The translations under genes were made by a program, and so were the position numbers. The notes beneath the pieces are model-generated. The model worked only from the letters and a program-made list of their open reading frames with translations, made no database searches and was not told the origin of the DNA. From a virus, in the IMG/VR virus record IMGVR_UViG_3300045988_110853, positions 4,077 to 68,076 of that record: a stretch of 64,000 nucleotides of DNA, one strand, 5' to 3'. Positions 1 through 64,000 of this stretch are shown piece after piece. The first letter of the stretch is position 1; the number at the start of each line of letters is the position of its first letter.

Positions 1-526
1 CACCTTTTTTAGCAGTCCAATCTACTAATGTAAGAGTATTATTACTGATAGTATAGTTATCAGTCTCTTTCATCATTACACCGTTATAATAAGCAGTTAA
101 TGTACCAGAATCATTGTTGAAATCAAAAGGAATGGTGAATGTTGATTGTGTAGCATCAGATACGGTGAAAGTATATTTATTAGTAACTGAGTGATAATCG
201 ACACCGGCGGTCGCTGCGGTAATAGTATTACCATCGCTCTTTAAAATGCCAACTGGAAGAGAAACAAGAGTAGCTTCAACGGGAGTTTCCCACGTTTCAC
301 CATTTGTATTTTTTACGAGAGCATCGCCCGCGGTTCCACCATCGGGAAGACAAGAACTAAACTTTAAGTTGCCAACTTTAGTTGTTCCATCACCAATTTT
401 TATTTTATTTAAATCATCATAGATGATAATTTCGCCTTTTAAAGGAATAAAATTAGTCGCTTTCGCCCAATTCGCGGAACTATCGTGCTTTTGGACTATA
501 CGACTTTGATATGTTTTATTAGCCAT
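1..526 (-). CDS. tail fiber-like protein, N-terminal part (gene runs off window start)
   Basis: ATG at 524-526 preceded by RBS; N-terminus shares the IP.GE...KIGDGTT motif seen in 5 other genes here. Confidence 0.5.
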   Translation of the reverse strand, partial: MANKTYQSRIVQKHDSSANWAKATNFIPLKGEIIIYDDLNKIKIGDGTTKVGNLKFSSCLPDGGTAGDALVKNTNGETWETPVEATLVSLPVGILKSDGNTITAATAGVDYHSVTNKYTFTVSDATQSTFTIPFDFNNDSGTLTAYYNGVMMKETDNYTISNNTLTLVDWTAKKG

Positions 527-558
527 ATTATTTTCCTTTCTTTAAAAATTGTTTATTT

Positions 559-918
559 TTATTGTTTAACTGCATTTGCTTGAAGCCAAGTTAGAAGGGT
601 TCCTGTAGCAGGCTCATCAAAAGTAATAGTGCGATAAGCGTTATTAGTCCAAACATAAGCATTATCGTTATTTTCTTTATAACTTGCTACTTGACCAATA
701 TTTCCATAAGTTATAATAGAGGTTGAATTACTATATGTGATACCAAATGAAGTCGCTTTAAGGTTATTTGTTGTAAAAGAAATATTAATTGTTGCCAATT
801 CAATTGACCTACGAGTAGTAGGAGCAAAATCTTTAATAATCCATGTTTCAGTAGTATCAATAACAGGAGCAACTTTCACGCGCACAAGAGAATTATTTAT
901 TTTTAATAAATTACCCAT
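559..918 (-). CDS. hypothetical structural-module protein
   Basis: 119 aa uninterrupted ORF between tail fiber genes. Confidence 0.45.
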   Translation of the reverse strand: MGNLLKINNSLVRVKVAPVIDTTETWIIKDFAPTTRRSIELATINISFTTNNLKATSFGITYSNSTSIITYGNIGQVASYKENNDNAYVWTNNAYRTITFDEPATGTLLTWLQANAVKQ

Positions 919-929
919 ATTTATTTACC

Positions 930-1709
930 TCATTCAAAAACCATTGGTTCACTAACTTCAGTAGCTAGCGCGGTTAAACATTTTTCAATTTTTCCTCTTC
1001 TCAATGCTAATTCCGCAGTCGCGTCAAGAGAAGGATTACCTAAAGGATTAGTAATACCGATACCCGGGATAACTCTTGTAGCTCCAAATTTCATAGCTAC
1101 TGGAGTCAGAGCGGAAACGAGCGCTACCGGTTTTAATAGAATATCTTCTAATTGTTTACAGATTAATGCGCCTGCACGAGTACCTGTACTTTCCGCGCAC
1201 GTAAGAATAAACCCATCAATATTTTCATTTTTTAATTCAGTAGCTAAATTAGTTCCTAAAGTTGTTGCGGTATCTACAGTCATTCCGCCTCCAGAAGTTG
1301 TATAAAAATAATTATATAAAGAACCTATCGCGCCTTCCATTTCTAATCTACGCATTACATCTACAGGAAGCATACGGTCAGGATCTTCACTTACATTTGC
1401 AGGGTCATAAGTGCCGTCTGCGACTTCATAATTTTCAGAAGTTAAGTCTTGAACTCCATCAATAGAATATTTTTTATAAAAAGTAGCTTTAGAAGCAGGA
1501 ATTTTATCAGGGTTTCCTTTTGGTACAATTCCACCGACTGTAATTAAAGTGATTGTCGCTTTACTAATGTTTTTAATTACATTCATTTTAGGAGCTTCAG
1601 GAATTGTAATTCTTACTAAATTACCATTTTCCGCAATATTATTACTATTAATAGCAATTAAACTATTATTAGTAATAACAAAATTTTTATCTTGTAATAA
1701 TATTTTCAT
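930..1709 (-). CDS. hypothetical protein (possible GrdB/PrdB-like fold, speculative)
   Basis: 259 aa ORF, RBS aaaggagacaatta before ATG at 1709; motif LTCAESTGTRAG. Confidence 0.5.
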   Translation of the reverse strand: MKILLQDKNFVITNNSLIAINSNNIAENGNLVRITIPEAPKMNVIKNISKATITLITVGGIVPKGNPDKIPASKATFYKKYSIDGVQDLTSENYEVADGTYDPANVSEDPDRMLPVDVMRRLEMEGAIGSLYNYFYTTSGGGMTVDTATTLGTNLATELKNENIDGFILTCAESTGTRAGALICKQLEDILLKPVALVSALTPVAMKFGATRVIPGIGITNPLGNPSLDATAELALRRGKIEKCLTALATEVSEPMVFE

Positions 1710-1744
1710 TAATTGTCTCCTTTCTTTAAAGAGATTGATAAATA

Positions 1745-2510
1745 TTTATTGAGATGGCATAATATATCCAGCAATATTTAATGTATAATATGTCTTCGAC
1801 CAGTAATAACTTGAATTGCCAATCGTCATATAAAATTTTGAAGAATTTTGGTCAAAAGAGTGTGAAAAATTAATATTATTATTATTATATCCATCAAACT
1901 AAAATACATCACCATTTACAGCATAATATCCGTCTAAAAAAGCATAAATTCCTCCATCAGAAGGAACGTAATATCCATTTGGTTTAATTGAAATAGATTG
2001 CATCTAAAAATTAGGTGGTATAGATACATTATTCCAATATATTGTCTACGTATTTTCAAAAAGTGTATTTCCAGCTCGAATGATGCAATAATAAAAATCT
2101 TGCCGAGTTCCGGTAACTCCAAAAATAGACACTCCAGATACAATATTACCAGGAACAAGATTACTATCTCCTTGAACTTGTATTGTGCCTGTAGTATATT
2201 TCCCATTACTAACAGCAATTTTTGTATCAGTTCCAGGAACTATTGTGATACCACTCTAAGTCGATAATTGTAGTGTTTTATTTGTTCCACTCGATAAATA
2301 TCCGCTAGTCCCTACGCTTGAAGTAATTAAGCCATTACTATTCACGCTAATTTCATTTAAAGAACCAGTTGGCATAGCATTAACAGTTACTCTAGACAGT
2401 CCATCATAACCACTATCAGGCGCTACATTCTAAGAAGAAATAGAAGGAGAAACTGTTTTAGTTTGTAATTTAGGGCTTCCACCGCCACCACTCATCACTT
2501 CAGCGCTCAT
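1745..2510 (-). CDS. tail fiber-like protein, paralog of 3104-3892, about 5 in-frame TAG
   Basis: Starts MSAEVMSGGGGS exactly like 3104-3892 paralog; ORF only continuous if TAG is sense; ATG overlaps TGA of upstream gene (ATGA). Confidence 0.5.
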
Positions 2511-3073
2511 TTGCTTACTACCTTTATAATAACTGGAATAGCAATAGTAGGAACTGTGCCGATAGCTTTAATTATATTTTGAGTAGCATCACCGCAAATT
2601 TTAGCGTTAGAAAAAGCGTCATATTCCGTAGTGGTCGCGGTTGGAGCGACAGAAACAGTAATATCATACTAACTATTTGGATAAGTTGTTTCGAAACTAT
2701 AAGTTTTATTACTCCAATTAGCTACCGCCAAAGTGGTTGTTAAATATTTTGTAGTAATTGCGGTAATTGTTGTACCATCACTTTTTAAAGCCCCAATAGG
2801 TAATTCAATTAAAGTAGCTTCTACGGGAGTTTCCCATTTACTACCTTTTTCGTTCTTTACAAGAGCATCTCCATTATTTCCTTCGGCTGGTACAGAAATA
2901 AAACTTAAATTTCCAAGTTTAGTTGTGCCATCGCCAATTTTCATTTTATTTAAATCAGTATAAACAATAATTGATCCTGACGCTGGAATATAATCAGTTT
3001 GCGCGTTCCAATATGTTTCAGTATTATATTCTACGCCTTTACGCAATATATTTATCACTTTTGGAATTGCCAT
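2507..3073 (-). CDS. tail fiber N-terminal anchor domain protein (1 in-frame TAG at 2669-2671)
   Basis: MAIPKVIN..KIGDGTTKLGNL motif; read-through of TAG gives ORF ending TGA at 2507 overlapping next ATG. Confidence 0.55.
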
Positions 3074-3103
3074 ATTAAACCTCCTATTTTAAATAAATCT
3101 ATA

Positions 3104-3892
3104 TTAAGTTGGGGCTTTTTCACATATTACATATAAATAATATGGGTCTCCGCTAAAGTAAATATCAGAATTATTTTCTAATGTAATAGTAAATTTTCCT
3201 GTATTACCATAATTCCAAGTTACTTCAATATAGCTATTAACTGAAGTAACCGCATTTCCGCTCCAATCAGTATAACTCGCCCAAAGCTTTCCACCCCAAT
3301 TTTGATTTGTCATATAGCTTTGAAGAGCAATAAAACCACATTTATAGCTATATCCTTCGCGAATCATTATGATTTGATACGGATATAATGTTCTATCATA
3401 AAAACTGAATTTTGTAGGAATAAAAGTATAAGTTGTAGTTCCTTGAGAAGGCTAAATTTTTCTTACTTCTATTGGAGTGCTTGATAATGTTCCAGTTACT
3501 CCAAAAATATTTACTCCACTTTTAATATTACTGGCAGTTAAATTACTATCTCCACTTACTCTTATAGCTCCAGTTGTATATTTTCCACTATCAACCGCGG
3601 TTTGATTATATCTTCCAGGAGTTATAGTTTTTGAACCTTGAGTGGATAATTGTAATGTTTTATTTGTTCCGCTTGATAAATAACCACTAGTACCAACATT
3701 AGCAGTAATTAATCCATTACTATTAATAGTAGGATTATTAAGAACACCAGTTGGCATAGCATTAACAATTACTTTAGATAATCCATCGTAATTACTATCA
3801 GGTGTTACGATTTGAGAAGATGTTGATGGTGTAATAATTTTATCTTGTAATTTAAGACTCCCACCACCGCCACTCATTACTTCTGCGCTCAT
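3104..3892 (-). CDS. tail fiber-like protein (1 in-frame TAG at 3452-3454), ends TAA
   Basis: Track ORFs 3452-3892 and 3104-3367 are same frame separated only by TAG; paralog of 1745-2510. Confidence 0.55.
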
Positions 3893-4099
3893 TAATTATC
3901 TCCTTTCTTTGAGAAAATAAAAAAATGGTGTTACCTCTTTTGTATAATTAGAAGTAACACCATTTAGAAAATAGTTTTCTCAATAATCATTTCCAAAAGA
4001 GTAAAACCAAAATATATATTTAAATTTTAAGTTATCAATTCCAAACTTAAATTTTCTATCTACATTATATATTAATTTTTGGAAATGTTAATATATTGA

Positions 4100-4142
4100 A
4101 TTCGTCCAAAAGGAAAAAGGCTCTCAATTAAGAGAGCCTTTA
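4100..4142 (-). terminator. rho-independent terminator after 4144-4642 gene
   Basis: 10-bp perfect inverted repeat aaaggctctc/gagagccttt at 4117-4142 followed on minus strand by T-rich run. Confidence 0.6.
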
Positions 4143-4143
4143 A

Positions 4144-4642
4144 TTAAATATTTACTGTAGAGGAACCGCAATCAAAAATAACATAATTAGTTTGCGCGAG
4201 CGTCTCAATAGAGGGCGCACCCCACGTTCCATCACCTTTAAGAAAATTGTTCTTATTGGCGGCCGCAGGCGCAGGCACTAAACCTTTTGTTCCACTACTG
4301 GAACTAGTCGCACCAACCATTACATCAATATTATTTTGAACGACAGTCCAATCTGCGATTTTAAAAGCGGAGTTATAATTACCAACACATATAATCATAT
4401 CTCCTGGTTCAATCTTTCCGAGAGAACCAAGAGTAAATGTAGCATTGGATTTATAAGTCCAACCTGTTTTATAATTAGTTAAATTTGTGATACCGGTAGC
4501 ATTTGAAACCACACCTTTAAACACAAGAGAAGAAGCAAGAGTCGTCTCAAGCTAAGTAAGACGATCTCTTGCATCAGAGTCTTTCAGGTGGTAAATGACG
4601 CTACCTAAGTTGATTTTGGAAATCAATTTCATATTGTCTGCC
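4144..4642 (-). CDS. structural protein (1 in-frame TAG)
   Basis: ATG at 4640-4642 with RBS aaggtggtgagtaa; MADNMKLISK...RLT-TAG-LETTLASS continues into track ORF 4144-4524. Confidence 0.45.
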
Positions 4643-4678
4643 ATTTACTCACCACCTTATATTAAAATTTAACTATAA

Positions 4679-5896
4679 TTACTGAACAGTAACTTCCTTA
4701 GCGGCAACAGCAATGTCACCAACAGCAAGCTCAAGAGCAGCGCCAGTAAACTTAGTCTTAGTGGCATCTACACCAGCTTTGTCATAGCTTACACCGGAAA
4801 CAACAGAAGTCTTTTCACCAGCAAAGGTTGCAGTAATATCCGCAGAAGCACCAGCAAAGGTAGCTGCGAATTTATCACCAGTGAAGGTAGGAGCAGAAGC
4901 AGTGGCACTCTTAATACCAGTAACAACAGTAGTACCAGCTTCAGCCAATTCAGGCAAAGTACCCTTATCAAACGCACCTTCACTATAGGAAGCTTTAGCA
5001 CCCTGAGTAAAGGTAGGAAGAGTATTAGCAGTAAAGGAGAAACTCAGAGTCTCGCTTGCATCATCAACATTAGCACTCCAAGCAGCCTGAGAACCAGCAG
5101 TAAAGGTATCATCGCCATTAGGAGTAAAAGTGTCGGCAGCTTTAGAAGGCAAAGTACCTACAGAAGTAACTTTCTTAATGGTATCAGTATTTGGAGTGAC
5201 AGTCACAGTAGGAGCAGAAACACTACCAGAAATCTGAGTACCATTATCAGCATCCTTAGCAATGCTAACAGAACCAGCAGCAGTGACACTACCAGTGATA
5301 TCACCAGAAGGAGTATAATCACTCTTAGTTAAAGTGGCTGCGGTAGAAGTCTGAGTTAAACCAACTTCAATACTACCTGCGGAGGTACCAGTAGCCTTAA
5401 CGCCAGTAATGGTTTGACCAGCAACAGTGCCAGTAGCAGAACTCTTATAAGCAAGAGCACCAAGTCCCAAGTCGGTCTTTAAAGTCTCAAGAGAGAAAGT
5501 ACCTTCAAGAGCCTAAGTACCAATCTTGAAACTCTTCAGGGCATAAATACTCTCGTCACCAAGCTCGTGCCAATCAGCGGGCTCACCACCGTATACATAT
5601 TCCTTAACGCCGACAATTACAACATCACCGGGAGCGGGATCTTTAATGTCAGAAGTGGCACTAACAACGCCACGGAAGTGCATAGAACCAGCAATACCAG
5701 CAATAGCAGCTTGAACTTGAGCGCCAGTTACAAGGCCCTGTTCGTCAGCGCCAACACCAGCGGCAACATCTTTCTTAGCAGCAGTGCCAAGAGTTTTAAG
5801 AAGTTCACGAACTTCAGCATCTTTTAAATAATAAGTTTTTTCGCCAATAGTAAGTTTACTAATGACGGGTAAATTCTTAGGATCAAAAATAGCCAT
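4679..5896 (-). CDS. structural protein with Thr/Ser/Ala/Gly-rich C-terminal region (1 in-frame TAG at 5513-5515)
   Basis: Track ORFs 5513-5896 and 4679-5470 are same frame, joined through TAG. Confidence 0.5.
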
Positions 5897-5939
5897 AAAT
5901 AATTTTCCTCCATTAAATAATATATATATTATCTCGTTT

Positions 5940-6452
5940 AATTAAACGGAGATTATAAATTATATGCGAAAACGACAGTTTCATCTAATTCGTTTACTCG
6001 CATTTCAATTTTTTCTTTTAATTCATCAGTAATAGCTTTTTGAGTCATAGTGCCATCTATATTCTATCCAGGATTATTATATAATTTCATAATCCCAGGA
6101 GTTATTTCATTAGCGTTCTATGTTTCATTTATCGGAATATACTATGTTCCATTATAATAATAAATAATTTGATTACTTATATAAAGTCTATTTTCATATC
6201 CATTAATTATAATAGTATGTTCTTCATCTTTATAAAAATTATTCTCATAAAAGTATCCTCGAATAAAAAGATTATCTTGATAATTTAAATTACCATAAGA
6301 AGTAATTCCATCACCAATTTTTATTCTTAGTCCATTCTTCGCGGTATCTACTAAAATAGGTTCTCCGCGAGCTGGAATAAAAGTGTCTTTTACTTTTTCA
6401 TAATTATAATCATTATCACGACGTAATTTAATAATAGAATTAATCTATTTTA
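5940..6452 (-). CDS. tail fiber N-terminal anchor domain paralog (TAG-rich)
   Basis: RBS aggagg then ATG; MPNIK-TAG-INSIIKL...IPARGEPILVDTAKNGLRIKIGDGITSYGNL. Confidence 0.4.
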
Positions 6453-6486
6453 TATTAGGCATTTATTAGCCTCCTTTCTACCTTTT

Positions 6487-6858
6487 TTAGGCAGTAGGAG
6501 CACTACCACCATCAATAATTAAACCATCAAGTATATCAGTTAAATCATTTTCGTTAGGAACTTGACTAAATTGATTGTTATTAATAACATTATAACTAAC
6601 CCAGTTACCATCTTTATTTTTAATTGAAATGGTTTCACCTTCGTAATTACCATATTTAGCAACCCAAAGACGTGCTTCGTTTTCATTTTCAAAACGAGTC
6701 TTTTTAACAATTTGTTTTAAATTACCTTTTTCATCATAATAATAGACTTCTCCACTGTTTTTCTCGTTATTCGTTACGATAAGAGTTTCATTGGAGATAA
6801 CTTCTTCAGTAATACTATTATTAATTTTATCTTTATTTACATATGCTAATTTAAACAT
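6487..6858 (-). CDS. hypothetical protein
   Basis: 123 aa ORF with RBS ggagg. Confidence 0.45.
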   Translation of the reverse strand: MFKLAYVNKDKINNSITEEVISNETLIVTNNEKNSGEVYYYDEKGNLKQIVKKTRFENENEARLWVAKYGNYEGETISIKNKDGNWVSYNVINNNQFSQVPNENDLTDILDGLIIDGGSAPTA

Positions 6859-6917
6859 CAGTCAATCCTCCTCCCTCAGATTTTCGCGGTTACTACATAA
6901 TAACCATCAATGTAGTC

Positions 6918-8366
6918 CTACTCATATCCATCAGCAATTATTGCTTCTGGAAGTTCATGACTGAATCTACCACCGGAAACAACAAATTCAGCATTACCTT
7001 CAATAGTAAATAATTCTTTACCAGTACTTTCAAAAGTACCACCAGTAATTATAGTTTTACCAACATTAAGGGTATCATTGCTCTTAATGCTTTGAACAGT
7101 GGCATAACCATCATTTGTTGAGAAATAACCACCATTAATGGTAACAATCTTACCAACATTATAAATCATACCATAGAATTTACCATCATTAATAGTTAAA
7201 ACGCCATTATCATCATTTTTAATAGTAACATAAGCATCAATAAAAGTACCACCATTAATAGTTAACTCAGGAGACTCTGCGTTTTCACCATCAATGTGTT
7301 CTTTGCTATAATTATAATAACCATTATCAACTAAGCTAGATAATCCACCAGGGGAAGAGAAGATACCATCATTAATAGTCATATAACCGTGATTCTTTAA
7401 AACGTATCCTCCATTGCCTTTTTCATCAATAGAACGAGAATAAGTACCATTTTCAATTGTAGCATTACCATTACTTTCAATAACAGCTCTACCATTTTTA
7501 TTACATTCTACGTTGCCGTTACCGGTTAAAGTGAGATTACCCGTATTTTTAACCACAACAGGACAAGTATTGTTATTAACAATAACGGCATTATTCATAT
7601 CAACAGTAAATTTTTTATCTGCGGAAATTGGTTCATCTGCTTCAAGGCCACTACTTAATTTAATAGTTCCACCATCTTCAACAGCATCAATAGCTTCATT
7701 TACGCTAATAAAAGTTTGTCCGTTGACTTCAACTGAAGTGTCATTTGCGGTTTCGCCATATACTTTGATAACATCTAAATCAGTTTTTAAAGCATATTTG
7801 TCAAGTTCAACTTTCTCAACATAATCTTTTGCGATTTCTGCTTTAACATCTTCTACTTTTTGACCGACTTCAGTAATTTTATTATCTACATCAGAAATTT
7901 TTTGGTTAATTTCCCCGATAGAAGAATCAATTCCTTCAAACTTTTTATCTAAATCAGTAGTTAAATCTTTAATACTAACTTTGATAAGATTTGCAGTTTC
8001 TTCTTTATTGTAGTAATTACTAAGATCAACCGCGTGAAAAATTTCCCAGCTATCGCCATCCCAAATATAGAGAGTGCGCTCAGCCGTTACTTGATAAATA
8101 TCACCTGTTTCCGCAGATTCAGGTAAATTACTTTTTTCCGCGACTGTACCAATAAAATGAATAGCACCTTCATTGACGCCAACATATTTAAGTTCGCCCC
8201 AAGTAGAAGTGCCATCACCAATTTTTACTTGGCCTTTATTTTTTCCATCGAGGGTTACACATGGTTCGCCTGCTTTTGGAATGTAAGTGCTAGCAACCGC
8301 ATCCCATTGAGCTTGATATCCACGACGGAATTGGATAAGGGTCTGTAAAGTTTTCTTATTTGCCAT
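6918..8366 (-). CDS. tail spike/fiber with anchor domain plus beta-helix-like repeats (depolymerase-like)
   Basis: 482 aa; N-term IPKAGEPCVTLDGKNKGQVKIGDGTSTWGEL; C-term repeated NG/VxN strands; terminal TAG at 6918 may be read through to TGA at 6876. Confidence 0.65.
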   Translation of the reverse strand: MANKKTLQTLIQFRRGYQAQWDAVASTYIPKAGEPCVTLDGKNKGQVKIGDGTSTWGELKYVGVNEGAIHFIGTVAEKSNLPESAETGDIYQVTAERTLYIWDGDSWEIFHAVDLSNYYNKEETANLIKVSIKDLTTDLDKKFEGIDSSIGEINQKISDVDNKITEVGQKVEDVKAEIAKDYVEKVELDKYALKTDLDVIKVYGETANDTSVEVNGQTFISVNEAIDAVEDGGTIKLSSGLEADEPISADKKFTVDMNNAVIVNNNTCPVVVKNTGNLTLTGNGNVECNKNGRAVIESNGNATIENGTYSRSIDEKGNGGYVLKNHGYMTINDGIFSSPGGLSSLVDNGYYNYSKEHIDGENAESPELTINGGTFIDAYVTIKNDDNGVLTINDGKFYGMIYNVGKIVTINGGYFSTNDGYATVQSIKSNDTLNVGKTIITGGTFESTGKELFTIEGNAEFVVSGGRFSHELPEAIIADGYE

Positions 8367-8389
8367 TTACAAATTTCCTCCTTACTTAT

Positions 8390-8608
8390 TTACACTGGAA
8401 CTTCTCCGCCATCAATAACTTCATATGTATTATCGTCATTAATGTAAGGAAGGTCATTCCAAGCATGAACGCCATCGCCAACTTTTAATTTGCCAGTGTC
8501 TAATTCAAAACCCGGTTCTCCCGGACCTAAAAGAATATTTTTTTTAGTCCAAGTTTCTGCGTTTCCGCGTTTAAAATAAAACTTTGACTTCATATAAACA
8601 TCAGCCAA
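8390..8608 (-). CDS. small protein consisting of the tail-fiber anchor motif only
   Basis: 72 aa, GPGEPGFELDTGKLKVGDGVHAWNDLP, TAA stop. Confidence 0.45.
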   Translation of the reverse strand: MADVYMKSKFYFKRGNAETWTKKNILLGPGEPGFELDTGKLKVGDGVHAWNDLPYINDDNTYEVIDGGEVPV

Positions 8609-8626
8609 TTAAATACACCTCCTTAA

Positions 8627-8897
8627 TCAATACTACCGCCGTCCCAAATATATGTATTATCAGGATCAGAAGGTTCGGTGCTTCCACCGCCACTACTATT
8701 ATTACTATTGGATTTCTATTCAACCCAAGTATTATTATCTTGATAAATATATAATTTTGATGATTTAGGAATAAAAGCGGTACTACCAGGGAGCAATGAA
8801 ATTGTTGGAATTTTTTCAATATCTTCAACAGAATCAACTATAAATTTCTTCAATCCATAATTAACTTTACCATTTTGATGTGTTAAAGTATACATCT
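8627..8897 (-). CDS. small structural-module protein (1 in-frame TAG)
   Basis: MYTLTHQNGK...WVE-TAG-KSNSNN..., TAA stop. Confidence 0.35.
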
Positions 8898-8999
8898 TAT
8901 TGCCTCCTCTTTTATTACATCATTCTAAATAATATAAAAAAATATTCTTTATGAATATAAAAAATTGGCCTACTGAAAATCTCAATAGGCCAATTAATT

Positions 9000-11030
9000 T
9001 TAATAATTATTATATGCGGTTAGTAAAGTATCTAATTGTGTTTTAAAACTAGCATCACCTGACGCCACCTTAGTATTATTTCCCAAAGCAGTTGTTATAG
9101 CATTAAACCAAACTACTAAACGTAGGGGATTAGCGTCATTTATGGTAGCAATTGAACTATTTAAATAAGTATTTATATATCCCGCGAAAGTATTTGCTTC
9201 ACTTCTGGAATAGTCTTTCCAAGTAAATGCGGGCCACCAAACTGCGTAATAAGTTATATTAGATGTTCCAGTAGAAATTGAAGGTGTTGCTCCCTTTTTA
9301 TAAGTCGCGGTTTTTGCCGTAGACGATGTAGACCATCCTTTAAAAATATAATTATTGCGAGTAGGATAATTGGATCCGTTAATATTAAAAGAAGAATTAG
9401 TATTAACTGTCTGTGATCCCGGCCCGCCAGAACCGCCATTCGCATTATAAGTTATGGTTATTGTATTTCTTTTCCAAATCGCATAAAAAGTTGTTGAACC
9501 ACTTACTAATACAGAACTTCCTGCGCTATAGCCAGAAGTAGCAGATGAAGAAGTGCTCCATCCTTGGAAAGTATAGTTTGTACGAGATGGCGCGGAAGCC
9601 ATTGTAGCGTTCATAGAATCAGCGTAAACATAATTTGTAGACCAGATAGTATTAGTACCATCATTCTTGTTAAAGGTTATTGTATATTGTCTATAATAGT
9701 TATATTGCCACGGTATAGAATATGTGCTGCTATTACTCCAAGCGGCGTTTACATACCAATAATAAGTAGTGCTTGCTGATGCTGTATATTCAATTTTAGT
9801 ATCATAACCAGTTCCCGCTCCATCATCATCTACTTTTAATGTTGTTCCACTAACAGCACTTGTTCTACTAGTTCCCGAAGCAGCTGATAAAAGTGAAGAA
9901 CTTAAATAGCTATAATAGTCAGGACTTTTAGAATTACTGGTTGTTTTAAATACCAATTTTCCAGCATAACTTGGAGTTGTTACTGTAATATATCCTGCCT
10001 TATAAGCAGGTACAGAAGTAGTACCACTTGTTCCACTAGTACCACTACCTATAGTATACATACTAATTGGTGTCATCCAAGAACTTATTGATTCAAAATA
10101 AAAATAAAGTTTTCCTGAAAAAGCAGCAGGGCTACTCCAAGGAGCTATCGCTATTCTATAAGTTGTATTAGCAGTCACAGAAAACTAAGTTATTTTAAAA
10201 TGTCCGCTTCCGCCACTTTGATCGTCAGATATTAAATAATTTGTTATTGCCTAATATCCACTAGAAGCGCTTGAATTTAATCCCATTGAATTGGCATATC
10301 CTATAAATCCATAGTCATCAAAACTATCTCCAGAAGCATATGCAGTAAGAAGTCCATTTGAACTAGGAGTATAATCAATATACCCAATTCCGTAAGAAGA
10401 TAAATTATAGTCTACATAAGTATTGACTGCGCCACTATAATTACCTAAATTTTGTAAATACCATCCTGTTGGAGCTTCAGTATAAAAGAAAACTACATAA
10501 GGATGCCTTGAACTATGATTGGTACAAACAGAGTCTGTTCCATCATAATTTCCATTTTTTGCCTGTTCTACACATTTTGACCAAGTGCTATGATAAACAT
10601 AACCCTAATAAGTATATCCACTAATAGTAGGAGCTGTAATGCTTGAAGAAGAAGTGGAAGTTTCATAGCCCATATAATCTCCAGCGGTTAAATTGTAGCA
10701 ATCCCAATGATAATCATCATCAGAGCCACCGCTACCTCCTCCGCCTCCACCAGAATCTTCATCAGTCCAAGCAACTCCTGTTCCAGAGGCTCCATTATTC
10801 CACTAGCCTGCTGTATAATAATCTACTTCCCAAGCATATTCATACCTTGTGCCAGGAGTTAATCCTGAAATTCGAACCCAAGGAGTTCCAGTTGTTGAAG
10901 AACCAGTATCCGAAGTCCCATCATCTAAACGGACATATAACCTTCTACTAACATTATCTGAACTTATTCCACTTGCTTCAAAAATTAATGAGGTAGTAGT
11001 ACTACTTGTACAACTTACAGAAACAGCCAT
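9000..11030 (-). CDS. large structural protein with FN3-like motif (about 4 in-frame TAG)
   Basis: ATG 11028-11030 after RBS aagggagg; GLTPGTRYEY FN3 signature; joins track ORFs 10803-11030 and 9000-10178 through TAGs; TAA stop. Confidence 0.5.
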
Positions 11031-11045
11031 TCAATTTCCTCCCTT

Positions 11046-11548
11046 TTATCTTAAAAATTTCTAAAAGCATTTTTAAATCGCGGTTTTCGGTCTTTGCGCT
11101 TGATGCCGGTCGGACCACATTCACCGCCCTTATTTAAACAAACAAAAATACTCTTAAATTTTGTTTTCTTGTTCTTTTACTCCGCAAACGCTAACCCGTA
11201 GGTTGCCTTACGCTACCTTCCGCCATCAAAGAACAATCAAACTCCATTTAAGAGCATTTCCTCGGTTTGTTTTCAGTATTCAATTTGGTTAGATTTAAAT
11301 AGGAAATCTTACTTATTCCGCACCGATTTTTATAGAATTAATAAAAGTGCCAAATCACCATTTAATATAAATATCCTTACCTATTCTTAACCGCCCTTTC
11401 GTTGCGGTGAACGCCTTTTCTTCAGCCTGTTAGGAAAAGAAACCTATCGTTTTAAATAAACAACGCCGTCGCCATCTACGACCCTGCTACTTACTTCAGG
11501 TACGATAAGCAGTTTTTGCGATTACTATAAAGCATACTGCCAAATGCT
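11046..11548. other. ORF-free 500 bp region with elevated GC; candidate structured RNA
   Basis: No ORF of 60 aa or more on either strand, GC visibly above flanking intergenic DNA, several imperfect inverted repeats. Confidence 0.3.
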
Positions 11549-11549
11549 T

Positions 11550-11636
11550 TGGTGGGCCGAGCTGGGATCGAACCAGCCGAGCATTCAAGCACCTGATTTA
11601 CAGTCAGGTCCGCTACCTTCTACGGGATACCGGCCC
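11550..11636 (-). tRNA. tRNA-Tyr (anticodon GTA), long variable arm, CCA encoded
   Basis: Manual fold: acceptor GGGCCGG/TCGGCCC, anticodon loop CTGTAAA, T-arm GCTGG TTCGATC CCAGC. Confidence 0.75.
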
Positions 11637-11980
11637 AAATATTTTTTATAATCCTTAATAAATCGCCAATAATCTTCTCGGTTATAAGGAATATTATTAT
11701 ATTTATTAAAATCATGTGTAAAAGCACTATAAATTAAAAAATCTAAATACTTAGATTTTAACTGAACGTGCCATTCATAAGAACCATCAAGTTTAGCTCC
11801 ATAAGCACGATGAAATAAAGTATATTCACCAAACCGCGCTTTATCTGCTAATACAATTTTAAAATTATCTCGACTATTATGAATATTTAAAACATCATAA
11901 CCAAGACCATTTTTAGTGAATTTATGATAACCACCAAAAGTTTCTTCACAATAATTTAAATAAATATCAAACATTCTCAT
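11585..11980 (-). CDS. hypothetical protein (3-prime end overlaps tRNA-Tyr)
   Basis: 131 aa ORF; C-terminal 15 codons are translation of the tRNA. Confidence 0.35.
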   Translation of the reverse strand: MRMFDIYLNYCEETFGGYHKFTKNGLGYDVLNIHNSRDNFKIVLADKARFGEYTLFHRAYGAKLDGSYEWHVQLKSKYLDFLIYSAFTHDFNKYNNIPYNREDYWRFIKDYKKYLGRYPVEGSGPDCKSGA

Positions 11981-12207
11981 TTGAGGGTTTTAATTAGGTT
12001 AACCCACAACCTCCGATAGTGTGTCTACTGAACCAAAGGAATGCCCGATCGCCACATTCCACTCTTTAAAAGATGGACGCTTCTAATCCTACTTCCTATC
12101 GTATAAAAGGACTTATCAATGACTTTTATACATATTGCCTTTATTATCTTTATAAACAAATTAGCATTACCCAGTGCTACCGCGAGGAGGTTTTGTTTTT
12201 AGCACCG

Positions 12208-12296
12208 CAGCCCCGCTGGGATTCGAACCCAGAACGACTCCTTCAAAGGGAAAACGGTTTTAGAGACCGCCGTGTTAACCGTTACACTACGGGGCA
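12208..12296 (-). tRNA. suppressor tRNA, anticodon CTA (reads UAG); type-II-like long variable region, discriminator G
   Basis: Manual fold: D-arm GTGT AACGGTTA ACAC; anticodon stem GCGGT/ACCGT with loop CTCTAAA; T-arm CTGGG TTCGAAT CCCAG; 21-nt variable region. Confidence 0.7.
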
Positions 12297-12307
12297 ATAG
12301 AGACTCC

Positions 12308-12490
12308 TTAATTCAACTTATGGAGTTTCCGCTTCATCTTATTAATGAGACGCTGATTCATAACTTCACCATGGGAATACAACTTCGCAATGCGATTTTC
12401 ATAATGCTCTTTAGTGCGACAAATCATAATTTTTCTCCTTAAATTGAATTTATGGTTCGGAGAGGGTATATCTGCGTCATCTAGACCCAA
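12308..12490 (-). CDS. small basic hypothetical protein
   Basis: 60 aa ORF. Confidence 0.3.
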   Translation of the reverse strand: MGLDDADIPSPNHKFNLRRKIMICRTKEHYENRIAKLYSHGEVMNQRLINKMKRKLHKLN

Positions 12491-12562
12491 TTTTTTAATT
12501 CATTATATATTCTTTCAGAGTAGCAAATTCCTAATCAAATATATAACTTAGCAGAACTCCGA

Positions 12563-12655
12563 TGGCACGGCCGGCTGGACTCGAACCAGCAGATGCAGGA
12601 GTCAGGGCTCAAAAGTTGGACTTGCACCAACATTCTCGGTTTTATAGGACCGGAA
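12563..12655 (-). other. tRNA-like element with T-arm and CCA-ending acceptor 3-prime strand; 5-prime half not foldable by eye
   Basis: GCTGG TTCGAGT CCAGC CGGCCGT G CCA on minus strand. Confidence 0.3.
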
Positions 12656-13023
12656 GCCTACTAACAGAACTTATATAATACTACTTAACCCCGTCATATT
12701 ATATAACCCATTTAACTGATTTTGAGAAAGTCCTGTGCCTTACCGATTTGGCGACGACCGTATAAAAACAAGACACCAAAGAATTTCAATCAATTCATTT
12801 CATTTGTTTGTCGATTAATTCTCTCTTACCCCAAACAAACTACACCTTCGACAGGTAATCAAAAAGTTATTGGTAAAACAATATCTTTGTAATTTCCTAC
12901 TATAGAAAAAATTCGCAGTTTGTGGTGTCTTTATTTAATTTAACATATTTAAACACGAACGCCGTGCTTCACCATTACACTAATTACAGCTGATTATTGG
13001 AATCGAACCAATCTTGCGTTCGG

Positions 13024-13101
13024 TGGTACAGAGACTGGGACTCGAACCCAGACGTCTTCTCCTTGTAAGGGAGATGTGTTAACCAGTTACACCATCCCTG
13101 T
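13024..13101 (-). tRNA. tRNA-Val (anticodon TAC), CCA encoded
   Basis: Acceptor ACAGGGA/TCTCTGT, anticodon loop CTTACAA, T-arm CTGGG TTCGAGT CCCAG. Confidence 0.8.
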
Positions 13102-13110
13102 ATAAGCAAC

Positions 13111-13305
13111 TTAATTAATAAAAGTTGCTACAAAATCCTTTTCAATCATATACATGGGAGCAGAAGCAAGGCCGCCATCATCAATCTTACAATACAGAAT
13201 AATATCTTCCGCATTGGGATTAGAAGCACGAGCAATTGCCTTTACAAGCTCCTTATTATCAATGGAATTATAATAGCAACCAAAATCAACAGAAGTCTTT
13301 TTCAT
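13111..13305 (-). CDS. small hypothetical protein
   Basis: 64 aa ORF directly downstream of class-A promoter. Confidence 0.4.
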   Translation of the reverse strand: MKKTSVDFGCYYNSIDNKELVKAIARASNPNAEDIILYCKIDDGGLASAPMYMIEKDFVATFIN

Positions 13306-13329
13306 TTTTTATCAATTCCTTTCTTAACT

Positions 13330-13368
13330 TTCTATATATATTATATTATATTTTTTATAAAAAATCAA
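13330..13368 (-). promoter_or_regulatory. class-A phage promoter (TTGATT-N17-TATAAT)
   Basis: -35 at 13363-13368, -10 at 13340-13345, conserved downstream ATATATAGAAAG. Confidence 0.6.
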
Positions 13369-13439
13369 AAAAGTTATTTCAAACTAGACACGTTAGAAAA
13401 CATAATTTCAAGTTATGTGCGTTAACCAATTTCGCCAAA

Positions 13440-13509
13440 ACCCCAGTTGGAGTTTACAGGATTTGAACCCGTATACCTTTCTAATGAAAGAATTGCTGTA
13501 TGTGTCTTA
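13440..13509 (-). other. tRNA-like 3-prime portion (T-arm ACGGG TTCAAAT CCTGT) without foldable 5-prime half
   Basis: T-loop GGTTCAAATCC on minus strand directly after tRNA-Pro. Confidence 0.25.
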
Positions 13510-13585
13510 TGGTCCGAGTGGAGCGACTCAAACGCTCGGCCTCTGCATCCCAAATGCAGCGTTCTATCAACTGAACTACACCCGG
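13510..13585 (-). tRNA. tRNA-Pro (anticodon TGG), CCA encoded
   Basis: Acceptor CCGGGTG/CACTCGG, anticodon loop TTTGGGA with G37, T-arm GAGCG TTTGAGT CGCTC. Confidence 0.75.
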
Positions 13586-13686
13586 AAATACGGCTAAGGT
13601 CCCGCACCACACATCCGATTTTTGTTCCCCACATATAGGAGTGGGTATGACCTTTAGGCGGAATCGAATTTGTTATTAACCGCCCA

Positions 13687-13763
13687 TGGTAGTCCGGGTG
13701 AGACTTGAACTCACGACCCTGCGATTATCAGTCGCATACTCTAGCCAGCTGAGCTACCGAACT
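13687..13763 (-). tRNA. tRNA-Ile (anticodon GAT), CCA encoded
   Basis: Acceptor AGTTCGG/CCGGACT, anticodon loop CTGATAA, T-arm GTGAG TTCAAGT CTCAC. Confidence 0.8.
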
Positions 13764-13824
13764 ATAAACAAGACTAAATTATCAATACTATTGCCTCTAC
13801 CAGTTGGGCTAACTCCCGATGGCC

Positions 13825-13866
13825 GGGAGCGAAGGACTTGAACCTCCAACACATAGTTCCCTTTAT
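13825..13866 (-). other. tRNA 3-prime fragment-like element (T-arm + acceptor strand + CCA) at start of tRNA operon
   Basis: GGAGG TTCAAGT CCTTC GCTCCCG G CCA; followed by inverted repeat CGGGAGT forming 7-bp hairpin; no 5-prime half. Confidence 0.35.
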
Positions 13867-13894
13867 GATAAAAATTGCTGTTTTAGTCTTTAAT

Positions 13895-13933
13895 TTATAT
13901 ATTTATTATATAATATTTTTTTATAAATGTCAA
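13895..13933 (-). promoter_or_regulatory. class-A promoter driving tRNA operon 13866-13440
   Basis: TTGACA 13928-13933, TATAAT 13905-13910. Confidence 0.6.
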
Positions 13934-13942
13934 AAAGTTTTA

Positions 13943-14800
13943 TTAAGTAGTTAAAAATGCGTTATAACCTTTTGATTTTAAATCATTGATTACTTTAATA
14001 GCATTTGCTTTTATAGAAAAAGCACCTACTTGAACTTTATAATACTTGCCTATCTTGCGAATATAAGCATTTTTATAACCTGCTCCAATAGTATCAGGTA
14101 ATGCTTTAATCTTCAATAAGAAAGCATCAGCATTGGATTTAGATCCAAAAGCACCAAGTTGAACGCGATAAATAATTTGCGGTTTAAGGTAAACTGCCAT
14201 TACATTATCTACTGCGCGATTACCCCAGTCTTTAGTAATACAAGTTCCATTGTGAAGAACTTTTGTGCTACCACCGCCATCAAGATTAATAGCATAATCA
14301 ACCTTTAATGTTAAAAGTAAATTCTACATTTCCGCAAACGCCATACCTGGCTTTTCAATAGCGATTAAATAAATATTAGATTTATTATATGCTAATACTG
14401 TTCTGCGAGCTTTATAATCTAATTCTTTAGCATAAGTAATTTGAGCTTTTTTACCAGCTTTAATTAATACCGGATAACCACTGACAAAATCTTCAAATCT
14501 TTCTGTCCCAATTATGCCATATTTCAATTCACCATTAACTATGCCAAATCCTTCTTTATAAGAAGAAGTAGAATTAATGATTACACCATTATCCATATAA
14601 TTAAAACAAGTAGCACCATTATCCATACTAAAGAAACCGCCATTAGTTAAAATAGTAGGTTTAACCGCACAACTATCATAATATTGCTTTAAAGTCTAAC
14701 GCGGTTGGGCGCATAACGCCATATCTAACTTACTAATTTCTTCTTTTGGAATTTCAATAATTTTCACATACGAATAATTATTTGGAGAATATATTTTCAT
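13943..14800 (-). CDS. putative cell-wall hydrolase: NAGPA (phosphodiester glycosidase)-like domain plus C-terminal SPOR domain (2 in-frame TAG)
   Basis: RBS aaggaaggtg; YAINLDGGGST motif; C-terminal SPOR repeats YRVQLGAF..YKVQVGAF; TAGs at 14324 and about 14700. Confidence 0.55.
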
Positions 14801-14860
14801 CGAATCACCTTCCTTAATATTTTTAAGGTTTTAATGATTCTTATTAATGGAATATACCCT

Positions 14861-14937
14861 TGGCATCCCCGGAGCGATTCGAACGCCCGACACAAGGATT
14901 AGAAATCCTTTGTTCTATCCAACTGAACTACGGGGAC
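14861..14937 (-). tRNA. tRNA-Arg (anticodon TCT), CCA encoded
   Basis: Acceptor GTCCCCG/CGGGGAT, anticodon loop TTTCTAA, T-arm GGGCG TTCGAAT CGCTC. Confidence 0.8.
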
Positions 14938-15043
14938 AAATTCGCTACAAGACTCTTTATTCTTCTTAATCCCACATTAAGCGCTTATTGAAAGCAAAAG
15001 ATTGCTGTATGAGTCTTTATTTAGTTAAGAAAGGAAATACCAT

Positions 15044-15087
15044 GACAATGGTAGGGTGAGGGAGACTCGAACTCTCCATTGAGCGAT
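15044..15087 (-). other. tRNA 3-prime fragment-like element (T-arm GGAGA GTTCGAG TCTCC + TCACCCT A CCA)
   Basis: Lies 10 nt after the CCA of the upstream tRNA-like gene; no 5-prime half. Confidence 0.35.
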
Positions 15088-15090
15088 TTG

Positions 15091-15170
15091 GCCTGTGAGC
15101 TAAGATTTGAACTTAAATCTTTGTAGCGCTTCCAATATTTTACCATTTAAACTACCCACAGATAAGTCGC
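15091..15170 (-). other. tRNA-like gene with good acceptor/D/T arms and CCA but unresolvable anticodon arm
   Basis: CTGTGGG TA GTTT AAATGGTA AAAT ... TTAAG TTCAAAT CTTAG CTCACAG G CCA. Confidence 0.35.
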
Positions 15171-15208
15171 CTAGTCTAGCCTTTGACTTACCACCCCAGA
15201 TCGGCGAG

Positions 15209-15727
15209 TTAAGAAACCCGCGATTTTAACCAGTAAACAGACATTCGTTCTTCCGGCTGATTAGTCATTTCACCTTTTGGCCCTAAAATTTCAGGATAAG
15301 GCCAAACATATTCATTTGCGGTCTTTTCATCAGGAAATTCAACTTCCGCGTAGCAAAACTTTCCATCAACTTCACTAACTTCAATCAATCGCCCAGGATT
15401 ATAAATATCTTGAACCATATAATAATCCTTAATAATAGGATTATAACCTTCGTGTCGAGTTTTTCTAATCATTTCATAGAAATCCACGGAAATAGATGTT
15501 TCAACTTCCTCACGAGAAAGACCATCGCCATATTTGTATGTCATCTTATAATCAACTTGATTGGTTTTAAGATTAATGGCTTTCCGCACTCGAATTTCTT
15601 CAAGCACCTTACCATCATTATCAAAATCAACCATAATATAAATCTGCTCGATTTTCTTATGACGAACACATTTTTCCTTCATCCAAGAAGGGATATTCTT
15701 AATATCAAACTTACGTTCGATTTCCAT
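15209..15727 (-). CDS. CYTH-domain protein (triphosphate tunnel metalloenzyme; CyaB-like cyclase or triphosphatase)
   Basis: N-terminal EIERKF (ExExK signature), 172 aa, TAA stop. Confidence 0.65.
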   Translation of the reverse strand: MEIERKFDIKNIPSWMKEKCVRHKKIEQIYIMVDFDNDGKVLEEIRVRKAINLKTNQVDYKMTYKYGDGLSREEVETSISVDFYEMIRKTRHEGYNPIIKDYYMVQDIYNPGRLIEVSEVDGKFCYAEVEFPDEKTANEYVWPYPEILGPKGEMTNQPEERMSVYWLKSRVS

Positions 15728-15862
15728 CCTTATACTCCTTTAACTCTTGGAAATAAGCAAGAATCTATTCATTCTTATCAATAATTTCTGGGTTATAATT
15801 GTAATATTTCATAGAAGCAATTTGTTGCTCCCATTCAATAATCAACTAATCTACTGTATATT

Positions 15863-16492
15863 TCATATTTTATCAAATCTCCAAACATAATTATAAGCAG
15901 TTTTACGCTCGCCTCGGGCGACGTCCGCGATCCTTTTTGCTATTGTATCAATTGATGCTTTTGATACTTTTTGTGAAGCAATCCATCTAGCTCCATCACC
16001 GCAAGATTCAAAGTGAGAAATAAAATTCCCATCTCGATCTAAACAAGATATAGGTTTATTTCCAATTTTAGGAGCAACTGTTTGAATTTTTCTTCCTTGA
16101 AGAATTTTACAAACTGTTTTTTCACTAATATTAAGATATTTAGCTACTTCTTTTTGATTTTTTATTTTCTGATAAGTGTCAATAACTAAATCATAATCAA
16201 GATATTTCTTACCATCTCCGCCGAGAGTAGCATTATACCCATTTTTAAAAGAACCTAATTTTTCAATCCAATAAATTTCTCTATCTTCTGGATTATCAGT
16301 TTCTTCAATTAACTCAACATGAAAATGTTCTATTCCATATTTTCGCATTGCTGAATATAATGGACGTTTTTCATAACTCTCTTTTTTAAAAGCTCTACAA
16401 TGTTCTAAAAATCTTTCTTCAACAGTTCTTTCAGTTTTACCAACATAAATTTTCTAATTTATGTCATTAGTAATTTTATAAATGTATGCCAT
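15863..16492 (-). CDS. GIY-YIG homing endonuclease (1 in-frame TAG)
   Basis: YIYKITNDIN-TAG-KIYVGKTE...YWIEKLGSFKNGYNATLGG; C-terminal basic DNA-binding region; RBS aaaggagc. Confidence 0.6.
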
Positions 16493-16523
16493 ACTAAAAT
16501 AGCTCCTTTCTATAAAATTTAAT

Positions 16524-16610
16524 TGGTGCTTTTGGTGAGACTCGAACTCACACGAACTTGCGCCCACTAGATTCTTAGTCTAGCATGTATACCAATTCCA
16601 TCACAAAAGC
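16524..16610 (-). tRNA. type-II tRNA (Leu-like) with anticodon AAG (unusual A34), CCA encoded
   Basis: Acceptor GCTTTTG/CAAAAGC, anticodon stem CTAGA/TCTAG loop CTAAGAA, long variable arm, T-arm GTGAG TTCGAGT CTCAC. Confidence 0.6.
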
Positions 16611-16624
16611 ATTTCTTTACTTTT

Positions 16625-16662
16625 CATATATTTATTATATATTATTTTTTTAATAAAGTCAA
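16625..16662 (-). promoter_or_regulatory. class-A promoter (TTGACT-N17-TATAAT)
   Basis: -35 16657-16662, -10 16634-16639. Confidence 0.55.
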
Positions 16663-16698
16663 AAGAGCCGGTGTAAAGTATATTCACTTTACACCGGC
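16655..16698 (-). terminator. rho-independent terminator after AAA+ ATPase gene
   Basis: 13-bp inverted repeat GCCGGTGTAAAGT/ACTTTACACCGGC then T-rich on minus strand. Confidence 0.55.
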
Positions 16699-16704
16699 CG
16701 CGTA

Positions 16705-17844
16705 TCAATAAAGATACTTGTCAAAGGTGTTTGCGACCTTAGTTAAAACAACAGACTTAATTACGCGCTCTTCTTTAGCTTTCTTAATAGCTTCTCCACG
16801 TTTTTCGCTATCTTCAATCGTCCAGAAGTCATCAGGATCAATATACACTTCAATCTTCTTCGGGTCTGCGGTAATCATACCCTTTTCGATCTTAATTGAA
16901 TCAGGGGTCAACGCATAACGAATAGTTTTATTATTTGAAGCATAACCATCATACCATCTCTGATGATTAGTATTGGGATTATTAAACAAATTAACCGAAG
17001 CGCCATAAGTGTTATACACATCACCATTTACAGTAGTAATAGCGATATTAAAACGCACATTAGAGGTCTGAGAGATATTGAGGTCTTCAAGAGTTTCCGC
17101 AACACCATAACCCTGATTAAGTTCAAAAGCAATAGCACGAAGATAATCATAAGTCATATTAACGGTGCGAGAGAAATTTACAATATCCTTAATACCGTCC
17201 GCATACTTTTCATCAATCTTATCAGTAAGATACTCTACAATCTCTTCCTCTGTTGGATAGGTAATCTTAAAATGATAATGGAAACGGCCCGGTCGATTCA
17301 ACAGATAAACGTTAAGTCGATCAACTTCATTACAAGTGATAACAAAAAGCTTCTTACCATTATCGAGACCATCAAAAAGAGAAAGCATTTCTTCCTGCGG
17401 AGACGGACCTGCATGATCTTCAACATTGGAAGCAAAGTTCTTTTCAAACTCGTCGAAAATAACTACAACTTCCTGCTCGATGCTGGAAATAAAATCCGCA
17501 ATACCAGGCATATAAGTGTTAGCCAAAAGCACAGGATATCCTTCATCAATAGCCTTCTGCGAAAGGATACGAGCAAACAAAGACTTACCGATACCCTTCT
17601 GTCCGCTTAGGATAACACCAAGATTGCGGTCCGAGTGCTTAAAAGAATTAAGCACCTTATTGACTTTAACTTCGTGATTACCATAAATCTTTTCCTCATT
17701 GACCGCAAGATCAGAACGAGAAGAAAGATAAAAACCTGCCATTTTATTAAAGCAGATTTCAAAAGACATAAGCGGAAGTCGCTTATAAGTCTTAACGTCC
17801 TCGCCATAAATTTGATAGCGAGAACCAGCATTTACAATATTCAT
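16705..17844 (-). CDS. AAA+ ATPase
   Basis: Walker A GQKGIGKS, Walker B VVIFDEFE, sensor NRPGRFHYHF; TGA stop. Confidence 0.7.
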   Translation of the reverse strand: MNIVNAGSRYQIYGEDVKTYKRLPLMSFEICFNKMAGFYLSSRSDLAVNEEKIYGNHEVKVNKVLNSFKHSDRNLGVILSGQKGIGKSLFARILSQKAIDEGYPVLLANTYMPGIADFISSIEQEVVVIFDEFEKNFASNVEDHAGPSPQEEMLSLFDGLDNGKKLFVITCNEVDRLNVYLLNRPGRFHYHFKITYPTEEEIVEYLTDKIDEKYADGIKDIVNFSRTVNMTYDYLRAIAFELNQGYGVAETLEDLNISQTSNVRFNIAITTVNGDVYNTYGASVNLFNNPNTNHQRWYDGYASNNKTIRYALTPDSIKIEKGMITADPKKIEVYIDPDDFWTIEDSEKRGEAIKKAKEERVIKSVVLTKVANTFDKYLY

Positions 17845-17871
17845 ACTTAATCCTCTTAATTTAAAGTTTAA

Positions 17872-17958
17872 TGGCGGAATCGCCGCGGCTCGAACGCGGA
17901 CTACTCAGTGAGTAGGATGGATTAGCAATCCATTGGAATACCATTATCCCACGACTCC
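17872..17958 (-). tRNA. tRNA-Ser (anticodon GCT), long variable arm, CCA encoded
   Basis: Acceptor GGAGTCG/CGATTCC, anticodon loop TTGCTAA, T-arm CCGCG TTCGAGC CGCGG. Confidence 0.8.
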
Positions 17959-18049
17959 ATATATATAAATAGAATAATTTACTGCTTAAACAGATGACGT
18001 CCTCGTTTAAACCATACCACACCCTCACCCAACACCTCAATTATTCTAT

Positions 18050-18286
18050 TTATTTACACCTATATATGATTAGCTTAGGCTTAATACTATATCCACAATA
18101 ACTACGCCAAGTGCGATAATTACTAAAAATATAATACTTTCTATCAGCTTTAATATTACCAAATAAATTTAAAACTCTCAATCCTTGGTTATAATGAGAA
18201 GTTTTATTATTCACTTGGTAATTAGCCCAATCAAGAATTTCTTGACCGCTAAAACAAGGATTTTTATAGCTTAAAATATTTTTCAT
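18050..18286 (-). CDS. hypothetical protein
   Basis: 78 aa ORF with RBS agaggagg. Confidence 0.45.
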   Translation of the reverse strand: MKNILSYKNPCFSGQEILDWANYQVNNKTSHYNQGLRVLNLFGNIKADRKYYIFSNYRTWRSYCGYSIKPKLIIYRCK

Positions 18287-18354
18287 ATCCTACCTCCTCT
18301 GCTTTTCTGGACTTGGAACCAGCTTATGGTAGCATTAGATAGGCGACCGCACTT

Positions 18355-18423
18355 ATCGTTCGCTAGGACAAAATTCGCAATCATCGCCAAAGATTAAATC
18401 ATCAACATCTTTAAACATATCAG
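18355..18423 (-). CDS. possible 22-aa peptide ORF (MFKDVDDLIFGDDCEFCPSER) with strong RBS
   Basis: aaaaaaggagg then ATG; followed by T-arm-like hairpin GCTGG TTCCAAGT CCAG. Confidence 0.2.
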
Positions 18424-18699
18424 ATAAACCTCCTTTTTTTATTTAATTTTTATGAAACAAAATAGAGAGTAGAAAAACAATTCATTCCCATAGAAGTGAG
18501 AGAAAACAACAATCTATAAAATATAACGAAAGGGGAAATCAAACAGAAAGATAAGTAAGAAAATGAACTAGAGTAAAAGACTCTCTCTATTAAATAGTCT
18601 TTTGTTCTATATACGATTAAATATATAGAAAGAGTAGCCCTCCGTCCGGGCATCCCAACAGCCACGAGCAGCAAAGTGGTTCCTCATTTGTTGGTCTTT

Positions 18700-18775
18700 T
18701 GGTGGGCGGAGACAGAATTGAACTGCCGACGCTAGGATCTTCAATCCTACGCTCTACCAGCTGAGCTATCCGCCC
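18700..18775 (-). tRNA. tRNA-Phe (anticodon GAA), CCA encoded
   Basis: Acceptor GGGCGGA/TCCGCCC, D-arm GCTC AGCTGGTA GAGC, anticodon loop TTGAAGA. Confidence 0.85.
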
Positions 18776-18989
18776 ATATTATTTATATTGCTACGATTCC
18801 CGATTCTCCACGTAGTTATTCTTCCTTTAAAATTGACTAAAAGAATATGATATTTTATTTATCGTACTACATCAACAATATAAATAAAACAAGACGCCGT
18901 AAACAATTTCAAGCATATGTATTTGGTACATTGATGTTTTAAAGTTTGCTGTTAGCGCCTTAATTATTCAAAAAGAAAGGAAAGATAAA

Positions 18990-19193
18990 TTATGCGTTCG
19001 CGGGTTCCGCGTTCTTCGGTCTGCGGAACTTTACATAACGCTCACCATCATATCGGGACATCCAAATGATTGTGCCATCCTTAAAATGGAAATCATAAGT
19101 AAAATCCTTATCCTGTTCATCAACCTGATGGCAAAAGCCCTTACCGTACTTCTTAGAATAAACCTTATCGCCGGGCTTAAACTTAAACTTCAT
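18990..19193 (-). CDS. hypothetical protein
   Basis: 67 aa ORF. Confidence 0.4.
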   Translation of the reverse strand: MKFKFKPGDKVYSKKYGKGFCHQVDEQDKDFTYDFHFKDGTIIWMSRYDGERYVKFRRPKNAEPANA

Positions 19194-19237
19194 TTAGATA
19201 TCTCCTTTTGGATTATTTTAATTACAAGACACAAATG

Positions 19238-19310
19238 AAATACTTGTTGGAATTGAACCAACTACATCTTGTTTAACAGACAAGCGCTCTACCAAATGAG
19301 CTAAAATACT
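19238..19310 (-). tRNA. tRNA-Asn (anticodon GTT)
   Basis: D-arm GCTC ATTTGGTA GAGC, anticodon loop CTGTTAA, T-arm GTTGG TTCAATT CCAAC. Confidence 0.7.
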
Positions 19311-19340
19311 TTCAATAGAAAATAATTGCTGTGTGTGCCT

Positions 19341-19427
19341 TATGGTTGCGGTTCAAGGGAGTCGAACCCTGTATCGCGCAGGTTATGAGCCTGGCATGAT
19401 TTATATATCCGTTTCACTCTACCGCAA
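19341..19427 (-). other. aberrant tRNA-like gene with CAT anticodon arm, 14-nt D-loop and 2 extra nt before acceptor 3-prime strand
   Basis: TTGCGGT...CCAGG CTCATAA CCTG...AGGG TTCGACT CCCT TGA ACCGCAA. Confidence 0.3.
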
Positions 19428-19503
19428 TGGTCGGTCAAATTAGAATCGAACTAATATCCCTTGTCTTATGAGAACAATGCTCTACCAATTAAGCTATTGA
19501 CCG
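19428..19503 (-). tRNA. tRNA-Met elongator-type (anticodon CAT), CCA encoded
   Basis: Acceptor CGGTCAA/TTGACCG fully paired, anticodon loop CTCATAA, T-arm ATTAG TTCGATT CTAAT. Confidence 0.8.
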
Positions 19504-19663
19504 AAAATGGGATAGATATAATATTCGCGACCATTATATCTATTGGACTTTCTAACCCATCGTCCCAAAATTCTTAATAGACCTCATCAAATGGCCAACT
19601 TTTGTAGAGGCTTTTGTGCGACCACCTGCGCACTTACATAGACATAAGAATGATGCCAACGTA

Positions 19664-19741
19664 TGGCGACCCAGGCGGGGCTTGAACCCGCGGTCTTAGC
19701 CGTGACAGGGCTACGTGATAATCCAACTTCACTACTGGGCC
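19664..19741 (-). tRNA. tRNA-Asp (anticodon GTC), CCA encoded
   Basis: Acceptor GGCCCAG/CTGGGTC, anticodon loop CTGTCAC, T-arm GCGGG TTCAAGC CCCGC. Confidence 0.8.
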
Positions 19742-19744
19742 ATA

Positions 19745-19821
19745 TGGTGATCCTGGTGGGGTTCGAACCCAACGACTCTACCTTGAAAGGGTAGTGACTT
19801 AACCCTCTTGTCGACAGGACC
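19745..19821 (-). tRNA. tRNA-Glu (anticodon TTC), CCA encoded
   Basis: Acceptor GGTCCTG/CAGGATC, anticodon loop CTTTCAA. Confidence 0.75.
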
Positions 19822-19889
19822 ATATAAATTACTTTTTGTTGAAGAAGAAGTATAACTCCTCCGATTATTGTTTAACTAACTAAATTAGG

Positions 19890-19966
19890 TGGTGGCCTCG
19901 GCCAGAATCGAACTGACATTATTAGATTGAGAGTCTAATTTCCTAATCCTTTTAGAAGACGAGGTC
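19890..19966 (-). tRNA. tRNA-Glu (anticodon CTC), CCA encoded
   Basis: Acceptor GACCTCG/CGAGGCC (one A.C mismatch), anticodon stem TTAGA/TCTAA loop CTCTCAA. Confidence 0.65.
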
Positions 19967-19969
19967 ATA

Positions 19970-20218
19970 TTAAGCACATCTATCATAATCCTGATTTTTG
20001 TGCTTTTGTTTTCGCTTAAACGAACCTTTGCCTTTCTTCGCAGGAACTTTGAATCCTCTGCGTCGAAACAACTGAAGATACTCATTGAGTTCTTCCTTAT
20101 TCTTTTTCATATAACTTTTATTCACGGTATTCATCCTCATCTTCATAAAGGGAAAGATCCTGATAAGCAGCATATTCATCACTCTGAATCTCACAAGCAT
20201 AGCTTTCATAGTAATCAT
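19970..20218 (-). CDS. small highly basic protein
   Basis: 82 aa, Lys/Arg-rich C-terminus, downstream of class-A promoter. Confidence 0.4.
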   Translation of the reverse strand: MITMKAMLVRFRVMNMLLIRIFPFMKMRMNTVNKSYMKKNKEELNEYLQLFRRRGFKVPAKKGKGSFKRKQKHKNQDYDRCA

Positions 20219-20249
20219 TATACATAATTTAAATCTTCCTTTCTTAACT

Positions 20250-20288
20250 TTCTATAAATATTATAACTTATTTTTTATAAAATGTCAA
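20250..20288 (-). promoter_or_regulatory. class-A promoter
   Basis: TTGACA 20283-20288, TATAAT 20260-20265. Confidence 0.55.
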
Positions 20289-20403
20289 AAGATTAAAAGA
20301 CTAACCAAAAGGCGATATTTGTTAACGATGGTCGCCACTCCACCGCCGCAACAACTACAAACATTTCACTATTTTTACACTACCCACATTAAAAGGAGGT
20401 GAC

Positions 20404-20491
20404 TGGTGCTTCGAGAGAGACTTGAACTCTCACCATCCGTTCGGATAATCGGGTTTGAGCCGATCGCGTCTGCCAATTCCGCCATCAAAGC
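20404..20491 (-). tRNA. tRNA-Leu (anticodon CAA), long variable arm, CCA encoded
   Basis: GCTTTGA TG GCGG AATTGGCAGA CGCG, anticodon loop CTCAAAC, T-arm GAGAG TTCAAGT CTCTC. Confidence 0.8.
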
Positions 20492-20530
20492 ATATCTGGG
20501 ATTTTTAAGAGGAATCCCTCAAACCTCTTT

Positions 20531-20630
20531 TCTAATCTCAAGAAGTTTTAACAAGATCTTCCAACTTGTTTCTAATCTAATGGAAGTTTTAAGAAGATCT
20601 TCCAACTTCTTTCTAATCTAAATCGCACTT
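20531..20630. repeat. about 40-bp direct repeat, 2.5 copies
   Basis: ttctaatctcaagaagttttaacaagatcttccaacttg / ttctaatctaatggaagttttaagaagatcttccaacttc / tttctaatcta. Confidence 0.6.
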
Positions 20631-20789
20631 TAGGGCGGCCGTCCCTCCGCGGCGTCACGGTAAATATTTAATATTTTATATCCGAAAAAGGTTATGAACC
20701 AAAACGGGATAATTATTTAAGATATAATTATCAAGACTACGCTAACTACTCAAATTTTCTCTTCTTAGTGGGAAAAACTTTCTTAGCGC

Positions 20790-20900
20790 TGAAACCAAAA
20801 TCACTATTAGCATTTTGTATATATTATCTTATTGTATATAAGTTTTATTCAGTATACCTTATCTATTATATCATTTAGTATACTATATTAATGTTTAATT
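20790..20900. repeat. AT-rich segment with repeated GTATA(C) motifs (iteron-like)
   Basis: ttgtatataag, cagtatacctt, tagtatactat within 100 bp. Confidence 0.3.
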
Positions 20901-21031
20901 AATAAGATAATATTTCTGGCTGCTTTTATCACCAATCATATAATCATCTATAATCGGTTATATCGGGCAATGCTCCCGAACTTGCGGTTTATCTACGCCG
21001 TGCTTACTCTTTACACCATATAACCATATAA

Positions 21032-21110
21032 TGGTGGACCTCGTGAGAATCGAACTCACCTGATTTTCTGTGTGCAAGACAGATGACCACGCCATGCAGT
21101 CCCGAAGCCC
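21032..21110 (-). tRNA. tRNA-Ala (anticodon TGC) with G3.U70, CCA encoded
   Basis: Acceptor GGGCTTC/GAGGTCC giving G3.T70; anticodon stem TCTGT/ACAGA loop CTTGCAC. Confidence 0.7.
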
Positions 21111-21197
21111 AAATATGCAACTTATTTATGTATAGATGGAGTTGCCAACCACCTGCGTTTAAAGTTCGCAAGCCTTCAACGCATTCCCAGGGAGGGA

Positions 21198-21274
21198 TGG
21201 TGCTGGAGAAAGGACTCGAACCTTCAGATTAATGATCCTAAATCATTCGTCTATGCCAATTCGACTACACCAGC
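21198..21274 (-). tRNA. class-I tRNA with anticodon TAG (would read CUA/CUG); identity unclear
   Basis: Acceptor GCTGGTG/CTCCAGC (one mismatch), anticodon stem AATGA/TCATT loop TTTAGGA, short variable loop, CCA encoded. Confidence 0.6.
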
Positions 21275-21290
21275 AAATAAAGAGTTTTAT

Positions 21291-21400
21291 CACCCACATT
21301 GCGAAGATTCGAACTTCGTCAGTCGTTGGACTCGAACCAACTTTTACTCTTTTGGATTCCCAGAACCCATAGCCTTGATTAATGTGAGTATAGCCACTAC
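21291..21400 (-). other. tRNA-like region with two T-arm motifs; structure unresolved
   Basis: CGAAG TTCGAAT CTTCG and GTTGG TTCGAGT CCAAC 20 nt apart on minus strand. Confidence 0.25.
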
Positions 21401-21514
21401 TTCACAATAAGTTTTACTTCGCTTCCTTATATTTAGTCGGGCGTTTTCCGCAAGCCACATACTCTTTCGATCGGTGGTAGTTTAAACTTATAAAATCCGT
21501 GTTAACGCCCCAAT

Positions 21515-21591
21515 GGCGGGAGATATAGGATTCGAACCTATGACACTTCGGTTAACAGCCGAATGCTCTGACCAGCTGAGCTAATCTCCCA
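21515..21591 (-). tRNA. tRNA-Asn (anticodon GTT), CCA encoded, second copy
   Basis: GGGAGAT TA GCTC AGCTGGTC AGAGC, anticodon loop CTGTTAA, T-arm ATAGG TTCGAAT CCTAT. Confidence 0.8.
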
Positions 21592-21619
21592 TAAAAGAAG
21601 GACTTTTTAAAATCCTTAC

Positions 21620-21659
21620 TTTATATATTTATTATATTATATTTTTTTTAAAAAATCAA
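21620..21659 (-). promoter_or_regulatory. class-A promoter (proximal of a tandem pair) driving tRNA operon
   Basis: TTGATT 21654-21659, TATAAT 21631-21636. Confidence 0.55.
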
Positions 21660-21707
21660 CTTTTCTCTTTTACCCAAGTTTTTTTATTTTCTTTTTTCTT
21701 TCTTCAT

Positions 21708-21747
21708 TTTATATAAATATTATATAATATTTTTTATAAAATGTCAA
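21708..21747 (-). promoter_or_regulatory. class-A promoter (distal of tandem pair)
   Basis: TTGACA 21742-21747, TATAAT 21719-21724. Confidence 0.55.
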
Positions 21748-21926
21748 TAAGGTCTTTGAATTGGCATTAAATCATCTTCTGAAAGAAGCCATTTTTCACC
21801 ATGTTCGTCAAGGACTTCAATCTGATAATTTAACACTCGAAGAACAGTACATTTAAGATACTGTCTGCGATAGCAACGACCGCGATAAGGGACAAAACAA
21901 TAAGAATTACCAACTTCAATATTCAT
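21744..21926 (-). CDS. small hypothetical protein
   Basis: 60 aa ORF with RBS aggagaaaataaata. Confidence 0.4.
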   Translation of the reverse strand: MNIEVGNSYCFVPYRGRCYRRQYLKCTVLRVLNYQIEVLDEHGEKWLLSEDDLMPIQRPY

Positions 21927-21949
21927 TATTTATTTTCTCCTTTCTCAAC

Positions 21950-21988
21950 TTTCTATATATATTATATTATATATTTTTTATAAAATCA
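21950..21988 (-). promoter_or_regulatory. class-A promoter
   Basis: TTGATT 21983-21988, TATAAT 21961-21966. Confidence 0.55.
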
Positions 21989-22016
21989 AAAAAGTTCTTT
22001 TGTTTAAAAAAATTAA

Positions 22017-22100
22017 ATGGCACCAGGGGTACGAGTCGAACGCATTACCACGAGATTTGGAGTCACGCCCCAGTCCCTCTGGGATTAAGGTTCCCCTGAT
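22017..22100 (-). other. tRNA-like gene, CCA encoded, possible CCA (Trp) anticodon arm, about 7 extra nt in D region
   Basis: ATCAGGG...CGTGA CTCCAAA TCTCG...ATGCG TTCGACT CGTAC CCCTGGT G CCA. Confidence 0.3.
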
Positions 22101-22119
22101 ATAAAACAAGACCTTAACT

Positions 22120-22200
22120 TTGCCCGGAAAATGGATTTGAACCATTAACTTAATCTTAAATGATTATGACCTAACCTTTAGTCTATTCTGGAAGTTATTT
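22120..22200 (-). other. tRNA-like gene with 6- or 8-nt anticodon loop (TAATC ATTTAA GATTA)
   Basis: Acceptor TCCAGAA/TTCCGGG with mismatch, D-arm GAC TAAAGGTTAG GTC, T-arm AATGG TTCAAAT CCATT. Confidence 0.25.
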
Positions 22201-22224
22201 TTGCTGTAAAGGTCTTTCTTTATT

Positions 22225-22263
22225 TTATAAATATATTATATATTATTTTTTTAAAAATGTCAA
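22225..22263 (-). promoter_or_regulatory. class-A promoter
   Basis: TTGACA 22258-22263, TATAAT 22235-22240. Confidence 0.55.
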
Positions 22264-22269
22264 AAAATT

Positions 22270-23148
22270 TTAATTTCGACCAACATCTAAAATATAACAA
22301 AAACCAGCTAATCTATATTCAGGTTTAAAGAAATATTGAGCTAAAGCTTTTGCGCAATGATCCGCAGAATTTCGTCCAGAAAGTTTAATGTTATTAAATC
22401 CAAGAGGAAGATACTTATCAATAATTTCATCCATATAAATCATATCTTTATTACCGATTTCTGGAAACATAGAATCATTATTTTTAATAGTAGTACAACT
22501 TCTTTCTTTATCATTAAAAGCCTGAAAAAGATTCATTTTAGAAAAAATATTATAATGAGTATATAAGCGCGGACAGTCAATAGGACATGTTTCGTCTACC
22601 AAAATTTCAATTCTATTCCTTTTATTTTCTGGTACAGAATTTAAAAAATCCCAGTCTCGATTTTTACGACGAGGAATAACTACACTTTCATAAATATCAA
22701 GTGCTTTTACAAAATCATAATCTTCCTTTGCAGCTGTAATACTCTTTGTAAGTTTATAATTAGGAAACTTATCTCGAAGATACTTTTCGAGAATAGGAGA
22801 ATTAACAATAATTTCATTCATTCCATTATCAAAAAGTTTAAGCATTTCATTACATTGTCTATCATATACGTCTGTTTCTTCAAGGTTAGGATTTGTAAGG
22901 GTAAAGCGCAAAATAATATTATTCTTTTCATAAAATTCTCGTACAGCACAGAGATAATCAATATTATGTTCTGGCATTCCGCCCATAAAACCTCCGCCAT
23001 TCCAAATCATGCCAGGAAGTGCACCATAAACATATTTTACTTTTGCTTCTGGATAAAAAGCTTGAGGTTCAAGCTCTTGAAGTTCAAGTAATCTATCATA
23101 AACATCAATACCATAATAAAATTCAGGGCAATTAAAATTAATATCCAT
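22270..23148 (-). CDS. hypothetical protein, last gene of YcaO/radical-SAM cluster
   Basis: 292 aa ORF, very AT-rich codon usage. Confidence 0.55.
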   Translation of the reverse strand: MDINFNCPEFYYGIDVYDRLLELQELEPQAFYPEAKVKYVYGALPGMIWNGGGFMGGMPEHNIDYLCAVREFYEKNNIILRFTLTNPNLEETDVYDRQCNEMLKLFDNGMNEIIVNSPILEKYLRDKFPNYKLTKSITAAKEDYDFVKALDIYESVVIPRRKNRDWDFLNSVPENKRNRIEILVDETCPIDCPRLYTHYNIFSKMNLFQAFNDKERSCTTIKNNDSMFPEIGNKDMIYMDEIIDKYLPLGFNNIKLSGRNSADHCAKALAQYFFKPEYRLAGFCYILDVGRN

Positions 23149-23161
23149 TTATATTCTCCTA

Positions 23162-24979
23162 TTAGTAATTTGCAATCATTGTTTTAAAATCTTTAGAATT
23201 AAAAATTTCTCTCATTGGTTCAAGAATACATTTTTCAACCAAATATTTTCTATTTAAAATATTATTAAAATCTTCATTAGTATATTCATAATTATATTCT
23301 TTTAAAATATCAATTATTTCATCTTTAGAATATTTCCTACTTTTTACATAAGAATATAAATTAAGATACTTTTTAAATTTTTTATAATAAGGACTTACTG
23401 TAATATCTACGGCAAATTGATTATCTTCAAGAAGATAATCAGCAGGATCTTCAAATAGATTTTTTACAAAAATTTCATTAGGAATAGTTTGCACATCTAC
23501 ATTATTATATGAAACAAGTAAATCTCCTTGTGATAAAAGCCCTAAAAATCTATCAGTTAAAGTGTCTCCTTCAATTAAATCTGTAAATGTTAAAGAATCT
23601 TTAATAATATCATATACTCCATCACCAGTATCTAAATATTTTTGAATATGTCCGCATTTATTTTTAGTAAGAATAGCACTTTTTTTTAAAGTCTTTAATG
23701 TTTTACATTTATTTAAAAAAGAATACCAAAATCCGTCAAGATTGTCAAGATAAATATCAATTGCTGTAATTTTATTACTTAAAGATACATCAGCATAATA
23801 AATTTTTGCTCCAATTGATTTTGTAATTTTTTTATTCCACTCAAGAATTTCTTCATTAGAATAACTTTTATTCTCGTAGGATAAGAATACATCTTTATTT
23901 ATAGTATTTACATACTTTTTATTAAGAAGAATATTCTCAGGAAATGTATTTAAATTAGTAATACAAGAACCACCCATGATAATAATATCATCATCATTTA
24001 ATGTATTATAAGGAAGAATAATAGAAAATTTTCTATCATCATAAGAGAAACAATTTTGATACATTTCAGTTAAAATACGTTCAACCGCAATTTCAAACAC
24101 AGGAAAAGCGCCAAAATTTGCAGAAATAGTTCCATTTTTATAATTGATAAGAACTCCCATTACTACTGGAATATTAAAAGTTCTTGACATATCAATAATA
24201 TAATATTTATTACCATGAGATTCAATAGCATTAATAATATCTATTAGTTTTTTATCAGTAATACTATTAATATCAAAAAAATAATAATTTTTATCAGTAT
24301 TAGTATAAAAATGACTAACTACGTAATGTTCAAAAATTTCTGATAATCCTTGATTTAAAGCTTCAGTTAAAGTATTACCAGCGGCCATACCAGAGCTACC
24401 TTGATAACGTTGAACAAGACGTGGGTCTAAATATTTAATATCTTTATCATCGTTTAGATTGATATAAGGAGTGCCAAAAAATTTATTATTATACATAGAA
24501 ACAAGACAATCTTTAATTAAATAGTTAGTTTCTTCATCAAAAGAATTAAAAAATTTATACATTAAAGATTCTTTTTCTCCAAGAGCTTCTTCAAAGCTTA
24601 CTTCTTTTTCATTTTTAAATAATGAATATCCATAATTTTTTTGATTTGCTTTAATTTTTTCATTACATAAAAATGGATTACATAAATAATGTAATCCATT
24701 ACAAAATCTTTCATACATTTCAGCGTATCCAGAAGCCATAGCGAATTCTTTAGATACTCCTTTACCGAAAGATCTTAAAATAGAATGACCTTTATAATAT
24801 AAACGAAGAGCAAGACTCCAAGTCGTAGATTGTTCTTGACGCAAAACTTCTTCGATGCAATAAAAGTCTCGATCCGCGAAGAATTGCTTAATGTTATTTA
24901 CTGTGTCTAGAGGACTAATTTCTTTATAATGTTGTGAATAATTATTCATATGATATTTTGCCTTTCTTTTTCCTATCAT
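23162..24979 (-). CDS. YcaO-domain protein with about 300 aa C-terminal extension of unknown type
   Basis: SFGKGVSKEFAMASGYAEMYERF and QGSSGMAAGNTLTEALNQGLSEIFEHY match YcaO ATP-binding motifs; 605 aa, no in-frame stops. Confidence 0.7.
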   Translation of the reverse strand: MIGKRKAKYHMNNYSQHYKEISPLDTVNNIKQFFADRDFYCIEEVLRQEQSTTWSLALRLYYKGHSILRSFGKGVSKEFAMASGYAEMYERFCNGLHYLCNPFLCNEKIKANQKNYGYSLFKNEKEVSFEEALGEKESLMYKFFNSFDEETNYLIKDCLVSMYNNKFFGTPYINLNDDKDIKYLDPRLVQRYQGSSGMAAGNTLTEALNQGLSEIFEHYVVSHFYTNTDKNYYFFDINSITDKKLIDIINAIESHGNKYYIIDMSRTFNIPVVMGVLINYKNGTISANFGAFPVFEIAVERILTEMYQNCFSYDDRKFSIILPYNTLNDDDIIIMGGSCITNLNTFPENILLNKKYVNTINKDVFLSYENKSYSNEEILEWNKKITKSIGAKIYYADVSLSNKITAIDIYLDNLDGFWYSFLNKCKTLKTLKKSAILTKNKCGHIQKYLDTGDGVYDIIKDSLTFTDLIEGDTLTDRFLGLLSQGDLLVSYNNVDVQTIPNEIFVKNLFEDPADYLLEDNQFAVDITVSPYYKKFKKYLNLYSYVKSRKYSKDEIIDILKEYNYEYTNEDFNNILNRKYLVEKCILEPMREIFNSKDFKTMIANY

Positions 24980-25014
24980 ATAAATATATTACTATATTTT
25001 TTTAATAAAGTCAA
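24975..25014 (-). promoter_or_regulatory. class-A promoter variant (TTGACT-N17-TAATAT)
   Basis: -35 25009-25014, -10 24986-24991. Confidence 0.45.
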
Positions 25015-25083
25015 AAACCTACCAAATAAAGTGGTAGGTTTTTGACTTTATCAAATTAAATAAAAACAATTAGGGCATAAATA

Positions 25084-25305
25084 CTAATTATCATTTATTT
25101 TAAATAATGGGATATTATTTATTTGTAAATTACATTTAGAGCATCGTTTATTTTTATAAATTTTTGGTATAAAAATTTCTATATCTGGTTCAAATAAGTT
25201 TAAAAGATTATTAGATATTCTTTGAAAATAAATATCTTTTTCTTCATTACTATCATTATAATTATATTGTAAAATATATTCACACATTATTTTACAATGA
25301 TTCAA
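25084..25305 (-). CDS. small Cys-containing hypothetical protein
   Basis: 73 aa ORF; TAG-interrupted coding continues upstream to about 25700. Confidence 0.3.
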   Translation of the reverse strand: MNHCKIMCEYILQYNYNDSNEEKDIYFQRISNNLLNLFEPDIEIFIPKIYKNKRCSKCNLQINNIPLFKINDN

Positions 25306-25712
25306 ATTAGTTAATTTTAATTCCTCTATTGGGACAACAATACTAGATATATTATCTAAATTTATTTTAGATTTAATTATATACTATATTTGAAGAATTA
25401 TAGTTTTATCTTTTTTAATAATTCCTAAATTAAAACAAACGAAAAGTATCCAATAGTCATAAATACTATTATTATCAAAATCAAAAGATAAAGCTCTTAT
25501 TTTATCCCAAAAAATTTGTTCTGAAGTCTCAAATCCACCATTACTAAATTTCATTTAATTCTCCATTAAAACAATAATTATAATAATTATTTGTATCTTT
25601 TTCAAGTTGAATACTTCGAGGATAATCTAATTCCCAAGATGTTCTTTTATTATAAAACTATAAAAAATTTTTTAATATATCTTGTATAAATTCTTTATAT
25701 TCATCATAAGTA

Positions 25713-27767
25713 TCAATCATATAAATCATACTCTTCTTTCTCAAGATAATTTAGAAATTGATCGTAAACAAATTGATAATATATATATCCATTAAAATAA
25801 TTTAATATTGGATATACTTCTTTTTTTAAATTATCAAATGATTTAATATATTCTCCATCTAAGCAATGAAAATTAATAGTATTATTTTTTATATCACTTA
25901 TAATTTTTTTACTCAATGGGCATAAACAATCATTATTTATTTGATTTAAAGGATAAATTAAATTTATTTTATATAAAATATAATAGCTTGTTTTAATGAA
26001 ATTTTCTATAAAATAATTATTATGTTTTATATAAATTAAATTATCATATTCATAGAAATATTTTATTTCATATAAAATTCTAATAATTATTGATTGTAAT
26101 ATTTTATTTTTTTTATCTGAATTTAAATTATAAATATAAAAAAACTATAAAAAGAAAATAACTATTTTTACTAAATAATCTATAGCTTCAGATAATCCTG
26201 TATGAGATATATTGCCTGGATTAATATTTAAATCAATTATATAATTTCCAATAGTCTAATCAATTAATTGCCCTTCTCCATATAAATTACATAAATCAAA
26301 GAATAAATTATCTTCACACAAACAAAAATTACTATATTTTATATTATATTTCTATAAAAAATCTCGCTTTAAAATTAACCCAAGCTTATTATCAGGAATA
26401 ATAAACTATATAAAATCATTTTTTTTATTATTTTTTATAGAATTATAAAGAATTTCTAATTCATTATCTGTATTAAATAAATCATCTGAATCCCAAAATA
26501 AAATATATTTATTAAATGAATTTTCTAAGCCTATATTTCGGGCGGATCCCGGACCTTTACGAGCAATATTTTTAAAAAAGAAACAAGAAAAATCCGCGTT
26601 ATCAAATATTTTAATAACTTTTCTTTCGCAAGCTGAATTATCACTTATTAAATATACACAGCAATCTTTAATAATTGTTTGCGCTCTTAATGAATTATAT
26701 AAATCAATTATCTAATTATCATTAAGATTATAATAAGGAATAATTATATCTATTTTACCATTAATAAATCTATTTATACATTTTTGTAAATAATAATTAT
26801 TATACCGGAAATCAATTGGGGTCTTACCATTTAAGAATTCCTAATAATTGTTTAGAAAATCTTCTTTATTATTTATAAGTTTTAAATAAAAGTTATAGTC
26901 TTCAAAATAAGCATTTTCCATTGATATAGTAAATTCTGATTTAGTATTATAACATTTATGCCATAGCCAAGAAGTGACCGGTAAAGTGGCATCACAATAT
27001 TTACAAATTTTTTTAGGTGAAAATATAAAATTATGTAAGTCATCTAAACTATTTATATTTTCTAATTGTAAATAATCTTTATCCTCTTCTGGAATATTTA
27101 AATTATATTTTTTACAATAAATATCTAAAAATGCGGAAAAGGGACAAATATATATTTTATAATCTTTTAATGTAAAACAAGGTATTTCATGCGGACAATA
27201 TTGATAATAAGCTTTTATTGGATCAGTATCTCCATTTTCATTTACAAGCTATTGACGCATAAATAATCGTTCTTGATGATTAAAAGCAATACCATATTCT
27301 TGACATTCTTCAACATCTTTATAATCTGTATAATTACTATAAGCAGTTATGTCAAATATTATATCCATATCAAGATATTCTTTTTTATGTTTAATAGTGT
27401 CTTTCATATTTAATCCGTTAGATAAAACTTTTAATTGAGTTTTTTCTTTTGGAAATATTTCACGAGCTATTTTACATAATTCAAATAATTGTGGGTGAAG
27501 AGTTGGTTCTCCACCCACAATCATAAATACTTTTATATTAGGAATTTTTTTATTAGCTATAATAATCTAATTGCGGAAATCATTTACATCAATAAACCAA
27601 GGGGTGGCTAAAGGTGAAAAATGATTGCAACCTGCACAATTAAGATTACAATGATCTACTACCTGTATCTCTAGACTTACACCATCATAAACAGATTTCC
27701 AAAGACTATGTGTATATGGAGGAGTCCCACGGTAATCTTTATCTTTCTTTATCTGTATATCGTTCAT
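25713..27767 (-). CDS. TAG-rich coding region: small radical-SAM (CxxxCxxC + GGEPTLHP), Cys-rich SPASM-like segment, then GT2 glycosyltransferase (IIIPYYN, DSDD); apparently one ORF with about 8 TAG
   Basis: VVDHCNLNCAGCNH and MIVGGEPTLHP at N-term; QYCPHEIPC...CKYCDATLP Cys cluster; GKIDIIIPYYN and FWDSDD GT2 motifs; only TAG interrupts the frame by eye. Confidence 0.4.
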
Positions 27768-28320
27768 CGAAATCTCCTAATATATGAGTGTTATAATCAA
27801 CTAATTCTCTTATTTGATTATTACGTTCATGTAAAAAACATTGAGTACAAATTTCATTTAAATCATTTAAAGGTTCATGGAAAAAATTGCAATAATGTTT
27901 TTCAAAATCAAAATATTTACAATGCTTATCACATATTAAAATATCATTATCTTTATCATAAATTACAGAATGGTCTTCTCGTAAACGAAAAGATAATTGA
28001 ATTTTAAACATTAAAGTTCCTTGATAAGAATATAAAAAAGTTTTATAAAATATGTCTTGAACTTTACTTTCAAAAGTAAATTTCTATTTATCTGTAGTAA
28101 TAAGCTCAATGCATTCTATTTCATTCTAATCTATAGTTTTAACTTGCTAATAAACCTAATTTAAAAAAGAATAATCAATATCATTCTAATCTTTAATTAT
28201 TTTCGCAAAAACTATTTCTTTTGGAAAATTTAATTGAAATATAATATCATCACATTGACGCTCATTAAATTTAACAGATTTTAAAATTTCTTTATTTGAA
28301 TTAATAAAATTAATAACCAT
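27739..28320 (-). CDS. Cys/His-rich hypothetical protein (about 5 in-frame TAG)
   Basis: MVINFINSNKE...; C-terminal CDKHCKYFDFEKHYCNFFHEP..CTQCFLHE. Confidence 0.35.
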
Positions 28321-28636
28321 TTCTCTTATCAGGAATTCCTTTTAATCGATCTCCTAAGAAATATCTATATAATTCATAAGAATCAATACCATTATCACAA
28401 TAACAATTATTATTATTTTCATTATTGTTGTTATCGTTATTATTAGATTTTTCTGTATGATCTGTAATAATTATTTTAATAAAATTATTAATAATAGTAT
28501 TAATTTCTTCATTCTCACCATTATTTTCAATCCAATTTAAATAAATAATATATAAAAGATCTCTATAATCTTCTACATTACTATAATCAAAAGTTTCAAT
28601 TAAATGGTTAATTTGATTTTTCATTTCTTCAATCAT
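28310..28636 (-). CDS. hypothetical protein with poly-Asn tract
   Basis: 108 aa ORF. Confidence 0.4.
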   Translation of the reverse strand: MIEEMKNQINHLIETFDYSNVEDYRDLLYIIYLNWIENNGENEEINTIINNFIKIIITDHTEKSNNNDNNNNENNNNCYCDNGIDSYELYRYFLGDRLKGIPDKRNGY

Positions 28637-30035
28637 TATAATACCCCAAATTATGGCAAAGATTTAACCAATTTTCTTTATATCTTTCATCTGGAAAATA
28701 ATTTTTTTCTAAAGCAATTTTAGTTAATCCTAGTTCGCAATAACTTTTAACTAAAAAAGATATTCTTGTTTTATGTAATTCACAGACACTTTTAGGTGGC
28801 AAAAACAAATCTCCAGTAGACTCAAGCGCAGCGCCAAGACAAAGCTTTAAACAAAATGCTTCATAAGGACAAGTAACACATCCAACATTTAAATGAGTAT
28901 TATTTGTTTTAATTACCGTATAAAGGCTTGGATTAATGGCTGTAACTCCAATAATTTTATCATTTTCAACTTCAAATCTACCACCAATAAATTGTTGATA
29001 AGAAGTTCTATGACAAGGAACTAATTCCATAGTAGCAACATAAAAACAGGTTTGGTGAGAAATTGCGCAAGTGTAATTTCCATCTCTCCAAGTGACGGTT
29101 GGCTGTAATGGGTCATAATTATGTAATCCAATCAAAGACCCTTCTTCTCCGTCCCCTAAAAAGATATGTCGAGCTAGTTTATCTAATGAGCTATCATTCA
29201 TTTGGAATCTAATTTCAAGCATGTGAGTTAAAAATTCAAGATATTGATTTAATTTTTCTTCCGTCCATTCATCATTACGCACTTCTAAAAACATGGGCTG
29301 GAATTCATCACGAGGGCCTTTACATAATTTATATTTTTCATATTGTTCAAGCCACCAATCATAATTTTTAATAGCACTTTCAATATTACTTGGAGAAATC
29401 ATTGGATGAATACCACAAGAATTCCTAGAAAGGAATTGCATAATCTTATCATAATATTCAAAATCTTTATTTTCTTCTCTTACACTATTATAAGGGCCAT
29501 CTACAGAACAAGATAAATTTAATTCCATTTCAAGATCAAGAAATTTTTGAAGATACTCTTCCATTTTAGTTGCTTTTTTATCATCAGCGACAAAACTAAA
29601 ATTATTAGGGAAAGCAATACGAGGATGATGTTTCTTAAAAAGATTAGGATGCTCTTCAAAAAGAGCTCCATAGTATTTTAAAAGTAGATCAAAAACACTA
29701 AAACCTAAATCATCGTAAAATAAATCTCCCGCGAAAAGCTCTATTTCAAGAAACAAAACTTTTCTTTCGTTAAAAATATAATCTAACATAATATTCATAT
29801 TTTTAAGAATTTTTTCATTATTTGCTCTTGTTTCAAGTGGATATAAATCTTTTCCATAACGAGCAATATAACAATATTCACACTTTTGATTACATTCTGG
29901 ACGAATAATAAACTCAAAAGAGCTTTCATTTATCCAATAACCTTCTTCTTTATCCCCTTGATTAAAACAATGATTATCAAGAAATTTTTCAAAATATTTA
30001 TTATTATCTAAAATACAACCTTCACTAATATTCAT
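28629..30035 (-). CDS. radical SAM enzyme with C-terminal SPASM domain (peptide-modifying maturase type)
   Basis: CNQKCEYCY (CxxxCxxC) near N-term; C-terminal CVTCPYEAFCLKLC; ATG overlaps upstream gene stop. Confidence 0.75.
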   Translation of the reverse strand: MNISEGCILDNNKYFEKFLDNHCFNQGDKEEGYWINESSFEFIIRPECNQKCEYCYIARYGKDLYPLETRANNEKILKNMNIMLDYIFNERKVLFLEIELFAGDLFYDDLGFSVFDLLLKYYGALFEEHPNLFKKHHPRIAFPNNFSFVADDKKATKMEEYLQKFLDLEMELNLSCSVDGPYNSVREENKDFEYYDKIMQFLSRNSCGIHPMISPSNIESAIKNYDWWLEQYEKYKLCKGPRDEFQPMFLEVRNDEWTEEKLNQYLEFLTHMLEIRFQMNDSSLDKLARHIFLGDGEEGSLIGLHNYDPLQPTVTWRDGNYTCAISHQTCFYVATMELVPCHRTSYQQFIGGRFEVENDKIIGVTAINPSLYTVIKTNNTHLNVGCVTCPYEAFCLKLCLGAALESTGDLFLPPKSVCELHKTRISFLVKSYCELGLTKIALEKNYFPDERYKENWLNLCHNLGYYND

Positions 30036-38866: not shown

Positions 38867-40225
38867 TTACTTACAAAGATTACCCATAAACATAAGCGGA
38901 AGAAGGTCATCCGCGTTCTTAGAGTCCTTCATAAGGAAATACATCATCATAGGATTCTTAGAGAAATCCATGCCACCCTGACCACTCATCATAGAGAGCA
39001 TCAGCATGGTGTTCATGTCAAACTCGCCACTATTCTCACTCATCATGAAAAGGGGAAGCATATTACCGAACGGATTCTCCGCACTCGGCGCATTCTCAGG
39101 ACTCTTCATAAAAGAGTCAAACAGAGAAACAACACGAGTATAGAAGTTAAAGTTGAAGCAATTCTTCGTAGGAAGAATCTTTTTCTCCTCACCAGCCTGC
39201 GGATCGACAATCGTAATACCACTATCGCCAACCTCAATTACGAACATAGCCTTGCGGTTATGAACAATAACCATACCAGGGGCGATATCCTTGATGGCAA
39301 CCGGCATCTTGTAAAGGAACTTGCCACCATCAAAGTTGAAGATATCGACGTCGATAATCTCCTTACTCTCAGGGTTGTAAGAAACCCAAGTGCCGTTCGC
39401 GTTCTTCACAGCCAGGCCATACATAGACATACGAATGTTATCGTTGGTGCAGGGGCCAAAATCAAAATTAAACGCCTTCATTTTATTATTTCCTTTCTTA
39501 TCATCAACATTGTTAAATGTATTTTGTTCGTTCAAAACTTTATTGATTCGATCATCAATATAATCGTTATCAATCATAGCGCATTTATCTTTAATTGCTT
39601 CAATCTGACTACCAAGTGTAGTTGTGCCAAGGGTAGAGGTAGCGAAAATTGCGTTAGAATCAATTGAAGCAACTTTTCCAGTAAGACAATCACCATCAGA
39701 AACTACTGTAATAGGCGTGGCATTTAATTCTCCAAGAATTTTCTGGGCTTCTTCATCAGAAATAGTCCACGCAGTAGAAAATTCTGTATTCCACCCCGCA
39801 CACACTTTGGTATAATCAAGGTCATCGCGGGTTTTGCTTATATCGTTATTCTTTTCAACAGTCTTCTTTGCCCTACGCATCTTATATTCAAGAAACTTTT
39901 CAGAACATTTAATCGCATACTTATCTGTAAAAATATTACAAATATTATCAATCAGATACTTGCCGAAAGATCCATCAATACCATCGACAAAAAAAGAATA
40001 ATTTATAGTGTAAACATCGGGGTAGATATCAAAGAAAAGCTTACCATTAAGATCAGATTTAATAACAATTCTGACCATATTTTTAGAAGTTTTTAGCTTA
40101 CGCCAAAAAACATAATCAAACTTCTGATACTTATTATCTTGAACTGCTTGACTAAATCTATCTAAAATTTTATCAAAAATATTAGGTGGGAATTCAAAAA
40201 TTCCCATTACATTAGTTTCAGCCAT
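38867..40225 (-). CDS. hypothetical protein with Met-rich C-terminus
   Basis: 452 aa ORF. Confidence 0.5.
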   Translation of the reverse strand: MAETNVMGIFEFPPNIFDKILDRFSQAVQDNKYQKFDYVFWRKLKTSKNMVRIVIKSDLNGKLFFDIYPDVYTINYSFFVDGIDGSFGKYLIDNICNIFTDKYAIKCSEKFLEYKMRRAKKTVEKNNDISKTRDDLDYTKVCAGWNTEFSTAWTISDEEAQKILGELNATPITVVSDGDCLTGKVASIDSNAIFATSTLGTTTLGSQIEAIKDKCAMIDNDYIDDRINKVLNEQNTFNNVDDKKGNNKMKAFNFDFGPCTNDNIRMSMYGLAVKNANGTWVSYNPESKEIIDVDIFNFDGGKFLYKMPVAIKDIAPGMVIVHNRKAMFVIEVGDSGITIVDPQAGEEKKILPTKNCFNFNFYTRVVSLFDSFMKSPENAPSAENPFGNMLPLFMMSENSGEFDMNTMLMLSMMSGQGGMDFSKNPMMMYFLMKDSKNADDLLPLMFMGNLCK

Positions 40226-40378
40226 TTAATCTCCTCTCCACTTCTCGTCGAATATATTCCATATCGCTATCCGTCAAAGTGAGTTCAGTCTGAAAACTTG
40301 TGGCGCCCGCACTGATTTCCTTGATAATTCTTTCAAGTTCCTCAGTATGATTCGCATAGCACATAAACAAATTATCCA

Positions 40379-40654
40379 TTACTCCACCCACTCTTTCGTG
40401 TCCTTATCATTCCAGAAAAGATCAAACTCAGTATATGCAGTGCCATTCTTATCTTTCTCAATAAGAATATCCATCATATGTTTATAGCCACTATCATCAG
40501 GATAATCCATTTCCCAAATCTCACGAATTTCATAGCGAGACTCGTGCGGGTCTACCAAATGAGAAATGAATTCCTCTACGGTCCAAGTATCAGTAGCCGT
40601 ACAAAACACCAAACCATAACGCTCACTATGAACCGCGATTACCTTCTCAACCAT
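40379..40654 (-). CDS. hypothetical protein
   Basis: 91 aa ORF. Confidence 0.4.
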   Translation of the reverse strand: MVEKVIAVHSERYGLVFCTATDTWTVEEFISHLVDPHESRYEIREIWEMDYPDDSGYKHMMDILIEKDKNGTAYTEFDLFWNDKDTKEWVE

Positions 40655-40883
40655 TGTTATCTTCTCCTAATATATCACAAATTGCCTGATGACTAAATGT
40701 AATCTTTGCTCCAAAATAAGGAGCAGTTTCATCATCAGTGATAATAATTTCTGCGAAAGCAATATCATATTGATAAAAAATTACAATACGCTTAATTGCT
40801 TCTAAATAATCAGAGGCTACCATTATACCCTGAAATTCTTTTTCTTCTGGATCGGTTGTATGGACTATGTAATAATACTTCAT
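40647..40883 (-). CDS. hypothetical protein
   Basis: 78 aa ORF. Confidence 0.4.
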   Translation of the reverse strand: MKYYYIVHTTDPEEKEFQGIMVASDYLEAIKRIVIFYQYDIAFAEIIITDDETAPYFGAKITFSHQAICDILGEDNNG

Positions 40884-40904
40884 TACAAATAACCTCTTTT
40901 CTTA

Positions 40905-40945
40905 TTTTCTATATATATTATATATTATTTTTTTAAAAATGTCAA
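40905..40945 (-). promoter_or_regulatory. class-A promoter (perfect TTGACA-N17-TATAAT)
   Basis: -35 40940-40945, -10 40917-40922. Confidence 0.6.
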
Positions 40946-40952
40946 AAAGATT

Positions 40953-41240
40953 TTACCAACCACGACACACGAGCATACTTACATAGTCAGTATCACAAAA
41001 AGTATTGCGAAGCTCAGCATAAACGCGGTTTACATTAGCAAAGATTTCGCGCTCTTCTTCATCAACAAGAGATAAATCTTCATCATTGTTAATGAAATAA
41101 ACTTCGGTATAATAATCCCAATCACCAAGGATAATGTCTAAAACATCATCAATGTCGTTCTCAGACCATTCAGGAAAAGTATCGCGAAGCCAAATCGTAA
41201 ATTGATTTCCATATACAATAGGTTTCAAAGTATAATTCAT
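40953..41240 (-). CDS. hypothetical protein, tandem paralog A
   Basis: 95 aa; about 55 percent identical to 41275-41559 product (FANVNRVYAELR shared). Confidence 0.5.
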   Translation of the reverse strand: MNYTLKPIVYGNQFTIWLRDTFPEWSENDIDDVLDIILGDWDYYTEVYFINNDEDLSLVDEEEREIFANVNRVYAELRNTFCDTDYVSMLVCRGW

Positions 41241-41274
41241 ATAAAAAAGTCCTTTCTTAACTTCCTACATTATT

Positions 41275-41559
41275 TTACCAATCACAACATACAAGCAGGG
41301 TTTTGTAATCGGTATAACAAAAGAATTTGCGGAGTTCCGCATAGACGCGATTCACATTGGCAAAGATTTCAAACTCATCTTCATCACAGATAGATAGATC
41401 TTCATCATTACCAATAAAACGAATTTCTACATAGCTACCATAATTAAGAAGAAATTCCAGCACATCATTTATATCATCCTCAGTCCAATCGGGAAAAGTG
41501 TCATGAAGCCATTCAATGAACTGATCATGACGCACAACCGGCTTAGAAATATAAGTCAT
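41275..41559 (-). CDS. hypothetical protein, tandem paralog B
   Basis: 94 aa. Confidence 0.5.
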   Translation of the reverse strand: MTYISKPVVRHDQFIEWLHDTFPDWTEDDINDVLEFLLNYGSYVEIRFIGNDEDLSICDEDEFEIFANVNRVYAELRKFFCYTDYKTLLVCCDW

Positions 41560-41584
41560 ATAAAAAAAGTCCTTTCTTAACTTT

Positions 41585-41621
41585 CTATAAATATTATATA
41601 ATAATATTTATAAAAAATCAA
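41585..41621 (-). promoter_or_regulatory. class-A promoter
   Basis: TTGATT 41616-41621. Confidence 0.5.
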
Positions 41622-41640
41622 AAAAGGACTTTTAATTTAT

Positions 41641-42312
41641 TTAATTATCGAATAAATCAGTATCAATGATGGCGAAATTTGCGCGATGAATATATACTGC
41701 CTTGCCATCAATCATCAACTGAGTAGTCTTAGGAAGATTCTTTGGAATATCCCAAGAGACTTCATCACCCATAAACATACAAATGGGATCGCCCATCTGA
41801 GACTGGACTACTACGATCTTACTACCTACGTCCGCATTATTCAAATCCTTGGACTTCCAATACCACCAAGTAAGATTCCAATAATTATTCCAACTGCGGT
41901 CAGTAGGTGCGGAAATGCTGGGCCCATTGCCACTCGTAGTCAAGGTTTCCGCGGGAATATCTACATCATACTGAGTGAGACGGCTATCAGCAAAAATAAT
42001 AGTAGAACCGCAACTCTCAATACTCTTACCGTCAATATCAACACTTACAACCGACGAGAGGGAATAAGAACTAACCCAACTACCGTCCGTGTTATAAGCC
42101 CATTCCTTTACCTTATTGGGCTTAATATCAAAGGTCTCACCCTCGCATTGAAGCCACTGAGTGCCATAGTTATCATAGAAGGTGGCAAGAAAAGAAAGCT
42201 TAACATCGCCCTCTTCCGGCTCAGCGGTGATTGTAGTTGCTTCTGGACCACCACACGCAGTCAACGAAAGGCAAAGAATAATCGCAATAATACCACAAAT
42301 AAATCTCTTCAT
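41641..42312 (-). CDS. lipoprotein
   Basis: MKRFICGIIAIILCLSLTACGG signal peptide with lipobox. Confidence 0.6.
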   Translation of the reverse strand: MKRFICGIIAIILCLSLTACGGPEATTITAEPEEGDVKLSFLATFYDNYGTQWLQCEGETFDIKPNKVKEWAYNTDGSWVSSYSLSSVVSVDIDGKSIESCGSTIIFADSRLTQYDVDIPAETLTTSGNGPSISAPTDRSWNNYWNLTWWYWKSKDLNNADVGSKIVVVQSQMGDPICMFMGDEVSWDIPKNLPKTTQLMIDGKAVYIHRANFAIIDTDLFDN

Positions 42313-42315
42313 AAT

Positions 42316-42489
42316 TTAATGCTCCTTCGGATTATTTTCCATATACTTCTTGATACGTTCACCATTGAATCGAGAGGGACATTTGAGACAAATATAGCTA
42401 TTATAATAGTCGCACCAGTGCTTCTCTGTCCCATCAGGATTCAAAGTTGGATTCAGCGTATCATACGCACAATACATCTTATCAGTCAT
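42316..42489 (-). CDS. small zinc-ribbon protein
   Basis: 58 aa, CxxC...CxxC. Confidence 0.35.
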   Translation of the reverse strand: MTDKMYCAYDTLNPTLNPDGTEKHWCDYYNSYICLKCPSRFNGERIKKYMENNPKEH

Positions 42490-43208
42490 TATTTTACCTC
42501 ACTACATCTTGTTAATGTGTTAATTTTTACATTCTTACGAACATCTTGCGACTTCACAGTTCCGCGAATGTGATAAGTATCTCCAACAGCCCAATCGCTC
42601 TTGGAAGAAGTAATCCACATAAACTGATTACCGTCCGCATCGCTCATAGAATAAGCAATAGTATGACCGTATTTACTTTCAAGAGCATGCTTATCGTTGA
42701 TTTTCACAGTAATATCAATGCGGTCGCCGATATCACCGATCCACTGAGCCAGACTCTCGTCATATACAAGGGCGTCAACCGCGTGCTTTACCACTTCTTC
42801 ACGATAAAGTTCTCCATCGGGTCCGCCCACTTTATCCCAATCAAGGCGGATCGGCTCAACGTCTGCGGGAAGCGCAGGAATTTCATCACACGAGCGGAAA
42901 TACCAACCCCACAACCGCATATAGCGTGCGGAACTCATTTTGAACCAATCATTCTCTTCATCACAATTACCTTTAAAAATCGTGATATAACCCGCATCAC
43001 CAAATCCAAGAACCTGACGATGCGGAGCCATCTTAGTTGCTACCTCTTGGGCCTTTTCAGGGTAAAGCTTAGCATACTCCGCGTCTTCATACCAGCGCAC
43101 CTGACGAACAGTCCCGGTTTTCGGGTTCTTTACCTGAATATACTTCTTTCCCGCAGACACGTATACATCGCCAATGAATTCAAATTTCTGAAAACTCGGA
43201 GCTACCAT
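42489..43208 (-). CDS. hypothetical protein
   Basis: 239 aa ORF. Confidence 0.5.
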   Translation of the reverse strand: MVAPSFQKFEFIGDVYVSAGKKYIQVKNPKTGTVRQVRWYEDAEYAKLYPEKAQEVATKMAPHRQVLGFGDAGYITIFKGNCDEENDWFKMSSARYMRLWGWYFRSCDEIPALPADVEPIRLDWDKVGGPDGELYREEVVKHAVDALVYDESLAQWIGDIGDRIDITVKINDKHALESKYGHTIAYSMSDADGNQFMWITSSKSDWAVGDTYHIRGTVKSQDVRKNVKINTLTRCSEVK

Positions 43209-43211
43209 ACT

Positions 43212-43499
43212 TTAAAACCTCCACAAACTATGTATACTGAAATTCTGACTTTGATCTAAAATATACGCTTCAACGGTTTCATACTTCTTGGAAGGATTAT
43301 AATGATTATATCTCTCAAAACCACTTTTCATACCTTCAAAATAGACCTGGGGAGAAATCTCATAATAAATACAAGAAAAAAGAAAACTTTCATAAACCTC
43401 TTCCTCATAAAAAGAAAGAAGTATTTCATAAGCGTCATCAAGACTATCGCACGCTAAAAGGGGCTGAAATTCGTCCCATACAATATGAACTCTATTCAT
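43212..43499 (-). CDS. hypothetical protein
   Basis: 95 aa ORF. Confidence 0.4.
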   Translation of the reverse strand: MNRVHIVWDEFQPLLACDSLDDAYEILLSFYEEEVYESFLFSCIYYEISPQVYFEGMKSGFERYNHYNPSKKYETVEAYILDQSQNFSIHSLWRF

Positions 43500-43816
43500 A
43501 GCATCACACGCTCCTGAATATAATATTCGTGGCTCTTAAACTGAATTGCGAAACCTTCTGTTGTGATATAGGGAGATCTCATTGCTTGAAGCTTACTATA
43601 CCAATCTTTCAGATCGGCAACCTCAGGCCACCACTTTTCCGGCTTAACGGTAAGATAAGAGCTGGTGAATTGTGTGGTATCACTAAGAAACCGCTCATAC
43701 ATTGCTTCCTCTTGGAGAGAAAGGACTGTCTCCTGAGCGTCATCAATAGTTTCTGCGAGAAGAACAACCTCTTCGGTCTCGTTATCAATAATAGCGTAAA
43801 TCGTTTTCATAATCAA
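43496..43816 (-). CDS. hypothetical protein
   Basis: 106 aa ORF. Confidence 0.4.
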   Translation of the reverse strand: MIMKTIYAIIDNETEEVVLLAETIDDAQETVLSLQEEAMYERFLSDTTQFTSSYLTVKPEKWWPEVADLKDWYSKLQAMRSPYITTEGFAIQFKSHEYYIQERVML

Positions 43817-44064
43817 AACTCCTTATACTTTTCATACTCTTCTTCGGTGATTTCCCAAAGATTGTATCCACATTCAGCAAGATAAGCGTCATACTCGCCA
43901 TAAAAATCTTCTTCGCTTTGCTCGTCCCACCACTCCATAGCGTCATCTTCAACACAAGACTCTGCATATCGCTCCATATCTTTTTCAGTGCCCTTGAAGA
44001 AGTGATCCATAGTCTCACCGCAGTAGCAGGTATAAGTCTGAATATGGTAAAATTTAATTTCCAT
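43813..44064 (-). CDS. hypothetical acidic protein
   Basis: 83 aa ORF. Confidence 0.4.
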   Translation of the reverse strand: MEIKFYHIQTYTCYCGETMDHFFKGTEKDMERYAESCVEDDAMEWWDEQSEEDFYGEYDAYLAECGYNLWEITEEEYEKYKEF

Positions 44065-44065
44065 A

Positions 44066-44338
44066 TTAATCCTCCATCAGATAATCAAATCCATAACCGC
44101 ACAGATGGCCTTCTTCAATCCAAGAGATATGACAAGAACCGCCTTCTTCATTGGGCCATACCGCGCAAGAGAGATTCCATTGCTGAGTGCGAGGAAGATT
44201 ATTGAAATATTTGAGAATTTCATCGACCGCGCTTTCGTCGCAAGTCATTACATCATAGCCACCGTGGCCGTATTTCACGCAAATGTTCTCGATATCTTCT
44301 TCAATCTTAGAATAAGGAATATTAACAGTGCCAAGCAT
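44066..44338 (-). CDS. hypothetical protein
   Basis: 90 aa ORF. Confidence 0.4.
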   Translation of the reverse strand: MLGTVNIPYSKIEEDIENICVKYGHGGYDVMTCDESAVDEILKYFNNLPRTQQWNLSCAVWPNEEGGSCHISWIEEGHLCGYGFDYLMED

Positions 44339-44364
44339 AAGCGTCTCTCCTTTTTTTTATCTTC

Positions 44365-44415
44365 TCTTTAACTTTCTATAAATATTATAATATATTTTTT
44401 TATAAAAATAAAGAA
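44365..44415 (-). promoter_or_regulatory. class-A promoter variant
   Basis: ctttctataaatattataatatatttttttataaaaataaagaaag. Confidence 0.4.
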
Positions 44416-44427
44416 AGACCTTATGAT

Positions 44428-44607
44428 TTACATAAGGTCTTTCTTATCATCATCTTTATCAGAGGCCTTCCAGAAACAGCGAATCGCTAAGACAGCCCAA
44501 GTAAGGAGCGCGGGAACGGCGATCTCTAAACCTACGCCTTCCATAATATTGATACAGGCTCCACCGCATAGGACACAAAAGCAAATTCCACCTACTTTAT
44601 TTATCAT
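44428..44607 (-). CDS. small membrane protein
   Basis: hydrophobic, Cys-rich. Confidence 0.3.
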   Translation of the reverse strand: MINKVGGICFCVLCGGACINIMEGVGLEIAVPALLTWAVLAIRCFWKASDKDDDKKDLM

Positions 44608-44782
44608 CGGGATGCTCCTCCGTGTCTTTATTCTCGGTAATAAAATCATACCAATAGCTAAATGCGATGGTGCCAGATAAAATCACCGGAACAATCCAAT
44701 GAATAGGATGATTATGAATTCCTTCCAAACAAAGGAATGTTGTAAGGAAAGTATAGCACCCAGCAACAAGAAATTTCATCAT
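44597..44782 (-). CDS. small membrane protein
   Basis: 61 aa hydrophobic ORF. Confidence 0.4.
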   Translation of the reverse strand: MMKFLVAGCYTFLTTFLCLEGIHNHPIHWIVPVILSGTIAFSYWYDFITENKDTEEHPDDK

Positions 44783-44947
44783 AAATCAGCCCCTCCGACA
44801 ATCATTAGCATCAAGAAAACCGCAAGCAGAAATTATTCCGGCAAGAATTACGGTAATGGGCCAAGGAATACTAATTCCCGAAACTCCAATGAAGGTAAAA
44901 AATATAGCTAAAAACCCATAACCGAGGCCAATTACAAAACCAGCTTT
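44783..44947 (-). CDS. small membrane protein (GTG start)
   Basis: RBS ggagg then GTG; hydrophobic 54 aa. Confidence 0.3.
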
Positions 44948-45249
44948 CACAGTTCAAATCCTCCATACATCATAGACTGAGCGGAGAAACGGAGCAAACC
45001 CGCAATCATTTCGCGGTTCTTAATATCCTTTTTGAGAGTCTCAGGGCAACAACCTGTGGTTTCCTCGATATAGGAGACGAGTTCCGCATTGCGCTCACGA
45101 GTTTCCGCGAGTTCCTTCTTCGCGGTTTCCAGCTCCTTTTGGGCTTCTGCGAGTTCGCGACAAAGTTGAAGATTACGTGCTTGAAGCTTAGTCTTTTCGC
45201 GTTCAAAAGCAAGGTCTTTCGCACTCTTCTTATACTTACTCGTTGCCAT
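44947..45249 (-). CDS. coiled-coil protein
   Basis: 100 aa ORF. Confidence 0.45.
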   Translation of the reverse strand: MATSKYKKSAKDLAFEREKTKLQARNLQLCRELAEAQKELETAKKELAETRERNAELVSYIEETTGCCPETLKKDIKNREMIAGLLRFSAQSMMYGGFEL

Positions 45250-45838
45250 TGAGATTCATCTCCTCTTCATAAAGTTCCTTATAAATCTGAGTGGTTTCGG
45301 GATAGCAGAACACATTATACTGATTATAGTATTCCGTGGCGAAATGCTCCTCAAATGTTTCAATCTGAGCGTCAATCTCAGTATTAGAATATCCACTTAC
45401 TTTGATAAACACAGGATCGCCAACACGATTGCGACTCAAAGAATTAAAATAATCAATGCGATAATACTCAGTCCGCATTTCTTCATCTTCATCTTTATCG
45501 TCAAGACCATTGGCTCGATCCCAAAGAGTATCAAGCATCTGTCCGTAGGGGAAGAACCCAAACTCAGGGAACTTCTTACCGAAAATCATTTCAATACCTT
45601 CGGGATACTCTTCGAACTCAGACACTTCAAACGCACTGAGGAAATCGTTGACATTGTTATATTCAATTTCCTCATTGGTGCCGATCTGATAAACAAACGG
45701 CAAACCGCACTCAATATCTGTGATGATCGCATTTACAGTCGCAGTATAATGTTCGTATTCCTTTTCGTCCATAATGGAGAAGCCTTCAACAAACATTTCA
45801 TCAGCCCAGTTATCTTTATAATTAACATAATAAAACAT
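45236..45838 (-). CDS. hypothetical acidic protein
   Basis: 200 aa ORF. Confidence 0.5.
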   Translation of the reverse strand: MFYYVNYKDNWADEMFVEGFSIMDEKEYEHYTATVNAIITDIECGLPFVYQIGTNEEIEYNNVNDFLSAFEVSEFEEYPEGIEMIFGKKFPEFGFFPYGQMLDTLWDRANGLDDKDEDEEMRTEYYRIDYFNSLSRNRVGDPVFIKVSGYSNTEIDAQIETFEEHFATEYYNQYNVFCYPETTQIYKELYEEEMNLNGNE

Positions 45839-45859
45839 ATTGATTACTCCTCCACAATC

Positions 45860-46183
45860 TTAATGAACGTCAATGCCTTCAACCGCATTTTTACAATTCC
45901 AAAGAATATCAAAAGCCTTTGCGACCTTTTCAGTGTTAATTAACTTAGCAGGAGAGAGATCTATTGCGTCAAAAGCTTCTACGACTTTATCTTCTTCAAT
46001 GTCTTCATAGTGAACGGTCTTAATGATATAAGTTTCATCGTGAGAAATCGCAATCTTATTAACAAAAAGCCAGAAACTATACTTATGAATATCACCTTTG
46101 CAGATGACAAACTTATCGTGATAGCCATCATCAAAAACGATTGCATCAATAAACTTTTCCATAATTATCATTTCCTCTCTCAC
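45860..46183 (-). CDS. hypothetical protein
   Basis: 107 aa ORF. Confidence 0.45.
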   Translation of the reverse strand: MREEMIIMEKFIDAIVFDDGYHDKFVICKGDIHKYSFWLFVNKIAISHDETYIIKTVHYEDIEEDKVVEAFDAIDLSPAKLINTEKVAKAFDILWNCKNAVEGIDVH

Positions 46184-46196
46184 TAATGTTTATTGC

Positions 46197-46379
46197 TTAT
46201 TCTTTTACGCTTCGAATAAAACTTTCAAGAATTGAAATGTTTAAAGTAAGGTCATCAAGCTCATCGCTATCAATGACACCCTGCCAGTCAAGCATATCAA
46301 CATAGGTGTCAATTGTTTCAAGAGCCTTAACTGCGTCTTCCTTAGTAAAGGGCTTTTCTACCAACTTCATAATTATCAT
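46197..46379 (-). CDS. small hypothetical protein
   Basis: 60 aa ORF after class-A promoter. Confidence 0.4.
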   Translation of the reverse strand: MIIMKLVEKPFTKEDAVKALETIDTYVDMLDWQGVIDSDELDDLTLNISILESFIRSVKE

Positions 46380-46394
46380 TCCCTTTCTTAACTT

Positions 46395-46432
46395 TCTATA
46401 AATATTATATATTATTTTTTATAAAAAATCAA
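46395..46432 (-). promoter_or_regulatory. class-A promoter
   Basis: TTGATT 46427-46432. Confidence 0.5.
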
Positions 46433-46615
46433 TAAAACTCTTTTTTGGAGGTATCATACATCAAGAGCCACAGCGTATATAAGATAGCCTATTCAAGTTT
46501 GTTAGCAAAACTATCATACCCACTTATAATCTAACCTTATTGAATAGCACCCCTGAGTGGTATGGACTAAAACTTTATCCTATTGGGGAAGAGAATGCCC
46601 TTCCAGAGTTTTATA

Positions 46616-46933
46616 TTAAGTATTGTGAATATCTACACAACAGTATTCGTTGATAAAGAGACTCCTACCAAGCGTCGCAAATTCGCGGTCAAGCTCACGA
46701 ACGGAAAGCTCAGTGTTATCGCGGACAGGCCAAACTTCCCATTCGATACCCTCTTCAACTTCTTCCAGATCGTAATCTGCAAAAATGTGGCTATAACTAT
46801 CAATTACATCATAAGCCATTCCTTTGCCAATATCATTGGCTTCCGCTTCATTCTCAACTTCAAAAACACCGCCGGTGTTAATGCCGTGAAGTCCGCAGAA
46901 AATGCTTTCATAAGCGTAAATCATTACAACCAT
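46616..46933 (-). CDS. hypothetical protein
   Basis: 105 aa ORF. Confidence 0.4.
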   Translation of the reverse strand: MVVMIYAYESIFCGLHGINTGGVFEVENEAEANDIGKGMAYDVIDSYSHIFADYDLEEVEEGIEWEVWPVRDNTELSVRELDREFATLGRSLFINEYCCVDIHNT

Positions 46934-47190
46934 TAGATAGTCTCCTTATCAACTTCCATAATCTTTACATAATAGTCGCCATAGCCGTGAACGAAAAATC
47001 CATCAAACGAAGGCTTTTTACTATACGAGATAGACTTATTCTTTTCCCACCGCTCTTGCGCTTCCTTTTCTCTCTTTCGTCCTGCTTCAAAAGCCTTCTC
47101 CTCAGTAGAATAAAGGCCAAGCACCGCGGTATCATCACCGCCAAAACTATCATAATGATAACAAAGAGCATAAATAGTCATTAAGAACAC
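46933..47190 (-). CDS. hypothetical protein
   Basis: 85 aa ORF. Confidence 0.4.
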   Translation of the reverse strand: MFLMTIYALCYHYDSFGGDDTAVLGLYSTEEKAFEAGRKREKEAQERWEKNKSISYSKKPSFDGFFVHGYGDYYVKIMEVDKETI

Positions 47191-47456
47191 ACCTCCGTAT
47201 GATAAGTTCCAAGAGAACCATCGGCGTTAATCCAAGAGACAATCAGCATATAAACCATTTCGATACCAATTGTGTCGAAAACGCAAGGAATTTCAATATT
47301 ATACTCGCGGATTCGACCCTCACCCTTAGCCTTGGAGAAAAGAATCTCAACCGCATTGGCGATATGAACGCCATCCTTAGAAACGAGCATTGCGTATTCA
47401 TCATCTTCTGGATCAGTATACTTCCTGCCAATCAAATCCCAAAGCTCTACATACAT
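47181..47456 (-). CDS. hypothetical protein
   Basis: 91 aa ORF. Confidence 0.4.
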   Translation of the reverse strand: MYVELWDLIGRKYTDPEDDEYAMLVSKDGVHIANAVEILFSKAKGEGRIREYNIEIPCVFDTIGIEMVYMLIVSWINADGSLGTYHTEVCS

Positions 47457-47474
47457 ATTTTTTATTTTCCTTTC

Positions 47475-47525
47475 CTTAACTTTCTATATATATATTATAA
47501 TATATTTTTTTATAAAAATAAAATA
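47475..47525 (-). promoter_or_regulatory. class-A promoter variant
   Basis: ctttctatatatatattataatatatttttttataaaaataaaataagg. Confidence 0.4.
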
Positions 47526-47557
47526 AGGACTTATGAATTAACATAAGTCCTTATTAT

Positions 47558-48163
47558 TTAATATACATTATCTGCTTTACCGAGATAATACATAATTTCG
47601 CCAACATCAGTAATTTTACCTTCGACGGTAATATAAGTTCCAATAGAAGCGTTTTTAATAAATTCATACACATCAGAAGATTTCTTCATATTCCACTGAA
47701 TAGTATTGGCAATGACAAAACTGTCGTCATCTTCGGCAATAGTAAAATATTTACCATCACTATCTACATTCCGCAAATACCCTGAGACGCGAATATACTG
47801 GCCCTCATAATCTTCTGCTTGCATAGGATAATTATCCACAAGAGCAATCATATCGCCAATATTTTCATTAGAATATTTATCTTCTTCACTCTTGGTGGCG
47901 GTTTCCTGCTCTTCGATCTCTTCGACGGGATCAACCGCGCTTTGAGACGAGGCATCCGCACTCTCTACAATCGGAGTGCGGTATACAATAGGTTCGGGAT
48001 CGGGATTCCTAATGACATAATCAATTCCTGTAAAGATGATAAGTACAAGGAGAATATGGAACCATGTCTTATCATAAAAAGGAACCTTTACATTGCCTCC
48101 ACAAAACGGACAAATCTTTGACTTATCAGAAATGGGCTGACCGCAATGTTTACAAATAATCAT
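47558..48163 (-). CDS. zinc-ribbon / single-TM protein with extracytoplasmic domain
   Basis: CKHCG...CPFCG then hydrophobic segment. Confidence 0.5.
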   Translation of the reverse strand: MIICKHCGQPISDKSKICPFCGGNVKVPFYDKTWFHILLVLIIFTGIDYVIRNPDPEPIVYRTPIVESADASSQSAVDPVEEIEEQETATKSEEDKYSNENIGDMIALVDNYPMQAEDYEGQYIRVSGYLRNVDSDGKYFTIAEDDDSFVIANTIQWNMKKSSDVYEFIKNASIGTYITVEGKITDVGEIMYYLGKADNVY

Positions 48164-48174
48164 TTTTATTCTCC

Positions 48175-48579
48175 TTACTTTAACTCGATAAATTCAAGTC
48201 GATCAACATATTCTCCGGCATAGATCTTCAACCAAGGGTTTGCGCGATTAGATTTTGCGCTTGCAAGGTCTTCATTATACTCCTGAACTTCCTTATAAAG
48301 TTCGGTTGCGCCAAGGTTGTTATCATTATCAGTATAGTCCTGTTCAAGTCGCCATTCAAGAGTGGCCTTACGAGTTGTATATTTCTCATAGAGAGAATCA
48401 CTGTATACATTTTCATTGATAATCACAATAGTAGAAAATACCATTACGATTCCAAAGATAACGGTGCCGATGAAGCCAACAATCGAACTAATACAACCAA
48501 GAGCAGAATATTTATTACAACCCCAAACTATGAGAGCAATAAAAACCGCAAGCGCAAGAATAAAAACTACATAAAGCAT
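48175..48579 (-). CDS. membrane protein
   Basis: 134 aa, two N-terminal hydrophobic helices. Confidence 0.45.
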   Translation of the reverse strand: MLYVVFILALAVFIALIVWGCNKYSALGCISSIVGFIGTVIFGIVMVFSTIVIINENVYSDSLYEKYTTRKATLEWRLEQDYTDNDNNLGATELYKEVQEYNEDLASAKSNRANPWLKIYAGEYVDRLEFIELK

Positions 48580-48592
48580 AACTATCTTCTCC

Positions 48593-48799
48593 TTAATGAA
48601 TAAAATATTGAATTACTCCATACGCTCCTGATATGATTGGGAGCGTAGAGATTATAAGTAGCAAACTTCCAGTAATGACACAAGTGTCAATTAAAAACGT
48701 ATCTTTGGGAGGGGAAGCGCCGTCAGCAAGCTTGAAGATACATAAGGCAAGCCTTGCTATAATTAATCCAAGAATAATTTCTACAATAAACTCTACCAT
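48593..48799 (-). CDS. small membrane protein
   Basis: 68 aa hydrophobic. Confidence 0.4.
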   Translation of the reverse strand: MVEFIVEIILGLIIARLALCIFKLADGASPPKDTFLIDTCVITGSLLLIISTLPIISGAYGVIQYFIH

Positions 48800-48875
48800 A
48801 TACCCTCCTTCTTAATCTAAATCATCAAATAAAACTGATAAAATACCAAGAGCGCAAAAGCAAAGAATTATTGCT

Positions 48876-49046
48876 TTAAACATAAAAGACCGACTGAATG
48901 AAACCTGTAAACAGGCAGAGCAACATACCCATTCCGCAGTAATAATACTTCTCACTGAGGGGCATAGTATCATCATTCAGTAGATCAAGATACATAAATG
49001 CGAAAAATACCAAAATAATAAACAACATAATAATCATTTCTCCCAT
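48876..49046 (-). CDS. small membrane protein
   Basis: RBS gaggaggtaagaagat then ATG; hydrophobic 56 aa. Confidence 0.4.
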   Translation of the reverse strand: MGEMIIMLFIILVFFAFMYLDLLNDDTMPLSEKYYYCGMGMLLCLFTGFIQSVFYV

Positions 49047-49768
49047 ATCTTCTTACCTCCTCGCTTCTGTTTTCTTTTGATCGCGGTGTCGATCACTTTC
49101 CTGTGGACGCTCTCGATCTTCGCGGTTGGACCATTCTTCATAAACTGGTTCAGGTTCAAAGGGGCGGGGCCAAACACATCTACACAAACATTCTTGTGAT
49201 AGATGTCCGTCTCTTTGTGATTGTGGTCGTGGCCGTGAAGATTAAGAGCCCAGTCCTGCTTAATCGGTTCGTGAGAAAGCATAAGTTTCTCACCGATGAT
49301 TAAAACACCCTCATACGTTTCATCGAACAAATTATTGTCCGCGGAAACCTCCCAATACTCGAAGAGAGAGTGGAAATCATATCCCGAGTCAATAGAGTAT
49401 TTACAATCAGGATAAAGACGCTTCATTTCCATAAGCGCTTCGTCCTTTTGATATTGATCCATAGGGAACTTTTTCTTGATGATTTTGCGCTTATAGTTCT
49501 CGGAACCCGCGTCATGATTACCCTTGATAAGAACCTTATAGCCGGCGCGCAGTTTCCGCACATAGGAGGTACTGCCTACGTCCCCCAAACAAACGAGTGT
49601 GTCTTTCCGACCGGCTTTGCTATTCAACAGTTTTACAAGGTCATCATCAGAAATGCGGTCGGGGTGGCCGTTCCGCAAGTCCAGATCGCCGAAATGCCAG
49701 TCCGAAGATACCCAGACCGTCTGGCCCTCCCAGCGCATATTAAAGATTTCATAAAGTCCAGGTATCAT
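49034..49768 (-). CDS. calcineurin-like metallophosphoesterase
   Basis: DWHFG, GDVG, GNHD, GHDHNH motifs. Confidence 0.7.
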   Translation of the reverse strand: MIPGLYEIFNMRWEGQTVWVSSDWHFGDLDLRNGHPDRISDDDLVKLLNSKAGRKDTLVCLGDVGSTSYVRKLRAGYKVLIKGNHDAGSENYKRKIIKKKFPMDQYQKDEALMEMKRLYPDCKYSIDSGYDFHSLFEYWEVSADNNLFDETYEGVLIIGEKLMLSHEPIKQDWALNLHGHDHNHKETDIYHKNVCVDVFGPAPLNLNQFMKNGPTAKIESVHRKVIDTAIKRKQKRGGKKIWEK

Positions 49769-49778
49769 TTAATCCTCC

Positions 49779-50054
49779 TTAAAACGCATAGGCTTTAAAT
49801 TTATACATATAGAACTCGCCGTCCATAAGAAGAAGTCTATCAACTTCTTCTTGATAATCCACTCTCCACCAATCCGGCTTAGGGCCGGGGAGGCCACAAT
49901 ACTCAATTTGCTGAGTTTCCATAACGTCTTCTTCAATCGCGTCTTCAAGGAAAGCGAGATAAAGCTCTTGCGCTTCGGCCTCAGAAATATCTACAAAAGT
50001 CCAAGATCCGCCATTCATTTCGTTTTCAATTTTATAACAAGAAACTTCTCTCAT
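49779..50054 (-). CDS. hypothetical protein
   Basis: 91 aa ORF. Confidence 0.4.
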   Translation of the reverse strand: MREVSCYKIENEMNGGSWTFVDISEAEAQELYLAFLEDAIEEDVMETQQIEYCGLPGPKPDWWRVDYQEEVDRLLLMDGEFYMYKFKAYAF

Positions 50055-50066
50055 AACTATTTCTCC

Positions 50067-50387
50067 TTACATCTCAATCGCGTCTACAAACTCAATATAA
50101 ACGTCGTCCGCGACGTTATTCATCATATCAAGATAAGAAGTAAATCTCTTCGTCCAATCGCCGGTCATCTCACCGTGATAATGATACCAGTCATAATCAG
50201 AATCCTTCTGAATTGTCTCGAACTGATGCTCCATAAGACTATCATCGACCATATCTCGACAATATTCCATAAACATTTCCTGCATATCGGCTTCGGACGC
50301 ATTCAGGAAATAGAAATTATGGTCTCCGGCAGTATCGTAAAGAACACCAATGGAATGAATTTTAACATTAGAATTAAAAGTAGTCAT
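50067..50387 (-). CDS. hypothetical protein
   Basis: 106 aa ORF. Confidence 0.4.
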   Translation of the reverse strand: MTTFNSNVKIHSIGVLYDTAGDHNFYFLNASEADMQEMFMEYCRDMVDDSLMEHQFETIQKDSDYDWYHYHGEMTGDWTKRFTSYLDMMNNVADDVYIEFVDAIEM

Positions 50388-50411
50388 AATTTTTTATTTC
50401 CTTTCTTTACT

Positions 50412-50450
50412 TTATATATATATTATATATTATTTTTTATAAAAAATCAA
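50412..50450 (-). promoter_or_regulatory. class-A promoter
   Basis: TTGATT 50445-50450. Confidence 0.5.
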
Positions 50451-50486
50451 AAAAGGATTTACGATTTACGCAAATCCTTTTAAAGA

Positions 50487-50702
50487 TCAGAGAACGGGAG
50501 CATAATCATAATAAATAATCATATCTTCCAATGCGTCTTTATAAAGTCTCGTATCGAATTTACGACAATGGAATCGCTTTTCGACATTCTCTTCAATCGC
50601 GGACATAGTGATTTCAAGCGCATCAGACTCACTTGCATTTGTAGCGCAATAAATCTCATCGCAAGGCGCATCATAAACGAATAGAACAGGCATACGATTC
50701 AT
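50487..50702 (-). CDS. hypothetical protein
   Basis: 71 aa ORF. Confidence 0.4.
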   Translation of the reverse strand: MNRMPVLFVYDAPCDEIYCATNASESDALEITMSAIEENVEKRFHCRKFDTRLYKDALEDMIIYYDYAPVL

Positions 50703-50761
50703 ATATCATTTCCTCCATTGATTGATTTTACCCAAAATTTTTGATATAATATATTTAGAAA

Positions 50762-51013
50762 TTAAAGGAGTTCGATTACATCATTAAAAACATTTGAAAG
50801 GAACTCTTCTGCGGTTTCAGACGAGACAAGAATCCGTGTAGAAGATGTTCCACAATGCCAATCAATGTAGATGAATGAAAGCGGACCACCACCATTTTCC
50901 GCAATCTCCTCTGCGTAGGTTTTAGAATCTGCGGGACGGATCTGAACGCAGTTAATATTATCAGTGTTAATGAAATATTTAGAACCGCAGAAATTGTGTA
51001 AACTTACAATCAT
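50762..51013 (-). CDS. hypothetical protein
   Basis: 83 aa ORF. Confidence 0.4.
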   Translation of the reverse strand: MIVSLHNFCGSKYFINTDNINCVQIRPADSKTYAEEIAENGGGPLSFIYIDWHCGTSSTRILVSSETAEEFLSNVFNDVIELL

Positions 51014-51294
51014 ACGAATGCCTCCTCAAATACAAAATTTTTGAATTGTCTTAAAACCGCGGTGCCATAAGGATCACCGTCGGCAAAAGTGTATTCATAA
51101 TGAGACTTATCCTTCATATAGATTTCAAGGTCTATTCCAGGAGTCTCGGTAGAAATATCATCATCATCTGAGTTATCCATAGTGATGCGGTTAGCCACAA
51201 TTGAGATGATTTCATTTATATTAAGGAAAATGAAATCGCCATTAGACATTTTTAAATAAATTAATTCACCTTTATTCATTTTACTTCTCCACAA
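51010..51294 (-). CDS. hypothetical protein
   Basis: 94 aa ORF. Confidence 0.4.
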   Translation of the reverse strand: MWRSKMNKGELIYLKMSNGDFIFLNINEIISIVANRITMDNSDDDDISTETPGIDLEIYMKDKSHYEYTFADGDPYGTAVLRQFKNFVFEEAFV

Positions 51295-51880
51295 TATAAT
51301 CTTTGGCTACATCTGTTCCTTCTGGAATATAAAGATAAGTACGCGTTGACTTAGAACAAATGAAGAACCACTCTCTCCAATCACCGTAGCGCGGGATGCG
51401 CTTCTCAACGTGCGGAACCTGATTAGAGTAAACAATTACTGTGTCATTCACGGGGTAAGTCTTAGTGCTCGTAATGCCATCATCACTGAGCGTAAGATAA
51501 GTGTAATAGACACGTTCACCCTCGAATGCGCGGTAAGTATAGATACAGCCATCACTATCCATACTTGTTAACTCTTGGGCTTCCGCGATTTTATAATCAT
51601 ACTTGGAATAGTCTTCAATGGCGGAAGACATTAGAACTCCGCCAAACATTCCAATAGCGAGATACCAACAGACACCAATCCAAAAGGCGGGAATAATTTG
51701 GCGCGGAATGTCAACGCGGTCGCGGTAAGACCAATTGCGGAAGCGCTTGGCCTTAGGATCGGAAAGCGTGCTGTAATAGCTATAACTCACGTATGCGGAA
51801 TGGATAGCAAAAATCAGAAAAATAATTAAGGTCGGTAGAAGAAAACCGCCCACCAGCGTTTTCAAGAAGAAGATAAACAT
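51281..51880 (-). CDS. membrane protein
   Basis: 199 aa, N-terminal hydrophobic helices. Confidence 0.45.
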   Translation of the reverse strand: MFIFFLKTLVGGFLLPTLIIFLIFAIHSAYVSYSYYSTLSDPKAKRFRNWSYRDRVDIPRQIIPAFWIGVCWYLAIGMFGGVLMSSAIEDYSKYDYKIAEAQELTSMDSDGCIYTYRAFEGERVYYTYLTLSDDGITSTKTYPVNDTVIVYSNQVPHVEKRIPRYGDWREWFFICSKSTRTYLYIPEGTDVAKDYIVEK

Positions 51881-51894
51881 ATTTGAGTCCTCCT

Positions 51895-52344
51895 TTAAAT
51901 AGTAGGTTTAAGGTTGTCGCAACAATTAAAATCTCTCATACAACCATTTTCCTCAGTGAAACAAGAACAGCCTTTCTGGCAAGTCTCACGAACAATATCG
52001 GGATTACGGATATTCATAACGGACCGCATATTCCCAACGATTTCTTGCTTTTGGATCATTTTCGGCGTGTCGGGAGAATCGTTAAACGCGCAGTTCACAT
52101 TTTGTTCACAATTTGCGCATGTGCTAAGTTTTGCCCAACATTTATCGCAATAAGTGTTGCCTTGATTGTCGATAATCATTTGCTTATGGAAAATTGGAGT
52201 ATGACATGCTTTACAAGTGTAATATTCACCGCAAAGAAAATTATCGCAGATTGCATGATTTGGGTCAATTGTGTTGCCTGTGATTTGACATAATCCGGTC
52301 GTTGGTCGGTAATAACCGCAGTTATTACAATAAAAAGTCATCAT
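51895..52344 (-). CDS. Cys-rich multi-zinc-finger protein
   Basis: 149 aa with many CxxC pairs. Confidence 0.5.
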   Translation of the reverse strand: MMTFYCNNCGYYRPTTGLCQITGNTIDPNHAICDNFLCGEYYTCKACHTPIFHKQMIIDNQGNTYCDKCWAKLSTCANCEQNVNCAFNDSPDTPKMIQKQEIVGNMRSVMNIRNPDIVRETCQKGCSCFTEENGCMRDFNCCDNLKPTI

Positions 52345-52595
52345 AGCATTTTAGCAGAATATGGAGCATCTTCGCCATCAAACTTTAAAATTTTATCGGC
52401 GAGTTCGCGGTTAACGCGCAAAGGGCCATCATTAAGAGGGGTAAATGCGACAGTAATAAGACCGTCGAAATATTCTTCTGCCCAACGGCCGGCTTCTGCG
52501 AGGGTTTCCGCGAAGATAAAACCGCACGTAAATTTATCCATCTTATCACTGTCGTCCCAATAACGTGCTTCATAATAAACAGGATACTGCTTCAT
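52341..52595 (-). CDS. hypothetical protein
   Basis: 84 aa ORF. Confidence 0.4.
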   Translation of the reverse strand: MKQYPVYYEARYWDDSDKMDKFTCGFIFAETLAEAGRWAEEYFDGLITVAFTPLNDGPLRVNRELADKILKFDGEDAPYSAKML

Positions 52596-52610
52596 ATTTG
52601 TCTCCTTTCT

Positions 52611-52949
52611 TTAAGAAATTGTAGAGATTAAAAAAATCTCGGGATCATCAAGGCTTTCGATAGGGATTTTAAGAAACTTTGCGTAAGCTTCCTTCATTGT
52701 GTCATTAAGGCGATAATATTCCTGCGGTGCGATAAAGATGTTGTCAATGCGAACGGCTTCTCCCGCAGAAGACTCACCGAGAAGATAACCGAAGATAGGA
52801 TTTTCGTCGTTATCATAATCGCTTGCGCGATGCCAATAACCTTCCTCAGTAAGCTGTTCGATAGCCTCAGTCATATTTGAATAATTTTTGAGAATGTTCT
52901 TGGGAACCTTATAACCGCACACGAGCTTAGAACCAAAATCAACAGACAT
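52611..52949 (-). CDS. hypothetical protein
   Basis: 112 aa ORF after class-A promoter. Confidence 0.45.
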   Translation of the reverse strand: MSVDFGSKLVCGYKVPKNILKNYSNMTEAIEQLTEEGYWHRASDYDNDENPIFGYLLGESSAGEAVRIDNIFIAPQEYYRLNDTMKEAYAKFLKIPIESLDDPEIFLISTIS

Positions 52950-52984
52950 TATTTATCACCTTTCAATAGTTTTTCTTTATTTTA

Positions 52985-53029
52985 TATATATATTATATAT
53001 TAAAATTTAATAAAAATCAATAACGCGGT
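52985..53029 (-). promoter_or_regulatory. class-A promoter
   Basis: TTGATT 53024-53029. Confidence 0.5.
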
Positions 53030-53039
53030 TTTGTCGCCT

Positions 53040-53520
53040 TAAAGTAGTATAAAGACTGGGTTTAATGATCGGTTTACCAAAAATGGTCATTTTAAATGAA
53101 AATGGTCAAAATTTTCTATATGTTGGTCTAAAATTTCTATATTTTTGTCCGTTTTTTTCTATATTTCTGGTCAAAAAATACTGATGAAGAGATCGGATAG
53201 CGAGTATAGAGGCGGATTGAGGCAAGGGAAACCGCGTAGGCAAAAATTTTAGGTAATTTTTCATAGTTGTTTATAAAAATATTAAATAAAATAGGTAATT
53301 TTTCATAGTTCCCTATTTTTATATAGCTGTCTAAATTTTAAACAAAATAGGTAAAAATTTTAGGTAATTTTTCATAGTTCCCTATTTTTATTTAAAAATT
53401 GTAGGTAATTTTTAATAGTTAGCGATCGGTTTTACGAGAATTTTTAAGAAATTTTTCATAGTTGCCTTTAAAAATATACTTTGGGTAAAAATTGTTAAAA
53501 TTACTATTTTAGATTTGAAG
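53040..53520. repeat. origin-like region with at least two iteron families
   Basis: AGGTAATTTTTCATAGTT about 5 copies; TTCTATAT and TGGTC(A/T) direct repeats; divergent-transcription boundary. Confidence 0.5.
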
Positions 53521-53732
53521 TATATATGAAGGAGGTGGAAGTGTTGTCGGTAGAATAGAAGAGATTTCCCGCTAATGTAGATATGAATATATTAACTTTT
53601 TTAAATAATAAGAAGATAAATGGCGAGTTATACGCTTATTTATAGAGCTTATCTGAGTATGATGTTATTAATAAATAGTATAATATTTATAAGACTTATG
53701 TATTAAAAAAATGGTTGCCAATTCAAAGTAAG

Positions 53733-54176
53733 ATGTGCCAAATGCTTGGTATTAAAAGTCCTAAAACATTAAAAACGCATTTGAATTATTTAATTGAATA
53801 GGGCTATATTATTGAAGAAGAAGATAGATATATATTACCTGAGATGGAAAATATATATTTTCTTATTCCTTTACATACATTAAGATATATAAATGATAAC
53901 TGTAAAGAACATATTATAAAAATATATATTTATTTGGGATAGCGTTATAAATATGCGTTAAATAATGGAAGTTAGTATGAATTTACATTAGAGGAAATTG
54001 GAGAACATAGTGGTATAAAAGTTAAGAATAACAGCAGAGGTTATGAAATTATTAATAATGCTTTAACATTTTTATAGAATTCAGAATTGATTGATTATGT
54101 TAGTTTTTTTGATGGATAGATGTAGAAAAAGAAATTAACAAAGTTTAGTTTTGAATATAAAAATTAGAATAGGTAA
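53733..54176 (+). CDS. winged-helix replication-initiator/regulator-like protein (at least 8 in-frame TAG); start uncertain
   Basis: Only frame free of TAA/TGA; LKTHLNYLIE-TAG-GYIIEEEDRYILPEM...EEIGEHSGIKVKNNSRGYEIINNALTFL. Confidence 0.4.
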
Positions 54177-54240
54177 TTTTTAATAGTTGCCGATGAGTAT
54201 TTTAGGTAATTTTTCATAGATGCTTCGACTTAAATTAGGT
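54170..54240. repeat. second cluster of AGGTAATTTTT(C/A)ATAG iterons
   Basis: two copies flanking rep-like gene end. Confidence 0.45.
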
Positions 54241-54287
54241 AAAAAATCATAGATTATCTAAGTAATAAGTAGAGAGTGTTTTCTAAG

Positions 54288-54345
54288 TAGTTTGTATGAT
54301 ACAAACGATCGGCATTCGCCTCACTTTGTATCATACAAACGTTTG
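54288..54345. promoter_or_regulatory. two 17-bp palindromic operator-like sites upstream of 54378 gene
   Basis: GTTTGTATGATACAAAC and CTTTGTATCATACAAAC 20 nt apart. Confidence 0.45.
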
Positions 54346-54377
54346 ATTTTTAGATGAAAAGAAAGGTGATAAATAGA

Positions 54378-54662
54378 ATGGTTAATGAAGAAAGAAGAAT
54401 AAATTCTTTGGATTATGCTATGTATGAATTTTTAGATCAAATGGGTAGAACAGATTTAGCAAAAGATTTATTAGAAGGAGTTATTTAGTATCATTATGAA
54501 AATCATTATTATGGAGATAATGAGTTTGTAGAAAAATATTTAAAATGGTTTAGTTAGGGATATTTAGATAGAATAATTAAAGAAAATTATATGGAATTAA
54601 TGATAGATGAAAGTTAGAAAGATGTTTATGAAAAATATAAAGAAGAATTAGAATTAGAATAA
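54378..54662 (+). CDS. hypothetical protein (3 in-frame TAG)
   Basis: RBS aaagaaaggtg; MVNEERRINSLDYAMYEFLD-TAG-MGRTD... Confidence 0.45.
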
Positions 54663-54918
54663 AGATGATATCGGTATTATAGCTGGTAAATTATCTTTAA
54701 ATGGATTAAGAGTATATTTATTTTTAATTAATAATAATTTAAATTAGTTTGAGATAGAAGATTATGCTAATTGGTTAAATAAAGATTATGATTCTAATAG
54801 TAATAAAAGTAGAGCTATTAGAAAATCATTGAATGATGGAATATAGAATTTATTAGATAATAATTATTTAATTGAAAGAGATAAAGATAATTATATCTTA
54901 GTGTAAAAGGAGTAAAAT

Positions 54919-55182
54919 ATGAGTTATAGTTATACAGATGTAAGAGGAGGAAAAGGAAACCCTTCTATTGTTAAATTTGCCAGAGGAACGCAAGAATAGT
55001 TTGATAAGTTAGATAAGACAGGTATGATAAAACCTGATTTATATATGAAAGGTGATACTCTTTATTTAGTTATTCCTACACCAAATACTAAACCAATTAA
55101 AGTAGTATTCGACAATAATGATAATGATAAGCCTGAATCAATAGAAGAGAATCCATTCTTACAAAACTCTATTTGCTATTAA
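54919..55182 (+). CDS. hypothetical protein (1 in-frame TAG)
   Basis: RBS taaaaggagtaaaat; 87 aa. Confidence 0.45.
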
Positions 55183-55321
55183 TTAAAAATTATATTATAA
55201 TATAAATAGTAAAGAAAGAAATAAAAATTTAAAGTGAAATATACCGGGGTATATTATTCTTATGAAAAATAGGGGTATTTACTCCGGGGAACATTTCAAA
55301 AAATGAAATAAAAGTAAGGAT

Positions 55322-55714
55322 TTGAAAACTGAAATGAAATTTACGATTGAAGAATTAAAGAAGAATAATGGAGAAAAGGTAGGCGTTTTCCGTAATTGGA
55401 ATGTTATTGCAACTACCAAGAAAGAGTTCTTTAATAGAGAGAATACGCAAGGCGCGTATCTTATTTGGGACGACTGTAATAAGCTTGTATTTAACGGGAA
55501 GGTTGTTGGTAGAATTAGTGAGAATGGTAGAGTAGAGTATATCGAGAGTGAGTACCGCTATGTGAAGCCGGTCTTACAGGAGCAGGCCGCAGACAACTAC
55601 ACTGAGAAAACTGTTGCTCTTGGATCGGAAGATGTGGATCTTACTAAGCGCACACTTGCTGATGATATTCTTGATAGTGCATTTAAAATGAAATTGGAGG
55701 AGCTTTTAGCGTAA
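55322..55714 (+). CDS. hypothetical protein
   Basis: 130 aa ORF. Confidence 0.5.
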   Translation: MKTEMKFTIEELKKNNGEKVGVFRNWNVIATTKKEFFNRENTQGAYLIWDDCNKLVFNGKVVGRISENGRVEYIESEYRYVKPVLQEQAADNYTEKTVALGSEDVDLTKRTLADDILDSAFKMKLEELLA

Positions 55715-55787
55715 TGGGTATTATTTGTTTTTTACTTGGTGTTGCTGTTGGATATTGTATATGGAATGCTGGAAGAGACCGTTAATA
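55713..55787 (+). CDS. possible 24-aa hydrophobic peptide (ATGA overlap with upstream gene)
   Basis: MGIICFLLGVAVGYCIWNAGRDR. Confidence 0.2.
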
Positions 55788-55929
55788 GATCTATACTGGT
55801 TGATTCGCTTCTGGATTATTATTAAATTAATGGGTTCGGAAGGTTCGGATACTACGTATCCTCACTGTAAGGGAAAAAGAATTAAATTATAAAGAAATGG
55901 GTTGAAAACGTAGTAATATTAATAGTTGT

Positions 55930-56040
55930 TAATATTATAGAAATTACTAATATTGTTAAAGATTGTTAATATTGTTGAAAATTGCTGAAATTATTAGAAA
56001 TTGTGAAAACGTTGAAAATTGCGAATATGCCCTGCCGATC
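55930..56040. repeat. short degenerate direct repeats (GAAAATTG / TTGTTAA units)
   Basis: attgttaaagattgttaatattgttgaaaattgctgaaattattagaaattgtgaaaacgttgaaaattgcg. Confidence 0.4.
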
Positions 56041-56087
56041 GGTTTTACTAAACCACCAACCACATTTCCTCGTCTCTGTTTCCGACA

Positions 56088-56138
56088 ACCCATAAAAAAA
56101 AGAGAGACTTTTTTTAGTCTCTCTTTTTTCGTATTAGG
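56088..56138. terminator. bidirectional rho-independent terminator
   Basis: A-run, 10-bp stem AAGAGAGACT/AGTCTCTCTT with T7 loop, T-run. Confidence 0.65.
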
Positions 56139-56196
56139 CAATTCTTGGTGAAATTGTCGATTCTTAGGATGAAAAATATCTCACCCGACACATTGT

Positions 56197-56574
56197 TCAC
56201 TTATTGATGAAAGTATTCAAAAATTCGGCAATTACATCATCATCAGTTCTCTTGACCTTCTTAACCTTTACCTTCTCACTCTTGGGAAAAAGCGCGTCAA
56301 GAAGATCGTTAACCCCGGTCATAAGACCGTAGACCTCAGCAAAGATATTTTCCACATCAGATGCGGTCAACGCAGAATCCTTGTAGCCATTAAGAGCGGC
56401 ATACTCGTTAATCCGATCGGCGATTTCCTGCGCGAGCGCAGCCTTCCGACCGGCCTGCTTAGACTCCTTCTCCACCTGCTTAACCGCATCGTTCAGAGAC
56501 TTAGCCATTTCGTCCGCAATAGCCTGAGCGTCCTCACCATTTTTCAGACGAGCAATAATATCATTCATATCCAT
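56197..56574 (-). CDS. hypothetical protein
   Basis: 125 aa ORF after tandem class-A promoters. Confidence 0.5.
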   Translation of the reverse strand: MDMNDIIARLKNGEDAQAIADEMAKSLNDAVKQVEKESKQAGRKAALAQEIADRINEYAALNGYKDSALTASDVENIFAEVYGLMTGVNDLLDALFPKSEKVKVKKVKRTDDDVIAEFLNTFINK

Positions 56575-56594
56575 ATGAATACCTCTTTTCTTAT

Positions 56595-56634
56595 TTTCTA
56601 TATATATTATATACTATTTTTTTAAAAATGTCAA
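56595..56634 (-). promoter_or_regulatory. class-A promoter
   Basis: TTGACA 56629-56634. Confidence 0.55.
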
Positions 56635-56734
56635 GATTTTTTTGGACGAAAACATACGCGTGAAACAATGTAAGGGCGAAGCAATTTTTAATTAATCATA
56701 AAGGCATATGATCCTACGCGGGCTTAAAAAAGTC

Positions 56735-56773
56735 TTTTTTTATCATTATAACATATTTTTTATAAAAAGTCAA
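56735..56773 (-). promoter_or_regulatory. class-A promoter (upstream of tandem pair)
   Basis: TTGACT 56768-56773, TATAAT 56745-56750. Confidence 0.5.
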
Positions 56774-56894
56774 TTTTCGGGATTTTTTTGGGCCATATGG
56801 AGAGGTGCTAGAAGTCTGAGAAATTTTGCATATGGGTATACCGATCGGGAAATCGGCCCGCGACGTTCCACCGCGGGCCGGCCAATCCAGTGTA

Positions 56895-57509
56895 TTAGAG
56901 TCCTTGAAGCAATTCCAAAGTCTTTTCGTATCCATATTTATTTATTAATCGAGTTGTTTCAATTGTGATTTCTTTTCGATTCATTAACATCCATTTAGTA
57001 TTATCTTCCGGCGAGCCCCATCTAAGATTTTCTAATCTATTATCTGAACGATTTCCATTAATGTGATCTACAATCTGCTCTTCAAAATTAATATTTGGGT
57101 CCCAGGACTATAATACTATCCGATGTAAGCTATAAACCTAATTATCGAGAGAAACTCTAATGTATCCTTGTTTAATAGTTCCTTTTAAAATTATTTTAGT
57201 TCGTTTATTTCTTACTCGACCTAAATTAGAAACTTCATAATTCTTAGAGCAATAAGTTTCTATCCATTTTTCTCCATCTAATTCCGTAGTATCACTTCCA
57301 CGAGTAGAAAATAAAGATTTATCAACGTCTTGTTTTTCCGTGCGTTCAACTGTATAAACTGCTTTTGCTCCAATACCTGTTCTTGTAATTAAAAACCCTC
57401 GTTTTAATTGGTTTTTACAAAATAAAGGAAAATTTGTGTTAATTGTGGAGATCGCTACTCCAAAATAATCTGCTAATTCTTGTTTATTCAAAATAATCAG
57501 TCCTTTCAT
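56895..57509 (-). CDS. HNH homing endonuclease with N-terminal HTH and NUMOD4-like motif (2 in-frame TAG)
   Basis: ELADYFGVAISTI; YEVSNLGRVRN; after TAG read-through VDHINGNRSDNRLENLRW HNH motif; TAA stop. Confidence 0.55.
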
Positions 57510-57659
57510 TATTATATAAATTTCGGGATTTCATAATTTTCTATTTTTGTCCGACAATTTTTCGCAAAATTTGCTAAACCTATAATTATTCCGAAATTCC
57601 GCCCGGAGCGTCAGTGATCGGGCGGTCCATTATACCACATTTTCCGATCGGTGTCAATA

Positions 57660-57700
57660 GGCAAAACGCACAAAAAAATCAGCAGGTTTTTAGTCAACCT
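57660..57700 (-). terminator. rho-independent terminator after 57714-58124
   Basis: 11-bp stem ATCAGCAGGTT/AACCTGCTGAT then T7 on minus strand. Confidence 0.65.
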
Positions 57701-57713
57701 GCTGATTGAATAT

Positions 57714-58124
57714 TTATGCAAGAAATGCGTTTACAATTTCATCGAACACCGTGGGGTCAATGTTTACATTGAAAAAGCGGTCGTTCTTGCGGAACGCTTT
57801 CGGATAGCGTCTAATCAATTCCGCACGCAATGCGCTTTCCGCGCCCTCGGCGGGATAATCGCCACAAGAACGGATTCGGTGAATCTCAACGCGAGTGATA
57901 GAATACTTTTTCGCATACTCGCCGATTTCATCACGCAAACGGCCTACAACATCTTTTGCGGAAGTGCCTACTTTGTTAAATTCAAGTTCATTGTTGTTGT
58001 AAAACTTGAAAAAGTAAACCGCTTGAACGTCTTTCAGGTTCTCGCCACAATCGGGCATAAACTCCATAGCGACAGGGGGTCTACCGTCCTTAAAACGGCG
58101 TAGCTTAATAGTAATTTCTTCCAT
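57714..58124 (-). CDS. GIY-YIG family nuclease
   Basis: AVYFFKFYNNNELEFNKVGTS...RL motif arrangement. Confidence 0.5.
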   Translation of the reverse strand: MEEITIKLRRFKDGRPPVAMEFMPDCGENLKDVQAVYFFKFYNNNELEFNKVGTSAKDVVGRLRDEIGEYAKKYSITRVEIHRIRSCGDYPAEGAESALRAELIRRYPKAFRKNDRFFNVNIDPTVFDEIVNAFLA

Positions 58125-58145
58125 TCGCACAAAATCCTTTCTATT

Positions 58146-58180
58146 GATTGAGGTTTACCATCGTTCTCTCAACCATTTTT
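58146..58180 (-). promoter_or_regulatory. conserved 30-nt leader element (copy 1) upstream of nuclease gene
   Basis: gattgaggtttaccatcgttctctcaacc identical to 61249-61280. Confidence 0.45.
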
Positions 58181-58244
58181 TACACTTTTTTACTGATTTT
58201 TGGGTGAAAAACCGCATTTTTCAGTGGTTTTTCACCCTTTTTCA

Positions 58245-58652
58245 TCAGTTTTTGGGCTTTCGCTTCTGAATCAGGGTCAATTCGTAGTCATTTTCACCAA
58301 CATGGAACGCAATCATGCGCTCAACATTCGTGATTTCGACATTTTCACACGCATTTTCGCTGTTTTCACGCAAAAAAGTCGCAAGTTCAGCGATAATAGA
58401 GCGTTTCGTGGGGTTTTCCTTGCGCTGTCGCTTCTCAAACTTATAAGCGGTCGGCGCTTTGCGTGTTCCGGTTTTAGAATACTTGTTAGCTTCTTTGAGC
58501 TTTTCCGCGGACAGGTCAAAGTCCTTGGCGATTCCATGGTCAATGTCATCATCGTCCATGAGAATTTCTTTTGCTTCCTCGGCAGTACAATCTAACTTTT
58601 TCATCAGATTATCAATCTTTGCCTGAAAGTCCTTTTCACTCATTTTAGGCAT
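58245..58652 (-). CDS. hypothetical protein
   Basis: 135 aa ORF. Confidence 0.5.
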   Translation of the reverse strand: MPKMSEKDFQAKIDNLMKKLDCTAEEAKEILMDDDDIDHGIAKDFDLSAEKLKEANKYSKTGTRKAPTAYKFEKRQRKENPTKRSIIAELATFLRENSENACENVEITNVERMIAFHVGENDYELTLIQKRKPKN

Positions 58653-58669
58653 TTTCTTTGCCCCCTTTC

Positions 58670-58705
58670 AAGTATGATTATAACACCGCCGTAAGCAAAT
58701 GTCAA
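58670..58705 (-). promoter_or_regulatory. class-B promoter (TTGACA-N17-TATAAT)
   Basis: -35 58700-58705, -10 58677-58682. Confidence 0.55.
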
Positions 58706-58753
58706 GAGAAATTTTTGTGGGAGCGCCTATTTTTTTAGGCGCTCCCCGCTGAA

Positions 58754-64000: not shown

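Follow-up and report, generated by a model that had tools for sequence, protein, structure and literature searches.

Gene content of the cassette

The minus strand of the window (the whole stretch of viral DNA that was analysed, 64,000 nucleotides) contains, from 22270 to 32696, one cassette of 11 co-directional and mostly overlapping genes. Its enzymes are two of the radical-SAM/SPASM type (rSAM500 and SPASM468), a YcaO-domain enzyme, a U32-like protein (p292), and a fusion of a radical-SAM domain with a GT2 glycosyltransferase; also encoded are a repeat protein (p235) and four small proteins, either Cys-rich or without an assigned function. The cassette adjoins tail-fibre and lysis genes. 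Adjacent genes overlap, by 1–29 nt, at seven of the ten junctions, three gaps measure 13–26 nt, and the sole gap with room for a promoter is that of 71 nt before the YcaO gene. This spacing suggests that the cassette is transcribed as one unit. Its upstream boundary is probably marked by a terminator-like hairpin (32844–32873) overlapping a promoter-like TTGACA-17-TATTAT (32830–32858), both on the minus strand (32830–32873) and recognized by consensus match only. A scan for internal promoters in this AT-rich DNA returned 103 sites and 93 in shuffled controls, and was not above the controls.

The first gene of the cassette, p136 (32286–32696, minus strand; 136 aa), is preceded by the ribosome-binding site AAGGAGG, contains one TAG (codon 64), and has orthologs in all close relatives. 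It is followed by the TAG-free gene for p235 (31564–32271, minus strand), a candidate enzyme substrate with a conserved N-terminal domain (SRISWADVRALYDNLNTAQTRF...) and a C-terminal part made of Ser/Asn/Tyr/Gly/Arg-rich tandem repeats of a 15-aa unit (YDGSYNGSYRASNNA). At the DNA level, a 45-nt repeat is present in 3.5 copies at 31813–31971, and the protein measures 231, 235, or 250 aa among near-identical phages. A homolog with the N-terminal motif and aromatic-x-Ser/Asn repeats adjoins the radical-SAM gene in every lineage examined. We infer that p235 is a likely substrate of the cassette enzymes.

The initial annotation had described three large enzyme genes of the cassette as free of TAG. 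This held for YcaO (605 codons), for SPASM468 (468 codons), and for the third gene as it had been drawn (30035–31456, 473 codons), each of which contains no TAG. However, the third gene, coding for the radical-SAM enzyme rSAM500 (30035–31537, minus strand; 500 aa), starts at the ATG at 31537 (ribosome-binding site AAAGGAGAG 5 nt upstream) and not at 31456, since database gene calls give 500 aa, the longer N-terminus is common to orthologs, and only the 500-aa form passes the Pfam Radical_SAM cutoff (32.7 bits vs. 29.5; no match for the 473-aa form). This N-terminus contains one TAG, at codon 25. Codons 1–27 read MKKNTDIDIRAVTLVSSCGCNLHC(TAG)YC, and the TAG falls inside the CxxxCxxC cluster-binding motif, CNLHC(TAG)YC; a second cassette allele (see below) has Lys at the aligned residue. 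rSAM500 bears a weak resemblance to PapB and CbpB, two peptide maturases.

SPASM468 (28629–30035, minus strand) is a radical-SAM/SPASM-like enzyme with the motif CNQKCEYC and a C-terminal Cys cluster whose cysteines are invariant; its gene has no TAG among 12 Gln-type codons. NCBIfam gave weak matches to PapB and to the Cxxx-repeat maturase, the SPASM model TIGR04085 scored 16.5 bits (below its cutoff of 27), and no Pfam match was obtained at E ≤ 0.01. A profile search against the PDB retrieved the radical-SAM proteins 8vpo and 5wgg (E about 0.01). There are 45 SPASM468-related viral loci, and tblastn against 50,697 GenBank phage records gave no match. The next gene, p108 (28310–28636, minus strand), codes for a small acidic Asn-rich protein and has no TAG, but it has a single Gln codon.

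The YcaO-domain enzyme (23162–24979, minus strand; 605 aa) was recognized by Pfam PF02624 (97.6 bits, cutoff 25.7) and TIGR00702 (83.4 bits, cutoff 75.65). Its gene has no TAG and 13 Gln codons, and TAG is likewise absent from all five close orthologs. Outside its own phage lineage, identity is only 29–39%. A bacterial donor was considered and rejected: all 32 YcaO homolog clusters come from contigs no longer than 180 kb, which is phage size, and therefore no close bacterial donor is apparent. The most conserved protein of the cassette, p292 (22270–23148, minus strand; no TAG), is a distant relative of the Peptidase_U32 family. It matched (BLAST, E = 1.9e-9) a protein of lineage L095 that bears a Pfam Peptidase_U32 (PF01136) match, and a p292 homolog has faint precomputed PF01136 matches; p292 itself has no direct Pfam match. 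Because the link to PF01136 is indirect, p292 is best called U32-like and not a member of the family. No significant Pfam or NCBIfam match was obtained for p292, p193, p167, p108, p136, or p235, and searches of the cassette proteins against the same two databases detected no RRE, protease, or transporter/exporter family.

Four contiguous genes, p193, the fusion, p59, and p167 (25051–28320), form a TAG-rich block within the cassette. Its first gene, p193 (27739–28320, minus strand; 193 codons), codes for a Cys-rich protein; about five TAG had been reported in it, and exactly five were found (codons 45, 55, 58, 65, and 79). Its orthologs share 53% identity with it, and their Cys motifs are preserved. 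The small ORF p59 (25541–25720, minus strand) has one internal TAG and ends in TAG-TAA, and the last gene of the block, p167 (25051–25554, minus strand), has two TAG and encodes a C-terminal CxxC...CxxC motif. These two TAG-bearing genes were missing from the initial annotation.

The radical-SAM and glycosyltransferase fusion

The gene for the fusion (25713–27767, minus strand) was identified by Pfam, motifs, and homologs, and codes for 684 aa. A single frame with about eight TAG had been read by eye from 27767 to 25713. Retranslation confirmed it: the 684 sense codons include exactly eight TAG (codons 67, 173, 309, 352, 454, 472, 504, and 541) and are followed by a TGA stop. A search for a missed frameshift or stop within 25713–27767 found no internal TAA and no internal TGA, while 35.6 TAA and 8.0 TGA (43.6 in total) were expected from the position-specific base composition of the frame itself; at 22% GC, the probability of such a frame being open by chance is about 1e-19. 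All the motifs that had been noticed, HCNLNCAGC (CxxxCxxC), GGEPTLHP, IIIPYYN, and DSDD, are present in the translation. Both domains scored above their Pfam cutoffs, Radical_SAM (PF04055) at residues 35–132 (33.3 bits, cutoff 29.5) and Glycos_transf_2 (PF00535) at residues 341–459 (52.5 bits, cutoff 23.3). In profile searches, the glycosyltransferase half was nearest to TarP (6h1j, 1e-17) and TarS (5tze, 2e-16).

The same architecture occurs in 94 homologous protein clusters of 483–886 aa (most of 590–710), nearly all with both domains. In lineage L024 the fusion is one ORF without any recoded stop, and in L023, a TGA-recoded phage, it is one ORF with four TGA at Trp positions. The architecture was found on phage-size contigs only: a search of 185,579 GTDB species genomes recovered relatives of the radical-SAM half only, and 50,697 GenBank phage records yielded no example (one weak radical-SAM match by tblastn). 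As read from its sequence, the fusion is genuine, and neither a frameshifted nor a decayed gene pair. A special role of the TAG positions was considered and rejected, as none of them is conserved in distant lineages, where TAG and Gln swap freely.

Genetic code and suppressor tRNA

ORF calling in the window, with TAA and TGA alone set as stops, gave 86 ORFs, of which 61 end in TAA and 25 in TGA; that all 86 do so is built into the calling. The conserved long ORFs are broken by TAG alone, without TAA or TGA, as in genetic code 15. A TAG occurs in the last 15 codons of only five of the 86 ORFs, and only p59 has one immediately 5′ of its stop. At 132 TAG-aligned columns of homolog alignments, Gln was enriched 7.2-fold, followed by His, Lys, and Glu; no residue other than Gln exceeded 1.8-fold. 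His, Lys, and Glu are the usual substitution partners of Gln.

A suppressor tRNA with anticodon CUA was found at 12208–12296 on the minus strand (ARAGORN; Rfam tRNA, 56.2 bits). It has a U1-U72 mismatch, G73, and an insertion of 17 nt in the variable region, the last of these being atypical; its acceptor end, with U1 unpaired and G73, resembles that of tRNA-Gln. A second candidate reported by ARAGORN, a tRNA-SeC(TCA) at 10855–10934 that would suggest TGA recoding, was rejected: it lies inside an ORF (9000–11030) and has no Rfam match, and in-frame TGA occurs in no gene. These results indicated that the phage, which comes from gut metagenomes and has a genome of about 180–195 kb, reads TAG as glutamine by means of its own tRNA(CUA). 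Its host probably belongs to the Bacillota. Megablast of 22–34 kb and 34–52 kb against 50,697 GenBank phage records gave no match.

Distribution of TAG codons

Counting TAG gene by gene over the window confirmed that the codon is unevenly used (68 in-frame TAG in the 86 ORFs). The contrast first noticed within the cassette is real, with 13 TAG in 877 codons against none in 1546 (Fisher p = 1.7e-6). Taken as TAG to CAA plus CAG, the ratio was 16:31 in the block versus 1:47 in the cassette flanks (p = 3e-5), and in the second allele it was 23:15 versus 0:38 (p = 2e-9). As a fraction of Gln-type codons, TAG amounted to 0.35 in the block and to 0.05 and 0.00 in the two cassette flanks; elsewhere, the value was 0.23 for the tail-fibre/lysis region and 0.03 for the 32.8–53 kb region.

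Base composition predicted 9.5 TAG in the four TAG-rich genes, where 17 were observed, and 15.1 in the five TAG-poor genes, where only one was observed. Thus, the frequency of TAG in the block is near that predicted from composition or somewhat above it, and rSAM500, SPASM468, YcaO, and p292 avoid the codon almost as strictly as a real stop.

Other lineages were compared. The recoded fraction of the fusion was 8/24, 9/16, 9–10/20, 16/27, and 13/30 in TAG lineages and 4/5 in the TGA lineage, and it exceeded those of SPASM468 and p292 in all six recoded lineages. In the unrelated lineage L094, the rSAM/SPASM pair is free of TAG (0/20 and 0/15) beside genes with 11–12 TAG. Orthologs of rSAM500 and SPASM468 are TAG-rich (5–15 per gene) in four other TAG lineages (L011, L013, L020–22, and L025), which indicated that avoidance is not intrinsic to these enzymes.

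Comparison of two cassette alleles

A second allele of the cassette, present in lineages L017 and L019, has an identical gene order and the same partition into TAG-rich and TAG-poor genes. The whole cassette has 72% nucleotide identity between the alleles, versus 85–94% in the flanks, and the mosaic unit is, judging by these values, the cassette as a whole. Within it, GC3 is uniform over the 11 genes (0.07–0.17, with 0.24–0.42 in the backbone), and the difference in GC between TAG-rich and TAG-poor genes is confined to codon positions 1 and 2, so it reflects a difference in amino-acid composition. Since GC3 is equal in both gene classes, general codon optimization was ruled out. Differences at four-fold sites, compared for genes with at least 12 such sites, were near saturation (0.47–0.68) and about equal in the two classes.

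Since the alleles split, gains or losses of TAG have affected 33 of the 530 variable columns of the block and 3 of the 683 of the TAG-poor genes (p = 1.8e-9), a turnover per variable column about 15 times higher in the block. This contrast indicated that avoidance is ongoing and not the leftover of a recent arrival. Nor does amino-acid constraint alone account for it: the fraction of variable columns is 0.43 in YcaO and in the fusion, yet the TAG changes are 0 and 13, respectively. The TAG-poor genes are somewhat more conserved on average (protein identity of 62–77%, with 34–60% for the others), and general constraint could account for some of the contrast. The fusion protein is 59% identical between alleles while its synonymous sites are saturated, and its alleles have 3 of 16 TAG columns in common. 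In p193, each allele has four or five TAG and not one shared position. TAG number is not tightly held in p167, which has one or two TAG in one allele and nine in the other. Taken together, the comparison showed a split that is best read as kept by ongoing, gene-specific and TAG-specific purifying selection, which neither history nor general codon bias explains.

Discussion

The best overall explanation, to which we give a probability of roughly 60%, is that the cassette is one operon split at translation into a suppressor-independent and a suppressor-dependent part, and that selection keeps the split. YcaO, SPASM468, and p292 could be made by the unmodified translation system of the host. At the TAG codons of the block, the suppressor tRNA would compete with host release factor 1, and full-length p193, fusion, p59, and p167 (and, in this allele, rSAM500) would depend on the amount of charged suppressor tRNA. 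With both kinds of genes in the cassette, the operon would therefore be divided at the level of translation, and its glycosyltransferase branch would be made later than the core enzymes, at a lower dose, or both. The suppressor-independent set is not a clean one, since in this allele rSAM500 has its TAG in the catalytic motif. As for timing, the overlapping or short junctions and the one gap of 71 nt make separate transcription timing unlikely, and of the timing options only a difference in translation, through dependence on the suppressor tRNA, would fit. The chemistry of the cassette is predicted from weak family similarities. Protein modification is its most likely function, with cross-linking, backbone activation, and perhaps hydroxylation followed by glycosylation, and the Tyr/Ser/Asn-repeat protein p235 is the likely target.

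Other explanations were weighed against this one. Under table 11 the region splits into ORFs of 40–90 aa, as would be seen if the TAG-bearing ORFs were decaying pseudogenes of a standard-code genome and the fusion an artefact. This can practically be dismissed, given the 684 codons without TAA or TGA, the protein identity retained between saturated alleles, the 94 homologous clusters with both domains in nearly all, the suppressor tRNA in the genome, and the alignment of Gln with TAG in homologs. The initial annotation had also offered a mosaic origin, in which adaptation to the recoded code is limited to some of the cluster: the TAG-free enzymes would have come recently from a standard-code donor, and the TAG-rich block would be older in the recoded genome. 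Gene order does vary, the fusion module being upstream of the rSAM pair in L011, L013, L020, and L024; the same families occur in standard-code phages (e.g., L024/L106 and L112–L126); and the whole cassette is a divergent allele within a younger backbone. Against a boundary inside the cassette stand its uniform GC3, the equally saturated synonymous divergence of the two gene classes, the partition and gene order common to both alleles, and the far higher TAG turnover per variable column in the block; furthermore, the comparison turned up no close donor, whether bacterial or standard-code, and outside the lineage the nearest relatives are 30–40% identical. A mosaic origin within the cluster is thus largely refuted, as far as genomic comparison can tell, and we consider it very unlikely.

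The block TAG might, on the other hand, be positively maintained as a switch that orders the steps of the pathway, the core (SPASM, YcaO, and U32-like enzymes) being made at once and the glycosyltransferase branch after tRNA(CUA) has accumulated. The steady TAG number of p193 despite complete turnover of positions, the eight or nine TAG of the fusion, and its greater recoding than SPASM468 and p292 in every recoded lineage, the TGA-recoded phage included, would suit such a timer, which is also in keeping with the model of regulation put forward by Borges et al. Nevertheless, with 17 TAG observed and 9.5 expected, the block is close to composition and a simple mutation equilibrium, so positive selection is not needed; p167 ranges from one to nine TAG, rSAM500 of this allele has a TAG in its active-site motif, and there are other lineages whose entire cassette is rich in TAG. 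We therefore hold the timer as a tentative possibility. The combined proposal that a code switch orders a pathway in one operon, and that a phage-specific system cross-links and glycosylates p235 beside the tail-fibre and lysis genes, seems rather doubtful. The reading we prefer remains an operon split by its dependence on the suppressor tRNA, with avoidance of TAG under selection in the TAG-poor genes.

The TAG split is a sub-operon variant of the partial recoding known in phages. Avoidance of recoded stops by particular gene classes has been described and proposed as a means of regulating translation (Borges et al., 10.1101/2021.08.26.457843), and partial TAG-to-Gln recoding (genetic code 15) in crAss-like phages has been validated by metaproteomics (PMC9523058). 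As in code-15 gut phages, this phage encodes a tRNA(CUA), concentrates in-frame TAG in tail-fibre, lysis, and accessory genes, and nearly lacks it elsewhere (here, in the 32.8–53 kb region and in replication-type genes). The code also varies among its relatives, with TAG, TGA, and standard-code phages sharing gene families, and some families avoid the recoded stop, as integrases do in the Garnet and Topaz phages. In contrast to those phages, the TAG boundary lies here inside one co-directional cassette instead of separating early from late modules, the genes concerned are modification-pathway enzymes and not lysis or structural genes, and ongoing selection could be shown from two saturated alleles.

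Three-residue cyclophane (triceptide) maturases act on repeated aromatic-x-Ser/Asn motifs. Like the RiPP radical-SAM/SPASM maturases (PapB of ranthipeptides, CteB [5wgg], and the Cxxx-repeat enzymes), the cassette enzymes have CxxxCxxC and a C-terminal Cys-rich SPASM-like region; they adjoin a product with a conserved N-terminus and repeated (Y/F/W/H)-x-(S/N) motifs, and a YcaO enzyme co-occurs. The similarity is marginal, however (E from 1e-5 to 1e-2, far under family cutoffs), the putative substrate is a protein of 150–420 aa and not a short peptide, and the system is borne by a phage next to tail-fibre and lysis genes, with no RRE, protease, or exporter recognized. The YcaO superfamily carries out ATP-dependent activation of backbone amides. 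The cassette enzyme is matched best by the model of the generic YcaO kinase domain and by that of the E. coli-type YcaO; unlike in other YcaO systems, none of the E1-like, Ocin-ThiF, or TfuA partners was recognized among its neighbours. The best solved relatives of the glycosyltransferase are the GT2 (GT-A) wall-teichoic-acid glycosyltransferases TarP, which is prophage-encoded, and TarS, with the DxD motif present as DSDD; unlike these, it is fused to an N-terminal radical-SAM domain. Only large uncultured phage contigs were found to combine the fusion, YcaO, SPASM enzymes, and repeat protein, and a literature search for phage YcaO/radical-SAM cassettes or phage triceptides returned nothing relevant.

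The cassette thus points to a kind of phage-encoded protein modification for which neither the literature nor deposited phage genomes yielded a description. The idea that recoding serves as timing rests mostly on comparing early with late modules, which is confounded by transcription timing and gene age. In this cassette, genes that use TAG and genes that avoid it share their synonymous-site composition, their age, and an apparent transcription unit. With eleven genes and one suppressor tRNA, and with relatives that recode TGA or do not recode as natural controls, it would offer a clean small system in which to test timing or dosage by recoded stops.

Genetic Code and Suppressor tRNA

Using TAA and TGA as the only stops, 86 confident ORFs were called in the window, and these contained 68 in-frame TAG codons, with a TAG immediately before the stop in only one ORF. 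DNA-level alignment of the cassette proteins from different lineages provided 132 TAG-containing columns; opposite TAG, Gln was 7.2-fold enriched, followed by His, Lys, and Glu at 1.4–1.8-fold. The tRNA array contains a tRNA with anticodon CUA (12208–12296, minus strand; ARAGORN, and Rfam with 56 bits) of 89–90 nt, with an unpaired U1–U72, a G73, and a variable region extended by an atypical 17-nt insertion. Bacterial tRNA-Gln has a similar acceptor end, but a variable arm of this length is not usual for tRNAs of the Gln type. The TAG-containing ORFs, the Gln residues at TAG columns, and tRNA(CUA) therefore identify the source as a TAG-to-Gln (code 15) phage. Three other ARAGORN calls, all on the minus strand, scored below the Rfam gathering score: one at 10855–10934 and those at 21032–21110 and 22122–22192, of which one is Ala and one has a 2-nt anticodon. 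The first, tRNA-SeC(TCA), looks false, since it lies inside the ORF at 9000–11030, has no Rfam support, and is accompanied by no gene with an in-frame TGA.

Organization of the Cassette and Reading Frames of Its Genes

The cassette comprises eleven genes on one strand, from a terminator/promoter-like site at ~32.85 kb down to 22270, in the order p136, p235, rSAM500, SPASM468, p108, p193, rSAM-GT2 fusion, p59, p167, YcaO, and p292 (p-numbers are protein lengths in amino acids). At the ten junctions, overlaps of 1–29 nt occur seven times and gaps of 13–26 nt three times; the one longer gap is the 71 nt before YcaO. The 23162–24979 product matched Pfam YcaO with 97.6 bits; p292 (22270–23148) is a distant relative of a protein with a Peptidase_U32 match, and both radical-SAM enzymes, rSAM500 and SPASM468, showed weak likeness to peptide maturases. 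The p235 product (31564–32271, minus strand) has a conserved N-terminal region, and its C-terminal part is an array of Tyr/Ser/Asn/Gly/Arg repeats 15 residues long. In the DNA, tandem repeats of 45, 33, and 21 nt at 31673–31971 (3.5 copies of the 45-nt one) code for Tyr/Ser/Asn/Gly/Arg units. Repeat number differs among near-identical phages (231, 235, or 250 aa), and all lineages examined have a p235 homolog next to the rSAM pair; in other lineages the repeats are of FNS, WNS, YNS, or HRS type. These repeats resemble the recurring three-residue motifs in precursors of cyclophanes (triceptides). The p235 product is a candidate substrate of a multi-step protein modification.

The initial annotation had read a single minus-strand frame with about eight TAG at 25713–27767. 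This frame has 684 sense codons, exactly eight TAG, and a TGA end, and a search for a hidden TAA, TGA, or frameshift revealed none. Its own position-specific base composition predicted ~36 TAA and 8 TGA (P of being open by chance ~1e-19); hence the open frame is not due to chance. The motifs HCNLNCAGC, GGEPTLHP, IIIPYYN, and DSDD were all present, and Pfam assigned residues 35–132 to Radical_SAM (33.3 bits against a cutoff of 29.5) and residues 341–459 to Glycos_transf_2 (52.5 bits against a cutoff of 23.3). The GT half was nearest to TarP and TarS, which glycosylate teichoic acid. The rSAM-GT2 architecture was found in 94 protein clusters of 483–886 aa (most 590–710 aa), nearly all with both domains and all on contigs of up to 214 kb. 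The fusion is a single uninterrupted ORF in L024, a relative without recoded stops, and also in a TGA-to-Trp phage (IMGVR_UViG_3300028048_000052, 9884–12016), where it carries four in-frame TGA at Trp positions. One gene family thus occurs in three coding states, and the rSAM-GT2 fusion is a real, widespread architecture. In L024/L106 (IMGVR_UViG_2940228231_000002), which has the fusion, the cassette lacks any recoded stop. A survey of 185,579 species genomes of bacteria and archaea yielded relatives of the rSAM half alone and none of the whole fusion, and no homolog of the fusion or SPASM468 was found among GenBank phage records.

The neighboring p193 (27739–28320), previously credited with about five TAG, is a 193-codon ORF with exactly five. 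Two more TAG-bearing minus-strand genes of the same stretch, p59 (25541–25720) and p167 (25051–25554), had not been noted before. As initially reported, TAG is absent from 23162–24979 (YcaO), 28629–30035 (SPASM468), and 30035–31456. The last stretch, however, is not a complete gene: rSAM500 starts not at 31456 but at 31537, behind the ribosome-binding site AAAGGAGAG, and its first 27 codons read MKKNTDIDIRAVTLVSSCGCNLHC(TAG)YC, with one TAG within the radical-SAM cluster motif. The 500-aa product appears in public gene calls (13 contigs with identical YcaO), and its N-terminus is kept in orthologs, with Lys at the TAG position in a more distant allele. Only the 500-aa form passed the Pfam Radical_SAM cutoff (32.7 bits), the 473-aa form having no Pfam match at all.

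TAG Is Partitioned Between Genes of the Cassette

The contiguous block p193-fusion-p59-p167 (25051–28320) contains 16 or 17 TAG in ~1100 codons, depending on whether the TAG right before the p59 stop is counted, whereas the five flanking genes rSAM500, SPASM468, p108 (28310–28636), YcaO, and p292 have one in 1973 codons. The ratio of TAG to CAA+CAG was 16:31 in the block versus 1:47 in the flanking genes (Fisher p=3e-5), and 23:15 versus 0:38 in a second cassette allele (p=2e-9), so the contrast is more than chance. Composition predicted 9.5 TAG in the block (17 observed) and 15.1 in the flanking genes (one observed). TAG use in the block thus reaches or exceeds the level set by composition, whereas the flanking enzymes exclude TAG nearly as strictly as they would a genuine stop codon.

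The second allele was found in relatives L017–L019, which have the window's backbone (flanks 85–94% identical in nucleotides; flanking proteins p476 and p101, 92–100%) and a cassette with 72% nucleotide and 34–77% protein identity. In the window the stretch divergent from L017/L019 covers 22298–31732; relatives also have 3.4 kb of inserted DNA, with three TAG-containing tail-fibre-like genes, between p292 and the tRNA array. Four-fold site differences, judged for genes with at least 12 such sites, were 0.47–0.68 in every cassette gene, near saturation for the composition, against 0.18 in the flanks, which makes the whole cassette a divergent allele older than the backbone around it, acquired by a recombination swap or produced by very fast evolution.

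It had been proposed that the TAG contrast reflects a mosaic origin, with only part of the cluster adapted to the recoded code. The evidence spoke against this: besides the uniform near-saturation of four-fold sites, GC3 is uniform across the cassette (0.07–0.17), codon positions 1 and 2 accounting for the reduced GC of TAG-rich genes, and the second allele shows identical gene order and TAG partition. Since the alleles split, the block has gained or lost TAG in 33 of its 530 variable columns and the TAG-poor genes in 3 of 683 (p=1.8e-9). The variable-column share is equal for YcaO and the fusion (0.43), with 0 and 13 TAG changes, respectively, and no TAG position of p193 is common to both alleles. 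This turnover excludes incomplete adaptation of newcomer genes, and no close bacterial or standard-code donor of YcaO or the SPASM gene was found among homologs and surveyed loci. General codon optimization was likewise excluded as the cause, given the uniform GC3. Over a long shared history, TAG has thus been accepted freely in the block and rejected in the flanking genes, which amounts to gene-specific selection on TAG itself. TAG counts in the window and the related loci L007, L008, L009, and L010, in turn, were 8, 9, 8, 8, and 9 for the fusion; 5, 5, 5, 4, and 5 for p193; zero throughout for YcaO and p292; 0, 0, 0, 1, and 0 for SPASM468; and 1, 1, 0, 1, and 0 for rSAM500.

TAG Use in Other Lineages

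Approximately 50 loci carrying the SPASM family were surveyed (23 TAG-recoded, 10 TGA-recoded, and 18 standard-code). The fusion was heavily recoded in every recoded lineage, and each of the six lineages that have it together with SPASM and p292 showed a higher recoded fraction for the fusion than for those two; p292 and YcaO mostly had few recoded stops. The rSAM pair is TAG-rich (5–15 per gene) in L011, L013, L020–22, and L025, and was scored as TAG-free in the window lineage (where rSAM500 itself has one TAG), L094, and several other loci. Since TAG use of this pair varies by lineage, avoidance is not intrinsic to these enzymes but a lineage-specific, maintained state. In L094 (ena:ERZ27291653:k119_1039560, 13070–15869), an unrelated TAG-recoded phage, the pair has 0/20 and 0/15 TAG among Gln-type codons and adjoins a p235-like gene (11 TAG) and tail-fibre genes (7–12 TAG). 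A TGA-recoded 119-kb phage (ena:ERZ12302812 NODE_231, 8940–18630) has a related cassette beside tail and lysis genes, with three radical-SAM genes and genes for YcaO, a Peptidase_U32 protein, and a 393-aa repeat protein (Ser/Asn/Tyr/Arg/His); these components are thus associated beyond the window's lineage as well.

Phage Type and TAG Use Along the Window

The cassette genes were located on IMG/VR contigs of 124–194 kb. An ATPase at 16705–17844 is 42% identical to its counterpart in ~140-kb Enterococcus myoviruses. AGGAG ribosome-binding sites before genes, together with TTGACA/TATAAT-type promoter-like matches, suggest a Bacillota host. TAG makes up 23% of Gln-type codons at 0.5–16.5 kb (tail-fibre-like and endolysin genes), 3% at 32.8–53 kb (small genes), and 7% at 55–64 kb (exonuclease-like and other genes). 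The TAG-rich tail-fibre/lysis region agrees with the published partial recoding of phages, in which structural and lysis genes are recoded (Borges et al., 10.1101/2021.08.26.457843).

The most TAG-dense genes of the window are four opposite-strand ORFs at 53526–55182 (plus strand), in a low-GC island (GC 0.19–0.30, GC skew +0.43), with 18 TAG against 5 CAA/CAG (78% of Gln-type codons). The first (216 codons, 10 TAG) has weak winged-helix matches (LexA_DNA_bind, HTH_36) and could be a regulator, or the island a small mobile element. Two minus-strand endonuclease genes of kinds often found as homing endonucleases (15863–16492 and 56895–57509) contain in-frame TAG, one in the GIY-YIG-type gene and two in the HNH_3+NUMOD4 gene; if mobile, they would be adapted to the recoded genome. 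Immediately before the cassette's upstream end, two large, paralog-like, TAG-free proteins (33195–34625 and 37133–38737, minus strand) have dense CxxC arrays at their ends, and one matches phrog_18912.

Possible Mechanism and Significance

These results showed that, within one operon of a phage with a cognate tRNA, certain genes selectively exclude TAG while other genes tolerate it. Full-length p193, fusion, p59, p167, and this allele's rSAM500 would require the suppressor tRNA, against host release factor 1, and YcaO, SPASM468, and p292 would be made without it, so that the operon would be divided at translation into suppressor-dependent and suppressor-independent parts. The TAG codons of the block may be an adaptive timer or dosage device, although a strict timer is at odds with the TAG in the rSAM500 motif, the range of p167 TAG numbers (1 to 9), and a block TAG frequency near composition. 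The partition may instead have arisen incidentally, if efficient translation is selected more strongly in the flanking enzymes.

Gene-class-specific use or avoidance of recoded stops by phages was already known (Borges et al., 10.1101/2021.08.26.457843; PMC9523058). The phage-only combination of rSAM-GT2 fusion, YcaO, SPASM enzymes, U32-like protein, and repeat protein is new, no description of such a cassette having been found in the literature or deposited phage genomes. Also new are the recoding of the same fusion family in whichever code its phage uses, and a TAG boundary that falls within one cassette whose genes mostly overlap, a setting that effectively controls for transcription timing, age, and composition. 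A further new point is that TAG avoidance is demonstrably ongoing.

Follow-up and report, generated by a model that had tools for sequence, protein, structure and literature searches.

In the basic replicon of P1 the order of elements is oriR/incC-repA-incA, and in F it is ori2/incB-repE-incC; in both, origin iterons containing the rep promoter are followed by the rep gene and then by a second, 'control' set of iterons. Most RepA_N plasmids carry the iterons inside the rep gene, and in phages of the lambda O/SPP1 G38P type the origin lies inside the initiator gene, which stands beside helicase or loader genes. Among large gut phages with a recoded stop codon, all of them uncultured, hardly any origin or initiator is known. 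The RepA_N proteins used for comparison were PLE RepA of Vibrio cholerae (PDB code 4RO3; PMC7145576) and the staphylococcal pSK41/pTZ2162 RepA (PDB codes 4PTA and 5KBJ). As to recoding, Borges et al. (bioRxiv 10.1101/2021.08.26.457843) name lysis, tail and homing endonuclease families and one family of unknown function as preferentially recoded, in the sections of that preprint drawn on here.

The window, that is, the whole 64-kb stretch of DNA analysed here, comes from a large gut phage in which the stop codon TAG is translated as glutamine. It encodes a phage tRNA with the anticodon CTA (12207-12296; Rfam tRNA score 56.2 bits); another candidate, a 'tRNA-SeC (tca)' called by ARAGORN at 10855-10934, was discarded, having no Rfam support and lying within a long ORF, and no in-frame use of TGA was found in the real genes examined. 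The most TAG-dense part of the window is the block of ORF1 (Table 1), where 78% of the glutamine codons are TAG and which is embedded in a region otherwise written in the standard code. The segment of 53.0-54.35 kb appears to form a self-contained cis/trans module, in which the ORF1 protein would bind sequence-specifically to the 19-bp repeats flanking its gene (5-7 upstream, three downstream). We tentatively read this locus as a putative iteron-type replication origin with its initiator, and put the chance of that reading at a little below even.

Table 1. Coordinates of the features of the ORF1 locus (positions in the window).
Feature	Position	Strand	Remarks
P_left, host sigma-A/sigma-70-type promoter	52992..53020	-	TTGATT-17-TATAAT; drives the leftward standard-code operon starting at 52949
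Second repeat class, 4-5 direct repeats (TGGTCAAAATTTTCTATAT; TGGTC/TTCTATAT)	53085..53176	+	period 21-22 bp
Upstream iteron array	53237..53463	+	five full copies of TAGGTAATTTTTCATAGTT and two partial, degenerate copies (53237, 53348)
ORF1, 211 aa, two winged-helix domains, putative iteron-binding protein	53541..54176	+	ORF, homologues, AlphaFold 2 (AF2)
Downstream iteron array	54170..54254	+	three copies (54170, 54203 and a degenerate one at 54236); spacing 33 bp
Hairpin, 16-bp stem, 19-nt loop, then T-rich run GTTTGATTTTT	54290..54353	+	folding energy -25.6 kcal/mol, z = -4.5
ORF2, 94 aa	54378..54662	+	three TAG; no homologue in related loci
ORF3, up to 99 aa (start uncertain), small winged-helix-like protein	54607..54906	+	four TAG, no CAA/CAG
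ORF4, 87 aa	54919..55182	+	one TAG; homologue only in the L001 phage
P_ORF5, host-type promoter	55173..55201	+	TTGCTA-17-TATAAT; inverted copy of P_left
ORF5, 126 aa	55334..55714	+	standard code; 39% GC
ORF of a 23-aa hydrophobic peptide	55714..55785	+	overlaps ORF5
About ten phased 9-10-bp repeats (ATTGTTAAA / GAAAATTGT)	55919..56021	+
GATCGGTTTTAC motif	56037..56048	+	further copies at 53067-53078 and 53424-53435; these in non-coding parts of the locus
Bidirectional intrinsic-terminator-like hairpin (A-run, AGAGAGACT/AGTCTCTCT stem, T-run)	56093..56130		read from the sequence; not called by the hairpin scan

Sequence comparison shows that ORF1 is a real coding gene in which TAG is needed as glutamine, because it has 409 close homologues and its TAG codons align with CAA/CAG at invariant glutamine positions of TAG-free orthologues (CAA/CAG in seven of eight orthologues at Gln 34 and in all eight at Gln 133). 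None of 22 ORF1 orthologues contains an in-frame TAA or TGA. The gene starts at GTG 53541 or TTG 53544, downstream of the Shine-Dalgarno sequence AAGGAGGTGG, and its glutamines are encoded by ten in-frame TAG codons, the first of them codon 6, and two CAA, with no CAG; in four orthologous loci TAG accounts for 8-9 of 8-9 glutamine codons. An earlier note on this DNA had described an ORF of 150 codons, readable only with TAG as sense and containing at least eight TAGs; the coding status held, but the length had been underestimated. Its description of the product as winged-helix-like agrees with the AF2 model (pLDDT 81.7), which contains two winged-helix domains at approximately residues 33-105 and 116-207. 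The top fold match is an origin-binding domain, that of RepA, which initiates replication of the Vibrio phage satellite PLE, and weak BFVD fold matches of the ORF1 family include GpO-N, replisome organizer and replication initiator entries; the winged-helix fold as such is generic.

The 19-bp iteron TAGGTAATTTTTCATAGTT occurs in seven copies in the 64-kb window when up to three mismatches are allowed, each copy having 0-2 mismatches and all lying on the + strand (starts at 53250, 53292, 53361, 53402, 53445, 54170 and 54203). By chance 0.12 copies are expected, and seven were reached in none of 100 shuffles; the rest of the 64 kb, outside 53250-53463 and 54170-54221, contains no copy. The earlier note had counted at least five iterons at 53040-53520 and two more at 54170-54240, which corresponds to the five upstream and two downstream copies, and the TGGTC repeats it mentioned were recovered by TRF as 3.4 tandem copies with a period of 21 bp (53103-53176), with an extra TGGTCA at 53085. 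The full upstream copies are spaced by 42, 69, 41 and 43 bp, and the best promoter-like site for ORF1, a weak one (TTTTCA-16-TATACT, 53453-53480), overlaps the last of them; about 0.9 kb separates the two iteron arrays, and the TAA stop codon of ORF1 lies inside the first downstream iteron. The arrays do not overlap the strong early promoters, being at least 220 bp from P_left and about 950 bp from P_ORF5. A role of the iteron as a dispersed promoter motif was ruled out, there being no copies beyond the locus.

ORF1 and the repeats on both sides of it are kept in about 23 related viral contigs at 43-92% identity. The upstream iteron array is also found in relatives, and almost every orthologous locus has the downstream triplet, mostly with a spacing of 22-23 bp (two helical turns) and with 33 bp in the subgroup of the window. 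The repeat sequence shifts with the protein, from TAGGTAATTTTTCATAG to TAGGTAAAAAATCTAC in L003 and CTTGGTTCGATA in L032, and this co-variation implies a cognate pair. Across these loci only ORF1 is conserved, while ORF2-5 and the left neighbour are not; therefore, the unit consists of a protein and its sites rather than of a regulator with fixed target genes. The same small-gene block occurs in L004-L006, and a recent mobile insertion was ruled out, since relatives with protein identities as low as 52% keep the block in synteny. Other repeats of the locus also recur: the array at 53085-53176 is kept in L001, L002 and L004 and absent from L003, and the phased field at 55919-56021 is present in L002 and in L001, whose contig stops within the field.

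The ORF1 family comprises about 555 clusters at 50% identity, almost exclusively from uncultured gut phages. In 72,556 plasmids and 50,697 phage records the only member found was a plasmid-borne one, on pRGI00117, where it adjoins a canonical Rep_3 gene with three 22-bp iterons; as this plasmid has its own Rep_3 replicon, the family member is not needed there as an initiator. Searches of annotated phage records with 24 kb of the window (megablast) and with two family members (tblastn) gave no match, and GTDB genomes yielded a single small contig with a family member, binned as Eubacteriales. More distant, longer members are located on short contigs with unannotated neighbours.

The note's description of the locus as the only plus-strand coding block holds for proteins (53541-55785), as the other + strand ORFs overlap minus-strand genes with family matches; further + strand elements are promoter-plus-hairpin cassettes at 59705 and 62244. 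The divergent transcription point was likewise confirmed, with a near-consensus leftward promoter (53020->52992) and its rightward counterpart, and the TAG-rich segment lies between these two outward-facing promoters. P_left is one of about 27 near-consensus minus-strand promoters of the same cassette type, and its -35 and -10 elements are kept in L001-L004; the inverted repeat I1 pairs 52950-53020 with 55173-55243. The hairpin behind the downstream array, together with its T-run, is probably the intrinsic terminator of the ORF1 transcript. The note had reported two perfect 17-bp palindromes at 54288-54345; the one at 54290-54306 is indeed a perfect 8+1+8 palindrome, but that at 54324-54340 has one mismatch, and both are arms of this single hairpin. 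L001, L002 and L003 have hairpins of different sequence at the same position, and with position rather than sequence kept, palindromes acting as operators were ruled out in favour of one hairpin. The hairpin at 56093-56130 closes both the + strand block and the converging minus-strand operon. Rfam searches found no RNA family in the locus, and only tRNAs in the whole window. In tblastn searches the L002 phage, whose contig is identical with L014, was the only one with a homologue of ORF3.

The layout closely recalls the P1 and F replicons and the Rep_3 initiators: at least five repeats of about 19 bp, including a promoter, lie upstream of a gene for a two-winged-helix protein and a second set in the same orientation lies downstream; repeat spacing is in helical phase, and protein and repeats co-vary. 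As in Rep_3 systems, two tandem winged-helix domains are found in a protein within the range of about 200-330 aa, beside at least three direct repeats of 17-22 bp in helical phase that are specific to the cognate protein, as the co-variation in L003 and L032 indicates. There are differences as well. Upstream copies in the window are spaced by about 42 bp instead of about 22 bp, and these intervals (41-43 and 69 bp) exceed those of classical iterons; the module has no DnaA boxes (none in 52.2-56.3 kb); and it resides in a lytic-looking phage of 180-200 kb, where its translation depends on an amber suppressor. Neither Rep3_N (WH1) nor Rep3_C (WH2) gave a significant Pfam match to the ORF1 family: the window protein had no Rep3_N match, the Rep3_N matches of eight of 99 members of the family stayed below the cut-off (1.3e-4 at best), and alignment of the family profile with a genuine Rep_3 protein by hhalign gave a probability of 21%.

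ORF1 shares with RepA_N proteins the DnaD-like winged-helix fold of the N-terminal domain, but has a second winged-helix domain where these carry a genus-specific C-terminal domain, and its iterons flank the gene. Like the iterons described for RepA_N systems, the commonest variant in the family, TAGGT-A5/6-TCTA, forms a semi-palindrome centred on an A-tract; the variant of the window is without clear inverted sub-repeats. The profile RepA_N (PF06970) does not match the window protein and is not among the best 25 of 40 Pfam families matched by 99 members at E <= 0.01. With lambda O, SPP1 G38P and DnaD-like loaders the locus shares a phage-encoded winged-helix protein and direct repeats, binding being putative for ORF1; in contrast to those systems, repeats lie on either side of the gene, and the ORFs that adjoin it are tiny and variable. 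The profile searches that the note had proposed for Rep and DnaD families did return matches to Rep_3, DnaD, lambda O-like and replisome-organizer families, including DnaD_N and Phage_rep_org_N among 99 family members, but all were sub-threshold, no family member reached the curated threshold for any Rep family, and transcription-factor winged-helix matches were equally present. Among PHROG matches, about 40 were to replication initiation, lambda O-like or DnaD-like families versus 3-4 to transcription regulators, the lambda O-like and DnaD-like matches being weak.

The case for an origin rests on the layout of origin repeats, initiator gene and second repeat set, on the helical-phase spacing and on PLE RepA as the top fold match. 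The module also lies between divergent promoters in a segment of 24-26% GC, a usual setting of an origin. The note's suggestion of an origin is partly supported: the anatomy it describes is correct and non-random, and a putative origin is the best single explanation, but besides the missing DnaA boxes no helicase, primase or loader gene was found near ORF1. The AT-rich tract at 52965-53022 is explained by the conserved promoter, and other AT-rich tracts are present. The top strand gains G and T across the locus while gene orientation is constant, which was counted as a weak point for an origin. The GC-skew check that the note had recommended proved uninformative: cumulative skew has its minimum at about 52-53 kb, rises to about 57 kb in exact coincidence with the + strand block and then falls, and skew follows gene orientation both in the window and in the flanks of 20 related loci, so that GC/AT skew, being explained by the coding strand, was set aside as evidence for or against an origin.

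In the proposed sequence of events, the host RNA polymerase would fire the two outward-facing early promoters and the amber-suppressor tRNA-CTA would be expressed. ORF1 mRNA would become translatable only after that, since its first TAG is at codon 6 and there are ten in all. The protein would then coat the upstream array, autoregulate its own weak promoter and help to open nearby AT-rich DNA, on which a phage or host replisome could load, and the downstream triplet might titrate or 'handcuff' the initiator; the ORF1 transcript would end at the hairpin and T-run.

A rival reading, which we consider somewhat unlikely, involves no replication: the repeats would be operator arrays of ORF1, itself a transcription factor under its own control or a temporal switch. 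Depending on the amber suppressor for its translation, the protein would build up in mid-infection and then, bound to the arrays, regulate both its own promoter and the ORF2-4 unit; a loop joining the arrays might in addition remodel the region of the divergent early promoters. The winged-helix profile and PDB matches, mostly repressors (LexA, MarR, Crp, DeoR, Lrs14), argue for such a regulator, as do the overlap of the last upstream repeat with the only promoter-like site of ORF1, the position of the downstream array between ORF1 and ORF2, the character of the locus as a promoter hub and the coexistence of a family member with a complete Rep_3 replicon on pRGI00117; very high TAG use would suit a timing device, as proposed for other preferentially recoded genes. 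Yet the putative targets, ORF2-4 and the neighbours, are not conserved, unlike the protein-plus-repeat unit; the 8-10 sites in the same orientation flanking the gene go far beyond what simple autoregulation needs; the arrays leave the two strong early promoters uncovered; and the best fold match is an origin-binding domain. Even should the module prove to act as a regulator rather than as an origin, it would remain a candidate early-to-late switch of the clade.

An architectural or centromere-like site, where ORF1 would coat the arrays in the manner of the centromere-binding proteins TubR, AspA or ParR, or act like the two-winged-helix SMC partners ScpB/JetB, and so organise, segregate or mark the phage genome, seems very unlikely. 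PHROG 3396 ('ScpB') is matched by 55 of 99 family members, TubR and AspA are among the weak PDB profile matches, the field of ~10-bp phased repeats offers a third array, and the plasmid member could serve a stability function; however, the ScpB label probably mirrors only the two-winged-helix layout, the block and its neighbours, with ORFs of 23-126 aa, contain no ParA, ParM, TubZ, SMC or kleisin gene, and why a recoded, lytic phage of 180-200 kb should require partition is not obvious. We hold it highly improbable that the repeats are pac/cosB-like packaging or terminus sites for a winged-helix small-terminase-like protein. This idea draws on the contig ends situated 0.2-4 kb from ORF1 in seven relatives, but these ends occur on both sides, at varying distances and in repeat fields or low-GC DNA, which fits assembly breaks; the L001 contig shows no direct terminal repeat, the sequence of the one end not recurring at the other, no large terminase gene is adjacent, and ORF1 has no terminase-family match.

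Returning to the origin reading, an extension of it, which we regard as quite unlikely, is a putative origin gated by the genetic code, which could neither fire nor change to a second mode of replication before the phage amber-suppressor tRNA has acted. It is suggested by the fact that most or all glutamine codons of the putative initiator are TAG (10 of 12 here, and all in the four orthologous loci mentioned above). If true, this would tie amplification of the genome to the code switch and give the uncharacterised two-winged-helix family its founding functional assignment. As far as the sections of Borges et al. used here go, ORF1 resembles their recoded genes in using the reassigned stop codon far above the genome average, and their intron homing endonuclease in lying within an early standard-code region, implying delayed translation; the families listed there include no DNA-binding or origin-like module with cognate repeats. 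The locus would extend preferentially recoded genes to a module of this kind in an otherwise standard-code early region; the idea that recoding works as a timer, so far tied to lysis and structural genes, would come to cover DNA transactions as well. As a compact, conserved unit of protein and repeats, it offers a concrete candidate origin and initiator for large recoded gut phages.

The motif GATCGGTTTTAC has four matches versus 0.67 expected, the fourth lying on the minus strand (56407-56418) within the minus-strand ORF 56197-56655. CGATCG is found at 54306, in the non-coding loop of the ORF1 hairpin, and in L002 a GATCGG motif stands at positions corresponding to the GATCGGTTTTAC sites.

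ORF1 lies in the only plus-strand block of the window, as far as protein-coding stretches are concerned, in accordance with the earlier note, and its glutamine codons comprise ten in-frame TAG, two CAA and no CAG. TAG is read as glutamine in the large phage that includes the window; about 17–20 tRNA genes, with a CTA-anticodon suppressor tRNA among them, are found at 10.8–22.2 kb, many genes at 0–36 kb are open only with TAG as sense, and the real genes of 36.6–53 kb and 56–64 kb contain zero TAG. The reading of ORF1 as a genuine TAG-as-sense gene, proposed in the same note, is confirmed by 409 close homologues; the family comprises 555 clusters at 50% identity, mostly of about 210 aa. The invariant glutamine positions 34 and 133 are encoded by CAA/CAG in 7/8 and 8/8 TAG-avoiding orthologues, respectively, and in-frame TAA or TGA was found in 0/22 orthologues. 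Close relatives in IMG/VR comprise three contigs (181 kb, 201 kb and 127 kb); annotated phage records contained no match to the 24 kb of the window or the two family members searched, and the sole match in the genome collection was a contig binned as Eubacteriales.

AlphaFold modelling predicted two winged-helix domains in ORF1 (pLDDT 81.7), in line with the winged-helix assignment made from the sequence alone, and the best fold match was an origin-binding RepA_N domain. The profile matches were generic or sub-threshold, both for ORF1 itself (LexA_DNA_bind, HTH_36) and for 99 family members (HTH_36, 35; DUF6945, 17; Rep3_N, 8; DnaD_N, 2; Phage_rep_org_N, 1); the suggested Rep-type searches gave sub-threshold Rep3_N and DnaD_N matches, and the threshold was reached for none of the Rep family profiles. 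In PHROGs, 55 family members matched a 'ScpB'-labelled family, and families labelled as replication initiation, lambda O-like or DnaD-like received about 40 matches, versus 3–4 for transcription regulators. The NCBIfam and PDB profile matches were generic transcription factors. An hhalign comparison of the family with a genuine Rep_3 protein yielded a probability of 21%.

Main features of the ORF1 locus and related elements
Feature	Position	Strand	Remarks
Suppressor tRNA, CTA anticodon	12207-12296		Rfam tRNA, 56 bits
P_left, conserved leftward promoter	53020→52992	-	Genome-wide cassette type; left edge of 590-bp region upstream of ORF1
TGGTCAAAATTTTCTATAT, second repeat class	53085-53176		Tandem array, 21-bp period
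TAGGTAATTTTTCATAGTT, 19-bp iterons	53250-53463 (five); 54170-54221 (two)	+	At most two mismatches
Degenerate iteron copies	53237; 53348; 54236		
ORF1	53541-54176	+	211 aa; ribosome-binding site AAGGAGGTGG upstream
P_ORF5	55173-55201	+	Inverted copy of P_left cassette; drives standard-code ORF5
23-aa hydrophobic peptide ORF, MGIICFLLGVAVGYCIWNAGRDR	55714-55785	+	Overlaps ORF5 stop (TAATG); L001 counterpart at 86% identity
Phased repeats, GAAAATTGTAG / ATTGTTAAA, about 6-10 units of 9-11 bp	55919-56021; L001 12060-12241; L002 12176-12235		About ten units of 9-10 bp in the window
Bidirectional terminator-like hairpin	56093-56130		Right of plus-strand block

The iteron field described in the note proved to be real and restricted to the locus, with seven copies of TAGGTAATTTTTCATAGTT and no further copy in the rest of the 64 kb (0.12 matches expected). 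In the related loci L001–L006 and in 23 IMG/VR loci (43–92% identity), the most repeated flank 12-mer is almost always located both upstream (-80 to -420) and directly downstream of the orthologue, with locus L025 as the single exception; the downstream triplet spacing is usually 22–23 bp, and 33 bp in the window's subgroup. The repeat motif shifts along with the protein (TAGGTAATTTTTCATAG in the window, TAGGTAAAAAATCTAC in L003, CTTGGTTCGATA in L032), which is a signature of a cognate protein–site pair, putatively formed by ORF1 and its repeats. The tblastn searches of related loci indicated that only ORF1 is conserved throughout; no homologue of ORF2 was found there, ORF3 was matched in the L002 phage alone, ORF4 in L001 alone and ORF5 solely in the nearer relatives (L001, the L002 group L004–L006 and, weakly, L015), and conservation does not extend to the left neighbour. 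What is conserved is therefore 'protein plus own flanking sites' and not 'regulator plus target genes', and the module is an iteron-like protein/site cassette based on an uncharacterised two-winged-helix family. One member is plasmid-borne (hhalign probability 99.9%): the 7.2-kb rat-gut plasmid pRGI00117 (HG796263.1) has two modules, at 1186–2096 and 5963–6692, with a complete, textbook-type Rep_3 gene with three 22-bp iterons and an ORF1-family gene with three 18-bp repeats downstream (23-bp spacing), and might represent either a cointegrate of two replicons or a Rep gene combined with an accessory DNA-binding module.

The iteron basic replicons of P1 (oriR-repA-incA) and F (ori2-repE-incC) combine at least five direct repeats, among which the rep promoter lies, with a small protein of two winged-helix domains and a second repeat set, and the layout of parts in the module is identical. 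Owing to this layout, the RepA_N fold match, helical-phase spacing, co-variation and self-contained conservation, an iteron-type origin with its initiator would be the best explanation, albeit a tentative one. Counting against an origin are the lack of DnaA boxes in the locus and of replisome genes nearby, the main AT-rich tract being a promoter, the missing Rep threshold, the low hhalign probability and the pRGI00117 member standing beside a complete Rep_3 gene. The origin interpretation of the earlier note is thus plausible but unproven, and its palindrome and skew arguments need reinterpretation. The cumulative GC skew does have the anticipated inflection, with a minimum at ~52–53 kb, but the climb to ~57 kb, before the fall, matches the plus-strand block exactly and is explained by it, so the skew cannot decide; in relatives, flank skew follows gene orientation. 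At constant gene orientation, the top strand becomes slightly richer in G and T across the locus, which would fit an origin, yet is confounded by gene content. The two palindromes are real but are both arms of a single hairpin (stem 16 bp, loop 19 nt, -25.6 kcal/mol, z = -4.5) followed by GTTTGATTTTT; since the equivalent place in L001, L002 and L003 is taken by hairpins that differ in sequence, an operator pair was rejected in favour of a terminator-like structure.

Less likely, though possible, is that ORF1 is a winged-helix protein that regulates its own gene or serves as a temporal switch: the generic transcription-factor similarities and the pRGI00117 case speak for it, and the non-conserved 'targets', the number and placement of repeat sites and the absence of overlap between the arrays and strong promoters speak against it. 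Hints of ScpB, JetB, TubR and AspA would fit a centromere-like or architectural site, which is unlikely; no motor gene was found in the block or its neighbours. Least probable is a packaging site, to which the clustering of relatives' contig ends near the locus might point; these ends are scattered on both sides, in repeats and low-GC DNA, the L001 contig lacks a terminal duplication, and no terminase gene is adjacent.

About 27 near-consensus promoters (TTGACA/TTGATT-17-TATAAT) are located on the minus strand at 13340–63084 (e.g., 13368, 13933, 20288, 22263, 40945, 41621, 46432, 50450, 53020, 56634), many as part of a repeated ~75-nt cassette with a conserved leader AGAAAGTTAAGAAAGGA and a Shine-Dalgarno sequence; none was found in the 0–13 kb tail-fibre region. 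Together with the strong Shine-Dalgarno sequences of this phage, they indicate a host with sigma-A-type promoters and suggest that the early genes and tRNA array depend heavily on host RNA polymerase. ORF1–4 (19–30% GC) lack a separate consensus promoter and, as P_left and P_ORF5 are inverted cassette copies, lie between two outward-facing host-type promoters. TAG accounts for 18/23 glutamine codons (78%) in ORF1–4, 19% in the recoded left part and 0% in flanking genes (Fisher p = 1.4e-8); near-total amber recoding within a standard-code early region is the unusual trait of the module. The ORF1 orthologues contain in total 105 TAG versus 88 CAA/CAG, four loci having all glutamines as TAG and three no TAG. 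Borges et al. (bioRxiv 10.1101/2021.08.26.457843) describe a small number of families as 'preferentially recoded' (lysis genes, tail genes, an intron homing endonuclease within an early gene) and argue that such genes are untranslatable before the code switch; ORF1 behaves the same way as the genes described there. Since the suppressor tRNA is downstream of the host-type promoters 13368 and 13933, the delay in ORF1 translation may, judging from promoter positions, be short, early-to-middle instead of late.

The phased-repeat field, located between the plus-strand block and the bidirectional terminator, might serve as a binding array or unwinding element, or consist of curved DNA; the 181-kb L001 contig terminates within such a field. 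A third copy of GATCGGTTTTAC is present right of the block. GATCGGTTTWAC and the palindromic CGATCG are repeated in non-coding parts of the locus (53067, 53424, 54306, 56037), possibly as a target of methylation or of a host factor; GATCGGTTTWAC has four matches (0.67 expected), the fourth, with one mismatch, on the minus strand at 56407, and L002 has a GATCGG motif at corresponding positions. Contig ends lie 0.2–4 kb from the ORF1 locus in seven relatives (L006, L017, L029, L023, L013, L028, L032; about 1–2 expected), probably through assembly breakage at repeats or in DNA of 24% GC; anomalous read coverage around an origin is conceivable too. Two ORF1-family paralogues (197 and 305 aa) stand in tandem on a short metagenomic contig (L011, 935–2770).

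Two similar plus-strand cassettes (59705–59780 and 62244–62320), antisense to minus-strand genes, contain, in this order, a consensus promoter (TTGACAAAA...GGTATAATGG), a hairpin of high GC content (GGACCGC...GCGGTCC) and CCAATTTTATC; they are candidate small antisense RNAs, and an Rfam search with them gave no match. The TCA-anticodon tRNA (opal suppressor or 'SeC') called by ARAGORN at 10855–10934 is probably a false positive, being inside a 676-codon ORF, without Rfam support and with no in-frame TGA in the real genes examined. A very low-GC island (19–29% GC) on the minus strand at 22270–31537, with TAG codons in some genes, encodes a YcaO cyclodehydratase (23162–24979; Pfam 1.2e-27) as well as large proteins whose CxxxCxxC motifs are radical-SAM-like (25713–27767 and 30035–31537), and may be a RiPP-type peptide-modification cluster within the phage.
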